From an uncultured Chloroflexia bacterium (GTDB lineage Bacteria; Chloroflexota; Anaerolineae; Anaerolineales; UBA4823): DNA of 64,000 nucleotides. The notes below the pieces were generated by a model. It searched no databases, was not told where the DNA came from, and saw only the letters and a program-made list of their open reading frames with translations. How positions within the stretch are numbered: the stretch's first letter is position 1; each line of letters begins with the position of its first letter. Made by a program: the position numbers and the translations under genes. The stretch lies in contig CAVSBZ010000002.1 in NCBI GenBank assembly GCA_963726315.1, positions 181,960-245,959 on the forward strand, written 5' to 3'. This document shows, in pieces, positions 1 through 64,000 of the stretch.

Positions 1-573
1 GAGATCGGCCAGCGCATCGTCAATGCCTCCCCTGCCGGTACCCTCCCCTACCAGTACGCCTACCACCTGCTTGCCGACCCGCAGACCGTCAACGCCTTCG
101 CTCTACCCGGCGGGCAGATATTCATCACCCGCGCCCTCTACGACCTGCTGCAGACTGATGATGAGCTTGCCAGCGTTCTTGGTCACGAAACCGGGCATGT
201 CGTTGCCCGCCATTCCGCCGAACAGATTGCCAAATCCCAGCTCACCCAGGGTATTACCGGCGCCGCCGTCATCGCTGCCTGCGACCCCAACAACCCCAAC
301 GGCTGCATCGCTGCTTCCGAGCTGGCTGCAGTTGTCGGAAACCTCATCGATATGAAATACAGCCGATCTGACGAAACCGAAGCCGATTGGTTGGGAGTCT
401 GCTTCATGAACGACAGTGGTTATGACACCCAGGATATGGTTAAGGTCATGCAGATCCTGGATTCACTTAGCCAGGGACAGCAACCCCCCGAATTCCTCAG
501 CTCGCACCCCGATCCCGGCAACCGCATCCTCGCCATCCAGACCGATATCCAGAACATCGATCAGTGCCCATAG
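1..573 (+). CDS. M48-family zinc metallopeptidase (5'-truncated by window edge)
   Basis: Frame 1 is open from base 1: ...VNAFALPGGQIFITRAL...ELASVLGHETGHVVARH (HExxH)...YSRSDETEAD...FLSSHPDP; it includes the 352..573 ORF. Confidence 0.9.
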   Translation, partial: EIGQRIVNASPAGTLPYQYAYHLLADPQTVNAFALPGGQIFITRALYDLLQTDDELASVLGHETGHVVARHSAEQIAKSQLTQGITGAAVIAACDPNNPNGCIAASELAAVVGNLIDMKYSRSDETEADWLGVCFMNDSGYDTQDMVKVMQILDSLSQGQQPPEFLSSHPDPGNRILAIQTDIQNIDQCP

Positions 574-856
574 AGACCCCCGTGTTGGGCTGTGATACCA
601 CTTCGTCGAAGTGGGACTTGCTACGCACACCCAGCTGCCGTTCATGTAAACAATTGGGTTGCTGTGTTCCATAAACTGTTAAGCCACCAAATCACAGCTA
701 ACCACTTCGTATCGGTTAGCCGGTTTGGTCAGTACTTTTTTGGAGGTAAATCGGTTTTTGGCGAAAGAATAGAAAACAGGGTCAGATGGCCTGTAGGTAA
801 AAGCGCAATTGATATATAGTCAAAGCGATTGCCGATCTTGGTCTCGGGTATCATGA

Positions 857-1780
857 ATGAGAATAGCATCAATGACTAAACTATTTCGAGTGGCTCGGAT
901 TCAATTCTTGATTTGCGGAATGGCGCTTTTCGCGTTTGGAGCTCTTTGGGCAGTTCTATTAGGAGCTCCTGTTTATCTATCAAGGATACTCCTTGGTTAC
1001 CTGGTCCTTCTACCGGCCCATCTTTCCATTTCCTACAGCAACGACTATTTCGACATTGATGTAGACAAGTACGACAAACCCACCATCTTCAGCGGAGGAA
1101 GTGGCGTTTTGGTGGATAATCCCGGATTGAGAATACCTGCCAAATGGATTGCGATAACCCTGATCTTGTGCTCCCTGGCACTCGGAATTGTGTTTCAAAT
1201 TCTGTACTCATTTCCGATCTGGTTCTTGGGTATTGTTTTATTGGGCAATCTATTAGGCTGGTTTTACTCCGCGCCACCTATAAGGCTTGCTTACCGCGGT
1301 TTAGGTGAATTGTCGATGGCCATTTCCATCGGCTTGCTAATCCCGGGATTTGGATATCTGGTAACAAGTGGGCAAATTAATATGGATGGATTGCTTTTTA
1401 TCATACCCCTTACGCTGTATGGTTTAGCATTCATTCTAAATGTTGAGATACCGGATATGGAATCAGACCGTTTGGGCAATAAGAGGACATGGGTAGCTCG
1501 AAAGGGTCGGGGCTTTGGTTTCACTGTAATAGCAGCGTCATTTCTCCTGGCAACATTATTCTTCTTGTGTTTTCCATGGTTATCCTCCCGGAACTATCCA
1601 TTGGAATTTCGTATTCTGGGAATTCTGTCTTTAATGCCTCTTGCAGCAGGCTGCATTGGTCTGCTTAGGAGACCAGTTGAGAAACAACTGGCTACCCAGG
1701 TTGTTAATGGGATCATGATAGCTATTGCAGCTTTCTGTTTCTTAGTAGATGGGTATTTTGTTTATCTGGTCTTCAATTAA
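857..1780 (+). CDS. menA: UbiA/MenA-family prenyltransferase (1,4-dihydroxy-2-naphthoate prenyltransferase-like)
   Basis: NDYFDxxxD, GGSG, YSAPP.RLAYRGLGE and D.ESD...KRT motifs; multiple TM helices. Confidence 0.75.
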   Translation: MRIASMTKLFRVARIQFLICGMALFAFGALWAVLLGAPVYLSRILLGYLVLLPAHLSISYSNDYFDIDVDKYDKPTIFSGGSGVLVDNPGLRIPAKWIAITLILCSLALGIVFQILYSFPIWFLGIVLLGNLLGWFYSAPPIRLAYRGLGELSMAISIGLLIPGFGYLVTSGQINMDGLLFIIPLTLYGLAFILNVEIPDMESDRLGNKRTWVARKGRGFGFTVIAASFLLATLFFLCFPWLSSRNYPLEFRILGILSLMPLAAGCIGLLRRPVEKQLATQVVNGIMIAIAAFCFLVDGYFVYLVFN

Positions 1781-2662
1781 AAGCGTCAGTAAGGATATAG
1801 AAAAAATGTGGGAGTTGGAGAGAGAATAAAGCTCCCTGGTTAGGCGCTAATTTGCCGGTCATTTCAAGTTTTTTATGTAAGGCTCTTGTTTCTCAGCCAC
1901 AGCGGAGGCGCATTACTCGTGGCCCACTGCGGACCATTGATCAACACGACCAACTTGATAATCATCAGCGCCATGAAAAGAACGTGCGAGAGCAGGCGTT
2001 CCTGCGCGAACACGTAACCCAACAACGCCTCCACCGGGTAGTTGTTTCTCCGCTCGAGCATGAAGCCGCTGTCCACATCCATGAGAGCCTCAGGCGATTC
2101 TTAGGCGAAAGATAAAATCTCACTTTGTGGGTTTTCGGAATTTTAGAAACTCCCTGTCAATCGTCCTTATTCGCGGCCGGCAGGGAGACAGTGTTCGTGT
2201 CGTAGCACCAGATTATTATTCCTGACTGTTTCAAATAATCTATCCATAAGCGAGGTGCGGTGCTTGACATTACCCGTAATAATCGCGGATGATTCCTCCC
2301 AGGAAATCTATTCTACGAATCGATCCTCTGGTATTCCTTTCTGGTGAGAAATAGAAAAGCCCTGACTCATGCCAAGCTGTTCGGGGGGAATAGTCGAAGT
2401 ATTAAGCATATTCATTTAGAAAATGTAGAAGGTGGTTTTCCTTTCCGTTTGAAGCTTCACTTACAACCGACGAGTTCTTGACACCCAATTTCCTTGTGAC
2501 GCTTTTGAGACTCAATACCTCTATACTGTTGTTAATTGAGCGGAGGACATAAACCCCTCACGCAGTCACAAGAATTAAACCTAAACCTGGAACGGTAGCT
2601 CAATTTTCAATTGATTTCATGACTGCGTAGCCACTAATAGATCATTCAATAGGAGGCGTTTT

Positions 2663-3226
2663 GTGGATACTACATTAATCGTTATCATCGTCGTTGTGGT
2701 AGTGGTGATTATAGGTGTCATATTAGGTCTGATTTTCTCTCGCCGTAATCGTTCGAAACAGCTCCAAGAAAAATTCGGACCTGAGTACGATCACGCTGTA
2801 GAGACCTTGGGTAGCGAGAAGAAAGCACAAACGGAGCTGAATGAGCGTCAGAAGCATGTTGAAGCTCTGAATATTCGTCCACTTTCGGTTAGCGAGCATG
2901 ATCGATATCTGGCCGAATGGACCGCTGTACAGTCCAAATTTGTCGACGAACCAGGACAGGCGATCGTTGATGCTGATCGCCTGATCATGGAAGTCATGCA
3001 GATTCGTGGTTACCCTGTATCTGATTTTGAGCAGCGGGTGGCCGATATCTCGGTTAAATATCCTGCTTTAGTGACCAATTACCGCGGTGCGCGGGAGATA
3101 GCAAACAAAAATAAGCTGGGACAGGCAAATACAGAAGAATTAAGGCAGGCAATGATTTATTACCGGTCTCTGTTTGAGGAACTCCTCAAAATAGAACCAG
3201 TCGTTGGAGAGGGAAAAAAGGTATGA
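2663..3226 (+). CDS. Membrane-anchored hypothetical protein (KFVDEP...LR.A...YR domain)
   Basis: GGAGG RBS, GTG start, N-terminal TM helix; domain shared with the next gene. Confidence 0.8.
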   Translation: MDTTLIVIIVVVVVVIIGVILGLIFSRRNRSKQLQEKFGPEYDHAVETLGSEKKAQTELNERQKHVEALNIRPLSVSEHDRYLAEWTAVQSKFVDEPGQAIVDADRLIMEVMQIRGYPVSDFEQRVADISVKYPALVTNYRGAREIANKNKLGQANTEELRQAMIYYRSLFEELLKIEPVVGEGKKV

Positions 3227-3819
3227 ATGATCAATTTGGAAACCCAGATATGGTTGAGAGAACCGATAAGGATATGAACATTCCGGATGTAAACTCAGAT
3301 CCTTTTAATGATAATGTTCCGGTGGATGCGTCTCTTATCCACGAGGCGACATGGAGCGAGACAGATATCCACGAAACGGCGAAGGTAGAGAAGATTGACC
3401 AAGAGATGCCGAAGGGCGAGACTATAGTCCATGAAACGCCGATGGACGTGACGATTGCCCACGAGACGCCGATGGGTGAGACGATTGTCCACGAGACGCA
3501 AATGAGTGAGACGATTGCCCATGAAGCACCTGCCGTCACGAATGTCAGTTCATCGGCATCTCTGCTTAACCGTGAGGAATCAGAGCTTTTTCGCACGCGC
3601 TGGAATGAGATCCAGGGCAAGTTTGTCGATGAACCACGTGCAGCTGTCCAACTGGCCGATGGGTTGGTGTCTGAAGTGGTCGAAAAAATCACCCAAATGT
3701 TTACCAACGAACATAGCTCCCTGGAGAGTCAGTGGAAACAGGGCAATGATGTCTCTACTGAAGACCTTCGCAAAGCCTTGCAGCACTACCGCTCATTCTT
3801 CAACCGGTTGGTGGGTTGA
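3223..3819 (+). CDS. Hypothetical protein with His-containing 10-aa repeats and a C-terminal KFVDEP domain
   Basis: ATGA overlap with the upstream gene; ETIVHETPMx repeats; paralogous C-terminal domain. Confidence 0.8.
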   Translation: MNDQFGNPDMVERTDKDMNIPDVNSDPFNDNVPVDASLIHEATWSETDIHETAKVEKIDQEMPKGETIVHETPMDVTIAHETPMGETIVHETQMSETIAHEAPAVTNVSSSASLLNREESELFRTRWNEIQGKFVDEPRAAVQLADGLVSEVVEKITQMFTNEHSSLESQWKQGNDVSTEDLRKALQHYRSFFNRLVG

Positions 3820-3861
3820 GTAGAAGAGTTTAACAAAGATCCTTAATTACTCTTGATTGCA

Positions 3862-3900
3862 AAATGACCTGACCCTCTGGTTTTGTGGGTCAGGTCATTT
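3862..3900. terminator. Intrinsic terminator-like hairpin
   Basis: aaatgacctgaccc / gggtcaggtcattt 14-bp inverted repeat downstream of the operon. Confidence 0.7.
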
Positions 3901-4069
3901 CTAAGGATTCTTTTGTTAGACGATATTGGCGGTAGTTCAATTGAGAACCATATCCAAATCCACGAAACTTACACAAAATCAGTCGTGTTTTTCGTGGATA
4001 TTTTTATTACAAATTACCAGTAGCGGAGTTTTGATTTCATCTTGTAATGTTTGACAAAGGAGTATAGCC

Positions 4070-4540
4070 ATGAATGCTAACCAACCCTGGGAGTTTACCT
4101 GTAAAACATGTGGCGATCATAAATTGAACGTTACTCGCACCTGGACTATACTTGCTGGCCCGTTAAGTGAATGCTGGCAGGAGTGGGGACCGCTCGAGGC
4201 TGACCATCGCTGGCATTATGAATTTAAAGAAAGGGTGGAGGAAAAACCAGACAAAGAAGCTGAACTGGGGGATTTCGGTGAATTTACAGAAGATGACTCT
4301 GCTTCTGAACCGGAAGATTATGAAATATTCGAATCGGCGAACGACCCGGAAAGTGACGAGTTTTATGTGAATTGCGCAAACTGCGATCGTGAGATCGAAT
4401 TTGGCTGGGGACAGCCCAACCGTGGTGGGCGAATATTCCCTGCGGAATGTTCAGACTTCATTCCAGGGAAATACTGGCCGGAACCCAGATATTTGAATGC
4501 CTGGATTCAGAAGCATTGGCTCCGAACGGATAATCCCTAG
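4070..4540 (+). CDS. Hypothetical protein with two CxxC pairs (putative zinc ribbon) and an acidic insert
   Basis: AAGGAG RBS; CKTC...CANC. Confidence 0.7.
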   Translation: MNANQPWEFTCKTCGDHKLNVTRTWTILAGPLSECWQEWGPLEADHRWHYEFKERVEEKPDKEAELGDFGEFTEDDSASEPEDYEIFESANDPESDEFYVNCANCDREIEFGWGQPNRGGRIFPAECSDFIPGKYWPEPRYLNAWIQKHWLRTDNP

Positions 4541-4684
4541 CCATAACTATTGACCATATCGATATCCTCCACGCCAATTATTAGCAATTATCCGTGACAA
4601 CCTCTCGCAAACGCGTGACGTTTTTGCCTGAGGATAGAGGATTAAGCCAAGAGGTTTTAAACCCTGGGCATTAATGGAGGTTTC

Positions 4685-4942
4685 ATGTCTGAAAACAATA
4701 ATGTAGTCGAGATGCATGGCTGCATCGTATGCGCCCGTATATTCAACATCCTTGCCGTATACACAACGGATGGCAGGCTGGTGGACTGTACCGTGACCAG
4801 TCCTGGCGGTCACTGCTTGCCGGATGAACGACGGCCTCTGGTTGCCTGCGATACCCACACACCAGGGGAAATTGAGACTGCATATAAAAAATGGAAATCC
4901 AGGACGGTCGATGAGTTAAACGATGAAAAAGATAACGAATGA
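4685..4942 (+). CDS. Small Cys/His-rich hypothetical protein
   Basis: GGAGG RBS; CIVC...C...C...CxxH; 11 bp upstream of the J-domain gene. Confidence 0.7.
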   Translation: MSENNNVVEMHGCIVCARIFNILAVYTTDGRLVDCTVTSPGGHCLPDERRPLVACDTHTPGEIETAYKKWKSRTVDELNDEKDNE

Positions 4943-4953
4943 GACGGTGACCG

Positions 4954-5910
4954 ATGGACTATAAGGATTATTATCAAATATTGCGAGTGGCACCCGACGC
5001 AGAAAAGAAGGTTATTAAGCAAACTTACCGCGAGTTGGCAAAAAAGTATCATCCTGATGTGAACCCGGGCAATAAAGAAGCAGAAGAGAGATTCAAGACG
5101 ATTAATGAGGCTTACCAGGTTCTATCGGATGCAGTGAAGCGCAAGAAGTATGATGCGCTTCGGGCTCAGTACCAGCACTGGCAGCAGACAGGTGGTCGTC
5201 AACAGGATTTCGACTGGCAAAACTGGTCAGCCCAACCTGGTCAGGGTGTACACGTACAATACGCCAGTCCCGAAGACCTGGAAGACCTCTTTGGGAGCGC
5301 ATCACCGTATTCCGACTTCTTCAACAATATCTTTGGCCAGGTGCGTGGGCGCGGCAGGAGCAGTAGCCGCGGCACTGCACCTAGTCCGCGCCGCGGAAGA
5401 AATGTCGAGTACGAACTCGATCTCACCCTGGAAGAGGCTTATCATGGTACAGATCGCTTGTTGGAAATTGATGGGCATCGTATCCAGGCCATTATTCCAC
5501 CTGGCGTGCGCACTGGTTCGCGAGTTCGTCTGTCAGGGCAGGGAGAACCGGGTCACAACAATGGGCCGGCTGGAGATCTGTATTTGATCGTGCACATCTT
5601 ACCCGATGAAACCTTCGAGAGAGAAGGAGATGACTTGCACATTGACGTGCCAGTCGATATCTTTACCGCAGTTGCGGGTGGTGAAACCCAAATACCTACC
5701 CTGGATAGGCCGCTGATATTGAAAATCCCACCTCGCACCAACGCCAGGCGCAGTTTCCGCCTGCGTGGCAAGGGCATGCCACACCTGGGTGATCCCAATA
5801 CTCATGGTGACTTGTTTGCCTTGGTAAGGTTAGTGCTGCCCGAACCTCTGACAGACAAGGAGGTCAATAGCATCCGCGAGTTGGCCTCTTCCCGGGCAAA
5901 ACACTCATAA
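4954..5910 (+). CDS. cbpA: Class II J-domain protein (CbpA/DnaJ-like, no zinc finger)
   Basis: MDYKDYY...KYHPDVN (HPD), G/F-rich linker, DnaJ_C domain (IPPGVRTGSRVRLSGQG, GDLY, LRGKGMP). Confidence 0.85.
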   Translation: MDYKDYYQILRVAPDAEKKVIKQTYRELAKKYHPDVNPGNKEAEERFKTINEAYQVLSDAVKRKKYDALRAQYQHWQQTGGRQQDFDWQNWSAQPGQGVHVQYASPEDLEDLFGSASPYSDFFNNIFGQVRGRGRSSSRGTAPSPRRGRNVEYELDLTLEEAYHGTDRLLEIDGHRIQAIIPPGVRTGSRVRLSGQGEPGHNNGPAGDLYLIVHILPDETFEREGDDLHIDVPVDIFTAVAGGETQIPTLDRPLILKIPPRTNARRSFRLRGKGMPHLGDPNTHGDLFALVRLVLPEPLTDKEVNSIRELASSRAKHS

Positions 5911-5934
5911 TTGCAACCCAAATGAGGTAATGGA

Positions 5935-6216
5935 ATGATTCCCGAAAATACATCCCCAAAACGGTATTGGTATGATCCTTATGAAGACTATGAATCACGC
6001 AGTAAGCGGCGATTACAGGACGACCTGGGTGTTGACGAGACTGCTGCTGAGGCAATCCTGCACCTGCGTCAGCAGGTCATTGAATTACAGTCTAAGATTT
6101 GCAAGTTGGAAGCCGAGCTCGCCGCTCAGTATGCCAGTCAGCATATGCGTCTATCTCGTTACCGAGAAGGCTATTTCGAGGCCACCTGGATCGAAGTGGA
6201 AATTCAGGAAGGATAA
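5935..6216 (+). CDS. CbpM-like chaperone modulator (MerR-like fold)
   Basis: RRLQDDLGVDE...ILHLRQQV coiled coil, directly downstream of the CbpA-like gene. Confidence 0.6.
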   Translation: MIPENTSPKRYWYDPYEDYESRSKRRLQDDLGVDETAAEAILHLRQQVIELQSKICKLEAELAAQYASQHMRLSRYREGYFEATWIEVEIQEG

Positions 6217-6495
6217 CAGCCTGGCGATATTAATTAGGAAATATCTAACTTCATACCTATCCGGACACATATTGATTTAAAAATGTCTCCCCATGCTTCT
6301 TTATGGTTACATCCTTCCTCGCTAACCAAGATGTTATAAATATGTATAGTTTTCAGTAAAACCATCCAAAATTTACATCAATCTTCTTCTGCATCAATTT
6401 ACCAGTTCAATATGCGCATATATATTCAGCCCTCCAAAATTACATTGCCTATTTGATCCTGTTTGAAATACAGCGATCAAACATCTCTCCTACTC

Positions 6496-6681
6496 GGACA
6501 GGGCTGCGGGTCGCCTTTCCTTGCTTCAGTCAGTGGTGCAGTAGTGGCGTAATTCAGGTAACACTGCATGGAAAATATGGACATATTGGGCAATTTAATC
6601 ACCATATATAGGGCATCAACGGCCACGAGTTTTAATCACTTGGTTCATGATTGCATGGGTTCAAGTCCTTCGTGGGTTACC
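6496..6681 (+). mobile_element. Putative integrative-element end relic: conserved motif plus degenerate tRNA-Lys 3' half
   Basis: ggacagggctgcgggtcgcctttccttgcttc (also at 29053 and partly at 57084), then ttttaatcacttgg...gggttcaagtccttcgtgggttacc. Confidence 0.45.
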
Positions 6682-7589
6682 TAATAAACAGGATAATTTG
6701 TTAACAATACCTCCTGTTGCCAGATATGGGGGTATTGTTGTTGGAACAGCGGTTTACTGCACCGGAGATCTCGATCTTTGTCAATCTTGTCGATGTTTAC
6801 CAGGCGTTGATCTGAGGAAGTTGGGTCGTTTTTACTGAGTTGGTCAGTATTTTGCTGTAAATCTGATAGTGTGCTTTCCAATGAGCTGGTTGTGCTTCCA
6901 TCCGCACCCGTTGTCTGTTGGACACTGTTCAGTAGTCCCAAGCTGCTACCAACACCCAGCGTAATCGCATTTACATTGTTATTCAAACCCTGCTGATTTT
7001 GTTGGCTTGCACTTTCATCCCCGCTTTGAACAGCCTGACGTAACGCTTCCGTATTTTGATGAGCAAGTTGCAGATCGTTACTGAGGCTGGCCGATTCTTG
7101 CTGCCCATTTGATGTGATTGAAACTAATACTACCCGATTTACTGCGTCCACAAAAACTGCACCAATATATTGGATATACGACACCTGGACAGGATCAATC
7201 TCGCTGTAATAGAAAGTAAAAACAGCTTGATGATTAGACAGGATGGTGTTGTAAGCATTTTGAGGCGCTACGATCACCAGATCAACTTCCCCCCGGCGCA
7301 GCCTGTCGAGCGCCTCAACCTGATTATTCGAAGCACCCGCATAGACTAGCTCTGGTTCCATCATTTTTGAGTATTGTGGGAAGTTTTGGGCAAAGGAGCT
7401 GCCCTGCTTTGCAACAAACAAGGTCCGCAAAGGTCTCGTTTGGTTGTGGTAGCCAATCCCAAAAAGGAACAGGATTAAAAATGGTCCAAGAACCAGGGTT
7501 ATGATCAGGCGAGGTTGGCGAAGAATATCAAATATCTCTTTTCGAAAAAAAGCCGAAGCCCGAATAATGCTGCGAAAAAATTTACCCAT
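6681..7589 (-). pseudogene. ABC-2 type transporter permease, 3'-truncated
   Basis: Typical N-terminus (RKE...RQPR...LVLGPFLILFLFGIGY) but only one TM helix; runs into unrelated sequence near 6770 and lacks the C-terminal TM bundle. Confidence 0.65.
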
Positions 7590-8568
7590 TCTTTACCTCC
7601 GAACGCACTAGTTCCACGAAAACGTCTTCGAAGGGAGGCGTGTACTGCTCGAGAGCTTCAACACGTACGTTGTTCAGTGGTGCCCATTCCATGAGATCAG
7701 GGATTGCCGTACTGGCCTCGTTGACGATAATGCGAATACTGTTTGGGCCGGTACGGATAGTTTTCAGACTTAATGAGGTCAGAAGTTGCTCAGTGTGATA
7801 ATCGATAGTTTCCGAAGCGCGCATATCGATAATATCCCCCCCAAAAGCGTGATGCCTCAGCCCACGGGGTGTATCAACCAAAAGTAGCCTCCCATTTGAC
7901 ATAACCCCTACGAGATCGCAGTTATCCGCCTCGTTGACATATTGCGTGGTAATAAACAGGGTCCGTCCCTGATTTTGCAAACCTTTGAAGTGTTCCCAGA
8001 ATTTTTGCCGTAAGATAGGGTCAATCCCCGCGGTCGGCTCGTCTAAAAATAACAATTCGGGTTCATGTATTAGTGCGGCTGCCAGGCTTAATCGCCGCTG
8101 CATACCCCCTGAAATATTACGGGTCAGTTTGTGGCGGTGTTCATAAAGCTCAACGAATTCGAGGATTTGCTTCAGTCGACTGGTACGAACCAAACTCATT
8201 CCATAAAGGGAAGCGGCGAAGTTTATGTTTTCCCAGACGGTCAAGTTTGGGTAAAGCACGAATAGTTGGGGCATATAGCCAATCCTCGCTCGCTGATCCT
8301 GGTTAAATTTCGATGGATCGATGTCCAATATTGAGATAGCGCCCTCGGTGGGAGCATAGATGCCAGTCAGCAGCCGTACTGTTGTGGTTTTCCCTGATCC
8401 GCTGGGTCCGATAAAACCAAAGATCGAAGCCCGCGGCACATCGAAACTGACCTCCCTGACTGCGAGCTCATCCCCAAAATTTTTCGTTACATTTTTTACG
8501 CTGATAACCGAGTTTGTTACTGGAATCGTTAGCCTGTTACCGTTATCACTGGTGTTAATCATAGCCAA
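7582..8568 (-). CDS. ABC transporter ATP-binding protein (exporter type)
   Basis: GPSGSGKTT, ISGGMQRR, LLFLDEPTAG. Confidence 0.93.
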   Translation of the reverse strand: MAMINTSDNGNRLTIPVTNSVISVKNVTKNFGDELAVREVSFDVPRASIFGFIGPSGSGKTTTVRLLTGIYAPTEGAISILDIDPSKFNQDQRARIGYMPQLFVLYPNLTVWENINFAASLYGMSLVRTSRLKQILEFVELYEHRHKLTRNISGGMQRRLSLAAALIHEPELLFLDEPTAGIDPILRQKFWEHFKGLQNQGRTLFITTQYVNEADNCDLVGVMSNGRLLLVDTPRGLRHHAFGGDIIDMRASETIDYHTEQLLTSLSLKTIRTGPNSIRIIVNEASTAIPDLMEWAPLNNVRVEALEQYTPPFEDVFVELVRSEVKNG

Positions 8569-9081
8569 ATTCTCTCCAATTGGGCCCAGTGTCTATCCCT
8601 GGTTCACATTCCTCGATAATAATTCACTTCGCTCTTTATTCTCAATGTGGGCGATTAGCCATTATTATGGTTGCCCAGCCAGATTAATTTCAAGGTAAGG
8701 TTAACCCCACACCTATCAAAAAAATCCAAATGAAACCTATAAAATTTCTATATATAACCGACCATATCTGCCTGTGTCTTTATATTTATAGCGGCGATGC
8801 GTAGAGCCAACAATCATGAATTGTGATCAACTCAGGTCTTTTCGGTAAGTATCTCAATCTCCAGGTCAGTAATAGAGCTTGTTGAAAAATGATCTTTTAA
8901 ATTCAAAGTGATGAATTAAACGTAAAAACTTGCGAACCAGCAGGTTTTCTAGAGGGCGTGGATCGGATCGAAGTTACGCCTTCTTTGGGCGCCCGCGACG
9001 GGGCTGATGACTCCTCCCCTCAATCTACTCTCTGATCGGGTGGAGGCCAGGTTCCCCCTGGTTTTGGGGAGTTGGTAGGGG

Positions 9082-9213
9082 TGTCTCCGCTGAAGACCGC
9101 GTACGAACTATAGCCCCCTCGCCAAAACTAACCCCCTTCACGGGTACCCGCGGCGGATACGCGGTGTTTATAAGCTAAAAGCTAACGACTAATTGCTGTT
9201 CTTCTGGCGGGGA
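9082..9213 (-). repeat. Degenerate copy of the terminal unit of the tRNA-Ser-linked array (possible distal att site)
   Basis: tgtctccg..cgaactatagcccc..ctaacccccttcacgggtacccgcggcgga..cttctggcgggga matches 29732-29841. Confidence 0.7.
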
Positions 9214-9250
9214 CGTCAGGTCCCCTACCCGCAGTTGGGTAAACGTAAAC

Positions 9251-9278
9251 AGCCCTTCTCTCCATGGAGAGGGCTTTT
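9251..9278. terminator. Terminator-like hairpin
   Basis: agccct-t-ctctccatggagag-ggct followed by a T run. Confidence 0.45.
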
Positions 9279-10188
9279 ATTAATGATTCTATGTTTAGTC
9301 GTTTAATGTGATTGTATTGCGTCATTTAACGAAAGTCGAAGGGCAGATGTCCCGTGTTGATGGGGACAACTATCCCGAACATTCGTTGATAATCTGAAAC
9401 ATCATCGGTGACTTTTATCTCCCCCTTATATAGCGCAGCCTTCTGACGAGATCGGATGGAATATTGCACTATACACGTTATTTTTGCACAGAAGATTGCC
9501 AAAGAAAGCATCAGAGCTGCATTACATACCCGCGTGAAAGCCTTCAAATCCGAACTTGGCAATTGGCTAGCGAATGGTTCTTCCCAACCCTCGATGCAAT
9601 CCATATCGAGGCAATATCGTGGGAGACACTTTTTAGCTCTATCGAATCAAACGGTCCGGAGGTTTTCCATTCCTTAAAAATGTTCTATGAGCGCTGCTTA
9701 ATTTATAACTGACCGGGAGTTCAGCTTGTATCCGCCTAGCAGTTCCAAATGGAACCATATCCAGCATACCAAACATCTGTTTTTCCAGTCTGCTGCACAA
9801 ATAACTGAACACAACTTGAATTACTACGTGATGTTAGAACCCGTCTTGCCCGCCGAGTTATGTGAGATTTTGTAGACGCTTCTCTAAGCCCCAGGGCTGA
9901 TGGCTCGAGGCCATTAGGAAGGTATAAACTGTGAAGGAGTGCATCATGCCAAATGAGTCGATTTTGGTGTAACTTGCACCTTTAACCTAGAAAATAGAGA
10001 ATATCGCTACCGATGCCTTAGCCAAGATTATTTCGCACCCTGATTTGGTTGGCCAAGATGCCGAAGGTCGTTACCTTCTAATTGTTATGCTAAATCTAAA
10101 ATATATATTTCTTTCCATGATCCTTGCTATAGCGTGGTATATTTACCACACTTATTGACTGGCCAAGAATAGTCGTTGTTATCCTAGT

Positions 10189-10521
10189 CTATACCTGCGG
10201 TTCACCGGGTATCAACTCAAAAGAGGTGGTTTCGTAAATACTATTGCAAACTATACACTCATAATGAAGTCTAATTTTGAATATAGATACATAAGATTTA
10301 GTCATTTCCATCCGATGATTGCAGCCTGGTTTTTCACACCGAACCGGTAAACTCCAGAAATAAATATTGAGTATTGCTGTAATAATGAAAAACGCTAAGA
10401 GAGGTATTAGGTTTTTCCATAAGATTGCAATTAAAGTAACGATGAAAAAGGTAGGTATGCCAACAAGAAGACCAAAGTAATAATACATATTCAATAATAT
10501 TGCATGTGTTTTTGGATGCAT
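10189..10521 (-). CDS. Small membrane protein with a C-terminal zinc ribbon
   Basis: Two TM helices, then CEKPGC...CIVC. Confidence 0.6.
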   Translation of the reverse strand: MHPKTHAILLNMYYYFGLLVGIPTFFIVTLIAILWKNLIPLLAFFIITAILNIYFWSLPVRCEKPGCNHRMEMTKSYVSIFKIRLHYECIVCNSIYETTSFELIPGEPQV

Positions 10522-10913
10522 CTTCTGAACCTTTCCAAATTATAACTTCTTATTCTCATACTGATTACCAAATCCCATACTCCTGGCGTTCGGGCAATAC
10601 TTTTCTAGAATGTACTATATTATGACCATAACGAGTGGTGTAAATGGCTTAATGCTGCCAAACAAGTATAACAATGCTTGGGAGTTTTTGTTTTATTTGG
10701 TTTTGGACAAAATATAGAGCTAATTGTAATACCCTGATCATCGGCTAATTCTTATTTTGGAATAGATAATAAAATGATAAGGAATGGATATTCAATAATC
10801 AAATTTAGGGTAGCAGAAAGCGACTAATATTGTTATAATATATTATAGGTATGTTTCTAATCCATTTTTATCTTTATTAAGGCTAAACGAATAACATAAA
10901 TAAGGAGAATGCG

Positions 10914-11669
10914 ATGCGAAATTTATCTGAGAAACGTGTACTCATAACTGGTGGGGCACGAGGAATTGGAGCAGCTACAGCAAAGCGCTTTTTAGAAGAA
11001 GGATCACGGGTAGTAGTTATAGATCGTTATCGCCCGGCCTTAGAAGAGATTAAAAAAGAACTTCCGCAATTGGAAGATACTCTCTTAGGAGATGTATCAA
11101 TTTTAGATGATGTATATCGTATTTTTGCGCATATTGATCAGATCTGGCAAGGATTGGATGTGTTGATCAATAATGCAGGAATCAGCATCCGCCACAAATT
11201 CATGGATATCACGCCTGAAGAATGGCAGGATATCATGAATACAAACTTAACTGGTTTGTTCTACATGGCTAAGGAAGCTGCAAAACGCATGCTGGCAGCT
11301 GAAAAGGGGGTAATTATAAACATGGGATCAACAAGCGGTTTCACGGGTTATCATTATTATGCTGATTACAATGCGTCCAAGGCGGGTGTAATAGAACTAT
11401 CGCGTTCGATGGCCTTGGAACTCGCCCCCTATGTACGGGTAATCGCACTTTGTCCAGGTTATGTCTTGACTCCCATGCAGGAGGCAGAATATACCCCTGA
11501 AATGATGCGAGAAGTTGACAGAAAGATTCCTTTGGGGAGGCAGGCTAGACCTGAGGAAATGGCAGCAGTATTTGCCTTCCTAGCCTCCGACGATGCAAGT
11601 TACATCACAGGGAGTGCAATTACCGCAGATGGCGGTGAGACTGCTGGTGGACTGGCAAGTCAGAAATGA
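10914..11669 (+). CDS. Short-chain dehydrogenase/reductase (FabG-like)
   Basis: TGGARGIG, NNAG, YNASK. Confidence 0.93.
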   Translation: MRNLSEKRVLITGGARGIGAATAKRFLEEGSRVVVIDRYRPALEEIKKELPQLEDTLLGDVSILDDVYRIFAHIDQIWQGLDVLINNAGISIRHKFMDITPEEWQDIMNTNLTGLFYMAKEAAKRMLAAEKGVIINMGSTSGFTGYHYYADYNASKAGVIELSRSMALELAPYVRVIALCPGYVLTPMQEAEYTPEMMREVDRKIPLGRQARPEEMAAVFAFLASDDASYITGSAITADGGETAGGLASQK

Positions 11670-11722
11670 TTGTCAATAGAAGTAATGTTATTGATATTAG
11701 ACTAAAGCTTCTATGCTCGCTT

Positions 11723-12166
11723 TCAATTCGCAACATGTGGTGCATTCCAACAAGGCGACTTATGTACGTGCACCACTTTCCAAATACCGTCTAATTTGAC
11801 CATTACACGACTTTCATTATGAGCCTCCACACGCTCACCATCTGGAGATGACGTGCTAACAAGAAGTGTGTAACTTGCTATGGCAGTATCGCTATAGCAT
11901 TGAATACGAAGATTAGCAAGGTCAAATCTTGATTGGACCATTTGCTTCTCAGCTTGGTTTTCCTGTTTTTTTTGGGCTTGTCGCTTGGCATCAGCAATAA
12001 TCATGAATTCATGAAAAGGTAGTCCATCAATTCGATGAGGTGTCAGCCACCATTCATATACAGCCAGATCTTCAGCACAGGTAGCACGGTAGGTCTCTAA
12101 ATCGTTATCCTGGACTGCCTGTAAGTGTTTTAATAGAAACTCGTGAATTTCATCATCTACGGCCAT
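11723..12166 (-). CDS. NTF2/SnoaL-like (DUF4440/CaMKII-AD-like) protein
   Basis: HRIDGLPFHEF...ESRVMVKLDGIWKVVHVHKS. Confidence 0.75.
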   Translation of the reverse strand: MAVDDEIHEFLLKHLQAVQDNDLETYRATCAEDLAVYEWWLTPHRIDGLPFHEFMIIADAKRQAQKKQENQAEKQMVQSRFDLANLRIQCYSDTAIASYTLLVSTSSPDGERVEAHNESRVMVKLDGIWKVVHVHKSPCWNAPHVAN

Positions 12167-12530
12167 TGTGATCCTCTATTCGTTATAATATTGTTGTAAT
12201 GGTGAGTTTACTAGAAAATGCTTTACCACAAACCCACAAAGCATCATTATATAAAGTTTTTATATCTTCCTGTAATGGTGGAAAAAGTAGCTTCTTGCAG
12301 TTACTCCATTTTTTATTGAGTATCCTTTAATAAAAGTGCATGGATAATAAAAATCAAGACGATAATCTGTAATGAGAAAAAGATCATGAGTAGTGGTAAT
12401 TTGATAGTTATTCTTTTATCGACAGAAAGTATTTTAATACATATTATGTAAAAACAGTAAATGACTAAACAGATTGTCACAGATCGTCAGATTGAACCAA
12501 TTAGAATCCAATACACAAAGGAACCCAAGC

Positions 12531-13973
12531 ATGCCTCCAAATCAACCAACTCTACGGGTTTTAACCGAGCTAGAATGTGATCAAATTGAAGAAACCACAT
12601 TCCGATTGTTGGAGGAAGTGGGTATTCGATTGCAGCATCAGCTTGCAACAGAAATGCTTCAAGGTCAGGGCTGTATCGTCCAGGGTGATCGGGTATTAAT
12701 TCCACGGGAGGTCGTGGAATGGGGTCTGGCAAATGTCAATCGAGATGCTGTATTTCGCAGTGCCGACGGTGGTAATGAAGTTGTCTTGGGGCAAGGCTCC
12801 TTCCTCACCCACAATGGAGGAAGTGTTCCGAACTTCGAAGATCTTGAGACCGGTAAGCGTCGGCCGGCGAAATTACAAGACCTGATCGATGGTACACGCG
12901 TTCTCGACGCGCTACCCAATATCGATGTAGTCATTCCCCTGGTTGGACCACAGGATGTGCCGGAAGAGCTGATGACCATTGCTTCGTTCGAAGCAATGCT
13001 TCACCACACGCGTAAACCAATCGGGGGAGCAGCAGTGGAGAACCCTACGGATGTTCGTTACATGATTGAGTTGGCATCTGCTTGCTGCGGGGGAAAAGAT
13101 GCATTTCGCGCCCGTCCTACCATCCCAATCCTGGCCTCGCCAATCAGCCCGTTGACTTTTACCGAAAAAGTGACGAGCGCTATCCTAGCAATTGTGGAAG
13201 GGGGTGCCACATTTTTCCCCTTGCCTGCTCCGACAATGGGAGCGAGTGGTCCAATCACCATGGCTGGGATACTTGCACAGCAGCATGCTGAAGTATTAGC
13301 AAGCATCGTCATTACAGCTGCTGCTCATCCTGGAGCGTGCGTGGTTTATTGTTCACGGATTAATCCAATCGATATGCGGACAGGAGTATCCTGGTGGGGT
13401 GGTCCAGATATGGGTATGGCAGGCGCATGCGCAACCCAGCTGGCACACCGAAGCGGGTTGAAGTCTGATGTCTATGGTCTATGTACCAGTGCAGCTAGAC
13501 TGGATCCAAGGTTTGCTTATGAGAAATTAGCCAATGCGCTGACGCCAGCATTGGCAGGTGCGGATATCCTTTCAGGAGCAGGCACCATGGATAGCGGTAT
13601 GACAGCAACCTTAACTGGGGCAGTACTTGATAATGAAATATTAAGTCTTATCCATCACATTATACGCGGATATGGGGTAAATGAAGAAACGCTGGCATTC
13701 GAAGTGATGAAGAAAGTGATATTGAACGATGATATTTTTCTGGGCCAATTACATACTGTAAAACACTTGCGAGACGGCACCATATGGTTCCCCGAAATAA
13801 ATGAACGAGTAAAAGAGACTGACATCGACTCAAGGATTGGTTTAGTTACTTTCGCAACTGACCAGGTTCATGAACTTCTTAAAATGCCCGAGAAGGAGAC
13901 TCTCACTGAATCAGTTAGCCGTAATCTTGAAGAAATTATGGAGCAGGCACGGCGCGAATTAGTCACGTCATGA
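12531..13973 (+). CDS. MttB-family (non-pyrrolysine) methylamine/quaternary-amine:corrinoid methyltransferase
   Basis: LEEVGI, SPISPL, MGASGPITMAG, DMRTG, GADILSGAG; no in-frame amber; ATG at 12531 preferred. Confidence 0.88.
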   Translation: MPPNQPTLRVLTELECDQIEETTFRLLEEVGIRLQHQLATEMLQGQGCIVQGDRVLIPREVVEWGLANVNRDAVFRSADGGNEVVLGQGSFLTHNGGSVPNFEDLETGKRRPAKLQDLIDGTRVLDALPNIDVVIPLVGPQDVPEELMTIASFEAMLHHTRKPIGGAAVENPTDVRYMIELASACCGGKDAFRARPTIPILASPISPLTFTEKVTSAILAIVEGGATFFPLPAPTMGASGPITMAGILAQQHAEVLASIVITAAAHPGACVVYCSRINPIDMRTGVSWWGGPDMGMAGACATQLAHRSGLKSDVYGLCTSAARLDPRFAYEKLANALTPALAGADILSGAGTMDSGMTATLTGAVLDNEILSLIHHIIRGYGVNEETLAFEVMKKVILNDDIFLGQLHTVKHLRDGTIWFPEINERVKETDIDSRIGLVTFATDQVHELLKMPEKETLTESVSRNLEEIMEQARRELVTS

Positions 13974-14184
13974 ACTCCTAAAGCGGATTTTGCTGTGTCA
14001 GGAAAAAGAAGCAAAAAACTAGCGAATTATTATGCAAAATGCGATAATTCGAATTCAACAAAAATTCTCGAGAGTACTATGACCATAGAAAGGAGGTTCA
14101 GACTGTAGCCATAATCGATTAAAGGAGTAGCACAAATATTTTCATTGGTTAAGATAAACCAACCAGAGATAAAGGAGATACGAA

Positions 14185-15846
14185 ATGAAGAAAAGATTAA
14201 CCCATAGAGATTTTTTTAGACTCGTGTTTGGATTGGTGATGGTTTTAACGATATTATTAGCCGGTTGTACTTCTGCTGCAACCAACACACCTGAAACCGC
14301 ACCGGTAACATCCGAACCTCCTGTGTCAGTTCCACCTACAGCAGTTCCACCCACAGCAGTTCCTCCCACGGCGGTTCCTCCAACTGAGGTCCCCGCTGAA
14401 CCTAAAGTTCTTAAAATTCGGTTATACGGTGACATTCAGAACCTAGACCCCGCTTTCTATAAGTCAGCCAATGATAAAGTTGTAGGCACCAATGTGTATA
14501 GCGGTCTGGTGACCTACGCGCCAAACTCGTATGATATCAAAAACGATCTCGCTGAAAGCATCGAAACTTCTGAAGATGGGACACGCATCACCTTCAAGCT
14601 TCGGGAAGGTGTGCAATGGCAGAACGGTTATGGCGAGGTGACTACAGATGACGTTAAGTTTTCATATGAGCGATTCATCGACCCTGAGCTTAAAGCAGCG
14701 TACGCCGATGATTGGGCTCAATTGGACCATGTTGAGATTATCGACAAGTATAACGGTGTAATCGTCTTAAAAGGCCCATTTGCACCGATTTGGCATTCCA
14801 CTTTACCCGTCACTGCTGGGTGGGTGTTGTGCAAGGCGTATGTAGAAAAAGTTGGTCTTGAAACTCTTGCAACCAAACCCTTGGGTAGCGGGCCGTACAT
14901 CTTGTCTGATTGGCAGCCCAAACAACAAGTTACATTAACGCGCAACCCTGATTATTTTGGAACCCAGCCATACTATGATGAAATCGACTTCATCCCCATC
15001 GAGGATGATAAAGCTGCCGAGATCTCCATGGAGGCCGGTGAACTGGATTTTTCTCAGATTAGCATCGACTCGTTCGATCAATTCTCCAGCAATACCGATT
15101 TCACCACTGTTAAAGTGCCGAACATCCGTTTCAGCTGGATTGGCTTGAACGTGGAAAATCCCAAATTAGCGGATATCAACGTCCGACTGGCAATCCGTTA
15201 CGGTGTTGACGTGAATAGCATTATCGAAGCCACCTACTTTGGGTTAGTAGATCGGGAATATGGTTTGATCGCACCTGGCCTGGTTGGGTATTGGAAAGAT
15301 GCACCACAGTATGAACGCGATGTGGCAAAGGCGAAAGATTATCTGGCAAAGGCTGGCCTCACCTCCCTGGATATCCGATTCGATATTTTGAATACGACCG
15401 AATATCAAACCTGGGCTCAAATCGTCCAACAGAATCTGAAAGAAGTTGGGATCAATGTGACCATCAACCCAATGGACTCTGCCAGCTTCTGGTCCATCGG
15501 CGATGGAGACAATGGTAAGAATGTTGAGATGTTTGGGATCAACTACTCCATGGAGCCGGATCCCTCCTGGGCGACGGTGTGGTTCACGACCGCTCAAGTT
15601 GGTATCTGGAACTGGATGCGCTGGTCGAACGCCGAGTATGATCAATTACACCAGGAAGGTTTGACAACGCTTGATAATGCAAAACGTGATGAAATTTATA
15701 TAAAAATGCAGCAGCTTTTCGATGAGGCTGCCCATACCATCTGGATCACCCATGGAAACTTGGTCTTTGTATACAAACCGAATGTCAGTGTAGCCATGAC
15801 GCCAAATGGAGTTATCCAGCCTTATTCCTTCTCTGGAAATCCATAA
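14185..15846 (+). CDS. Opp/Dpp-family ABC substrate-binding lipoprotein
   Basis: LLAGC lipobox, VPPTA repeats, LDPA, FKLREGVQW, GSGPY. Confidence 0.92.
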   Translation: MKKRLTHRDFFRLVFGLVMVLTILLAGCTSAATNTPETAPVTSEPPVSVPPTAVPPTAVPPTAVPPTEVPAEPKVLKIRLYGDIQNLDPAFYKSANDKVVGTNVYSGLVTYAPNSYDIKNDLAESIETSEDGTRITFKLREGVQWQNGYGEVTTDDVKFSYERFIDPELKAAYADDWAQLDHVEIIDKYNGVIVLKGPFAPIWHSTLPVTAGWVLCKAYVEKVGLETLATKPLGSGPYILSDWQPKQQVTLTRNPDYFGTQPYYDEIDFIPIEDDKAAEISMEAGELDFSQISIDSFDQFSSNTDFTTVKVPNIRFSWIGLNVENPKLADINVRLAIRYGVDVNSIIEATYFGLVDREYGLIAPGLVGYWKDAPQYERDVAKAKDYLAKAGLTSLDIRFDILNTTEYQTWAQIVQQNLKEVGINVTINPMDSASFWSIGDGDNGKNVEMFGINYSMEPDPSWATVWFTTAQVGIWNWMRWSNAEYDQLHQEGLTTLDNAKRDEIYIKMQQLFDEAAHTIWITHGNLVFVYKPNVSVAMTPNGVIQPYSFSGNP

Positions 15847-15876
15847 TCACTCACTTTACTGTTAGCTGTGTTTTTT

Positions 15877-15903
15877 GGGGCTCAGGAGTATCCCTGAGCC
15901 CCA
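15877..15903 (+). terminator. Hairpin after the SBP gene (mRNA stabiliser or partial terminator)
   Basis: ggggctcagg-agtatc-cctgagcccc. Confidence 0.55.
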
Positions 15904-15968
15904 GATGGTATACTAAGTAATTAAAAGTTAAGTCGAGTTTAGAGCGCCGATAATACAATCTCCTTGCT

Positions 15969-16916
15969 ATGCGTAGATATTTCCTAAAGCACATTTTAAT
16001 GACTGTTGTGGTCTTGATGGTAGTCATTGTTATTCTGGCGCTGTTGGTGCATATTGTTCCAGGTGACCCGGCCAGGGTCTTTCTAGGTCAGCGAGCTACG
16101 CCGGATTTGATCGCCAGATTTCGAAGCTCCATGGACCTCGATCAACCTGCTTATATCCAGGTTGCACGTTTCTTGTGGAGAACCTTGCATGGCGATCTGG
16201 GCACCGATTTATGGACTGGCCGTTCCTTAACGGCCACAATCGGAGACGTGCTGCCTCATACAATCATCCTTGCCTGGACAAGTCTCACATTGGCGGTAAT
16301 CGTTGGAATCCCATTGGGTGTCTTCTCAGCAAGCCACCCCGATTCGTTGGCAGATCGTGCCACGGCGATCCTTTCGATATCATTCATAACCATCCCCAGC
16401 TATGTTGGCGGTTTGATTATGTTACTTGTTTTTGCTGTTCAGCTCAAAGTCTTGCCCGCCATGGGTGTAGGCGAGGCAGACAATCCCGGGGATTACATCC
16501 GTCACCTGATATTGCCTTCCATTGCTCTAGCGATCCCCTGGGTGGGCTACCTTGCTCGATTGGTGCGGACCAGCCTGCTTGAAGTGTTCAACGCTGATTA
16601 CATTCGATCAGCTCGAGCCGCGGGACTTAAGGAAAACCTGATACTTTACAAGTATGCACTTAAAAATGCCTTGATTCCTACTATCGCAGTGCTTGGAGTT
16701 GGTATTGGCAACCTTATGGGGGGGGCAGTTTTCGTAGAAGTCATTTTCAACCGACCGGGTATGGGAACTCTTATCTATAATGCGATCCAAATGCGCAATT
16801 ACCCTCTGGTACGCGCCAGTGTGCTCACAGTTGCCCTTCTTTTTATATTAGCTAACTTGATGACCGATATTGTCTATACCTACATCGACCCCCGCATCCA
16901 AATTGAAAGGAAATAA
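15969..16916 (+). CDS. Opp/Dpp ABC permease (OppB-like)
   Basis: PGDPA, GDLG, HLILP, DYIRSARAAGL, YIDPRI. Confidence 0.92.
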   Translation: MRRYFLKHILMTVVVLMVVIVILALLVHIVPGDPARVFLGQRATPDLIARFRSSMDLDQPAYIQVARFLWRTLHGDLGTDLWTGRSLTATIGDVLPHTIILAWTSLTLAVIVGIPLGVFSASHPDSLADRATAILSISFITIPSYVGGLIMLLVFAVQLKVLPAMGVGEADNPGDYIRHLILPSIALAIPWVGYLARLVRTSLLEVFNADYIRSARAAGLKENLILYKYALKNALIPTIAVLGVGIGNLMGGAVFVEVIFNRPGMGTLIYNAIQMRNYPLVRASVLTVALLFILANLMTDIVYTYIDPRIQIERK

Positions 16917-16929
16917 GCTTCCCTTACAC

Positions 16930-17820
16930 ATGGAATCCTCTCTCACTCGAAAGAGGCGCATTGATAATATCCTAAATCGTATACCGGTTCTCGGGGATGT
17001 GCTGAGACGTCCAATGGGGGTGCTTGGTTTTACGATTGTTTTAAGCTTTGCCTTGGTGGTAATCTTTGCCCCAATCATCGCGCCCTATCCTCCCGATGCT
17101 TTGGATATTCCTCACAAGTTGGAAGGACCTTCGTCCACTTACCTGTTGGGTACCGATCACCTCGGACGAGATCTATTATCACGGTTAATCTATGGCTCGC
17201 GGATTGCCCTAGGTACAGCGCTTTCCGCAGTGGGGATTGCTCTCACCCTGGGGTTAATCTTGGGTTTGATCTCAGGTTATGGGGGTGGCACTATCGATAA
17301 TATTATCCTTGTCATCCTTAATTCGGTCCAAGCTTTTCCAGCGGTTATCCTTGCCTTGGCGATGTTGGCTTTACTCGGACCTTCTTTACTCAACGTAATT
17401 CTTGTCATCGGTGTTACTTGGGCACCCGGGTACGCCCGAGTTGTACGGGCGCAAGTATTATCAGTTAAGGAGAACACTTACATAGAGGCAGAACGTTCTA
17501 TAGGTGCCAGTCAAAAACGTATTGTACTTCTTCATATCCTCCCAAACATACTAGCACCGTTGGTAATCTTAGTGGCGATGGACATCCCCGTAGTGATAGC
17601 CTTTGAAGCCGGGTTATCCTTCCTGGGATTGGGTGCACCCCCACCCACTCCATCTTGGGGCGCAATTCTTTCCGAAGGTTTTCGTTTCATCCGTAACTCA
17701 CCCTGGCCAATCACCTGGGCAGCATTAACGTTGATGCTAACAACCTTAGGTTTTACCCTGTTTGGAGAGACCCTGCGAGACGTACTGGACCCCCGGTTTT
17801 CAGGATTATGGAGAGCATGA
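16930..17820 (+). CDS. Opp/Dpp ABC permease (OppC-like)
   Basis: LGTDHLGRD, YIEAERSIGA, HILPN, PPTPSWG, GETLRDVLDP. Confidence 0.92.
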   Translation: MESSLTRKRRIDNILNRIPVLGDVLRRPMGVLGFTIVLSFALVVIFAPIIAPYPPDALDIPHKLEGPSSTYLLGTDHLGRDLLSRLIYGSRIALGTALSAVGIALTLGLILGLISGYGGGTIDNIILVILNSVQAFPAVILALAMLALLGPSLLNVILVIGVTWAPGYARVVRAQVLSVKENTYIEAERSIGASQKRIVLLHILPNILAPLVILVAMDIPVVIAFEAGLSFLGLGAPPPTPSWGAILSEGFRFIRNSPWPITWAALTLMLTTLGFTLFGETLRDVLDPRFSGLWRA

Positions 17821-19904
17821 TGGAATCTATTCTCCGTGTCGAAGATCTCCATATCAGTTATCAGACCCGTTATGGAAATCTTCCAGCAATTCGAAATGTG
17901 AGTTTTGAAGTAAAAGAAAAGGAGATAGTTGGGATTGTTGGAGAATCAGGCTGCGGAAAAAGCACCGTAGCGGCATCGGTTCTGCGTTTGTTACCCCCTA
18001 ATGGCCGGATCACCGGCGGACATATCTGGTACAAAGGAAAAGACTTGACCGATGTAACTGAAGAACAAATGCGTGGTTTTCGTGGATTAGAGAGCTCGAT
18101 GATTTTCCAGGATCCGATGACCAGTTTAAATCCAGTCTTTTCGATCGAGTCCCAAATGGTAGATGCTTTAGCGGCTCATAATAAGCAATTAAGTGGTATG
18201 GAGGTTCGTCAAAAAGCCATTCAAATGCTTGAACGGGTCGGGATCCCGGACGCTCCTGAGCGCATAAAATGCTATCCCCATGAATATTCCGGGGGCATGC
18301 GCCAACGTGTCATGATTGCTATTGCGCTTCTTGCTAATCCATCATTTATGGTAGCCGACGAACCTACATCGGCGTTGGATGTCACCTTGGAGGCGCAGAT
18401 CTTGGATCTAATCCGCGGTCTGCGCGAGGAATTTGGTACGGGGATTCTATATATCTCACATGATCTTGGGGTCATGGCTCAATTGTGTGATCGGATCATT
18501 ATCATGTACGCCGGAAACATTGTGGAGAGTGGTGATGTATATGAAATTTTTGACAACCCCAAACACCCTTATACACAAGCTCTCTTGAATTCACATCCCA
18601 CGCGTAAATCAAATCGCACCCACCTGGCTACTATTCCTGGACAAGTACCTAATTTGAGAGAACTACCACCGGGCTGCAAATTCGCACCACGTTGCCAGAT
18701 GGCTAGATCGATCTGTGTTAGTACAGACCCTCTCTTCGTACAAACCGGAGCGAGTCAAGTCTTATGCCATATCTACGATACCCAGCACTCGCAACATTGG
18801 AATGGATTAACAACAAACGATCTATTTACGGTATCTGAGAATGAATTGCTGCAGACGAGAATAGGTCATCAGGTCCCTCAACATGCTGAAGGACAATTCA
18901 TCTTAAAAATCCGTGGGTTAAAAGTGCATTTCCAAGATCGGGCAGGTTTTTTGTCTAAAAAAAATGAGCAGAAACGAGGCGTCTTGCGCGCGGTTGATGG
19001 TATTGACCTTGAAATCCGGAGAGGAGAGACACTGGGGTTGGTCGGTGAGTCGGGATCTGGTAAGACTACCCTGGGTCGAACCATCCTGCGTTTGGAGAAC
19101 TCAACTTCTGGACAGACGATTTTGCTTGGTGAAGATATCAGTCACCTGTCAGAAGCCAAGGTACGGCCTCTTCGGGCTCGAATGCAGATGATATTTCAAG
19201 ACCCATGCAGTAGCTTGAGCCCACGTATGAAAGTTTCTGCGATTCTCTCAGAACCTTTTCGCATCCATAAAATCCCATTTAATTCCAGGGACAAAGTAGA
19301 GGAGCTCTTGAATATGGTGGGGCTTTCTCCCGAGCAGGCTGATAAGTACCCTCATGAATTATCAGGTGGACAAGCTCGCCGAGTGGGGATAGCTCGGGCT
19401 CTAGCTTTAAATCCGGAATTCCTGGTGGCAGATGAACCGACTGCGGGCTTGGATGTTTCGGTAGCAGCCAGTATACTAAACTTGTTAAAAGACTTGCGTG
19501 AGCAACTCAACCTGACATATTTAATCATCACTCACAATCTGAATGTAATCAGCTTCATTGCTGATCGGGTTGGGGTCATGTATTTGGGTAAACTGGTTGA
19601 ACTTGGAGCCACAGACGATATCTTCGATCATCCAAAGCATCCTTATACTCAGGCTTTAATTTCAGCTATTTCTGTGCCTGATCTCAGATTACGTAAGCTT
19701 CAGAGTCAACGCATCATTCTTAAGGGGGAGATTCCTAGTCCCAGAAACCCTCCTTCTGGTTGCCATTTCCACCCTCGCTGTCGGTATGCTGAAGAAAAAT
19801 GTTCCCGCGAGGCTCCAGTTTTTGAGTTGAAGAATGGAAGTGATCAATGGGTGGCTTGCCATTTTCCGGAGAAGGTTGAGCAACACCGGGTAGTTACATT
19901 ATAA
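17808..19904 (+). CDS. Fused OppD-OppF double ABC ATPase
   Basis: Two Walker A motifs (GESGCGKS, GESGSGKT), two signature motifs, two Cys-rich HPYT...C-terminal domains. Confidence 0.92.
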   Translation: MESMMESILRVEDLHISYQTRYGNLPAIRNVSFEVKEKEIVGIVGESGCGKSTVAASVLRLLPPNGRITGGHIWYKGKDLTDVTEEQMRGFRGLESSMIFQDPMTSLNPVFSIESQMVDALAAHNKQLSGMEVRQKAIQMLERVGIPDAPERIKCYPHEYSGGMRQRVMIAIALLANPSFMVADEPTSALDVTLEAQILDLIRGLREEFGTGILYISHDLGVMAQLCDRIIIMYAGNIVESGDVYEIFDNPKHPYTQALLNSHPTRKSNRTHLATIPGQVPNLRELPPGCKFAPRCQMARSICVSTDPLFVQTGASQVLCHIYDTQHSQHWNGLTTNDLFTVSENELLQTRIGHQVPQHAEGQFILKIRGLKVHFQDRAGFLSKKNEQKRGVLRAVDGIDLEIRRGETLGLVGESGSGKTTLGRTILRLENSTSGQTILLGEDISHLSEAKVRPLRARMQMIFQDPCSSLSPRMKVSAILSEPFRIHKIPFNSRDKVEELLNMVGLSPEQADKYPHELSGGQARRVGIARALALNPEFLVADEPTAGLDVSVAASILNLLKDLREQLNLTYLIITHNLNVISFIADRVGVMYLGKLVELGATDDIFDHPKHPYTQALISAISVPDLRLRKLQSQRIILKGEIPSPRNPPSGCHFHPRCRYAEEKCSREAPVFELKNGSDQWVACHFPEKVEQHRVVTL

Positions 19905-19978
19905 AATTAGCGCAATGATCGATTTCACCTGGTTTAAGAACCAGTTATTCGCCTTATCAAAATAATTAGGAGTGAATT

Positions 19979-20614
19979 ATGGATAACATACTTGATCGAA
20001 TCTCAAATGCAGTGGTTGATGGGCAATTGGATCAAATTACCTCCTTGACGAATGCCGCGTTAGCTTCTGGTCTCACGGCAAAGGATGTCTTGGATAAAGG
20101 CTTAATGCCTGGTATGGACATCATTGGTGTAGGGTTCAAGCGAGGAGATAAATTCATACCTGAAGTTTTGCTGGCGGCAACTACAATGCAGGTCGCGCTA
20201 GATATCCTTAAACCCCTCCTTATTCAGGCAGGAGAGAAGATGGCAGGAAAAGTCGTCATCGGGACAGTCAAAGGCGATGTGCACGATATCGGAAAAAAGT
20301 TAGTCGGCATGATGCTCGAAGGAGCCGGTTTCGAGGTGGTTGACATTGGTAAAGATGTGCCAATAGATAAATTCGTGGACGCCGTGAGAGAAGAGCAGCC
20401 AGACCTGATAGCCATGTCTGCCTTATTGACAACCACGATGGTATCAATGAGCCAAACGATCGCAGCTTTGAAGGAAGCCGGCCTTAGAGAAAAAGTTAAG
20501 ATCATGATTGGTGGTGCACCTGTGACAGCGGATTATGCTATACAGATCGGCGCAGATGGTTATGCTGCGAATGCACCGGAAGCTGTCGATTTAGCTATGA
20601 GGTTAGCTGACTGA
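19979..20614 (+). CDS. Cobalamin-binding corrinoid methyl-acceptor protein (MttC/MtbC-like)
   Basis: GTVKGDVHDIGK, SALLTTT, IGGAP, IGADGY. Confidence 0.92.
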   Translation: MDNILDRISNAVVDGQLDQITSLTNAALASGLTAKDVLDKGLMPGMDIIGVGFKRGDKFIPEVLLAATTMQVALDILKPLLIQAGEKMAGKVVIGTVKGDVHDIGKKLVGMMLEGAGFEVVDIGKDVPIDKFVDAVREEQPDLIAMSALLTTTMVSMSQTIAALKEAGLREKVKIMIGGAPVTADYAIQIGADGYAANAPEAVDLAMRLAD

Positions 20615-20690
20615 AGTTGTGTTATTAGCCTGCCGATCAAAAACCTTACCGGCAGAGGATGAAAAACCAAATTTACTCAGAGTTTCCAAT

Positions 20691-21395
20691 TCACCTTATT
20701 ACCAAACTCAGGATGTATACGATCAATGGTGCGATTACTAGTGCTGGGAGAAAGTTCCCAACCCAAATCTTCTTGATTTCTAATAGACTACTGATGCCGA
20801 CACCCATCAAAAGTATTCCACCTGTAGCTGTCAGCTCATTCATCATCACGACACTGATGATGGCATCCAGCTTTCCAGCCAGCAGGCTAATACTTCCCTG
20901 ATAGGCAAGTACTGGCAGAGATGAAAATGCTACTCCTATTCCAAGTGTCGATGCAAAGGCTATTGATATAAAGCCATCAAGAACTGATTTAATAGAAAGT
21001 GTCAGAAAGTCTCCCCGCAGCCCGTCACTAATTGAACCAAGAATCGCCATAGGTCCAATACAAAAAAGCATAGATGCACTGAGAAAGCCATGTACAAAAC
21101 GGCTGGATTTCCCCTCCGAACTACCCTTTACTCGTTTTTCCAGCCAAATTCCTAGCACTTGCATTTTATCTTCAATTTTCCACCACTCACCCAACAATGC
21201 GCCAACAATTAATGCACCCAACACAACGAGAGGTTTTTCGGTTTTCAAAAACATCTGGAAACCTATGGCCGTTGTAAATAAGCCCATACCCGCAATCACG
21301 GTATTTTTAATATTCTCTGAGAGACGCCTCCCAAAGAAAATTCCAAGTAAACCACCAACAATTATGGCGGCGACATTGATAAAGGTTCCGGTCAT
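20691..21395 (-). CDS. DUF554-family membrane protein
   Basis: GTFINVAAIIVG, FCIGPMAILGS, KSVLDG, NFLPAL. Confidence 0.85.
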   Translation of the reverse strand: MTGTFINVAAIIVGGLLGIFFGRRLSENIKNTVIAGMGLFTTAIGFQMFLKTEKPLVVLGALIVGALLGEWWKIEDKMQVLGIWLEKRVKGSSEGKSSRFVHGFLSASMLFCIGPMAILGSISDGLRGDFLTLSIKSVLDGFISIAFASTLGIGVAFSSLPVLAYQGSISLLAGKLDAIISVVMMNELTATGGILLMGVGISSLLEIKKIWVGNFLPALVIAPLIVYILSLVIR

Positions 21396-21419
21396 TCCAG
21401 GTCACTAGTAGTCAGAGTA

Positions 21420-22889
21420 TCAGACTTCGGGTGGTAGAGCTGGAAGAGATTCCATACCAAATTTATTGGCTGCATGTAAAGTGACTTCGCGGAGTTCTTT
21501 ACGCAGTTCATCAGTTAGGTTATTCGGTTGGTATGTAGGTATTAGTTTTTCTACACGATCTCGCGCTCTCTCGAAAGTAGATTTCTCTCCACGGGCTTTC
21601 CAACCATCAAATGACGCTCGATCTATTACCTCTGAGGGCATGTACTGTTCCTCACGGAACCATTTACGAGTATGAGCTAAAGTCAAAAAATCTCCTTTAT
21701 GCCCGCTCTTCTGCATCAAATTGAGTGCAATCGGATCGTCACGCACAATGATCCCTTTCACAAAGCGTTTGACCATGCCGATCATTTCAGCATCGATGAC
21801 TAGTTTTTCATAGCTTAAACACAATTCAAGGTCCATCATCCCACAACCAGAAATGATATTTGCCCCAGAAAGAGCTGCGACAAAATTACTCCCCATTGAC
21901 TCAAGCCCGCATTGAGTATCGATAATTTTTGCATCACTCATACCCATATATGCATGTGTCGGTAGTCCCAAAGCTTTACCAATTTGTACATAGGCAGAAC
22001 TGATCATCCAGGTTTCGACAGCTCCCATGGGTGTAGATCCTTCCCGCATGTCGAATATTGCCGGTGAACCTCCCCAAACAATGGGAGCTCCGGCTCTCGC
22101 TAATTGGTGAATAACCACTCCACTCAAGGATTCAGCGGCATGTTGAACAACTGCTCCTGCAAGAGTCACCGGTGCAGTTGCTCCAGCAAGTGGCATAGAA
22201 ATTAGTTGCGCAGGGATCAAGAAATGAGCGCAATCAATAAGATTTTGGCACGTAAAATCACTCCATAACAAGGGCGGAGATGGGCAAACATCGAATACGG
22301 CTGTCGGTTTGTTTGCAAAGGCATCGTCGCCCCCAGCAACAAGCGAAAGCATTTCTTTCATTGTCCACCAGGTATCTTTTCGAAAAGCCCCAGTAATGAT
22401 TGGCTTCTTCATATAATTTAAAGCCAGATAGAGACGATAAAGATCACCAATTTCTGGAACAACATCTGAGCACACAAATGCTGTACTTTGAGCATCAATT
22501 TGAGGCAGGGTTTCTACAAGTTTGGTAAATTTAATATAATCGTCAGTTTTGGGTGAACGAGGGCGTTCGGTCTGGCTGTCGATGATCGTCAAACCACCTG
22601 ATCCTGGATCAAAGTGGATTTTATCGCCAAAGTAATGAACTGCGGCATTTCCATTCAGATCAAATAATGTAAAGTCTTTCGGAGCGGTTTGTAAAGCTTG
22701 TCGGATAATGTTTTCTGGAATATATGCCACCTGAGCTTTAAAATCCACTTTGGCATTTGCGTTGGCCAACAACTCTAATGCTTCTTGATTGTGAATACGT
22801 ATCCCTGGATTTTCCAAGATCGCAATCGCTTCAGAAATAATTTGCCTAACCAAATCATCGTCAAGCATTTGTAGCTTCGGAATTAACAT
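21420..22889 (-). CDS. Second MttB-family (non-pyrrolysine) methyltransferase
   Basis: PSPPL, AGATAPVTLAG, FDMREG, GMSDAK..D.Q.G.E, GANIISG. Confidence 0.9.
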   Translation of the reverse strand: MLIPKLQMLDDDLVRQIISEAIAILENPGIRIHNQEALELLANANAKVDFKAQVAYIPENIIRQALQTAPKDFTLFDLNGNAAVHYFGDKIHFDPGSGGLTIIDSQTERPRSPKTDDYIKFTKLVETLPQIDAQSTAFVCSDVVPEIGDLYRLYLALNYMKKPIITGAFRKDTWWTMKEMLSLVAGGDDAFANKPTAVFDVCPSPPLLWSDFTCQNLIDCAHFLIPAQLISMPLAGATAPVTLAGAVVQHAAESLSGVVIHQLARAGAPIVWGGSPAIFDMREGSTPMGAVETWMISSAYVQIGKALGLPTHAYMGMSDAKIIDTQCGLESMGSNFVAALSGANIISGCGMMDLELCLSYEKLVIDAEMIGMVKRFVKGIIVRDDPIALNLMQKSGHKGDFLTLAHTRKWFREEQYMPSEVIDRASFDGWKARGEKSTFERARDRVEKLIPTYQPNNLTDELRKELREVTLHAANKFGMESLPALPPEV

Positions 22890-22956
22890 AAAAGACTCCT
22901 ATGGAAACTATTTTTGGATATTGTGCTTATATTATCGTTGGATTAGATATTCTAAA

Positions 22957-23604
22957 TTATTGACCGAGTAATTGTTTTGCAACCTTGATCGCACCTATGG
23001 CATCTTCACTATAACCGTCTGCACCAATTTGATTGACCCATTCTTTAGTCACGGGTGCACCACCCACCATTACCTTTACCTTGGAGCGTATGCCAATATC
23101 CTCAAGTGCTTCTATGACATCTTTTTGATGTACCATTGTGGTTGTAAGTAATGCACTCATGGCAACAATATCGGCATTTACTTCTCGAACCTTATCCACC
23201 ACTTTCATCACTGGCACATCCACACCTAGATCGAAAACCTTGAAACCAGCTGAAGATAGCATTGTTCCTACTAATGTTTTTCCAATTTCGTGGATATCGC
23301 CTTCAATGGTACATAGAACTACCTTGCCCAACATCTTCCGCTCGGTACCAAGCCTGGCTAATTCTGGTTCCAACACAGCCACTGCTGCCTTCATTGCTTC
23401 TCCCGCCATGACAAGCTCAGGCAGATAAGCATCTCCATTAGCAAAGGCTTCACCGACTTTATTAACCCCAATTACGTAGCCTTGTGATATAGCTTCAAGA
23501 GGATCGATACCTTGGGCAATTGCCTGCTGTGCTAGCTCTAAAGCAATTTCACTATCTCCATCAATGATACTTTGCGCCATATCCTGAAATAATTGGTTTG
23601 TCAC
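22957..23604 (-). CDS. Second corrinoid protein
   Basis: EGDIHEIGK, SALLTTT, VGGAP. Confidence 0.92.
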   Translation of the reverse strand: MTNQLFQDMAQSIIDGDSEIALELAQQAIAQGIDPLEAISQGYVIGVNKVGEAFANGDAYLPELVMAGEAMKAAVAVLEPELARLGTERKMLGKVVLCTIEGDIHEIGKTLVGTMLSSAGFKVFDLGVDVPVMKVVDKVREVNADIVAMSALLTTTMVHQKDVIEALEDIGIRSKVKVMVGGAPVTKEWVNQIGADGYSEDAIGAIKVAKQLLGQ

Positions 23605-23625
23605 AGTGTTCTCCTCGGTGTATAT

Positions 23626-24261
23626 TTAATAATTAATCATGATTCTTGAGAGTGTATTCTGTAGGTGATTTTTCATTTCCTCTTGGCTCATAGCCTTATC
23701 TCTTTTCTTTAATGCCATGAGTATATTCTCGTGTTGGGATGAATTTATGATAAAAGGATCAAGTGATAATGCCCGTTCAACCATTTCTAGCTGTTGTTGA
23801 ATCAAGGATGCCAGGATAGTATTTCCAGAAGTTTTCGCAATCATCATATGGAATTCCTGATTTAGCCTAAAAGCTTCAGGTTGGATAATCCGGCTAGCTT
23901 GATTAATTGGAATTCGCTGCTCTTCTTTATTATTTCTTTCCAATGCCTCAAAATCTTCATCTTTCATATGTTCCGAAGCTAAACCAATTGCATCAACCTC
24001 TAATACTATTCTGATATGGAACATTTCTTTTACATCGCGAATCGATGGCTTGGTGACCATATATCCTACACGAGGTAATGATTCTAAAAATTGCTCATGG
24101 GTTAAAACAACCAAAGCTTCTCGTGTAGGTGTCTTGCTCGTTCCAAATCGCGAGCATATTTCATCAATGTTTATGATGTCACCAGGTTTTAGATCGCCAG
24201 AAATGATAGTTTGGCGTATTCTTTGGTACGCTTGTTCTGATTGTGTAGGTAAATTTTTCAT
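23626..24261 (-). CDS. GntR/FadR-family transcriptional regulator
   Basis: IISGDLKPG, SKTPTREAL HTH; FCD domain (NQEFH, QHENI). Confidence 0.9.
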   Translation of the reverse strand: MKNLPTQSEQAYQRIRQTIISGDLKPGDIINIDEICSRFGTSKTPTREALVVLTHEQFLESLPRVGYMVTKPSIRDVKEMFHIRIVLEVDAIGLASEHMKDEDFEALERNNKEEQRIPINQASRIIQPEAFRLNQEFHMMIAKTSGNTILASLIQQQLEMVERALSLDPFIINSSQHENILMALKKRDKAMSQEEMKNHLQNTLSRIMINY

Positions 24262-24691
24262 ACAATTTAGTTGATTTTAATATTGATGGAGGATATAATA
24301 ATTATATGTATAATATATTATAAGCATATTGAGGGATATGTCAATAATCCAAATGCCCGAATGTTACACCAACGCCTGCTGCACCAATACGTGAAATGAA
24401 TTATTACCCGAACATACATTATTCACATAATCATTAGAGAATTGATGACATACATATTAAATTATCCTTGAGACGTAAAAATGTTTATAAGAGATCATTC
24501 AGCTGGGTGAAATATATCGATATTCGAACCGAGCTGCAGCAATTATTGTTACCATTAAATCTCATTTATCTATTACTGTTATGTATTGGCCTGTAAAACT
24601 GCAGATAGTAATCAACTCGACAGGTTTATATAATATCGAGACCAACTAATCAGGCGTTTCACACACAGAAATATTAATAAAGGAGGAATCA

Positions 24692-26086
24692 ATGGCACCA
24701 AAGAAAATTGTCTATCCGTACATCCCTAACTCTGAACCAAAGATTAAAGCTCAAATGCTCAAAGATGTTAATGCTTCCAGCGTGGATGAGTTTTATGGAG
24801 ACATCCCTACTGAGTTACGTTTTAAGGGACAAATGAATTTGCCTGCACCATTCACCTCGGAATATGCCCTTCGCCGTCATATTGAAAAAATACTTGAAAA
24901 GAACAAAACAACCAAACAGTATCTAAATTTTTTAGGTGCTGGTTGTTACCAGCACCATGTTCCAGCTGTATGCGATGAAATAAACTCACGCGGAGAGTTC
25001 CTTACAGCATATGCCGGTGAACCATACGATGACCACGGTCGCTTTCAATCACTTTTTGAATACACTAGCATGATGGCTGAACTGCTTGAAATGGATGTTG
25101 TCAATGTTCCAACATATGATGGATTCCAGGCAGCTGCTACTGCATTGCGGATGGCTTGCCGTATCACAAACAGGAATAAAGTCTTATTGCCTGAAACTCT
25201 AGGTCGGGATTTATTATCAAAAATACGTGATTATCTTAAATTCGATATCGAAATTATTTTGGTTAAGCATAATCCATTGACAGGTGGGATTGATTTACAC
25301 CATTTAAAAGAATTACTCACCCCTGAAATAGCTGCCGTTTTCTTTGAAAATCCGTCATATCTCGGCTTTTTAGAAGTCAAAGGAACTGAAATTTCCGAAA
25401 TAGCCCATAGTCATGACGCAATTTGCATTGTAAATGTGGATCCAATTTCATTGGGGGTACTAGAACCCCCCATACAATATGGAGCTGATCTTGTCGTCGG
25501 TGATATCCAACCACTGGGAATGCACATGTCATATGGCGGTGGCCAGGCAGGATTTATTGCCAGTCGAGATGACGAAAAATATGTCATGCAATATCCCTCA
25601 CGTCTATTCGGTATTGTCCCAACCATAGTAAAAGGCGAGTACGGATTTGGTGATGTGGCTTATGAGCGTACATCATTTGCAAAGCGTGAGGAAGGCAATG
25701 AATGGGTTGGCACGGCGTCGGCATTATGGGGAATTACAGCCGGAGTTTATCTTGCATTGATGGGACCTCAAGGTATGAAGGAAATCGGTGAAGGAATTTT
25801 ATATCGTTCACAATATGCGAAGCAGGAAATGAGCAATCTAGCTAATGTAAGCACTGAGGTGTTTGAAGCACCATATTTCAAAGAGTTTATAGTCAATTTT
25901 GATAAGACTGGAAAGACAGTGGCTGAAATTAATCATAGTTTACTTGAAAGAAATATTTTTGGTGGGAAAGATTTAAACCATGATTTTCCCTGGCTGGGTG
26001 AAAGTGCATTGTACTGCTTTACTGAGGTACATACCAAAGAAGATATCGATCAGTTGGTCTCTACTTTAAAGGAGGTGTTGGTATGA
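24692..26086 (+). CDS. gcvPA: Glycine cleavage P-protein subunit 1 (divergent)
   Basis: NFLGAGCYQHHVPA, EFLTAY, YDG, QPLG.HMSYGG. Confidence 0.88.
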   Translation: MAPKKIVYPYIPNSEPKIKAQMLKDVNASSVDEFYGDIPTELRFKGQMNLPAPFTSEYALRRHIEKILEKNKTTKQYLNFLGAGCYQHHVPAVCDEINSRGEFLTAYAGEPYDDHGRFQSLFEYTSMMAELLEMDVVNVPTYDGFQAAATALRMACRITNRNKVLLPETLGRDLLSKIRDYLKFDIEIILVKHNPLTGGIDLHHLKELLTPEIAAVFFENPSYLGFLEVKGTEISEIAHSHDAICIVNVDPISLGVLEPPIQYGADLVVGDIQPLGMHMSYGGGQAGFIASRDDEKYVMQYPSRLFGIVPTIVKGEYGFGDVAYERTSFAKREEGNEWVGTASALWGITAGVYLALMGPQGMKEIGEGILYRSQYAKQEMSNLANVSTEVFEAPYFKEFIVNFDKTGKTVAEINHSLLERNIFGGKDLNHDFPWLGESALYCFTEVHTKEDIDQLVSTLKEVLV

Positions 26087-27669
26087 ATAACATTACCTTT
26101 GAGCGTTTTACGGATGGCAAACCAAATCTTCGTCGTTTCCACCAAGCACGGTGGGATGAACCAGTCATTTTTGAGCTAGGCCAGCCTGGTCAGCGAGGGA
26201 TTTTAGTACCCGAGGTAGATGAAGGAATTAAGTCTCAAGTGGGGAACCCACTGAAGGGGATACCAGATTCACTACTTCGTAAGACCCAGCCCCAATTACC
26301 TGAAATGTCACAGCCGGCCGTATTAAGACATTATGTCCATTTATCTCAAGAAACATTAGGAGTGGATTGCAATATTGATGTTGGGCAGGGCACCTGCACG
26401 ATGAAATATAGCCCGAAGATAAACGACCAGCTAGCCCGGATGGACGAACTAACAGAATTACACCCATTACAAGATGAGTCGACTGTACAAGGCATCCTCG
26501 AGGTCTTTTGGCGTTTTGAGCAAGTTTTGAAAGAAATTTCAGGGTTGGATAGGTTCACGCTACAGCCTGGCGCAGGTTCTGCTGCAATCTATACCAATGC
26601 GAGCATCATCCGTGCTTATCATGCTTCAAGGGGAGAGATAGACAAACGAGATGAAATCATAACAACGATTTTCTCGCACCCATCAGATGCTGCTTGTGCA
26701 AAGGTGGCAGGGTTTAAAGTGATCACTCTCTATCCTGATAAAGACGGTTATCCTGACATAGAGGCATTGCGTGCTGCCATATCTCAGAGGACCGCAGGTC
26801 TTTTAATAACTAACCCGGAAGATACCGGTATTTTTAATCCAAAAATCGCTGAATTCACCGAACTTGTCCACGCCGCAGGGGGATTGTGCTCCTATGACCA
26901 GGCAAATGCGAATGGTATCCTGGGTATAACACGTGCTCGTGAGGCAGGGTTTGATCTGTGTCATTTTAACCTACATAAAACCTTCTCAACCCCGCATGGA
27001 TGCGGGGGCCCCGCTGTTGGCGCAACAGGTGTTACAGAAAAATTGGTGCGATTCCTACCTGTCCCATTGATTGACTTTAATGGTCTGAGTTATTTACTAA
27101 ATTATGACCTGCCAGATAGCATTGGAAAAATCCGTCCATTCTATGGGGTAGCACCAGCGGTTTTAAAAGCCTATGCGTGGGTGATGTCACTGGGGGCTGA
27201 AGGACTGCGTGAGGTGGCAGAGGTAGCGGTATTAAACAATAATTACCTGCTTCATAAGATCCAGGCAATCCAAGGAGCAAGCGCTCCATATGCTACAGGG
27301 AAACATAGGATTGAGCAGGTAAGGTATTCTTGGGAAAAACTATACGAAGATACTGGTATCCATTCAGACGAACTGGGCATCCGCGCGGCTGATTTTGGGG
27401 TACATTATTGGACAAGCCACCACCCATACGTGGTACCGGAACCTTGCACGCTTGAACCCACAGAGTCATACTCGAAAGAAGAATTAGATGAATATGCCGC
27501 TGTTATTGAAAACGTCGCGAACGAAGCGTACACCCATCCAGATGTTGTGAAAACTGCTCCACATAACAGCACTGTCCATACAATTAACCACCATCCTCTT
27601 GACGACCCAAAGCAGTGGTGCATCACCTGGCGCTCTTATAAACAAAAAACTCAACAGGAAAACCGATAA
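26083..27669 (+). CDS. gcvPB: Glycine cleavage P-protein subunit 2 (divergent)
   Basis: CTMKYSPK, TNP..TG, DQAN.N, HFNLHKTFSTPHG (PLP Lys), EPTES. Confidence 0.88.
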   Translation: MNNITFERFTDGKPNLRRFHQARWDEPVIFELGQPGQRGILVPEVDEGIKSQVGNPLKGIPDSLLRKTQPQLPEMSQPAVLRHYVHLSQETLGVDCNIDVGQGTCTMKYSPKINDQLARMDELTELHPLQDESTVQGILEVFWRFEQVLKEISGLDRFTLQPGAGSAAIYTNASIIRAYHASRGEIDKRDEIITTIFSHPSDAACAKVAGFKVITLYPDKDGYPDIEALRAAISQRTAGLLITNPEDTGIFNPKIAEFTELVHAAGGLCSYDQANANGILGITRAREAGFDLCHFNLHKTFSTPHGCGGPAVGATGVTEKLVRFLPVPLIDFNGLSYLLNYDLPDSIGKIRPFYGVAPAVLKAYAWVMSLGAEGLREVAEVAVLNNNYLLHKIQAIQGASAPYATGKHRIEQVRYSWEKLYEDTGIHSDELGIRAADFGVHYWTSHHPYVVPEPCTLEPTESYSKEELDEYAAVIENVANEAYTHPDVVKTAPHNSTVHTINHHPLDDPKQWCITWRSYKQKTQQENR

Positions 27670-27675
27670 GAAAAT

Positions 27676-28791
27676 ATGAGACGTATTGGGCTGATCGTAA
27701 ATCCGGTTGCTGGGTTGGGTGGACGCGTTGGATTAAAAGGAAGTGATGGCTGGGACATACAGCTAAAAGCTCTTGAGCTTGGCGCTATTCCCCATGCAAA
27801 CGACAGAACGGTGGAGACATTACAACTTCTCCTACCCATGAAGGCTGATCTGGAAATCCTGACTTATCCTGGAAATATGGGTGAAATTGCTGTAAAAAAA
27901 GCAGGATTTGTACCTTGTGTATTGGGTCAAATTGTATTCGACCATACCACAGCAGAAGACACAAAGAGGGCTGTGAAAGAATTAATGAATAAGGATTTAG
28001 CGCTCCTAATGTTTACTGGAGGTGACGGAACAGCTCGAGATGTATATGCAGCTGGGGGATCGGAAATCCCCGCATTAGGTATTCCTGCAGGAGTGAAAAT
28101 CCATTCAGCAGTATACGCTATTCATCCTCGAGCTGCTGGAGAACTGGCGATAGCTTACTTGCGTGAGGAGGCGATATTAAACCTTGTTGAAGTAATGGAT
28201 GTTGATGAAGAAGAATTCCGACAAGGACGTGTATCTCCGAAGCTTTATGGATTTCTCAGGGTGCCATATTTACAGAGATTTGTGCAAGGAGCCAAGGCAG
28301 CGAGTCCCAAAATATTGTCTTCTGCATTAAAAGGTATTGCCGAAGACTTGTCTGAGCAGATGTTTCCTGGAACGATGTATATTTTCGGTCCCGGTTCGAC
28401 CACACAAGCAATATGTAAATATCTCGGTATGGAAAAAAGCCTACTAGGAGTGGATGTCTGCTTGGACGGCAGAATCATAGCTATGGATGCTAGCGAATCC
28501 CTTCTGCTAAGCCTTCTGGCAAGTGACTGTCGAGCCGAAATCATTCTCACACCGATTGGTGGACAGGGTTGTCTCTTCGGACGTGGAAACCAACAGATCA
28601 GCCCTGCGATAATCCATAAGGTAGGTAAGACACACCTCCACATTGTTAGCACACCCGAGAAGCTATATGCGCTGAAAGGGCATCCATTGTGGGTTGATAC
28701 TGGAGACCAGACATTAGATAAAATGCTTTGCGGCTATTTTCCAGTTATTACGGGATATAAAGAAAGTATTATGTACAAGGTCACTACATAA
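27676..28791 (+). CDS. ATP-NAD/AcoX-like kinase family protein
   Basis: IGLIVNPVAGLGG.VGLKGSDG, GGDGTARD, GIPAGVKIHS, GRGNQQ. Confidence 0.85.
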   Translation: MRRIGLIVNPVAGLGGRVGLKGSDGWDIQLKALELGAIPHANDRTVETLQLLLPMKADLEILTYPGNMGEIAVKKAGFVPCVLGQIVFDHTTAEDTKRAVKELMNKDLALLMFTGGDGTARDVYAAGGSEIPALGIPAGVKIHSAVYAIHPRAAGELAIAYLREEAILNLVEVMDVDEEEFRQGRVSPKLYGFLRVPYLQRFVQGAKAASPKILSSALKGIAEDLSEQMFPGTMYIFGPGSTTQAICKYLGMEKSLLGVDVCLDGRIIAMDASESLLLSLLASDCRAEIILTPIGGQGCLFGRGNQQISPAIIHKVGKTHLHIVSTPEKLYALKGHPLWVDTGDQTLDKMLCGYFPVITGYKESIMYKVTT

Positions 28792-29052
28792 GGAGAGGCA
28801 ATAAATATATATAAAATTTATCAACAACAGTAATTTGAATATTTAGTACCCAAAATGACCTTGGAAAAGCCCGTATGGTGCAAATATTCCGTCTATTCAG
28901 AATGCACATAAATATTTCATTAACCCAAAAGTAATCCTAAGAAATTCTATGGATGAGTGAAACAGCCAGGACAGGTTTCTTGGTCAGGGGAACGAAAGAG
29001 AAAAGTGAAGACGATGTTTTTCAAGGACGTCATTTGCATCAAATCACCATTT

Positions 29053-29279
29053 GGACAGGTTTGCGGATCGCCTTTCCTTGCTTCTTACCGATGCATATTG
29101 GAGAACACTGCGGGACCAATTGGGTACAGATATGCTGAAGCAATATGCAACGAGCGTAGCGAGTTGTATGGTGATTTTGGAACAAAATAGACGTAATAGA
29201 AAGTATTTTCCCTCTTTTCCCCTATCTGCACATCTATAACAATGAAGAGTTCGAGGGTTCGCATCCCTCCAGGTCCACC
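29053..29279 (+). mobile_element. Second element-end relic: motif plus tRNA-like T-arm/acceptor
   Basis: 29/32 match to 6496-6527; gagggttcgcatccctccaggtccacc at 29253-29279. Confidence 0.4.
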
Positions 29280-29788
29280 TAACTACCCTAAGAAATGGTC
29301 TCGCCTGAGTCGATAGCCCCCCAACCATGGTAAACCAGTAGCTCCTGACTGAGGTAGATCTATAGCAATTTATCACTAGTGTTATCACCGTTTGGTTATA
29401 ACCAATAATAAGAATTGCTTAAATTGGGTAACGTTGCTTTTAAGCTTGCGTGTGTAGCTCATAAGCGCTTCTTTGACTGGCAGGTCTTTAGAGACTTATC
29501 CTTCCACAGCTTGCTTGTATTATCTATCGAATTTACACTTGTGAGTTGAATCTATCAATCTAAATACAGAACAGATGGGGACAGACGACCAGGATTTCAT
29601 TGACATGCCTGACAATCGCCCAGTTGGACCTGAGCGATATCATACGCAGACACTCTGAACCTTAGCAACTGTTACATCCGGATTGATAGCCGGCAGCAAC
29701 GTCAAAATTTTACGCAAGGCGGGGAGGAGCCTGTCTCCGGAGCGGAGCGAGGAGACGGGATTCGAACTTTAGTCCCCTTGAGGGATCT

Positions 29789-30485
29789 AACACCCTTCGC
29801 GGGTGCCCGCGGCGGACAAGTTGGTGTACTTCTGGCGGGGAGGGCTGGGTTCGAAATACACACCCCCTGTGGGTGCCCGCGGCGGACAAGTTGGGGTACT
29901 TCTGGCGGGGAGGGCGGGGTTCGAAATACACACCCCCTGTGGGTGCCCGCGGCGGACAAGTTGGGGTACTTCTGGCGGGGAGGGCGGGATTCGAAATACA
30001 CACCCCCTGTGGGTGCCCGCGGCGGACAAGTTGGTGTACTTCTGGCGGGGAGGGCTGGGTTCGAAATACACACCCCCTGTGGGTGCCCGCGGCAGACAAG
30101 TTGGTGTACTTCTGGCGGGGAGGGCTGGGTTCGAAATACACACCCCCTGTGGGTGCCCGCGGCGGACAAGTTGGTGTACATCTGGCGGGGAGGGCTGGGT
30201 TCGAAATACACACCCCCTGTGGGTGCCCGCGGCGGACAAGTTGGTGTACTTCTGGCGGGGAGGGCTGGGTTCGAAATACACACCCCCTGTGGGTGCCCGC
30301 GGCGGACAAGTTGGTGTACTTCTGGCGGGGAGGGCTGGGTTCGAAATACACACCCCCTGTGGGTGCCCGCGGCGGACAAGTTGGTGTACATCTGGCGGGG
30401 AGGGCTGGGTTCGAAATGCACACCCTTCACGGGTGCCCGCGGCGGACAAGTTGGTGTACTTCTGGCGGGGAGGGCGGGATTCGAA
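29789..30485 (-). repeat. Tandem array of 70-bp units derived from the tRNA-Ser(GCT) 3' end (9 full units plus partial ends)
   Basis: Unit ttggtgtacttctggcggggagggctgggttcgaaatacacaccccctgtgggtgcccgcggcggacaag at 29821, 29891 ... 30381, merging into the tRNA at 30463. Confidence 0.97.
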
Positions 30486-30556
30486 CCCGCGGCGGAGGTT
30501 TTAGCCCCCGCACTCACTTAGCAGGCGAGCCCAATCGGCCACTCTGGCACCTCCCC
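30463..30556 (-). tRNA. tRNA-Ser(GCT)
   Basis: GGGGAGG/CCTCCCC acceptor, anticodon arm ctcgc-ctGCTaa-gtgag, long variable arm, GTTCGAATC, encoded CCA. Confidence 0.96.
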
Positions 30557-30559
30557 GTA

Positions 30560-30646
30560 GGCGGAGGGAGAGGGATTCGAACCCACGATGGATTTCTCCA
30601 TACCTGTTTTCAAGACAGGCGCCTTAAGCCACTCGGCCATCCCTCC
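30560..30646 (-). tRNA. tRNA-Ser(TGA)
   Basis: GGAGGGA/TCCCTCC acceptor, cctgt-ctTGAaa-acagg, long variable arm, GTTCGAATC; CCA not fully encoded. Confidence 0.95.
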
Positions 30647-30828
30647 AGATAGAGGGAAAATCCCTCTCAAGCGGACGGAATTCTACCATATCCACGGGCT
30701 GGATGCAACATTTTGCTTCCTCCAGTGGTTTACATCCTTCCTAAAGCCCACTTCCCATTCAGCTATTTTCTAATTTTGATCGCCGCCTCCAATCGAATTG
30801 CGGGATTAACTCGTGCTATACTTGGCGA

Positions 30829-32349
30829 ATGTCCCGTTTCGCCAAGTCAACCCTGATCGTGGCGATTTTCCTCGGGTTGGAAAAAGTCCTCGGTTTTGCA
30901 CGACAGATCCTCATTGCTCGGCAGTTTGGTCTCTCATCCCAACTGGACGCGTTCAACGCGGCCAACAATCTGCCAGACTTGCTGTTTGCCCTCATCTCAG
31001 GTGGGGCGCTCGGTATCGCTTTGATCCCCGTGCTCACCGAAACCCTGCAAAAGGAAGACCGCCGGGCTGCCTGGCACCTGTTCTCCCGCATTGCCAATCT
31101 GGTCTTTCTCGTTACCGCCGGCATCGCCGTAGTGTTGGCAATCTTTGCAGGTCCACTTGTCCACAATGTGGTCACCCCAGGTTTCTCCCTTGAGCAGCAG
31201 CGCCTCGTGACCAGCATCATGCGCCTTGACCTGATCGCCACGATATTATTCTCGCTCAGCGGGTTGGTCATCGCCGGCTTGCAGTCTAATCAGCACTTCC
31301 TGCTACCGGCTATGGCGCCCAGCATGTATGACCTGGGGATGCTGTTTGGGGTCATCATTCTCGCCCCTGAAACCGGCTACCAAATTGGTCCGCTCACCCT
31401 GCCGGCCTTCGGGATGGGGATATATGGCCTCGTCTACGGCGGCATCCTTGGCGCACTCATGTTCCTGTTGATCCAGCTGCCGGGTCTGATCATCTACAAG
31501 TTCCACTGGATCCCCTCCATTGACCTGCATAACCCGCGTGTGCGCCAGGTTTTGTCTCTGATGGGACCGCGTGTACTCACCGTCTTCTTCATCCAATTAG
31601 TCTTTGTTGCCTCCGATAATATCGCTTCCTGGCTGGCTCCGGGTGCAGTCTCTGCCCTGGTCTATGGCTGGTTGTTCATGCAGGTGCCAGAAACCCTGGT
31701 AGGTACAGCCATTGGTACGGTGCTGTTACCTACCATTTCGGAACAGGTTGCGCGCGAACAAATGGATAGATTTCGCCAATCTTTGAACCATGCCATGCGC
31801 ATCATCCTTGCCCTTACCATCCCTGCGGCTGTGTTGGTTGCAGTGGGTGTCCGTCCGGTGGTGAGTCTGCTGGGTTTTGATGCTGCCGGAACTGAAGCGG
31901 TCGTCTGGGTCACCCGTGGCTACCTGGTTGGTCTGATGGGCTTTTCGCTGATCGAGGTGGCTGCACGCGCCTTCTATGCTCAGCAAAATGCGTTGATTCC
32001 CCTGGGTGCCAATATTATCACCACGGTGACATTTGTTATTTTGGCAGTCGTGTTGGGGTATAAATTGGGTGCCCCTGGAATTGCCCTCGCCAATGGTCTG
32101 GCTTATACGGGTGAGGCGATATTGTTGTGGTATTTGCTCAACCGGCGTTTTCCCGGGGTGGTGGATGTGCGCTCGACCCTTGTCCGCGTGATCCCCGTAG
32201 CTCTTGCATGTGGCTTATTGGTATTTGGATTATTGCAGCTTCCCGTTGAAATTTCTGGGTTGGTTCTGGGAGTATTTGCCCTGGGTGTGGGTGGACTAGT
32301 TATGCTTCCGTTCATCATGCCTGAGCTCAAATTGCTGGTAAAAATGTAG
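30829..32349 (+). CDS. murJ: Lipid II flippase MurJ (MviN)
   Basis: KVLGFARQILIA..FG...LDAFNAA..LP, GGAL..ALIP, Q.PE..G.AIGTVLLP, RAFYA; multi-TM. Confidence 0.88.
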   Translation: MSRFAKSTLIVAIFLGLEKVLGFARQILIARQFGLSSQLDAFNAANNLPDLLFALISGGALGIALIPVLTETLQKEDRRAAWHLFSRIANLVFLVTAGIAVVLAIFAGPLVHNVVTPGFSLEQQRLVTSIMRLDLIATILFSLSGLVIAGLQSNQHFLLPAMAPSMYDLGMLFGVIILAPETGYQIGPLTLPAFGMGIYGLVYGGILGALMFLLIQLPGLIIYKFHWIPSIDLHNPRVRQVLSLMGPRVLTVFFIQLVFVASDNIASWLAPGAVSALVYGWLFMQVPETLVGTAIGTVLLPTISEQVAREQMDRFRQSLNHAMRIILALTIPAAVLVAVGVRPVVSLLGFDAAGTEAVVWVTRGYLVGLMGFSLIEVAARAFYAQQNALIPLGANIITTVTFVILAVVLGYKLGAPGIALANGLAYTGEAILLWYLLNRRFPGVVDVRSTLVRVIPVALACGLLVFGLLQLPVEISGLVLGVFALGVGGLVMLPFIMPELKLLVKM

Positions 32350-32361
32350 AGGAGAAAAATA

Positions 32362-34572
32362 ATGTTTAAAAATATCTATAAATTATTGGCTGTAATATCG
32401 GTTCTGTCCTTCCTTTTGGCTGCTGCGGTGATGCCTGCCAGCGCCGCCCCCTGGAGAGACAAAGTTGACCCCTGGGTCCTGCGCACCGCCGCTCATGGTG
32501 ACACTGAGTTCCTGGTTTTCTTAACCAACCAGGCAAATCTCAGCCAGGCAAATGCGTTATCGACCAAGCTGGAAAAGGGTACATATGTCTATCAGACCCT
32601 TACCTCCTTCGCCGCCCGCACTCAATCCCCGCTCATCACTGAGCTGGAAAGGTTGGGTGTGGATTACCGACCGTATTGGGTCGCCAATATGATCTGGGTG
32701 CGTGCCGGGTTGAGCACTGTCCAGCTGCTGGCACAAAGACCAGATGTGGCGCACTTGTATGCCAATCCTCAGGTAAAGCTGGATGAACCCACCATCGATG
32801 CCTCCTCCAGTCCTGTCCCACAAGGGGTTGAGTGGAACATTACCAAGGTTAAGGCTCCTGAAGTATGGGCAATGGGTTTTACCGGTCAAGATGTGGTTAT
32901 CGGCGGGCAGGATACCGGTTATCAATGGGACCACCCTGCCCTGATCAACCAGTATCGCGGTTGGAATGGCATCAATGCTGACCACGACTATAACTGGCAC
33001 GATGCCATCCATGAAAATGCGTACTACAACCCCTGCGGGTTCGATTCCCCCTTCCCTTGTGATGATTATGGTCATGGCACTCACACCATGGGTACCATGG
33101 TGGGCGATGATGGTGGCGCCAACCAGATTGGTATGGCACCAGGCGCGCGTTGGATCGGTTGCCGGAACATGGATAATGGCGTAGGGTCACCGTCAACTTA
33201 CGCTGAATGCTACCAATGGTTTGTCGCTCCCACCCGTGTGGACGGCTCTGAACCTCGCCCAGATCTTGCCCCCGACGTGATCAATAACTCCTGGGGCTGC
33301 CCACCCAGTGAAGGCTGTAACCCCGATTCGCTGTTGGTAGTGGTTCAAAACTTGGTCAATGCGGGGATTGTCACTGCCCACTCAGCAGGGAATTCTGGTA
33401 GTGGATGTAGTTCTGTCTCTGATCCCGCAGCAATATATGAAGAATCATTTACCGTTGGGGCGACCGACTCGTCAGATACAATCGCTGGTTTCAGCAGCCG
33501 CGGTCCCGTCACGGTCGATGGTAGCAACAGACCCAAGCCCGATATCTCCGCTCCTGGTGTGAATGTTCGTTCTTCGGTTCCTGGTGGGGGCTATGAAGGC
33601 GGGTGGAGTGGTACCAGCATGGCAGGTCCGCATGTTGCCGGTTTGGTCGCCTTGCTCATATCCGCTCATCCTGACCTGGATGGGCAGGTGGACCAAATTG
33701 AATCAATCATCGAGCAGTCTGCCTTCCACATTTCCTGGTATGGCTGTTCCAGCGATGGTGTGCCCAATAACGCTTATGGCTGGGGTCGCATCGACGCGCT
33801 GGCTGCCGTTGGGACTGTTCACCAGCTCGAGTTGACAAAGCTTGCCTCCGCTAACGCTGTCTTGCCAGGTGACCCCATCACCTATACGCTTACCGTTACC
33901 CACTCAAATGGGATCGGACCAACCACTAACGTGGTGCTGACCGACACCCTCCCGGCAGGCACTAGCTTTATATCAGCCACTCAACCTTACTCCCTGGATG
34001 GAGACGTTGTCCGTTGGGATTTCCCCAGCCTGGATACTCCGGCTGCGGTTAGTGTGGATCTGACCGTAGGGGTAAATATCACCTCCACGGGCACCATCGT
34101 CAACGCTGATTATGCTGTCAAAAGTGATCAGGTGGAACCGGTGCTTGGTGAGCCGGTCACAACTCAGCTGGATAAGCTTGATTTCTTACAGCTTCAGAAG
34201 ACTGCCTCGGCTTCAATGGTCATTCCCGGCGAGCTCATCACGTATACCATCGCTGTTACGAATAGTCATGCGTTGATTTCTGCCTCCAACGTGGTGCTAA
34301 CCGATAATCTGCCGGTTGGATCGACGTTTGTATCTGCTTCAGTTCCATATATCCTTGATGGAGATATCATCCGCTGGGAATTCCCCATTCTCGATCCTTC
34401 GAGCACCCTTACGGTTGTGCTGGTGGTCAGGGTTGATCTAACCACTTTGGGTATCCTCACCAATGCGGATTATGCCGTAGTTAGCGATCAGGCAGCCCTC
34501 GTTCAAGGTGCACCCGTCAACACGCGGGTTGGCAGCGTGTTCTTCCTGCCCATCGCCATTAAGGCACCATAA
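32362..34572 (+). CDS. Secreted S8 subtilisin-like protease with two DUF11-like domains
   Basis: Signal peptide; DTG, HGTHTMG, GTSMAGPHVAG triad; LxKxAS...PG..ITYT repeats; C-terminal FFLPIAIK. Confidence 0.92.
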   Translation: MFKNIYKLLAVISVLSFLLAAAVMPASAAPWRDKVDPWVLRTAAHGDTEFLVFLTNQANLSQANALSTKLEKGTYVYQTLTSFAARTQSPLITELERLGVDYRPYWVANMIWVRAGLSTVQLLAQRPDVAHLYANPQVKLDEPTIDASSSPVPQGVEWNITKVKAPEVWAMGFTGQDVVIGGQDTGYQWDHPALINQYRGWNGINADHDYNWHDAIHENAYYNPCGFDSPFPCDDYGHGTHTMGTMVGDDGGANQIGMAPGARWIGCRNMDNGVGSPSTYAECYQWFVAPTRVDGSEPRPDLAPDVINNSWGCPPSEGCNPDSLLVVVQNLVNAGIVTAHSAGNSGSGCSSVSDPAAIYEESFTVGATDSSDTIAGFSSRGPVTVDGSNRPKPDISAPGVNVRSSVPGGGYEGGWSGTSMAGPHVAGLVALLISAHPDLDGQVDQIESIIEQSAFHISWYGCSSDGVPNNAYGWGRIDALAAVGTVHQLELTKLASANAVLPGDPITYTLTVTHSNGIGPTTNVVLTDTLPAGTSFISATQPYSLDGDVVRWDFPSLDTPAAVSVDLTVGVNITSTGTIVNADYAVKSDQVEPVLGEPVTTQLDKLDFLQLQKTASASMVIPGELITYTIAVTNSHALISASNVVLTDNLPVGSTFVSASVPYILDGDIIRWEFPILDPSSTLTVVLVVRVDLTTLGILTNADYAVVSDQAALVQGAPVNTRVGSVFFLPIAIKAP

Positions 34573-34597
34573 CCTTTCGCACGTTCACGATAGAGTC

Positions 34598-35179
34598 CTA
34601 GCGGTAATTCTCGTATATCGCCAGGACTCTATCTGCATAACTGTAATCGACATCCATCGGACCATATGCCTTGAGTGCTTCGCGCGGGCTGCCTAGTTTG
34701 GCGATTAAATTTGCCAGCATGCCAGTCCCGTACTCGATGTTAAACCTCGGGTCCTGTAGCTCTTCAATCGTTGGACGGCTGGCGAAGCACGGACCATTGA
34801 TACATTCGAACGACGCGGCAATCCCATCACGCGGCATCACCTGCATTAGTCCCACCGCGCCACTGGCTGAATAAGCTGTCGCATCACCACCGCTTTCCTG
34901 CAGGATGACTGCTGCAATCAGGTTGGGGGGTAGCTCAACCTGGCTGGCATAGGTTGTGATGATCTCACACCATTGCAATATCCCCTGCGGGAAACGGTGA
35001 CTCACTACGCATTCATCCGCAGGTGCTGGCTGCGCAGGGTTCTGTGTGGGGGAGGCAGCATATGCCACCTCAGCTGCAGGTAGGATTACGAAATTTCTCG
35101 ACAAAATCCAGCCCAGGAGTGCTACCACCAGGCTGCCGATCAGTGTGCCACGTATGACTAACGCCGGTCCGTTTCTCAT
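34598..35179 (-). CDS. Membrane-anchored SLT-family lytic transglycosylase
   Basis: IAAVILQESGG...SASGAVGLMQVMP...NIEYG; N-terminal TM helix; GGAGG RBS before ATG 35179. Confidence 0.88.
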   Translation of the reverse strand: MRNGPALVIRGTLIGSLVVALLGWILSRNFVILPAAEVAYAASPTQNPAQPAPADECVVSHRFPQGILQWCEIITTYASQVELPPNLIAAVILQESGGDATAYSASGAVGLMQVMPRDGIAASFECINGPCFASRPTIEELQDPRFNIEYGTGMLANLIAKLGSPREALKAYGPMDVDYSYADRVLAIYENYR

Positions 35180-35209
35180 ATGCCCTCCCATTTTTGCCAG
35201 GATAGCGCC

Positions 35210-35259
35210 AGTATAGCACAAGTGTTCTAATTAATCAAGGTTTATAGAACAAGAATTCT
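35210..35259 (-). promoter_or_regulatory. Sigma70 promoter with two LexA-like boxes
   Basis: Minus strand TTGATT-17-TATACT enclosing AGAAC-actt-GTGCT (35215-35228); second box AGAAC-aaga-ATTCT at 35246-35259. Confidence 0.7.
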
Positions 35260-35270
35260 ATTTACTCCTC

Positions 35271-35667
35271 GTAATTACTCACCTATGTTGTCATTGCGGA
35301 ATCCCCCATATTTTGGGGGAGAATCCCCGCTGGTTTTCGGGGAAAAAGGACGCTCTCAGAATCCACGGTCACTTGAACACTCCGAAGTACTTTGAACCCG
35401 TCCCCGCAGCTTTTCGGGGAGCAATCTGCTCTTGCTTTTGACATTGTTGCGTCCCCCAATCCTGGGGATGGGAATTCTATGCCCGAAGAAGCCATCTGCA
35501 TTAACTGTCGTTGCGAAAGTTTGTTGCGCTTATCAGCTGTCATTGAGAAGCATAAGTGCCATTCTCTGGTGTCATTGCGAGGGTTTAGCGCTCTTCTAAA
35601 CCTGAAGCAATCTTCCCCTGGCACTGCATATATACTTTAGTTATTATCGATTCTGGTGAGTAATTAC
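35271..35667. mobile_element. MITE-like segment with 13-bp terminal inverted repeats
   Basis: GTAATTACTCACC (35271) ... GGTGAGTAATTAC (35655-35667); non-coding interior. Confidence 0.5.
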
Positions 35668-35780
35668 CAGGTATTTTGTCATTGCAAAGGAGTAGTGCTC
35701 TACTCTGTTGTCATTGCGAAGGTTTAGTGCTTTTCTAAACCTGAAGCAATCCGCCCTTCTTTCTGACATTGAGGAATCCT
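35289..35780 (+). repeat. Cluster of TGTCATTGCGA...GAAGCAATC REP-like repeats
   Basis: Two near-complete copies (about 35570 and 35709) plus several decayed TGTCATTG starts. Confidence 0.65.
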
Positions 35781-35942
35781 CCCTGGTTCTGGGGAAAGAG
35801 ACCGGTGTTTTTCCAGATCGCCTGTACCAAGTGGTATGAGGGATGGCAATCTACAACTCGACGATTTTTCATTAAATTGACCTTTTAAAAATACCACTTT
35901 TTTTCAATGTCCGAACTTTCGTCCGATCCTAATAATTCCCCC

Positions 35943-35971
35943 TTGACAAATTAGAACAATAGTTCTATATT
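35943..35971 (+). promoter_or_regulatory. Near-consensus sigma70 promoter with a perfect LexA box
   Basis: TTGACA-17-TATATT with AGAAC-aata-GTTCT at 35953-35966. Confidence 0.8.
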
Positions 35972-36044
35972 GTATACAAGTTGATCTCGTTGATCACTTG
36001 AACTATCAATAAAATGGGTTTCTTAGAACCAAAAGGAGGTTCAC

Positions 36045-36767
36045 ATGGATAAAAAGGCAAGTTCTGCACTCGAGTTCAACCGTGTGGTAAGCAAGGTAAA
36101 ACCTTCCCGCGGCTTGATATTCGGCGTCATTATATTGGGGGCACTGCTCGCATTCGAGATCTTCAACTACAGCACCACCGACTATGCTCTGACAGATTTG
36201 CTGGGGGATTTACGCTTTTTAGATCTTCGTTGGGCTACCATCCTGGCGATCGCCTTTTGTGCCATCGATTTTGCCGGCATCGCTCGTCTGTTTACCCCCG
36301 AGCGAGGCTCAGGCGAGCCCAGGGAAGTGTGGTATCTGTTTGGCGCATGGCTGCTGGCTGCTACGATGAATGCCATGCTCACCTACTGGGGTGTAACCAT
36401 TGCCATCTTGAGCCACACTTCATTAGGTGGGTCGGTGCTCTCGCAAGAAACGCTCATCAAGGTGGTGCCGGTTTTCGTCGCCATCATGGTCTGGGTGATC
36501 CGCGTGTTGATCATCGGCTCGTTCTCGGTGGCGGGGGAGCGGTTGTTCAGCCAATCCGACGTCCAACCTGTTCGCTCTGCACCCAGGGTAAGCCAGCCTC
36601 AGCCGCTTAACAAGCCGGATGTGATTCCCGTCCAGGCTTCCTCGTTCAAACCGGCACCTAAAGCAGACCCGCAATCGCCTGCCTCCAGCTACTCCCGCTC
36701 AGAGCCCACATACCACCCTGTGTCGATGAGCAGTTCTAACCACATTCCACCCCAAGTCAGGAAGTAA
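36045..36767 (+). CDS. Hypothetical 4-TM membrane protein with a Pro/Ser-rich tail
   Basis: AAGGAGG RBS; LLAFEIFNYSTT, WATILAIAFCAIDFAGIARLFTP; downstream terminator. Confidence 0.85.
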   Translation: MDKKASSALEFNRVVSKVKPSRGLIFGVIILGALLAFEIFNYSTTDYALTDLLGDLRFLDLRWATILAIAFCAIDFAGIARLFTPERGSGEPREVWYLFGAWLLAATMNAMLTYWGVTIAILSHTSLGGSVLSQETLIKVVPVFVAIMVWVIRVLIIGSFSVAGERLFSQSDVQPVRSAPRVSQPQPLNKPDVIPVQASSFKPAPKADPQSPASSYSRSEPTYHPVSMSSSNHIPPQVRK

Positions 36768-36787
36768 TCCAGGTCAACACCCAGGAT

Positions 36788-36826
36788 GAGGGTTTGGCGG
36801 TCACATCGACTGCCAGGCCCTCTTTT
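36788..36826 (+). terminator. Intrinsic terminator
   Basis: gagggtttggcggtc / gactgccaggccctc followed by TTTT. Confidence 0.7.
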
Positions 36827-36838
36827 CGGTTAAACCGA

Positions 36839-36935
36839 TGCCGGACGTGGTTTACACGTCCGGCAATCTAAGGAGGGCCACCGGTATCTTCTGCCCGGGG
36901 GGGGCGAGCGGAAGACGCTTCCCGGTGGTGGACAC
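36839..36935. ncRNA. Candidate structured small RNA
   Basis: Two GC-rich hairpins, an AAGGAGGG/CCCTCCTT linker and a G8/C8 loop, between two convergent genes that each have their own terminator. Confidence 0.35.
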
Positions 36936-37104
36936 TTGTTATACCGATAAAAGTTAGCGCAAGTGTCAACTACTATAATATACACCCGATTTATCCACTT
37001 AGAATTAACGGTTGATTAGGGTTGGCTCATCTGGAAAATGGATCGGAAATGAGTTTTTCGGCTTACGTCTAGAGCTGTCTCCTGGCTTGCTAACCTTCCC
37101 GTTC

Positions 37105-37137
37105 ATCCCCGCGCTCTAATGTTTAGCACGCGGGGAT
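37105..37137 (-). terminator. Terminator-like hairpin
   Basis: atccccgcg / cgcggggat downstream of the 37163 stop. Confidence 0.55.
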
Positions 37138-37162
37138 AGTTTTGAGATCTACAGTGCGTGGA

Positions 37163-40100
37163 TCAGACCTTGCCCCATACCAGCGGTAAGCGTATCTGAT
37201 AACCAGTGACAGAGATCTGCACTGTTGCTATGTTGGAGTCGCTCACCCCGTCGTTCGTGTGGTAAGTGAACGTGTCCACCCCGCTAAAGCCGGCTGCAGG
37301 CGTGTAAGTGAACGAGCCGTCAGTGTTCAGAACCAGTGTGCCATGTGTGGGTACGCTATCCAGCACAGCTGTGATCGGGTCGTTATCCACGTCGCTATCA
37401 TTAAGTAGCACACCCGGTGCAGCTACCACCAAAGCTTGATTGATCTGGGCATTGAAAAAGTCATCTACCGCCAGGGGTGCGTTGTTGACATGTGTGACCG
37501 TGATGCTCACTGTCGCCAGGTTGGAGTCAGCCGCTCCGTCGTTGGCGTGGTAGGTGAAGGTATCCACTCCACTGTAGCCAGCTGCAGGCGTGTAAGTGAA
37601 GGAGCCGTTATTGTTCAGGTCCAGCGTGCCATGCGTTGGACCACTGTCCAGCACCGCGATGAGCAGGTTATTTTCAGGGTCTGAATCGTTTGATAAAACG
37701 CCTAAACCCACTGGTACGGCAAGGATTGTGTCTTGTTGAGTGACATATACGTCGTTAATCGCTGTCGGCGGTTGGTTGGGCTGGCCGACATAGATATCCA
37801 GAGTGTCGCTGCCGGTTGCCCCTCGATCGTCAAACACAGTTAGGGTTACCTGGTATATGCCTGCCACCGGGTAGGTGAAGTATGCCATTGAGCCCCAATA
37901 GACACTTCCGTCGTGGAACTGCCAGCGGATATTGCCCAGCGCGCCGTCGGGATCGTAGGATTCTTCAGAATAGAAGGTCACGTCCAAAGGTGGTTCACCA
38001 CTGAGAGGGATGGCTGTAGCCACGGCTACCGGTGCTTGGTTGGGGGCTGATACAGCCAGGGCGACGGTGTTGACAGATTGCGCCCCCTGGTTATCGGTGA
38101 TCGTCAGCGACGCCACGTAATTACCGGGAACAGTGTAGATGTGGCTTGGGTTGGCTAGATTGGAGCTGCTGCCGTCATCGAAATCCCAGGCGTATGTGGA
38201 GATGCTTCCATCTGGGTCGGTGCTGCCGGTTGAGCTGAAACTTACATCCAGTGGTGCATCGCCGCCACTGCGATTCGCCGAGGCGACTGCCACTGGCCAC
38301 TGATTTCCTCCAACGCCAAAGCGTTGGTATCCCACTCGGTAGGTAGCAAACGGTGCCTCATTCCGCACCACCGAACCGGTGATCAAGCTTACTCCCCCTG
38401 CCGCGGTCACATTGGGATATGCCTCTCCGGTTCGAGAGATGGAGAATGCAAACCCGTTGGGGTCAATGGCAGTTCCCGCCTCGCTCACTCGCATGCCAAA
38501 CAAGTCACTTCGGGCGTCCAATTGATCCAGAGTCGAGGGCGCAAAGCGGTTTTTTTGCTCATTGTAGACTACCACGAACTGGCTGCCATCCCACGCAACC
38601 CGGGGTCGATATTGGTTGCCTTGCCAGGGTGTCAGGTTAACCGCAGGTTGCACTGAACCATCGGTATTTACCACGTTTGCCGACAGGTCGGTTTCTACAC
38701 CTGAAGTCAGCTCACTGGATTGGAGTACCAATGCCTTGCTACTGTTGGCTGCCACCGCTACCTCAAAGATGCCGTTTCCACCACCTGCTGAGTAAGGTCC
38801 ATTGATGGAGAACTCCCCCGGGCTGCTTCCATCAGCGTTGACAAAGCTTCCGGTAGTGCTGCCCATCAGGTTATCATGCGTCCAGGTCACGTGCCAAACG
38901 GCCAGCCAGCGGTCGCCCAGGGTGGTGACGCTCGCCCAGCGGGCGAAGGTACCGCTTAGGGTGATCCCAGATGGGTCCAGCACCACGCCGTCGCTACCGC
39001 GTACCCGCGCCCCGACGCCGTATACAAACTCGGGGTATGAGTCGTACCGTAAGCCTACCACCATGAACAAATCCCCGAGTGCTGACACATCGGTTGGTCC
39101 AAAACCCGTCGTGACTAAAAACGGTGTGGGATCTACCAGCGTGCCGTCCTGCAGCATCCGTTGTGCTACAATGCCGCTGCTGTTGTTCCAGGTGACGAGG
39201 TACAGTGAACCGTTCCAGGCGACTGCCGGGATATCTGGTCCATAAAGGTTATCGCCCGAGTCGAGCAGGATCGGACCAGCGCTGACGGGATCACCGTTGG
39301 CATCCAGTGGTTGAGCCATGATCCGGCGTGCACCGCCAATGTCACTGCGATATGTAACCATATAGCCGTTGGTGCCCACCGCCACGTCCGACCGGATTTG
39401 CATCGGACTGCTCAGTGATAAGCCCGTAGTGGGTCCCGCAGAGTTACCCCCGCTCACGTTCGCCGTGTAGATATCGTCCTCAGCAGAAATGTAACTGGCC
39501 CACACGATTTGTACACCTCCTGAAAGGGTACCCGCCGTCGCGCCGGTCGATGGACCCGTGAGTGCCACGCCGCCTGGGTCTAACACCAGACCATCTGCGT
39601 TAACCCGTGCAATGCGCACTCCGCTGTTGTTACCCCAGGTCACCCGCCAGTTCACACCATCCCACGCAACGCTGGTTGTCGTGCCATACTCAGGTTGGTA
39701 ACTGCCAGAAATAATGACTCCATCGGGGTCCAGTTTCTGACCAGTGGTGTTCACGCGTGAACCCATTACACCAATTGTGAAATCTGGCAGTGTCTTATGC
39801 CATGTTATGTAGAACTGGTTGCTGTTTGATACGATGCTTTCCAATCCATGATCAGCTACCAGCGTGATGGGGCCTGCATCCAATACATTTAGTGCACTAT
39901 CGAAACGTAGCGCTAATGTGTCGCTATAGTCCATCCAGGTAAACATGTATACTCCGCCGGCGTAAGCCAGGCGCAAGTTGGAGCGAAGATAGTAGGTGGA
40001 CCGCACCAGCAGCTTGGGAGGCTGTTCGACCGTTCCGGAAGCGCTGATGCGAATCGCTTTAAGACTGCTGTTTGAGTCGCTGGTTTCTGCAACCACCACC

Positions 40101-40666
40101 CAATTGTTCCCATCACTGGCGATTGCCCAGGCGCCTCCCACCGGGGAAAAATTGTAGATCGGGATGGGGTTGGTATCCATCACTTCACCGTTTTGAGCTA
40201 CCCGCACGGCTGCTAACGACTTTTGGTAGTAGCCTCCCTCGGTGACTGTGTAGCTTTCAAACGCCACCAGCCAGTAAGTGCCATTCCAGGCAATTTTTGG
40301 GTTATCTTGGGTCGCTTTTGCTTGGGTGATTACGAACGGCACAGCGTCCAGAAGGTTACCGTCGGCATCCAGCCGCATGCCATATATATCGCTCGCTGTC
40401 TCGTAGAACTCGCCAACCCCGTTGGGCATCGAACGCCAATCAGCCCAAGCTGCCAGGAGGATATCTCCACCGCGCTCGATGACTGGTGTTCGCTGTATCC
40501 CGGCTGCCATGCCGATGCTGTCATCGCCCGGTAGCCAGTTGGAGGGGGTCAGGGTCGACGCCTGGGCCAACGCCCTCCCACCCACCATCCATGCCGCCGC
40601 TATTACGAGTGCAATACAGGCAGTCAAAATTCCAAGCCTGATTCCGAACCGTTGTCTGTTGATCAT
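37163..40666 (-). CDS. Large secreted protein: beta-rich repeats, 2 PKD domains, 2 Ig-like (Big_9/cadherin-like) repeats
   Basis: Signal peptide; DPDG.I..Y.WDF.DG; P.A.DD...GVL.ND.D...P.HGTL.LN..GSFTYTP; C-terminal IRLPLVWGK. Confidence 0.88.
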   Translation of the reverse strand: MINRQRFGIRLGILTACIALVIAAAWMVGGRALAQASTLTPSNWLPGDDSIGMAAGIQRTPVIERGGDILLAAWADWRSMPNGVGEFYETASDIYGMRLDADGNLLDAVPFVITQAKATQDNPKIAWNGTYWLVAFESYTVTEGGYYQKSLAAVRVAQNGEVMDTNPIPIYNFSPVGGAWAIASDGNNWVVVAETSDSNSSLKAIRISASGTVEQPPKLLVRSTYYLRSNLRLAYAGGVYMFTWMDYSDTLALRFDSALNVLDAGPITLVADHGLESIVSNSNQFYITWHKTLPDFTIGVMGSRVNTTGQKLDPDGVIISGSYQPEYGTTTSVAWDGVNWRVTWGNNSGVRIARVNADGLVLDPGGVALTGPSTGATAGTLSGGVQIVWASYISAEDDIYTANVSGGNSAGPTTGLSLSSPMQIRSDVAVGTNGYMVTYRSDIGGARRIMAQPLDANGDPVSAGPILLDSGDNLYGPDIPAVAWNGSLYLVTWNNSSGIVAQRMLQDGTLVDPTPFLVTTGFGPTDVSALGDLFMVVGLRYDSYPEFVYGVGARVRGSDGVVLDPSGITLSGTFARWASVTTLGDRWLAVWHVTWTHDNLMGSTTGSFVNADGSSPGEFSINGPYSAGGGNGIFEVAVAANSSKALVLQSSELTSGVETDLSANVVNTDGSVQPAVNLTPWQGNQYRPRVAWDGSQFVVVYNEQKNRFAPSTLDQLDARSDLFGMRVSEAGTAIDPNGFAFSISRTGEAYPNVTAAGGVSLITGSVVRNEAPFATYRVGYQRFGVGGNQWPVAVASANRSGGDAPLDVSFSSTGSTDPDGSISTYAWDFDDGSSSNLANPSHIYTVPGNYVASLTITDNQGAQSVNTVALAVSAPNQAPVAVATAIPLSGEPPLDVTFYSEESYDPDGALGNIRWQFHDGSVYWGSMAYFTYPVAGIYQVTLTVFDDRGATGSDTLDIYVGQPNQPPTAINDVYVTQQDTILAVPVGLGVLSNDSDPENNLLIAVLDSGPTHGTLDLNNNGSFTYTPAAGYSGVDTFTYHANDGAADSNLATVSITVTHVNNAPLAVDDFFNAQINQALVVAAPGVLLNDSDVDNDPITAVLDSVPTHGTLVLNTDGSFTYTPAAGFSGVDTFTYHTNDGVSDSNIATVQISVTGYQIRLPLVWGKV

Positions 40667-41164
40667 GTTGCTCTCCTCAATCGATGAATTTATAGTCTTA
40701 TCCACTGCACTCAGAGACGGTGTTTAGACTTCATACCCGGCAGAAAGGTTCTGTTCTGGCGATTCCAGGTTCTTATTTCAATACCTGATCGTACTGAAAA
40801 CCTGTTTCAGGTCTCAGGGATTTCTGCCGAGCCCAGTTACCCCAGCAGCTGCTAACCATGCTCCCTGGCAGGGATGATAACGAGCCTTCTTTGGTCTGTT
40901 ATAAACAAGACCAGCATCAAGTGGACTACACGATTTACTGCAACCCAATGGGAATGGGTACCAGCCTGATGCCAACACACAGGTAGCTACGGAACGATAA
41001 CCGTATTTTTTTCTACTCTTGGTGAACCAGCCGAAGACGATTCCCGGTTGTTAGAAATTACTATCCCGATGATACTCTGCGAATGAGTGAATATTCATAA
41101 TATACACCCAAATTGTCCATATATAATTAAAGCTTGATTAGGGTTAGTTTATATGGAGGTGAGC

Positions 41165-41641
41165 TTACTTGTGGCGTGTTTTGAATATCGCCAGCCACTC
41201 GCTCACTTCCTCTTCGCTGAGTGGTTGGTCAGCGGCATCGTACGTATTGGCGAGCCGCCCCTGCAGGGTGGTCTGTATCAGCTTGGAGAAATCCTCCCCA
41301 CGTAGCACCCTAGAATGCACCTCCCGTGCCGCTGACTGCACGTCGCGGTCGGAGGTGACCACCACCCAGTTTGCTGCCGACTTGCCGAGCTTCACCAGTC
41401 GCCTGCGGATAGCCTCATCTGCCGTCTGGCTCGCCAGCACAAAGTGCGCTCGCACCCTGCCGTAATTACGCACACCCGCCTGCCCGGGCGGTGCGCCATC
41501 GAAGTACACTTCCAGCTTATGCCGGCTCTGCTGCCCGAAGCGGTTCAGCAGATCCACCAGGCGCTCTTCATCGTCCGGCATGCTCAGGCTGAGCCCGGGG
41601 ATCTTCGCAATCAAGTTGTGTCCATCGATGATGTAGTTCAC
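41165..41641 (-). CDS. NYN/YacP-like PIN-fold nuclease
   Basis: YIIDGHNL, VYFDG, TADEAI, VVTSDR. Confidence 0.85.
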   Translation of the reverse strand: MNYIIDGHNLIAKIPGLSLSMPDDEERLVDLLNRFGQQSRHKLEVYFDGAPPGQAGVRNYGRVRAHFVLASQTADEAIRRRLVKLGKSAANWVVVTSDRDVQSAAREVHSRVLRGEDFSKLIQTTLQGRLANTYDAADQPLSEEEVSEWLAIFKTRHK

Positions 41642-41767
41642 TTTACAGTGCCTTTATTTTCGCTGTTTAGCCTGCCTCATACCGTACCGCCTCTACAAGC
41701 AACCACTAAAATACCCGAATGGATAGTTTATCATGCCGTAGGCAGCCTCCACAAAAACATTTCCGCC

Positions 41768-42001
41768 GTAATTACTCACCCATTTTTTGAATATTCATAA
41801 TAACTTGACCTTTGAATAGCCCATACCTCAATACTCCTCCCCTAAAAACATGTTTTTTTGTTTTCGTTGCCTAGCGAACTGTTTTTGTGAGCGTGGTGGG
41901 GGAGGCGGGAGGGGTATTCCGTTTTTTTAGTCTCTATGATAGGAGTTATCGTCTCAATTTTTGAATGTGTCAAGGTTGTCTTTCAATCGGTGAGTAATTA
42001 C
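41768..42001. mobile_element. Second MITE-like segment with the same TIR
   Basis: GTAATTACTCACC (41768) ... GGTGAGTAATTAC (41989-42001). Confidence 0.5.
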
Positions 42002-42202
42002 TTTCTGCCGACAGTCCAGCTGGGTGTTCTGCTTATGGCTCCCATCCCTCACTTACCAGTGCCGTCCGCTCTCATCTGCAGGCTGCACTGGCCCCTCTTC
42101 CGTGCCTTGAAATTGTTGCCTCACTGCCCACAGGGCGAGGTATAATTCTCGTCGCTAATTAGCCGAAGAGCTGGTGCAGGAGGATGAAGGAGACAAGCTG
42201 CC

Positions 42203-43882
42203 ATGAGAGACCCTGAAAAACTTAAACAGCTGCGAAGGTTGCTGCAGGAGTGGGAGCAGGACGAGTTGCAGGATGCCCTTTCCGCTATCCCTGAGCGACA
42301 GGCGAGTTTCATCACCACCTCGTCTGAGCCCGTGGAGCGCCTGTATACCCCGCTCGACCTGCCCGACTTCGACTACCTGACCGACCTGGGCTTCCCCGGC
42401 GAGTATCCCTACACCCGCGGGGTGCACCCCACCCTCCACCGCAGCCGCCTGTGGACCATGCGCATGTTCGCCGGTTTCGGCACTGCTGAGGAGACCAATG
42501 CCCGCTTCAAGTACCTTCTCGAGCAGGGGCAAACGGGTCTCTCCATCGCCTACGACCTGCCCACCCTGATGGGCTACGACACCGATGCTCCCGAAGCCCT
42601 TGGCGAGTTCGGTAAGTGTGGCGTGGCGGTATCCTCTCTCAAGGATATGGAGGTGCTGCTTCAGGGCATCCCGCTGAACAGGGTCTCCACCAGTATGACG
42701 ATTAACTCGCCTGCCGCCATCATCTGGGCTATGTATATCGCCGCCGCCGAGAAGCAGGGTGTGACGCCCGACCAGCTGCGCGGCACCACACAGAACGATA
42801 TCCTCAAAGAGTACATCGCCCAGAAAGAGTACATCTTCCCACCCGAGCAATCCATGCGCCTTGTGGTGGATACCATCGAGTTCGGCACCACCACGGTCCC
42901 CCAATGGAACACGATCAGCATCTCGGGCTATCACATCCGCGAGGCCGGCTCGACCGCCGCACAGGAGCTGGCGTTCACCCTGGCCGACGGCATGGAGTAC
43001 GTTCGCTGGGCACTCCAGCGCGGCATGGACATCGACAGCTTCGCCCCCCGCTTGAGCTTCTTCTTCAACGCTCACAACGACTTCTTTGAAGAGATCGCCA
43101 AGTATCGCGCTGCCCGGCGCATCTGGGCACATGAGATGCGCCACACTTTCAAGGCGCAGAGCGAGCGTTCGTGGCTGATGCGTTTCCACACTCAAACGGC
43201 CGGCGTATCGCTCACCGCTCAGCAGCCTGAGATCAATATCGTGCGCGTGGCCATCCAGGCATTGGCCGCGGTATTGGGCGGCACCCAGTCACTGCATACC
43301 AACAGTATGGATGAAGCCTTGGCACTCCCCTCTCAGCACGCCGCCACCGTTGCCCTGCGCACCCAGCAGATCATCGCCGAGGAGTCAGGCGTTGCCAACA
43401 CGGTTGACCCACTTGCCGGTTCCTACTTCCTGGAAGCCTCCACCCGCCGCATCGAGGCCGAGGCTTACGACTACTTCCGCCGCATCGATGAGCTCGGCGG
43501 CGTGCTGCCCGCCATTGAGAAGGGCTTCTTCCAGAGCGAGATCTCCGACGCTGCCTACCGCTACCAGTGCGAGATCGACGCCGGTATTCGCCACATCGTG
43601 GGTGTAAACGCTTACGCTGAAGACAAGCCCCTCGCCATCCCCCTGCTGGAGATGGACCCTGCTGGGTATGCCCGCCAGGTGGAGCGCCTGAGGTGGGTGC
43701 GCACCACCCGCGACAATGCTCAGGTAGGGCAGGCACTAGACCAGCTACGTATCGCCTGCCACGGCACGGAGAATACCATGCCCTACATCCTGGAGGCAGT
43801 GCGTGCTTACGCCACCCTCTCCGAGATCATCGGTGTGATGAAGGGCGAGTTTGGAACTTACCAGGAACCCACCTGGATCTAA
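42203..43882 (+). CDS. Methylmalonyl/acyl-CoA mutase, substrate-binding large subunit
   Basis: [52 protein letters not shown]. Confidence 0.93.
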
Positions 43883-43918
43883 AATTCCTTTATAGGGATA
43901 TTTCCCACGGAGATCAAC

Positions 43919-45121
43919 ATGGCAAACATCAAGAAGACTCAAGGTGTGATCGGTATACTTACCGGCGGCGGTGACGTGCCCGGCCTCAACCCGGCTATCC
44001 GCGCCGTGACCATCCGCGCCCTGCGCGAGGGCTACAAGGTAATCGGTCTGCGGCGCGGCTGGGCAGGCATCATCGACGTGATCCGCGACGAGCAAGCCGA
44101 CAACTCAGACAACTTCCAGATCCTCACCGAAGAAGTGGTTAACAAGGCCGGCCGTACCGGTGGTACCTTCCTTCATACCTCCCGGACGCGACCTTCGGCA
44201 GTCAAGAAAAACAACGTGCCCACACACCTGGCAGATAAGTACGCCGCCGAGACGAACGACCTGACCCCCGAGGTGCTCAAAAACCTGGACTGGCTGGGCG
44301 TCGATTACCTGATCCCCATCGGCGGCGATGACACGCTGAGCTACGGAGTGCGCCTGTACCAGGAAGGGATGAAGGTCATTGCCATCCCCAAGACGATGGA
44401 TAACGACGTGCCCGGCACCGATTACTGCATCGGCTTCAGCACCTGCGTGACGCGCACCATCCAGCTGACCAACAGCCTGCGTACCATCGCCGGCTCGCAT
44501 GAACGCATTATGGTGCTGGAAGTGTTTGGGCGTTACGCCGGCTTCACCGCCATGCTTCCCACTATGGCTGGGGCTGCCAACCGTTGCGTGATCCCTGAGT
44601 ACAAGTTCAACATCGACCGCCTGGCGGAGCTGCTGGTGTATGACCGCAACCGCAACCCGTCCAAGTATGCCGTGGTGCTTGTCTCGGAGGGAGCCATGTT
44701 CGAGGGTGGTGAGATGGTCTTCAAAGACAAAACCGCCGACGCCTACGGGCACGCCAAGCTGGGTGGGATCGGTGACCTGGTGTCGGTACGCCTAGGCGAG
44801 CTGACCGCCAAATTTAACAACGGTAAGCCGATTAACATCATTGACCAGAAGCTGGGCTATATGGTGCGCGGCGGTGATCCCGATGCTATCGACTCGATCG
44901 TGCCAATGGCGTACGGCAACCTTGCGTTGAACCTGGCAATGAAAAAGGTGCATGGCAGGCTGGTGGTATTAAAGAATGGGCGCTATGATAACATGCCCAT
45001 CGATGTAGTCACCGGCACCAAAAAGATGGTGGACATCAAGACGTATTACAACTGCGAGCGCCTCAGACCGCACTATGAGAGCTTTGAGATGAAACCGTTG
45101 TTTATTATGACCAGCGAGTGA
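43919..45121 (+). CDS. pfkA: 6-phosphofructokinase
   Basis: ILTGGGDVPGLN, GGTFLHTSR, IGGDDT, PKTMDND, EVFGR. Confidence 0.9.
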   Translation: MANIKKTQGVIGILTGGGDVPGLNPAIRAVTIRALREGYKVIGLRRGWAGIIDVIRDEQADNSDNFQILTEEVVNKAGRTGGTFLHTSRTRPSAVKKNNVPTHLADKYAAETNDLTPEVLKNLDWLGVDYLIPIGGDDTLSYGVRLYQEGMKVIAIPKTMDNDVPGTDYCIGFSTCVTRTIQLTNSLRTIAGSHERIMVLEVFGRYAGFTAMLPTMAGAANRCVIPEYKFNIDRLAELLVYDRNRNPSKYAVVLVSEGAMFEGGEMVFKDKTADAYGHAKLGGIGDLVSVRLGELTAKFNNGKPINIIDQKLGYMVRGGDPDAIDSIVPMAYGNLALNLAMKKVHGRLVVLKNGRYDNMPIDVVTGTKKMVDIKTYYNCERLRPHYESFEMKPLFIMTSE

Positions 45122-45136
45122 GAAAGAAAGTTTATT

Positions 45137-45165
45137 GTAGGGGCGTAGCGTCGCTGCGCCCCTAC
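45137..45165. repeat. GTAG-type REP palindrome (others at 46023, 50241, 50438, 58796)
   Basis: gtaggggcg-tagcgtcgctg-cgcccctac. Confidence 0.7.
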
Positions 45166-45278
45166 TTTTCGGGGGTCATTAATCCCGGTATTTATTGCGT
45201 TTGATTCATTTTATAGGGGCACGATTATGCCTGCGCATGCAGGATTTCGTGCCCTACCCATAATTTTCGATCTTATTC

Positions 45279-45809
45279 CTATTTCATCTTCCGTGCGTGG
45301 TAGAAAATCCCCAGTACCGTCAGCACCACGATGACCAGGCTGCCGTACGTCCCATTCAGCGACGGGATGAGCGCCTGCATCGCCCCGCGCACCACCAGCA
45401 TCGACCCGAGCAGGCTGGCGAAAATGATCAAGCCCCAATCCACGAAGCGGTTGAACAGCACCGCCCCGATTAGACCACCCACTAAGGCGAATATCCAGCT
45501 CCAGAAGCTTACCCCCATACCCAGCAGGTTCATAAAGCCGATCACCACTGCCCCCCCGGCGATGAAACCGAGCACCATGGCGATGATCTTGGTGAACGCC
45601 TTGCCGATGAACCCCAGCACCCCGAACACCACCGCAAAGCCGGCAATGACGAAGAACCCCAACCAGGTGTCGTAGGGCTCATTGAATAGACCCAGGAACC
45701 CGAAACCGAGCATGGCTCCCGCACCTGCACCCAGCAGCCACATGCGGTTGCCCCACAACCACACGACGATCCCCAATACCAGCAGCGACAGACCAGTGAA
45801 AAGTAACAT
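45279..45809 (-). CDS. DUF4203-like multi-TM membrane protein
   Basis: Gly-rich hydrophobic helices; AAGGAG RBS. Confidence 0.75.
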   Translation of the reverse strand: MLLFTGLSLLVLGIVVWLWGNRMWLLGAGAGAMLGFGFLGLFNEPYDTWLGFFVIAGFAVVFGVLGFIGKAFTKIIAMVLGFIAGGAVVIGFMNLLGMGVSFWSWIFALVGGLIGAVLFNRFVDWGLIIFASLLGSMLVVRGAMQALIPSLNGTYGSLVIVVLTVLGIFYHARKMK

Positions 45810-45968
45810 GTTTGCTCCTTATGATGATTAGACTATTCCTGTTAACACCGAAATGACCGGTGGGTTGCAGGGGTTGGCGAGTCGGACAATTTATAAAATA
45901 TTGTCACTCTTTTGTTTTATGTAGGGGATAGCATTGTCGTTGTTTTGATGGCGCACGACCTTAATATA

Positions 45969-46048
45969 ATATCACCACTGAGAACCCAGAGAACACTGAG
46001 AAAGAAAACTCTTTTATTTTTTGTAGGGGCGTGTCGCCGACTCGCCCT
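45969..46048 (+). repeat. ACCACTGAGAAC-type repeat plus REP (copy at 50287-50330)
   Basis: atatcaccactgagaac(c/a)cagagaacactgagaaagaa occurs twice in the window. Confidence 0.65.
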
Positions 46049-46244
46049 TGTTTGTTTTTCATCGAAATCCAACAAACATTTCCTTGTGTAGGGGCTGACA
46101 TCGTGCCACTGTTCTAGAAGCGCATGTTCCGCCCTTTCTGGTTTTTTAGGTCCGATTGGGTTATAAATCCACACCTTTCACCCGCTTTCAGGGTTATCAT
46201 CATTGAACTAATGGCATAATAATTAATAATCTAAGGAGAACAAG

Positions 46245-46415
46245 ATGAAGCTATCCCCACCGAAAATGATTACCTGGATCATCGCCCTGATACTGCTGGT
46301 GCTTGCCCTGCTCGGTTATCTCAAGGTCGTCGATGTACTCACCCAGTATGAGTTCTGGTTGGCCGTGGTTTCTGCCGCCCTCATGCTGATAGCCACCCAG
46401 GTTAAAGGCCTATAA
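46245..46415 (+). CDS. 56-aa two-TM small membrane protein (absent from the ORF track)
   Basis: TAAGGAG RBS; MKLSPPKMITWIIALILLVLALLGYLKVVDVLTQYEFWLAVVSAALMLIATQVKGL. Confidence 0.8.
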   Translation: MKLSPPKMITWIIALILLVLALLGYLKVVDVLTQYEFWLAVVSAALMLIATQVKGL

Positions 46416-46553
46416 TTCAGCCCCACTTACCGGGTGGCTGTAAGCTAATTCCCGGGTAGGCAGTAACTCCGTGGTGGGCGGGGTAAACTTTCTATTTAAT
46501 CGTTAAAGTGCCAAATATAACTGCGGAAGACAATCCCCGTCGATTTGCGCTAG

Positions 46554-47048
46554 CTATGGCGTGGTTTCCGCCGTTGCCACTTTGCCTCCGTGATAGTAAA
46601 GGATGTAAACTTTCGCCTGGTTATCAAAGATGCTTTCAGTACCATAAAAGCTGTCCAGCGTGCCATGCTGCTGGTTTTCATACAACAGGCTGCCCTTCTC
46701 GAAGGACGCCGGACCTCTGAAAGGATACTCGGGCGATACCAGTTGCATGGCTTCTCTGAGAAAAGTGTATACCTTCATCGGGTCAGGGCAGGTGGCCAGC
46801 ACCAACCCATAGTAGTTCATCACCCACAGCAACGGTCCATTGGCGGCAAAGATATGCTCTGTTCCGGTGAATGGATTGAAGCCATAATAACGGTCTGAAT
46901 ACCGGTAGCCATGCCGGGTAAACTCGAAACCGCGCGATCCGTCGTCGAACGTCTTTTCTCCACCCTCACCGCCGCTGGCATAACCTGAAGTTTTACATTC
47001 CAATATGAAATCGAGTAGGTTCATTGAAGCGCCTTTTTGGGGTTCCAT
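46554..47048 (-). CDS. DUF5680-like hypothetical protein
   Basis: YASGGE, Y.DRYYGFNPF.G.E, W.MNYYG, PFRGP, YYHGG. Confidence 0.7.
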   Translation of the reverse strand: MEPQKGASMNLLDFILECKTSGYASGGEGGEKTFDDGSRGFEFTRHGYRYSDRYYGFNPFTGTEHIFAANGPLLWVMNYYGLVLATCPDPMKVYTFLREAMQLVSPEYPFRGPASFEKGSLLYENQQHGTLDSFYGTESIFDNQAKVYILYYHGGKVATAETTP

Positions 47049-47054
47049 CTCATC

Positions 47055-48470
47055 TTATACCTCATCATAGGTAGCTTCGAGATAATCCAGCATGCCTTGC
47101 TTGAGGAACGCCTGTCCATCCACGCTGCCCGACAGCCCGTATAGTGCTCCACTCTTGGGGAAGGGTTGGGGCGGGTCTTTTGCGTAAGCCACGCCGTCCC
47201 TCAGGTCGCTAACAAACGCTTCCGCCACACCCGGCAGGGTGTTGCGCAGGGTGATACAGAAGTGGAACCCAGGGGGATTCTGGCATCCATTCATCCGCCA
47301 ACCTTTGCCAATCAGGTAATCGTTGACGTGGTACATATTCACCTGGTCGGAAATCATCCCTATCACAAAAGTGGACTTCCCCGCAATTTTTATCTCGGGG
47401 ATACCGGCTATCCCCATGCGGATCTTATCCGCAGTGTCCATGATCAGCCTGGCGGCTTTCAAGTAGCCCTCTTCACCCATCGTCACCATGGCAGCCCAGG
47501 TGGCGGCACTCAACCCACCCGACCGGCTCCCCTGGATCGTCGGAGAAACGTACAAGCCGCCCGCCCAATCTCCCACTGAGAAGAACTGGTAGCGCAGCAG
47601 CCTGTGGTTGCGCACCAGCAGGGTGGAGGTGCCTTTCAACGCATATCCATATTTGTGTGTATCGCACGACATGGTGGTCACCCCTGGCAGCCGGAAGTCG
47701 AACGGCGGGATGTCATAACCCAGTTTTTCGATCCACGGCAGAATGAAACCACCCAGGCAGCCATCCACATGCATGCCGATCTTATGCTCAAGCGCCAAAT
47801 CAGAGAGTTTTTCCAGCGGGTCGATCACTCCATAGGGATAGTTGCCCGCTGACCCCGCCAGCGCCATGGTGTTGGGGGTGATTTTAGCCCGCATGGCCTC
47901 CACATCGGCTTCAAAATTCCCGTCCACCGCCACGGGCACCATCTTGACCCCCAGGTAGTGTGCCGCCTTAAAGAACGCCGGGTGAATGGTGACCGGCACC
48001 ACCATCTCGGGTTCGAGGATGCCCTTTTCCTCCCGTGCCCACTCACGGTGAATATAAACCCCGTTGAAGATACTCTCCGTGCCCCCCGAGGTCACCGTCC
48101 CACACACTTCATCCTGCGGGTTGTACTGCTTAACTGCCTCGCCATGCAGCAGCCTGGCGACCATCGAGATGATCTCGGACTCAAATTTCGTGCCGCTGGG
48201 GCAGAGATCCCGCTGCAACAAGTTGACGTAGGAGAACAAACTAAACACGCGGTTCAAGAAAGCGTAATGCTCTTTGCCTCCATGGTACATGGTGCCCGAG
48301 ATCAAGCCGGTTTCCCAAAATTTATCTTCTTCCTCAGCCATGCTGTGCAGCTCGTTGTAGATTTCGCCCGGGTCGAGGCCTTTTTCTGGGATGCTCGCAT
48401 ACGATTCAAATTTATCCTTATAGGGGTACAGGTTCCCAAAAACACTTGCCAGTGGAGATGTTTCAGCCAT
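47055..48470 (-). CDS. PLP-dependent sphingosine-1-phosphate-lyase-like (group II decarboxylase fold) enzyme
   Basis: SGTMYHG, TSGGTESI, HPAF.KAAHY, HVDGCLGGF, DTHKYGY, GSRSGG. Confidence 0.85.
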   Translation of the reverse strand: MAETSPLASVFGNLYPYKDKFESYASIPEKGLDPGEIYNELHSMAEEEDKFWETGLISGTMYHGGKEHYAFLNRVFSLFSYVNLLQRDLCPSGTKFESEIISMVARLLHGEAVKQYNPQDEVCGTVTSGGTESIFNGVYIHREWAREEKGILEPEMVVPVTIHPAFFKAAHYLGVKMVPVAVDGNFEADVEAMRAKITPNTMALAGSAGNYPYGVIDPLEKLSDLALEHKIGMHVDGCLGGFILPWIEKLGYDIPPFDFRLPGVTTMSCDTHKYGYALKGTSTLLVRNHRLLRYQFFSVGDWAGGLYVSPTIQGSRSGGLSAATWAAMVTMGEEGYLKAARLIMDTADKIRMGIAGIPEIKIAGKSTFVIGMISDQVNMYHVNDYLIGKGWRMNGCQNPPGFHFCITLRNTLPGVAEAFVSDLRDGVAYAKDPPQPFPKSGALYGLSGSVDGQAFLKQGMLDYLEATYDEV

Positions 48471-48482
48471 TTTTGATCCTTT

Positions 48483-50114
48483 CTAAGATGCCGGTTGGGT
48501 GAGATGGGCGGGTTTGTTCAGCAGATGGAACAGGGGTCTAAGCCGTTTATGACACTGGCGGAATTGGGCATATAAATGGTCATAAATCTCCTGATTGGCG
48601 CGGATGGGCTCGAAGACCCGCCTGGTGCGCACTTTATTGGGCACCTCATCCATAGACATCATCCCCAAACGGTTGAACGCCAGGAAAGCCATGCCCAGCA
48701 AGGTGTTACTCCCGGCGTACTCTTCCTGGTGCATGGGGATGCCGATCACATCGGCCATGATTTGAGCCCAAACATCGGAGAGCGCACCTCCTCCGGTGAG
48801 GCGCCAGGAAGGGAACTTGTGCTTTGAGAAGGTCTCAGCCGATTCCCTCAGCCACCTCCAATTATAGGCAATCCCCTCCAACATGGCTCTTGCCAGGGTA
48901 TTGCGCGAAGTAAGGTTGGACAGATTAATAAACCCGCCTCGCAGGAAGCGGTCGCCCGTAGGTGCCAATGCGCCGGTATTGAACCACGGCAGGAACATCA
49001 CGCCGTCACTCCCGACGGGAACCTGGGCAGCCGCCTGGTTTAGCCGAGCATAGACATCCTCCGGCTTTTTATCCGTCGAGAAGCTGTCCTCGCCATAGAT
49101 CAGGTTGTTCAGAAACGAGTCAACCACCTTGCCCGTATTGCCGGTATCAGCCGAGAAAACGTACCTGTCGTTCAGCGCACTCGGCATTGAAACCAGGCTC
49201 AGCAGCAGGTCCGACTTTTTTATGGGGAAGTGGAACACCAGCATGCCCGACGTGCCTAATACGGCAACGGCTTCGAAGTCGGCGATGGCGCCAGACCCGA
49301 TGGGTGCGGCGCTGTTATCGGTGGCTGAGGAGATTACCACCGTGTTGGGCGAAAGACCCAGCTCACGGGCAATATCAGGCTGAACATTTCCCACGATCCC
49401 TTCAACCGGGATCAGGTCCGGCAGCTTGAGGCGGTCAACGCCCGACATCGCCAGGGTCCAGGGGCTGTAGTCATGGCTGCCATCCTTGCGGTTATCGATC
49501 ATAATGCTGGCGATGTTGCTGCAGCGATTGGCACACGCCTTACCCGTGAGGCGCATGTTGATAAAATCCATCGGCTCGAGGAACTTGTAAGTTTTGGAAT
49601 AAATCTCAGGAAGCTCGTGCTTGATAAATAAGATATGCGCCAGGCAATCGGTGCCTTCGAATGAAGGCGGGTAGCCCACGATATCGATCCACTTCATCAG
49701 CTTCCGCACGTCATAACCCATCAGGCGCGGGAAGCCTTTAACCACCTCGGCGTTATACTTGCCGCCGCGTGAATCCATCCAGCTGATCGCATTGATCAAT
49801 GGGTTGCCCTGCTCGTCCACCGCCACGGTCACCGACCATTGGCTGGTGACCCCGATGGCGATCACCTGCTCTGATCTGGCAGCCGCCTCATACATCACTT
49901 TTTTAACCCCATCTGTGACCACCTGCCACCATTCATTTGGGTCCTGCTCCACGCCACCATTGGGTAGGAAGTGGGTTTCATAGCGCCCGCTGGCGGCTGC
50001 GATCAATGTGCCCTCCAGGTCCACCAATCCAACCTTGGTGCCGCTCGTGCCCACGTCGATGGCGATGACATATTTCTGGGTAGCGCTGTCGGTGCTTTCG
50101 ATGGGTGTTGTCAT
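48483..50114 (-). CDS. FGGY-family carbohydrate kinase
   Basis: IAIDVGTSGTK, EQDP..WW, SWMDSR, FLPWF, LEGIAY, TGGGA.S.VWAQI.AD; AAGGAG RBS before ATG 50114. Confidence 0.9.
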   Translation of the reverse strand: MTTPIESTDSATQKYVIAIDVGTSGTKVGLVDLEGTLIAAASGRYETHFLPNGGVEQDPNEWWQVVTDGVKKVMYEAAARSEQVIAIGVTSQWSVTVAVDEQGNPLINAISWMDSRGGKYNAEVVKGFPRLMGYDVRKLMKWIDIVGYPPSFEGTDCLAHILFIKHELPEIYSKTYKFLEPMDFINMRLTGKACANRCSNIASIMIDNRKDGSHDYSPWTLAMSGVDRLKLPDLIPVEGIVGNVQPDIARELGLSPNTVVISSATDNSAAPIGSGAIADFEAVAVLGTSGMLVFHFPIKKSDLLLSLVSMPSALNDRYVFSADTGNTGKVVDSFLNNLIYGEDSFSTDKKPEDVYARLNQAAAQVPVGSDGVMFLPWFNTGALAPTGDRFLRGGFINLSNLTSRNTLARAMLEGIAYNWRWLRESAETFSKHKFPSWRLTGGGALSDVWAQIMADVIGIPMHQEEYAGSNTLLGMAFLAFNRLGMMSMDEVPNKVRTRRVFEPIRANQEIYDHLYAQFRQCHKRLRPLFHLLNKPAHLTQPAS

Positions 50115-50437
50115 AGGCGTGGGCTCCTTGATCATCACTGGTGGCGGAAATTGTGTTTTATCCCTGCATTTACTATACCTGACTTTTATCTCTGGCGCAA
50201 CAATATTGTTTGGAAAAAGATTTATCACCGCCCCCTCCATGTAGGGGCTGGTCGTGACCAGCCCTTCTTGGTTGGGAATTTAAAACATATCACCACTGAG
50301 AACACAGAGAACACTGAGAAAGAATATTCTTTTGTTCTTGATTGGGGTTTAAAACCAATCCACCGCTGAGATCGCCCCCTCCAAGTTCAGTCGGGGACAG
50401 GCTGAGAACGCGGAGAAAGAAATTTCTTTTGTCTTTC

Positions 50438-50510
50438 GTAGGGGCGAGTCTGCGACTCGCCCTTTTTTGGTTTTGTAGGTTGAGGTTGAGCTGGTTTTGC
50501 GAAACCCAAC
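50438..50510 (+). repeat. Composite REP doublet (copy at 58796-58867)
   Basis: GTAGGGGCG..CGCCCT followed by an identical gtaggttgaggttgagctggttttgcgaaacccaac. Confidence 0.7.
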
Positions 50511-50831
50511 GCATTTACCTTTTTGTTCTACTCACCAAGAACTATTTTTCACAAAATTGACTTTCGATTCCTTTTCTTCTATAATATTCATTGAATATCT
50601 CCTGATAACAACATCGTCTGCGGAAGTCGGGTCCTTCGGATGTCCCGACAATGCATCGGAGATCATTAAAGCCGCCAGCCTCAAACTGGGGGCTTTTCTA
50701 TTTGAAATTAATGCTGCCATCGACAGGCTATGCAAGTAGATCTCTAAATCCCTGCGAGATGATACAAAATATGTAGGGGACGATATGGTGGTGACAAGCA
50801 AATTCATTCCAAGAAAAGGAGGAAATACACG

Positions 50832-51140
50832 ATGAAGTTCCTGGTAACTGCCAGACCGGGCTCGACCCCCATACCACCGGAACATGCGGTCGGTCTTTAT
50901 ACTGCTGCCATGACCTGGGTGGATGAGCGGCTTAAGAACGGAAAGCTCGATTGCCATTACACTTTCCCTGATAGAGGCGGTTTTGCCATCGCCAATGTAA
51001 ACTCGGCGGAGGAGCTTGATGACGAGATCCTATCCTATCCTCTGTACCCGTTCTTCGATTGGGAGGTGAAGGTGCTGGTTGAATGGCGGCACAGCTACAA
51101 TTCGATCATGGGGTTGTTTAAAAAAATGGGAGCAAGGTAA
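50832..51140 (+). CDS. Muconolactone-isomerase-like / dimeric alpha-beta barrel small protein
   Basis: MKFLV...GGFAIANVNSAEELDDEILSYPLYPFFDWEV; AGGAGG RBS. Confidence 0.7.
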   Translation: MKFLVTARPGSTPIPPEHAVGLYTAAMTWVDERLKNGKLDCHYTFPDRGGFAIANVNSAEELDDEILSYPLYPFFDWEVKVLVEWRHSYNSIMGLFKKMGAR

Positions 51141-51201
51141 TTCGGGAAGATCTAGTTTTTTTAGACACTGACAGAGGATTTTAATACCACCATATCTGCA
51201 G

Positions 51202-51247
51202 TCCAGGGTTGCCAGGGTAGCCTTTCGGTGAGGCCGGCAACCCTGGA
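51202..51247 (+). terminator. Hairpin/terminator
   Basis: tccagggttgcc / ggcaaccctgga followed by ttt. Confidence 0.5.
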
Positions 51248-51719
51248 TTTATTGATGAAGACAGTGCTGGGCGGGATCGGCCCACTCCCAACTATCTACG
51301 GGGTGCCCTACAGGGTCATCAATACCGAGCGTTGCGAAGTTCAATTGTTGATACCCCCTATGTTCACTTATGGTCTTCTTACCCCCTCTAGACACCTTGC
51401 TTTCAAACGATCAGGGGAATAGTAAAGGAAAACCTTTTCTCATGAATGGTCTCGTATGACTGGAACACCGATACATATTCATACTAGGGAAGTGTAACCA
51501 CCTTACATGCCTAGGTGATTATTGCTCGGAGGCGATTTCGATGTGAAAATATGGAGTGCGTTGCGTTGTAAGGGATTCTTTTGTATACTGAATACAACAT
51601 CAGAATGAAGTTGTAATTGAATAATATATTGTTCGTCTTATTGGATCAAAGAAGTTTATGAGCTATTGAGACTTCTAATCATTGCCAATCATTTAATGGG
51701 TCGATCAAATGGGGTTCAT

Positions 51720-52565
51720 ATGCAAAAACACAAATATCTCATCGTTATTATTCTCACTTTTCTTATCGCATGTTCTTTTGTAGGTAATCAAGACTCTGCT
51801 GAAGATTATTTCAATCGTGGATTTGAGTATTATAACAATGACGATTTCGATCAAGCTATCAGCGAATACAATAAAGTTATTCAACTCGTACCTAATAATG
51901 CAAAGGTTTACTATAATCGTGGATTAGCCTATGCTGGTAAAGGTGATCTGGATACTGCTATCAGCGATTATGACAAAGCCATCCAGCTCAATCCTGATTT
52001 CATCGAGGCCTATATAAATCGCGGAAATGCCTATAATGATAAAGGCGATCTGGATCAGGCCATAATTGACTTTGACCAAGCCATCGAGATAAATCCTAAT
52101 TTCGCCATGGCTTACTATAACCGTGGAAATGCATATAGAGATCTGGGCGACCTGGATCATGCTATTAGCGATTTCGATCAGTTCATCAAGATCAACCCCA
52201 ACTCTGCCGAGGGTTACAACAATCGTGGAAGAGTGTATAAGGATAAAGGCGAGTTGGATCATGCCATCAGCGACTATGATCATGCTATCCAGCTTAAACC
52301 AGATTACGCTGTGGCTTACTATAACCGCGGAAATACATATAGGGAATTAGGTGACTTGGATCGGGCTATTAGTGATTTCGAACAGGCTATCAAGCTCAAT
52401 CCCAGCTTTACTGATGCTTACTACAATCGGGGAGCAACTTATGCTGAAAAAGGTGACAAAACTAGTGCCATCGCAGACTTCGAGAAAGTCTTAAAACTAT
52501 GTGGTAACGACGTTCAGTTTTGTCAGGATGCACAAGATGCAATACAACAGCTAGGAGGACAGTAA
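51720..52565 (+). CDS. TPR lipoprotein (7 TPRs)
   Basis: LIAC lipobox; 34-aa AYYNRG...GDLD.AI.D...AI repeats. Confidence 0.9.
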   Translation: MQKHKYLIVIILTFLIACSFVGNQDSAEDYFNRGFEYYNNDDFDQAISEYNKVIQLVPNNAKVYYNRGLAYAGKGDLDTAISDYDKAIQLNPDFIEAYINRGNAYNDKGDLDQAIIDFDQAIEINPNFAMAYYNRGNAYRDLGDLDHAISDFDQFIKINPNSAEGYNNRGRVYKDKGELDHAISDYDHAIQLKPDYAVAYYNRGNTYRELGDLDRAISDFEQAIKLNPSFTDAYYNRGATYAEKGDKTSAIADFEKVLKLCGNDVQFCQDAQDAIQQLGGQ

Positions 52566-52578
52566 AGGAAACCCAAAG

Positions 52579-53943
52579 ATGAAATTGAGAGTATCTTTCT
52601 ACTTGGTATTATTCCTTATCTGTATTAGCTTGTCCGCCTGTGGATCATCGCAAGCTGAGCTTGATGTGACAGCCACACCAGGAACTACAGACACCCAGGC
52701 TATTTCTATTGCTCAACCTACCGCGGTCTCAGCAGTCAATACATTAGAACCCTTTGATTCAACGAATGCTGAGACTATCTATAATCGTGGGATTGATTAC
52801 TATAAAAATGGTGATTTTGATAATGCTATCTCTGCGTATGATCAAGCCATCCAACTAAAGCCAGATTATGCCGAGGCATATTTTGCTCGTGGGCTAGCCT
52901 ATCGCAATAAAGGCGATTTGGATCGTGCGATCAGTGATTATAGCCAGGCAATACAAATCAAGCCAGATTACGTGGAAGCCTATGACAACCGTAGTTTCGC
53001 ATACAATCTTAATGGAGATTTTGACCTTGCTATCCGTGACAGTACCCAGGCAATCCAGATTTCACCAAATGATGCAATGGCATATGTAAATCGTGGCCTT
53101 GCTTATTACAGCAAAGGCGATCTAGAACAGGCTGTCAGTGACTACAATCAAGCCATACAGATTGATCCCAACAATACCCTAGCGTACGCTAATCGTGGGT
53201 CGATATACGCCAATAAAGGCGATTTGGATCGCGCGCTCGATGATTTCAACCTTGCCATTCAGATCAATCCTGATTTTGCAGAGGCTTATGCAAATCGAGG
53301 AAATGCATATCGTGACAAAGGTGACTTGAATCAGGCTCTCAGTGATTGTAATAAAGCCATTGAACTCTCCCCCAACTATGCTGAAGCTTACAATTATCGT
53401 GGAAATATCTATCTTGACATGGGTGAGCTAGATCGCGCCATTAATGATTTTAATCACGCCATTAAGTTAAAACCTGCTTTCGCGAAGGTGTATGTTAATC
53501 GTGGAGAGGTTTATAGCATGAAAGGCGATCTGGAAAACGCCATGCGTGATTATAATCAAGCCATTCAGCTTAACCCAAATGATGCTGAGGCATACTACGA
53601 TCGTGGGGTGATTTATAGGGATTTGGGTAATTGGGATTATGCAATAAGTGAATATAATCAAGCGATCCAGCTTGATCCCAATTATGTTGATGCCTACATC
53701 AATCGTGGACAAGCCATTGCCCAGAATGGTGACGTGGATCGTGCCATTATAGATTGGGAGAAGGCTATTCAGCTCGACCCCAATAATCCTTGGGCTTACT
53801 ATAATCTTGGGTTAGCTCATGCTTATAAAGGGGAAAAGGCAGATGCAATCGAAGACTATAACAAGGCTTTCGAATTATGTGGTGCTGATACCCAGTTATG
53901 CTTTAACATCAAGCAGGCATTACAACAGGTAGAAGGAAAGTAA
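52579..53943 (+). CDS. TPR lipoprotein (11 TPRs)
   Basis: LSAC lipobox; TPR repeats; LCGADTQLC tail. Confidence 0.9.
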   Translation: MKLRVSFYLVLFLICISLSACGSSQAELDVTATPGTTDTQAISIAQPTAVSAVNTLEPFDSTNAETIYNRGIDYYKNGDFDNAISAYDQAIQLKPDYAEAYFARGLAYRNKGDLDRAISDYSQAIQIKPDYVEAYDNRSFAYNLNGDFDLAIRDSTQAIQISPNDAMAYVNRGLAYYSKGDLEQAVSDYNQAIQIDPNNTLAYANRGSIYANKGDLDRALDDFNLAIQINPDFAEAYANRGNAYRDKGDLNQALSDCNKAIELSPNYAEAYNYRGNIYLDMGELDRAINDFNHAIKLKPAFAKVYVNRGEVYSMKGDLENAMRDYNQAIQLNPNDAEAYYDRGVIYRDLGNWDYAISEYNQAIQLDPNYVDAYINRGQAIAQNGDVDRAIIDWEKAIQLDPNNPWAYYNLGLAHAYKGEKADAIEDYNKAFELCGADTQLCFNIKQALQQVEGK

Positions 53944-54363
53944 AAGAGATTTTTGTAGTACGCAGATAATACACTTGTTTTTCTTGGATAGAGGTCAAAC
54001 AGTAAAGTAGTGGTTATTGCTTGAAAGTTAGTTGGGTTACATCACAGCCCATAATCCAATATCATCACCCAGATATTCTCGCACGTGCGAGAAGGGGTAC
54101 AAACCTCCTCAAACTTGATGTCAACGCACCAATTGAAACAACTGTGAAGTGCATATGAACTAAAGTAAAGTGGCGTGAAGTAATAGAACAAGGCGGGAGA
54201 GTTTACGGATAGGATATAGTGTATTCACACAATCATGTCTATAATGTTAATGCCATGAGTGATCGTAATAATATCGTGTTCGCCAACTACCTGAGATTCA
54301 TACAAAATCACATGTTTTCATCGTATGACCCTGGTATCTTCCTTTTTTCATAATCGAAGGAGT

Positions 54364-54648
54364 ATGAGCATGGGTTATCGACTTGAGGATGATATATTAT
54401 TCGGTTGTGTTCTGATATTACAAGCAATTGCATTCACTATTAGCATTCTTTTCTCATGTATATTATTTTCTTCTTTTATAGACCATTCAATTTTTGAAAC
54501 ACTTGGTAAATGGTTTTGGGTATTGATCGGTATTCAAATCATTTATATTGGACTACAGATATATGCAATAATAACGTTTGGTTTTCGTAAAAGTTTTACC
54601 TTTCTCCAGCTTGTACTTAGTGGGAGGGGAGGAAGAGTTGGCAGGTAA
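54364..54648 (+). CDS. Small two-TM membrane protein
   Basis: AAGGAG RBS; IGLQIYAI motif shared with 56237..56845. Confidence 0.65.
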   Translation: MSMGYRLEDDILFGCVLILQAIAFTISILFSCILFSSFIDHSIFETLGKWFWVLIGIQIIYIGLQIYAIITFGFRKSFTFLQLVLSGRGGRVGR

Positions 54649-54789
54649 GTGCAAAACTGGCATGTTTGAGATTGGATTTGTTTCGGTTGTGGCCTTTACA
54701 CATTCAGCATCCCTGGATTGAGGATCCTTGGTTTGATAACCCTGATGCACTGAATGGATGAGGTCATATGTAGGTTAGGAGGAGAAAAA

Positions 54790-56109
54790 ATGGACAAGAT
54801 ACTTCATCAATCTGATCGAATAAAGACCATATTCAATTCACTTGTCGTTCTCATAACGATAACAATCATTGCCATCGTTACCATAGGTTGTAACATCAAG
54901 TCCATCTCCCCTACGCCTGATTCTGCAGAGGCTTACTACAATCGTGGGGTGGGGTACGATAACAAAGGCGACCTGGATAAAGCCATTAGCGAATACGATC
55001 AAGCTATCAAACTCAATCCCGATTATGTGGAGGCATATAACAATCGTGGAGTAGCCTATGCAAGCAAAGGTGATCTAGATCGAGCTATTAGCGACTATGA
55101 TCAGGCTATCCGACTCGATCCCAACTATACTGTGGCTTACAACAATCGTGGGTTAGCTTATTACAGAAAAGGCGATTTTGATAGAGCGATTAGCGATTAC
55201 GATCAAGCCATAAAACTCAATCCCGAATATGCGATGCCTCATAATAATCTTGGGTATGCTTATTCTAATATAGGTGATTTTGATCGTGCCATTAGCGAAT
55301 ACGATCAAGCCATCAAACTCAATCCCGATTTTGCTATGGCTTACTATAATCGTGGATTTTTATATATGAAAAAAGGTGATATGGATAGATCGATTAACGA
55401 TTTTGATAAAACAATACAAATCATCCCTGACTTTGCAGAGGCTTACAACTCTCGTGGATTTGCTTATCAATCCAAGGGCGATCTGGATCGCGCTTTCAGC
55501 GATTACAGTCAAGCCATTCAGATCAACCCAAACTATGCTGAGGCTTATTACAATCGTGGGACTGCCTACTATGGTTTAGGTGATCTTGATCAAGCCATCA
55601 GCGATTTAGATAAGGTTATACAGATTGACCCAGATAATGCGAAAGCTTACAGTGGCCGGGGATTAGCATATGATTACAAAGGTAAAATGGATCAAGCCAT
55701 CAGTGATTTTGATAAAGCTATAAAGCTCGACCCAAACAACACCCAAACTTATATCAATCGTGGAAATTATTTTTTAAGCATAGGCGATTTGGATAAAGCA
55801 ATCAGTGATCTGGATCGAGCGATCGAGCTTGATGCCAGCTCCACCACGGCTCACAACCTTCGTGGTTTAGCCTATCTAGACAAAGGTGATATGGATAACG
55901 CAATGAATGATTTTGATCAGGCAATACAGATCAACCCCAACTATGCCGAAGCTTACATAAATCGTAGTCTAATCTATGCAAGTAAAGGCGAGACAGCAAA
56001 TGCGATCGCAGACTTGAACAAAGTCCTTGCACTATGCGGTACCAACACACAGTTATGCCAGGCTGCACAAGAGGGGTTACAACAGCTAGGAGGGCACCAA
56101 AGCCCTTAG
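54790..56109 (+). CDS. TPR lipoprotein (11 TPRs)
   Basis: GGAGGAG RBS; TIGC lipobox-like; TPR repeats; LCGTNTQLC tail. Confidence 0.9.
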   Translation: MDKILHQSDRIKTIFNSLVVLITITIIAIVTIGCNIKSISPTPDSAEAYYNRGVGYDNKGDLDKAISEYDQAIKLNPDYVEAYNNRGVAYASKGDLDRAISDYDQAIRLDPNYTVAYNNRGLAYYRKGDFDRAISDYDQAIKLNPEYAMPHNNLGYAYSNIGDFDRAISEYDQAIKLNPDFAMAYYNRGFLYMKKGDMDRSINDFDKTIQIIPDFAEAYNSRGFAYQSKGDLDRAFSDYSQAIQINPNYAEAYYNRGTAYYGLGDLDQAISDLDKVIQIDPDNAKAYSGRGLAYDYKGKMDQAISDFDKAIKLDPNNTQTYINRGNYFLSIGDLDKAISDLDRAIELDASSTTAHNLRGLAYLDKGDMDNAMNDFDQAIQINPNYAEAYINRSLIYASKGETANAIADLNKVLALCGTNTQLCQAAQEGLQQLGGHQSP

Positions 56110-56236
56110 ATTGGCACCCAACAGATTAACTAAACCATGTGAAACGCTAATGTCCAAATGCATGGAGAATGGTGTTTCTGGATCGAAGAAACGATAATCC
56201 TGATACGCTAAATGGATAAAATAAAGGGAGGAGCAA

Positions 56237-56845
56237 ATGGAGCTTGAAGAGAAATTGTTAGAAATGCTGTCAAGTAACTATCCTCAAGTCAGATACGTGG
56301 CACTTGAACAATTGCGAGATAGTAAAACGACTTCTGAAGCAATTGTTGAAGCGCTAGAAAAAGCCACCCATGATGATGATCAGGGTATCTCAGAAAAAGC
56401 CAAACTAGCACTTCAAGCCGATGTTCATCATCAGATGGAGATAAAAATGGGGGCTATTGAGCTCAACAAAATCCAAGAGAATAATAATATTCGTTCGACC
56501 GTAGATCAATCCTCATCCTCACGTTCACAGTTTATCGAATCGTCGAATGTAAATATATATGAAAGAAGAAAACGGAATCCTACTATACCGGAGGAAGAAT
56601 ATAGCTGCTTTGAGTACTGCCAATCGATAACATTGTCTTTACTTCTTTTTCCAATAACAGTTCTCATAGCAAGCCTAATAACAGGTTCTTCAGTATTTTT
56701 AGAATTTGGAATCTTGAACTGGATCTGGATATTCCTTCCTATACCTTTTATTGGGTTGCAGATTTATGCGATAAAAAAATATGGTTGGCGCGAAAGCTAT
56801 TCCTTTCTTAAATGGCGGAGATATAGAGGAGGTAGGAAGTGGTAA
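56237..56845 (+). CDS. HEAT-repeat-like N-terminus fused to a two-TM C-terminus
   Basis: PQVRYVALEQL...ALEKATHDDD...AKLAL; IGLQIYAI membrane module. Confidence 0.75.
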   Translation: MELEEKLLEMLSSNYPQVRYVALEQLRDSKTTSEAIVEALEKATHDDDQGISEKAKLALQADVHHQMEIKMGAIELNKIQENNNIRSTVDQSSSSRSQFIESSNVNIYERRKRNPTIPEEEYSCFEYCQSITLSLLLFPITVLIASLITGSSVFLEFGILNWIWIFLPIPFIGLQIYAIKKYGWRESYSFLKWRRYRGGRKW

Positions 56846-57083
56846 GTGAGACCACTTCTAGAGATATACACGAATAATATGAATTACAGCATAAAGCTAA
56901 GATATGCCTGGTACATGGAAATAACCCACTAGCCATTGTCTAACAGATATGCGGCAAGCCTGGTCGTGTCGAGAGATTATGCTCTAATGCATGGAGAATG
57001 GGGTTTCTGGATCGGGGAAAAGATAATATAAAGTAAATCTCATAGCTTGTTACTATCCATAGGGCTTCCTATATTCCCCCTCT

Positions 57084-57290
57084 GGACAGGGCTGCAAGTC
57101 GCCCCTCTTCCATCATTTCGTGGGCAATTCGTGTGCAAATACCATATAACGACATGGAAAATATAGACTTCTTAGACAGTTACACCCCTATAAATGGTGA
57201 TTGGATAGACGTTATTTACCATATTTATTGGGTAGACGTTGTGTAAGAACCATGGAACTCTCTTACACAGAGAAAGTCGGGGTTTTAAGT
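57084..57290 (+). mobile_element. Third element-end relic with a degenerate tRNA-Val-like fragment
   Basis: ggacagggctgcaagtcgcc and catggaaaatat.gac shared with 6496-6600; ctctcttacacagagaaagtcggggtt at about 57258-57285. Confidence 0.35.
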
Positions 57291-57304
57291 TAAATTCTCC
57301 ACAA

Positions 57305-57905
57305 ACATTAGAAATCTTAAATCTTCTTAAACCCCTTTGGGTTTAGAATATTAGCGATCTTCTACATTGGGCAGTGTTCTCCTGTATCGGTCAGTATTCT
57401 CCTGTATCGGTCAGTGTTCTCCTGTATCGGTTGGTCTTTACCGATATGGTCTTTACCGATATGATTGTTGCTCTTCCATACCGATATGTTTTTCCCGATG
57501 CAGTGCTCTCCCTTATCGTTATTAGTGCGTTCGAATATCATAACCCGTTTCTGCTCCATAATAAAAACCCATGTGAGAAATCAGCAATCTTCATTAAAAA
57601 AACGACCATTTTCTCCTGTAATATTCCAAGTTTTTAGAAATCTTAAATCTCTTAAACCCCTTGTGGATTAGAAAATTAGTGGTCTCCTATATCTGGTGGT
57701 CTTCCAGATGCAGTGATCTTCTGTACCGCCCTCCCCTATCGCCATAAGTTCGCTCTATTTTTATCTTTCTGCTCCAAAATAAATACCTTTGTGTAAAATC
57801 CGAGAATTTCTCCAAAAATCGCCCTTTTTCTCCTGTAAAATTCCAAAAAATTAGAAACCTTAAATCTCTTAAACCCCTTGTAGATTAGAACATATGTGCT
57901 ATAAT
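57305..57905 (+). repeat. Three degenerate tandem blocks ending in ttagaaa.cttaaatctcttaaacccc, with nested 20-bp x3 and 15-bp x2 repeats
   Basis: Block ends near 57310, 57635 and 57851; cagtgttctcctgtatcggt x3 at 57372-57431; tggtctttaccgata x2. Confidence 0.75.
57878..57905 (+). promoter_or_regulatory. Promoter with a LexA-like box
   Basis: TTGTAG-16-TATAAT with AGAAC-atat-GTGCT at 57887-57900. Confidence 0.55.
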
Positions 57906-58509
57906 CAGTGTACTTCTGTACAGATTGGTTTTAATCTGTATAGACTGCCTACAAAAGTTGATATGGTGGGTTTCCATATCAAAAAAGGCAGTCGTATACC
58001 GGTTGGTCTTTACCGGTAAAACCGTAATTACTCACCCCCCGTTGCCCTTGCAGTCCTTACCACCTGGATCCAGCTGCTAGGCGTAACCCGGGGCAGGGAG
58101 GTCGCTCCTCCCTAACGCAGTCAGAAACAGGCACCTGTAATCCGGCACATGCCCCTGCCCAGACCTATATCCGGCTTTTTTCATGCGGCTCCACTGGGCT
58201 CGGGACGGTCATCGTGCCAGGCGCCTATTCCTTCTGCTATGTAGGAGGTTCAGGAATGCTGTCCATCAGAATAGCTTTCATAATTCCGCATTCCTCGAAT
58301 CGCATCTCCAGATTCCTGGAATCACATTTTCCAGATTTCTGGAATCGCCTCCTCCTCTTAAACCCTCATTCCTTTTCTCCTCTGAATCCTTTCTTTAATT
58401 CAAAATTCACTTGGACAGAACAGGTTATAAGGAATGATGTTGATGGAGGGGATGAGGTATGGCGGTTTTTTCCAGATTCTTGGAATCAAGAATTTGGCTC
58501 TATCAGGAA

Positions 58510-58614
58510 CCCCCCACTGCTCTTGGATGGAGCCAGCCCCCCACTGCTCTTGGAGGGGGCCAGCCCCCCACTGCTCTTGGAGGGGGCCAGCCCCCCACTG
58601 CATCTGGAGGGGGG
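58510..58614 (+). repeat. 27-bp tandem repeat (about 4 copies)
   Basis: ccccccactgctcttggagggggccag. Confidence 0.85.
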
Positions 58615-59113
58615 TTGATCTTTTTTGTCTTTAACTATGATTAGATTGATTTTATGAATACTATGATTATTCTCCTCGCTCTAATCATGCCAATCATTAA
58701 ATCACATAAATCATAGTTGGTTTTCTACCGGGGTTGTCCGGTATGTCTTCATACCGGATCCAGCAATTTTTGCGTAACCCAACTTCTTTTCTTGTGTAGG
58801 GGCGGCTCGCGAGCCGCCCTTCTTGTCTTTTGTAGGTTGAGGTTGAGCTGGTTTTGCGAAACCCAACAGCTTTAGGACCATCCCGACAATCACAAAGGAA
58901 TGCAAAGTTTTTCTGTATAGGCGCAAGGCTTGCGCCTCGCCTGTAGATGCGGTACCCTGCCCTCTATTGCACTTTTAAAAGAGGTTGGTCCTACTAGTTC
59001 ATCCAAATAATACAATCAAGAATGATAAATCATTCCTAATTTCACTTAGCCAGCAACTTCAAAATGACAAAATGACAACAGAATTGTTGTCTATACCTTC
59101 CGTAAAGCAAGAA

Positions 59114-62100
59114 TTACTTTTTGATTATTGGTAAATATACCTTAGGTCCTGTTGTCAGTACTATAACGGTGAAATAATTGGTCATTGATCCCATATCGTC
59201 ATCTCTTACCTGCACCCAAACCTGATAAACCCCGGATTCTTCGTAGGTAAAACTAGCTGAAAAATCGGTTACACCCGCATCCAGTTTTACATATCCTATG
59301 GGACCAGGTGCAGATCCTTCCCAACCGATGAACACTTCATGGGTATCCAACCATCCAGGATCAGTAATTACCCCGGTGATGGTCAGTTGTCCACCGACAA
59401 TTATTGTGACATCAGGGAATCCACTAAGGTGAGGAGACAAATTACCAATGCTTGCTATCAACCAGTCAGTTCCAGATGCTCCACCAGCATCAGTAACGGT
59501 TAACGTGACGGTATACGTTCCATTGTCACCATAGGCATGGGTTGGAGTTAGAGTTCCAGACGCAGTTATTCCATCACCGAAATCCCACTGTATTGTTCCT
59601 TCTGTCCAATCAGGATCGGTGAAATTGCCAGAAAATTGGATTTGCTGCCCTTCATTCTCAAAAATGTTATCGCCTGCCTCAACGATCGGAGGCTCATTAC
59701 CGACTGTTACCAGCAACCAGTCGCTTCCGACACCACCTTCGTCATCGGTGACGATCAATGTAACGGTATATACTCCTGGCTCGGAATACATATGAGTCGG
59801 TGTAAGCGTACCTGATATGGTTTCACCATCACCGAGGTCCCATTCATACGTTCCTCCCTGCCAATCCGGATCAGTAAAGGCACCTGCAAAGCTAACTTGC
59901 TGTCCAATGTCTACCTCCTGGTCATCCCCAGCATCTACGATCGGAGGATCGTTGACACCCGTGATTGTTAGTGTGACTGTAGCAGTATCAGTCAGAACAC
60001 CATCACTAACTACATATGTGAATATATCTGTTGCCAGATCACCTTCGCCCAACCATTCAAAGTGTTCATCCGGACTGTAGGCGAAGGAACCTTCTCCGAG
60101 ATAAATCAGCACCCCAACCACACCACTGTCATCATAGCTATCCAGGAACAGAGGGTCACCGTCAGGATCAACATCATTTGATAAGACACTTGCAGTGAGA
60201 AAAGAAGTATCCTCATTAGTAGTAAATCCCGGTCCGCTATCATCCACTGCCTCAGGTGGTTGGTTTTGGATGATTCCATAATGTAATATGAGCATCCCAC
60301 CTTCTCTATCCGCCACATATACATATCCTGCAGAGGTAGCCACTCCAAACGCATAGTCAGAAGTCTCATAGAAACCAATCTCTACAGGGTTAGTCGGGCT
60401 GCTCACATCAACAACTCGTACTCCATTGTCCCCATCAGCAATATACACATAATCGTCAGACACAGATACGCTATCTGCAAAACCAGCTGTATCGTAAAAG
60501 CCAACTTCTATTGGGGATGTTGGATTACTCACGTCTATCACCCGTAGACCATCTTCATCATCTCCAACATACGCATATTCTCCGGAGATAGCTACATCAA
60601 CAGCGCTACTTTGAGTATCAAAATAACCAACTTCAGTGGGGTTAGCTGGATTACTAACATCCAATACCCGGAGACCAGCAAATCCAGCTGCAAGATAAGC
60701 ATAACTGCCAAATATCGCTACTCCATTCGCATCCCCTCCTGCACCTGGGGGAAAATAATAGCCAACTTCCACAGGATTGTTTGGATTGCTCACATCAACC
60801 ACCCGAAGACCGTTACCTTGATCTGCAACAAAAGCGTACCCTCCAGAGAATGCTACGCCAAAAGCATTACCATCGGTGTCATAAAATCCGACTTCTCCAG
60901 GATTGCTAGGGTCGCTTACATCTAGAACTCGTAAGCCTCTGGAGCCATCTACTATATAAGCATAGGTTCCAGAGACAACTACATCATGGGTGTCAGCAGG
61001 GGTATCAAACACGCCAACAGATACGGGAGTGTTCACATCATTAACATCTACAATTCGTAAGCCGTTATCATCATCTGCCACGTACGCGTATCCACCAGCA
61101 ACCGTTACATTTTGAGCCATAGTTGGACCTAACCCGCTATAGAATCCAACCTCCGTTGGCAGATCTGGATTATTCACATCAACTATTCTTAAACCAAAAT
61201 TAGTATCTGCTCCATAAATAAAACCCGTTGATACATCAACACCAACGGCATTCCCAGGGGTATCGCAAGTGCCATGAGGATGGGGATGGGTTTTATCACT
61301 AACGTCAACCAGATCTAACCCAAATTCTCCAATCGCTGCATAGACATAATCTTGTGTAGATGAATAGACAAGTGCAGTTACAAGGGGTTCACCATATCCA
61401 AGCACACCCTGTTCAAATGGACTATATGGATTACTGATATTTATAACCCGCATTGCATGTAAATCTGCCAAATAAGCGTATTCCCCAGATATGTCCACAT
61501 CATAAGCAGTTCCTGGTGAATCGTAGTAACCAACCTCAACTGGATTGAGTGGGTTACTTATATTAATAATTCGTAATCCGGTACCCCCATCTGCTAAATA
61601 GGCATATTCGCCCGAGACATCTACGCCTCTGGATTCTCCGAGCGTATCATAAAATCCAACCTCAAAAGGAGTACTTGGATCACTAATATCCACCACACGT
61701 AAGCCTGCATCAAAATCCGCAATATAAGCATAACCCCCTGAAATAGCTACAGCATTGGCTGAGCCGGGCGTGTCAAAGTAGCCTACTTCAGCTGGATCAG
61801 CTGGATTACCGATATCAATTATGCGTAATCCCGCATCCAGAACCGCGATATAGGCATAATTGCCTGAGACCACTATTCCCGTGACCATTCCTGATAGAGG
61901 TATGGCTTTTCCGATTACAGTCGGCATGGCAGGGTTAGTGATATTCAAAATCGTCAGCCGCCCACCTTCTCCAATATATGCGTAATCTCCCTCCACATCG
62001 ACAGCATTGGTATTCCCCCCAATTTGTCCAATATAATCAAGATTGTTTCCCGATGGTGATTGCTGCATAGTCTTACCACGAGCGTTTGATTGTCCAAGGG

Positions 62101-62185
62101 CAGTGTTTACAGGCTCGTTAATAAGTCCGATAATTAGCATAACTGTGATCAAAGTGGATGTAATGCTGTATAATGATTTCTTCAT
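59114..62185 (-). CDS. Secreted LVIVD-repeat protein with Ig-like and PKD domains
   Basis: Signal peptide; many V.VSG.YAYVAD...GLRVVDVS.P..P.EVG repeats; WDFGDG PKD domains; C-terminal KVYLPIIKK. Confidence 0.9.
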   Translation of the reverse strand: MKKSLYSITSTLITVMLIIGLINEPVNTALGQSNARGKTMQQSPSGNNLDYIGQIGGNTNAVDVEGDYAYIGEGGRLTILNITNPAMPTVIGKAIPLSGMVTGIVVSGNYAYIAVLDAGLRIIDIGNPADPAEVGYFDTPGSANAVAISGGYAYIADFDAGLRVVDISDPSTPFEVGFYDTLGESRGVDVSGEYAYLADGGTGLRIINISNPLNPVEVGYYDSPGTAYDVDISGEYAYLADLHAMRVINISNPYSPFEQGVLGYGEPLVTALVYSSTQDYVYAAIGEFGLDLVDVSDKTHPHPHGTCDTPGNAVGVDVSTGFIYGADTNFGLRIVDVNNPDLPTEVGFYSGLGPTMAQNVTVAGGYAYVADDDNGLRIVDVNDVNTPVSVGVFDTPADTHDVVVSGTYAYIVDGSRGLRVLDVSDPSNPGEVGFYDTDGNAFGVAFSGGYAFVADQGNGLRVVDVSNPNNPVEVGYYFPPGAGGDANGVAIFGSYAYLAAGFAGLRVLDVSNPANPTEVGYFDTQSSAVDVAISGEYAYVGDDEDGLRVIDVSNPTSPIEVGFYDTAGFADSVSVSDDYVYIADGDNGVRVVDVSSPTNPVEIGFYETSDYAFGVATSAGYVYVADREGGMLILHYGIIQNQPPEAVDDSGPGFTTNEDTSFLTASVLSNDVDPDGDPLFLDSYDDSGVVGVLIYLGEGSFAYSPDEHFEWLGEGDLATDIFTYVVSDGVLTDTATVTLTITGVNDPPIVDAGDDQEVDIGQQVSFAGAFTDPDWQGGTYEWDLGDGETISGTLTPTHMYSEPGVYTVTLIVTDDEGGVGSDWLLVTVGNEPPIVEAGDNIFENEGQQIQFSGNFTDPDWTEGTIQWDFGDGITASGTLTPTHAYGDNGTYTVTLTVTDAGGASGTDWLIASIGNLSPHLSGFPDVTIIVGGQLTITGVITDPGWLDTHEVFIGWEGSAPGPIGYVKLDAGVTDFSASFTYEESGVYQVWVQVRDDDMGSMTNYFTVIVLTTGPKVYLPIIKK

Positions 62186-62519
62186 ACTTATGGCTCCCTT
62201 ATTGAACTTAATGAATTACAAAGTGACAATTGCCAGCTGAAAATCCAGCTCTACTGGGTGAATTTTCTACCCCCCAAAGGGCGTCTAATTATCAGATTGC
62301 TCGGATGATCCCCCGTGTAATAGCACAGAATTGTTGCTTGGTTGCTTCATGAATATAGCATTAATACTGCCTTAATTCAAGTTAATCGGAGGTTGATTTC
62401 TGGGATGCCATTCTCCTCCCACCCAGTGTAGATATTTAGTGATGATTAATTGATTCTATGTCATAATAATATTAGGTTAGGGCTTGAATGACACTCAAAC
62501 CTTATGTCCGTAGATCTAT

Positions 62520-62715
62520 ACCGAGAAGGAGCAGAGATTGCTGTTCTTCTCACCCTGGAAGAACCCACCCGTGATATGACGGTGAGGCATTGTCTTCTGG
62601 TGCATACCAATCGGAGTTTTGGGCAAGATCCAACCAAAAGATGCAGATATTGACGATTGAACAACTACTAGCAGGTTTGCAGGTTAAGATGCCTCCAGAG
62701 ACTGGCACATTCCTG
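62520..62715 (+). pseudogene. Frameshifted C-terminal fragment of a DNA methyltransferase/Mrr-like endonuclease fusion
   Basis: REGAEIAVLLTLEEPTRDM/EALSSGAYQSEFW...MQILTIEQLLAG...MPP read across a frameshift. Confidence 0.55.
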
Positions 62716-62905
62716 GTCTCTCGAAAAGGACGGAAAATGGAAGATAACCACAGCCAACATGATTTTTATTTTGAATTATCCTTAATCGTAGCGATATGAA
62801 TGGGGATTAAATTAGGAATGAATAAAAACCACAACTTCGTATTGAATATTTGTCAATTGATTTAATCTGCGATAGAATTATTACAAACTTATTCAGGAGT
62901 TATCT

Positions 62906-64000
62906 GTGATCGAAAAGTTAACAATTCGCGATTTTGCAGGAATTAGTAAACTTGAAATGACTTTGGACGAAATTAACATTTTAATTGGCCCTCAAGCAAC
63001 AGGTAAGAGTATTTGTGCAAAGTCATTTTATTTATTTAAGAACTTTGTCAACGATCTATTCTCAGCAGGTGAACAAGGATTAAGTAAGATAGATTTCGAA
63101 CGGTCATTCCTTAGAAAATTTGACGATTACTTTCCAATTGATAGTTTAGGTCAGTCAGATTTTATTCTTAGATATGAAATTGAAGATAAATTTATTCAGA
63201 TTTTTAGAACAAAGACCAAAACAAAAGTAGAATATTCAGATTTTTATATTCATGAACTTACTTGTCTGAGGAAGCAATTTAAAGGAATCAATAAAAATCC
63301 AGATGAAGAAGATATAGAAAGATACAAATCTTCTTATAAAATTCGGACGGATTATTTGAAGAGGTTGCAAACCGTAGGGTCTCGTATAGTCTTTTCACAA
63401 CTATTTATTCCTGCTGGGAGATCATTCTTTGCAATACTACAAAGTAATATCTTTTCCTTTCTTTCGGCTAATAAAGGTTTAGATCCTTTTTTAACTGAAT
63501 TTGGTTCCCTTTATGAAAATTTAAAACGATATTCCTTAGATTACATGGAAAGGGACAAAAAACTCAGGGGGCAGAAGAAAATTATCGAACCACTTGTTGA
63601 AGAAATATTGGGTGGAAAATACACACGCGAAAGGGGAAAAGATTATTTAGCTTTAAAGGATGGCCGACGCACAAGTCTTGTAAATTCATCCTCAGGTCAG
63701 CAAGAAATATTGCCTATAGCAATTATATTAAGCACATTACCTTTTATAGGATTCCAAGATGGGGCGACAATTTATATAGAAGAACCTGAGGCGCATTTGT
63801 TTCCATCGGCTCAGCGTAAAATTGTAGAGCTTATAGCTACAATATATAACCGATCAAATAAACAATTACAGTTTATTATAACCACTCATAGCCCGTATGT
63901 TTTAGCAGCATTCAATAATCTACTTCACGCAGGAAACCTTTCTCTTGAGTTGGATCGAAAACATAAGGCCAAGCTACAGGAAATAGTATCAGAAGAACAA
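62906..64000 (+). CDS. AAA_15/AAA_21-type ATPase (3'-truncated by window edge)
   Basis: AGGAG RBS + GTG; INILIGPQATGKS (Walker A), FIPAGRS, SSGQQE, IEEPEAHLFP, ITTHSPY. Confidence 0.88.
   Translation, partial: MIEKLTIRDFAGISKLEMTLDEINILIGPQATGKSICAKSFYLFKNFVNDLFSAGEQGLSKIDFERSFLRKFDDYFPIDSLGQSDFILRYEIEDKFIQIFRTKTKTKVEYSDFYIHELTCLRKQFKGINKNPDEEDIERYKSSYKIRTDYLKRLQTVGSRIVFSQLFIPAGRSFFAILQSNIFSFLSANKGLDPFLTEFGSLYENLKRYSLDYMERDKKLRGQKKIIEPLVEEILGGKYTRERGKDYLALKDGRRTSLVNSSSGQQEILPIAIILSTLPFIGFQDGATIYIEEPEAHLFPSAQRKIVELIATIYNRSNKQLQFIITTHSPYVLAAFNNLLHAGNLSLELDRKHKAKLQEIVSEEQ

Follow-up and report, generated by a model that had tools for sequence, protein, structure and literature searches.

Behind a serine tRNA gene of an uncultured Chloroflexia bacterium lies a tandem array of 70-bp units, each of which repeats the end of that tRNA with a hairpin set into it. 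What are these units, and how did they come to be there? Islands, prophages, and integrative elements land at tRNA genes more than at any other kind of site. To our knowledge, tRNA-linked repeats have gone without an explanation since 1978. We studied the array in a window of 64,000 nucleotides (the whole stretch of DNA that was analyzed; coordinates with no contig name refer to it). The window lies on contig C2 of the source genome (G000; 4.5 Mb in 7 contigs, C1, C2, and so on). Other labels that begin with G or L are relatives or metagenome records. We found that the array is a member of a recurrent, lineage-specific family of hairpin-split tRNA-tail units.

The array behind tRNA-Ser(GCU)

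The window has just two tRNA genes, both on the minus strand (ARAGORN, with which the tRNA matches from Rfam concur). The first gene of the pair is tRNA-Ser(UGA) (30560-30646; Rfam RF00005, 59.3 bits), whose CCA is not encoded. The second is tRNA-Ser(GCU) (30463-30556; Rfam, 52 bits), which has a normal cloverleaf fold (RNA folding). Its 3' end is ...CCCGCCCTCCCCGCCA, and its last 23 nt are the tail that is repeated in the array.

The array begins one base past the CCA of tRNA-Ser(GCU) and is on the same strand. In the one assembly on which the copy number rests, Tandem Repeats Finder reports a single array at 29801-30485, with a period of 70, 9.8 copies, 96% matches, 0 indels, and a score of 1258. 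Together with the sequence and the coordinates of motifs, this gives nine full 70-bp units (29833-30462, minus strand), each of which is a linker, TCCGCCGCGGG, a hairpin, 5 nt, and a tail. The 16-nt linker reads GA(A/T)GTAC(A/C)CCAACTTG, and ten linkers are found at an exact spacing of 70 nt (they start at 30462, 30392 ... 29832). TCCGCCGCGGG is the same as the 11 nt that precede the T-loop in tRNA-Ser(GCU). The hairpin is 15 nt, CACCC-N5-GGGTG, and there are ten of them, from 30435-30421 through 29805-29791. The eight inner units share the loop ACAGG, and the two end units depart from it, with GTGAA in the first unit and GCGAA in the last. After the next 5 nt, nine units end with TTCGAA(C/T)CC(A/C)GCCCTCCCCGCCA, which is a copy of the last 23 nt of the tRNA. 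These nine tails have 0-2 mismatches to the tail of tRNA-Ser(GCU) over 20 nt, and the tail of unit 7 (29995-29973) matches the last 23 nt of the tRNA at 23/23 positions. All of this agrees with the initial annotation, which had described a 70-bp tRNA-Ser tail array with a hairpin in each unit, nine tails after the tRNA of which one is identical to its last 23 nt, and a loop of ACAGG with gtgaa or gcgaa in the end units.

The units are not all alike. A single unit has TCTGCC where the others have TCCGCC, and there are three variants of the tail. A GATG variant of the linker is found at units 2 and 5, or every third unit, and this spacing suggests that the array may have a higher-order repeat of three units. 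Consecutive copies of the tail are 47 nt apart, with no genes or cargo between them.

The tenth unit has no tail of its own. Instead, its linker and hairpin are fused to a different module, which is older and longer (29718-29832, minus strand, from the sequence and motif coordinates). This terminal module has a second hairpin (29787-29772), then the T-loop-like TTCGAAT CCCGT, and then a third hairpin (29756-29733), which is in the acceptor strand; the tail CTCCTCCCCGCC is at 29729-29718. Homologues of the terminal module are found in G002 and G010, and the third hairpin differs on both arms (GTCTCC/GGAGAC versus GTACCC/GGGTAC). Beyond the terminal module is a flank, TTGCGTAAAATTTTGAC... (29611-29717, minus strand), which follows the tRNA directly in species that lack the array. 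Because this flank is repeated at island boundaries, we regard it as the left arm of a family of elements.

Recurrence of the units and pairing of the hairpin

Between species, the number of units at tRNA-Ser(GCU) ranges from 0 to 10. In four congeners (G012, G004, G010, and G001), the tRNA ends in GCC and is followed directly by TTGCGTAAAA..., with no units. G016 has about nine units of 70 bp behind this tRNA, with the stem TACCC/GGGTA, and G009 has four. (The linkers of G016 and G009 are nearly identical, with stems that differ on both arms.) G015 has three units, in which the insert is a different, longer palindrome inside the T-loop. In G002, G003, G013, and G019, there are one or two modules with longer linkers. 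A metagenome contig, L183, has units behind a displaced tail, with a linker that resembles that of the source genome and the stem TACCC/GGGTA. Arrays of 3-10 units arose separately in several species.

We found the same architecture at other tRNAs. In G007, an array with Ser(UGA) tails lies behind tRNA-Ser(UGA). The source genome has a Ser(CGA)-tail unit at C5:28034, Arg(UCG)-tail modules at five sites (with the hairpin inside the T-stem), and Lys(UUU)-tail arrays with units of ~92 nt (C1:400134-400700 and 421600-421850). Met(CAU)-tail units are found in G014 (three units of 91 nt), in G009 (five units of 146 nt), and also in G012 and G007. A record for a Chloroflexota MAG (L091) has two Gly(CCC)-tail units behind tRNA-Gly(CCC). 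A variant is found at tRNA-Val(CAC) in the source genome: five 69-bp units with another hairpin, GTCCCC-GCA-GGGGGGAT, ahead of the whole T-arm. Overall, the architecture with cognate tails follows, or once followed, seven tRNA species of the genus, with the variant at tRNA-Val(CAC).

The initial annotation had called for a survey of other tRNAs and genomes for the same insert with cognate tails, and this survey was positive. It had also placed the hairpin exactly at the junction of the T-stem and the T-loop. This is true of the Ser(GCU) array, but not of the Arg modules or the Val units, whose hairpins have the other positions given above. A module is a partial copy of the adjacent tRNA. It starts ~10 nt 5' of the T-loop and extends to the 3' end, with a T-arm that is broken by a conserved hairpin (stem of 5 bp, loop of 5 nt). 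On either side of a module, the last 15-23 nt of the tRNA are found as direct repeats. We considered whether the encoded CCA indicates a retro-copy from mature tRNA and rejected this: ~14 of the genome's 61 tRNAs encode CCA, and the units at tRNA-Lys, tRNA-Val, and tRNA-Met do not carry it.

How widespread are the modules? In the source genome, 22 of 112 hairpin matches are followed by a T-loop, versus 3 of 42 in a reversed control. Sites for the hairpin number 121 in this genome, versus 49 in the control, and are nearly confined to copies of tails. Across 41 related genomes, the pattern of a hairpin plus a T-loop has 57 matches in 17 genomes, and the reversed pattern has none. By group, the pattern is found in 13 of 21 congeners and in 0 of 3 sister genera, and there are 3 single matches in 16 other families. 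We also sampled the class evenly: of 300 other genomes, 12 have a match, versus 10 with the reversed control. This is the background level, save for one genome of another family that has two units 89 nt apart. A wider scan of genome contigs gave at least 119 loci, of which about 113 look like chance matches or real tRNAs; among the matches listed, modules are found only in Chloroflexota records. In viral contigs, the hairpin pattern had 1 match, which is unrelated, and the tail had 0 matches. Our literature searches found no published description of hairpin-split tRNA tails, so they appear not to have been described before.

We then examined the pairing within the hairpin. We saw three forms of the stem, all of them complementary: CACCC/GGGTG, TACCC/GGGTA, and TCCCC/GGGGA. 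We found 42 distinct segments and aligned 30 of them. (We dropped 4 that we judged to be chance matches or a different hairpin, as well as 8 near-identical array units.) Across the 30 modules, which are related and hence are not independent events, 98.7% of the stem cells pair. Half of the modules (15) have C-G as the outer pair, and the other 15 have U-A. The second pair (15-27) is A-U in 19 modules, C-G in 10, and unpaired in 1, and it is the only unbiased test, because our search pattern had set the three inner pairs in advance and, by half, the outer one. The loop varies freely across modules. Around the insert, pairing in the T-stem is lower, at 76%; of its two inner pairs, one is lost in 13 of the 30 modules and the other in 16. 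A caveat is that template switching within the palindrome could be a source of paired changes in the stem without selection.

Several other ideas about the hairpin did not hold up. The last tRNA-Met unit of G012 (TCTCC/GAGGA) was a candidate for a compensatory change, but it has a wobble and a mismatch. An origin of the hairpin from a variable arm was rejected: none of the 13 long tRNAs of the source genome (12 class II tRNAs and tRNA-SeC) has such an arm. What looks like a hairpin near tRNA-Ser(GGA) belongs to a clean attR, in which it is the variable arm of the tRNA itself. We also gave up the idea that the hairpin is a terminator: we found no terminator-like site in 28800-31000, which includes the DNA between tRNA-Ser(GCU) and the array, and the tRNA-Met units have a proper terminator besides the hairpin.

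Insertion boundaries, islands, and integrases

One island boundary can be compared with and without a unit. In G004 it is the same as its counterpart in G012, except that exactly one module of 70 nt has been added, between repeats of CCCGCCCTCCCCGCC (alignment A1). This 15-nt direct repeat comprises the 3' strand of the T-stem, the 3' strand of the acceptor, and the discriminator. The Ser(CGA)-tail unit at C5:28034 has a layout like that of this insertion. Given the alignment and this layout, we interpret a unit as DNA that was inserted between repeats of the tail.

The flank behind the tRNA is more than plain chromosome: in G012, there are three further copies of it within 32 kb. Each copy is preceded by a right arm with two GGGAC-N4-GTCCC palindromes, a terminator, CTGCGGGTAGGGGA, and a tail. 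The 4-7 kb stretches between the copies contain AbiEii, pRiA4-ORF3-like, DUF6036, and SWIM genes, and no integrase was found in them. The window has an older, displaced boundary of the tRNA-Ser(GCU) locus at 9066-9376 (minus strand). It has two GGGAC-N4-GTCCC-like palindromes, a terminator hairpin, and a degenerate tRNA-Ser(GCU) tail that ends in CCCCGCCA, and then a 47-nt linker and one hairpin module, TACCC-GTGAA-GGGGG. There is a similar island boundary at C2:160217 in the source genome. Because flanks, right arms, and tails recur at this locus, we view tRNA-Ser(GCU) as the site of a stack of islands.

Are the units made when islands integrate? At tRNA-Lys(UUU), an island has its integrase (C1:365345-366457) beside the tRNA, and its far end is a clean 43-nt attR, which is a copy of the 3' half of the tRNA. 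The hairpin units lie just beyond this hairpin-free attR. The order at tRNA-Met in G012 and G007 is the same, with a clean junction and then units. In five of six metagenome contigs, the right arm of an island is followed by a tail and then by hairpin modules. An attP-like junction at C6:82741 has no hairpin, and displaced tRNA-Arg halves that share its right arm have one or more. Some displaced modules are tens of kb from any tRNA promoter. Since real integrations leave clean junctions with the units beyond them, the units seem to be older residents of the 3' flank of the tRNA that were moved as passengers. The hairpin units are not scars of these integrases.

We also searched for an enzyme that might act on the units. 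The source genome has 12 matches to PF00589, none of which is on contig C2, which carries the window. Within the window, there is no integrase among the ORFs that were scanned (three scans, of 8, 28, and 4 ORFs, out of the 50 that are 90 aa or longer). A family of 393-aa integrases is encoded ~120 nt behind tRNA genes and is found in 21 of 24 genomes of the host family and in 0 of 16 other families. Among 20 loci that we fetched for its homologues, a tRNA adjoins the gene in 15; these are Arg(UCG) (4), Lys(CUU) (1), Val(UAC) (4), His (2), and Ala(CGC) (4), and tRNA-Ser(GCU) is beside the gene at 0 of the 20. With the 393-aa protein as the query, we found no integrase in 6 metagenome loci. We rejected this integrase as the maker of the units, as it targets other tRNAs and leaves clean junctions.

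Two of the readings offered in the initial annotation bear on these results. One was an array of attB-like sites. This stands in kind, given the direct repeats of tails and the tRNAs that are proven targets of integration, but we saw no integration into any unit. The other was the footprint of a minimal amplifying element, which also stands in kind, given the clean insertion of 70 nt and the direct repeats of tails, but we saw no integrase acting on the units.

Weighing the explanations

Among known systems, those that the array most resembles are tRNA-linked repeats and, at integration hot spots, gene-less remnants bounded by att sites. In E. coli, tRNA-linked repeats (TLRs; Egan and Landy 1978 and Rudd 1999, as summarized in PMC8144298) lie directly behind a tRNA or rRNA gene and share its orientation, and a locus has from one to several of them. 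At their 3' end they repeat the final ~18-19 nt of the gene upstream, and their function is given in that summary as largely unknown. Our array is likewise directly 3' of a tRNA on the same strand and has tails that nearly match it (nine tails, with 0-2 mismatches per 20 nt). Unlike the TLRs described there, the Chloroflexota units have an additional copied stretch of ~10 nt 5' of the T-loop, and their copied T-arm contains a conserved hairpin; they are also shorter (70-146 nt) and their arrays reach 10 copies. The likeness is one of layout.

Stacked islands, and cis-mobilizable elements with direct repeats of a tRNA or tmRNA 3' end on either side, are also known. At ssrA (the tmRNA gene) of Dehalococcoides, which belongs to the same phylum as our host, islands insert in or near the T-loop, direct repeats of the tail are found downstream, and newcomers push older islands outward (PMC3146451, which also cites accretion in ICESt1-type elements). 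Tycheposon islands are stacked at the 3' ends of tRNAs (bioRxiv 10.1101/2020.12.28.424599). As described in these two sources, many islands that are bounded by tRNA or tmRNA tails lack an integrase. We see the same picture at tRNA-Ser(GCU), Lys, Arg, and Met. However, the units are gene-less (47 nt between repeats), are tandemly amplified, and have a hairpin, of which these sources make no mention (the word "hairpin" occurs 0 times in PMC3146451). In the terms used for att-bounded elements, the array has tail direct repeats and an unoccupied site in four congeners, but we found no integrase with it, and it has no cargo.

Two kinds of structured repeat were also compared. The attC sites of integrons resemble the units in that both form arrays with small structured sites, in which the stem is kept rather than its sequence. 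But the hairpin is 15 nt, as compared to a palindrome of 55-140 nt in attC; the R''/L''/L'/R' layout is missing; GTTCGAA, the T-loop, departs from the GTTRRRY core; and there is no cassette and no PF00589 integrase nearby. The REP/RAYT and Ssn/SRM systems also have short GC-rich hairpins that are repeated in a genome. As PMC11893778 describes them, those hairpins are dispersed in hundreds and flank the nuclease gene, whereas the Chloroflexota hairpin is confined to copies of tRNA tails and has no linked gene.

On balance, we think that the array is probably a tRNA-linked repeat that formed at the DNA level, by tandem amplification of a tail module at the 3' ends of tRNAs that are used as integration sites. 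Modules are inherited at a locus across species. The ten units could have arisen from unequal exchange or slippage between copies of the tail, whether homologous or mediated by an integrase. Unequal exchange would homogenize the inner units and leave the edge units diverged; in the array, divergence is greatest in the first and last units. The pattern that would be expected from unequal exchange in one-unit and three-unit registers, along with conversion from the tRNA, matches the array. Gene conversion may also keep the tRNA-like flanks of the hairpin similar to the resident tRNA. The units would act as DNA, as extra or disabled att-like sites, rather than as tRNA-like RNAs. Our guess for the hairpin is that it might be a structure-dependent site on single-stranded or extruded DNA, which would split the T-arm palindrome of the copy. 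Some points tell against a DNA-level repeat. In a passive relic, one would not expect a hairpin to persist while both of its arms change, which argues for a function, possibly at the level of RNA. Also, no recombinase is tied to the modules.

If the function is in RNA, then the units might be parts of the 3' trailer of the tRNA operon's transcript, either as an RNA hairpin (for processing, pausing, or protection) or as a source of small RNAs. We consider this unlikely, but it has a real chance of being correct. With no terminator-like site between tRNA-Ser(GCU) and the array, read-through is likely, and the array is probably transcribed. The pairing of the stem is kept through changes on both arms, and there is an A/T-rich tract 3' of the stem. 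In E. coli, TLRs behind rRNA operons are transcribed and are processed to sRNAs, according to PMC8144298. A contig from a relative's RNA library joins the tRNA to the flank, although this is weak, as carry-over of DNA is possible. On the other hand, the units fold no better than shuffled sequences (z = +0.77 for one unit, -0.32 for two units, and -0.42 for the terminal module), they have no 5' acceptor strand, and the inner pairs of the T-stem are often broken, as described above. At tRNA-Met, the tRNA's own strong intrinsic terminator is repeated ahead of the hairpin in every unit, and the distance of displaced modules from tRNA promoters does not fit with a role in the trailer. ARAGORN and Rfam do not call any unit a tRNA: at E <= 1, over 27000-33000 and 8500-10300, Rfam gives just the two tRNAs and chance-level matches. 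The initial annotation had suggested processed 70-nt tRNA-like decoy RNAs and had proposed folding the unit as a check. Given that the fold has no excess stability, that the T-stem has decayed, that the acceptor strand is missing, and that the tRNA-Met units lie behind terminators, decoys of this kind are unlikely.

Other explanations keep the units as DNA but give them a different origin. Each unit might be an active, gene-less mini integrative element with attP-like ends, an integrase that acts in trans, and a hairpin in its recombination site, as in integron attC. The precise insertion of a unit with a 15-nt direct repeat of the tail would fit with this, as would the near-identical linkers behind the tRNA in the source genome and behind the displaced tail in L183, the repeated origin of arrays at seven or more tRNAs, and the near-restriction of the hairpin to tails (22/112 versus 3/42). 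But no integrase is linked to the units, we found no larger, gene-carrying element with the same ends, the tail had no matches in viral contigs, and 70 bp is too short to circularize. Also, the tRNA-Met modules look orthologous in four species, which suggests inheritance in place over frequent insertion. Overall, we are doubtful of this explanation and give it a small chance. We think it highly unlikely that a hairpin-specific nuclease or transposase (an Ssn-type GIY-YIG ssDNA nuclease, a free-standing homing nuclease, or a RAYT) targets the hairpins or leaves them as by-products. The source genome does have three small GIY-YIG ORFs (105-107 aa), but they adjoin neither modules nor module-type hairpins: no such hairpin is within 1.5 kb of the three ORFs (one 16-nt match of the TTCCC type is near C1:336783), and no module in the genome has a GIY-YIG ORF near it. 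Also, the 121 hairpin sites (versus 49 in the control) are few compared to Ssn motifs, which number in the hundreds and flank the gene (as described in PMC11893778). We rejected a link to RAYT as well: Y1_Tnp gives one weak, broken match, and the hairpin is not dispersed across the genome. An assembly artefact, in which one or two real units became ten, seems extremely unlikely. In a short-read contig from a wetland metagenome, the end of the tRNA and a part of unit 1 do lead into the terminal module, but short-read contigs collapse such repeats, so this one-unit contig is not evidence either way. (A total of 20 sequencing runs match part of the stretch, with at most 1/3 of the sampled words; the four that we examined cover the tRNAs, not the array.) An artefact would not account for units that differ in an ordered way, with linker variants, one TCTG variant, and three tail variants, or for the arrays of 3-9 units in the independent assemblies of other species.

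A more speculative idea, which we would be surprised to see borne out, is that Chloroflexota have a recombination system that has yet to be described, and that hairpin-split tails are its structure-dependent sites, which would fold on DNA that is single-stranded or extruded. These sites would be attC-like but built on the T-arm, would multiply as mini-elements without genes, and would mark the places beside tRNA genes at which cassettes and islands are stacked.

Whichever explanation is correct, this genus offers a clean natural series, in which insertion boundaries, paired changes in the stem, and copy numbers from 0 to 10 can be read from genomes. If the hairpin is a signal for recombination or processing, it would explain how tRNA-linked repeats form, and it might explain how integration hot spots stay usable or are shut. 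If it is not, the units are still markers for the order in which islands accreted in uncultured Chloroflexota.

Boundaries of the islands at tRNA-Ser(GCU)

On the 3' side of tRNA-Ser(GCU) lies a sequence of about 110 nt (window 29611-29717) that is itself repeated. In G012, a related genome of the same genus, copies are found on contig C154 (at about 3630, 7769, and 15099 of locus L026), and this flank comes after every island right arm. This arrangement suggests that the flank is probably the left arm in a family of elements without a recognised integrase.

The window also contains a displaced island boundary, 21 kb away from the tRNA (9066-9376, minus strand). It comprises two palindromes resembling GGGAC-N4-GTCCC, a terminator, and a degenerate tRNA-Ser(GCU) tail that ends in CCA and is followed by a linker and one hairpin module (a partial copy of the tRNA 3' end whose T-arm is split by a hairpin). 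A sister boundary is present elsewhere on the same contig of the source genome (G000:C2:160217).

In G014, another genome of the genus, contig C5 carries a copy of tRNA-Ser(GCU) (L027 4567-4660) in which 5 nt of T-stem and acceptor strand are missing, and ARAGORN makes no call for this copy. (Three units with a TCCCC-ATAAA-GGGGA hairpin come after it.) The tRNA copy may be dead, or the assembly may have collapsed here.

Sequences related to other tRNAs

A tail-like copy of tRNA-Ala(CGC) (22 nt, 2 mismatches) lies at window 29257-29278 on the plus strand, preceded by ...AATGAAGAG. Similar copies occur in G000 at C5:10143, C5:25591, C5:54630, C3:15305, and C3:53039, several of them close to other island boundaries.

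In displaced halves of tRNA-Arg (G000:C5:1868420-1868560 and C7:778340-778390), the acceptor 3' strand is interrupted by strings of further small hairpins, whose stems are 4 bp and loops 7 nt long (GTCG-AAGACCA-CGAC is one example). Separately, G000:C5:707695-711094 holds 13 tRNA genes in 3.4 kb. Unusual T-loops occur in several of them (GGATCAATACC and GGCTCAAAACC are examples), and some are duplicates of tRNAs located elsewhere in G000; the cluster looks like an acquired tRNA array.

Probable cargo of the islands

At 23.7-35 kb of G012:C154 (L026), identical boundaries enclose three tandem gene cassettes. They encode an AbiEii toxin, a DUF6036 nucleotidyltransferase, and pRiA4-ORF3-like and SWIM proteins, and they look like stacked defence-type cargo. 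Window 12474-23604 contains two MttB-family methyltransferase genes, each paired with a gene for a corrinoid-binding protein. A GntR regulator and an ABC transporter of the peptide/opine type are encoded there too. This region is probably a quaternary-amine demethylation cluster within the old island.
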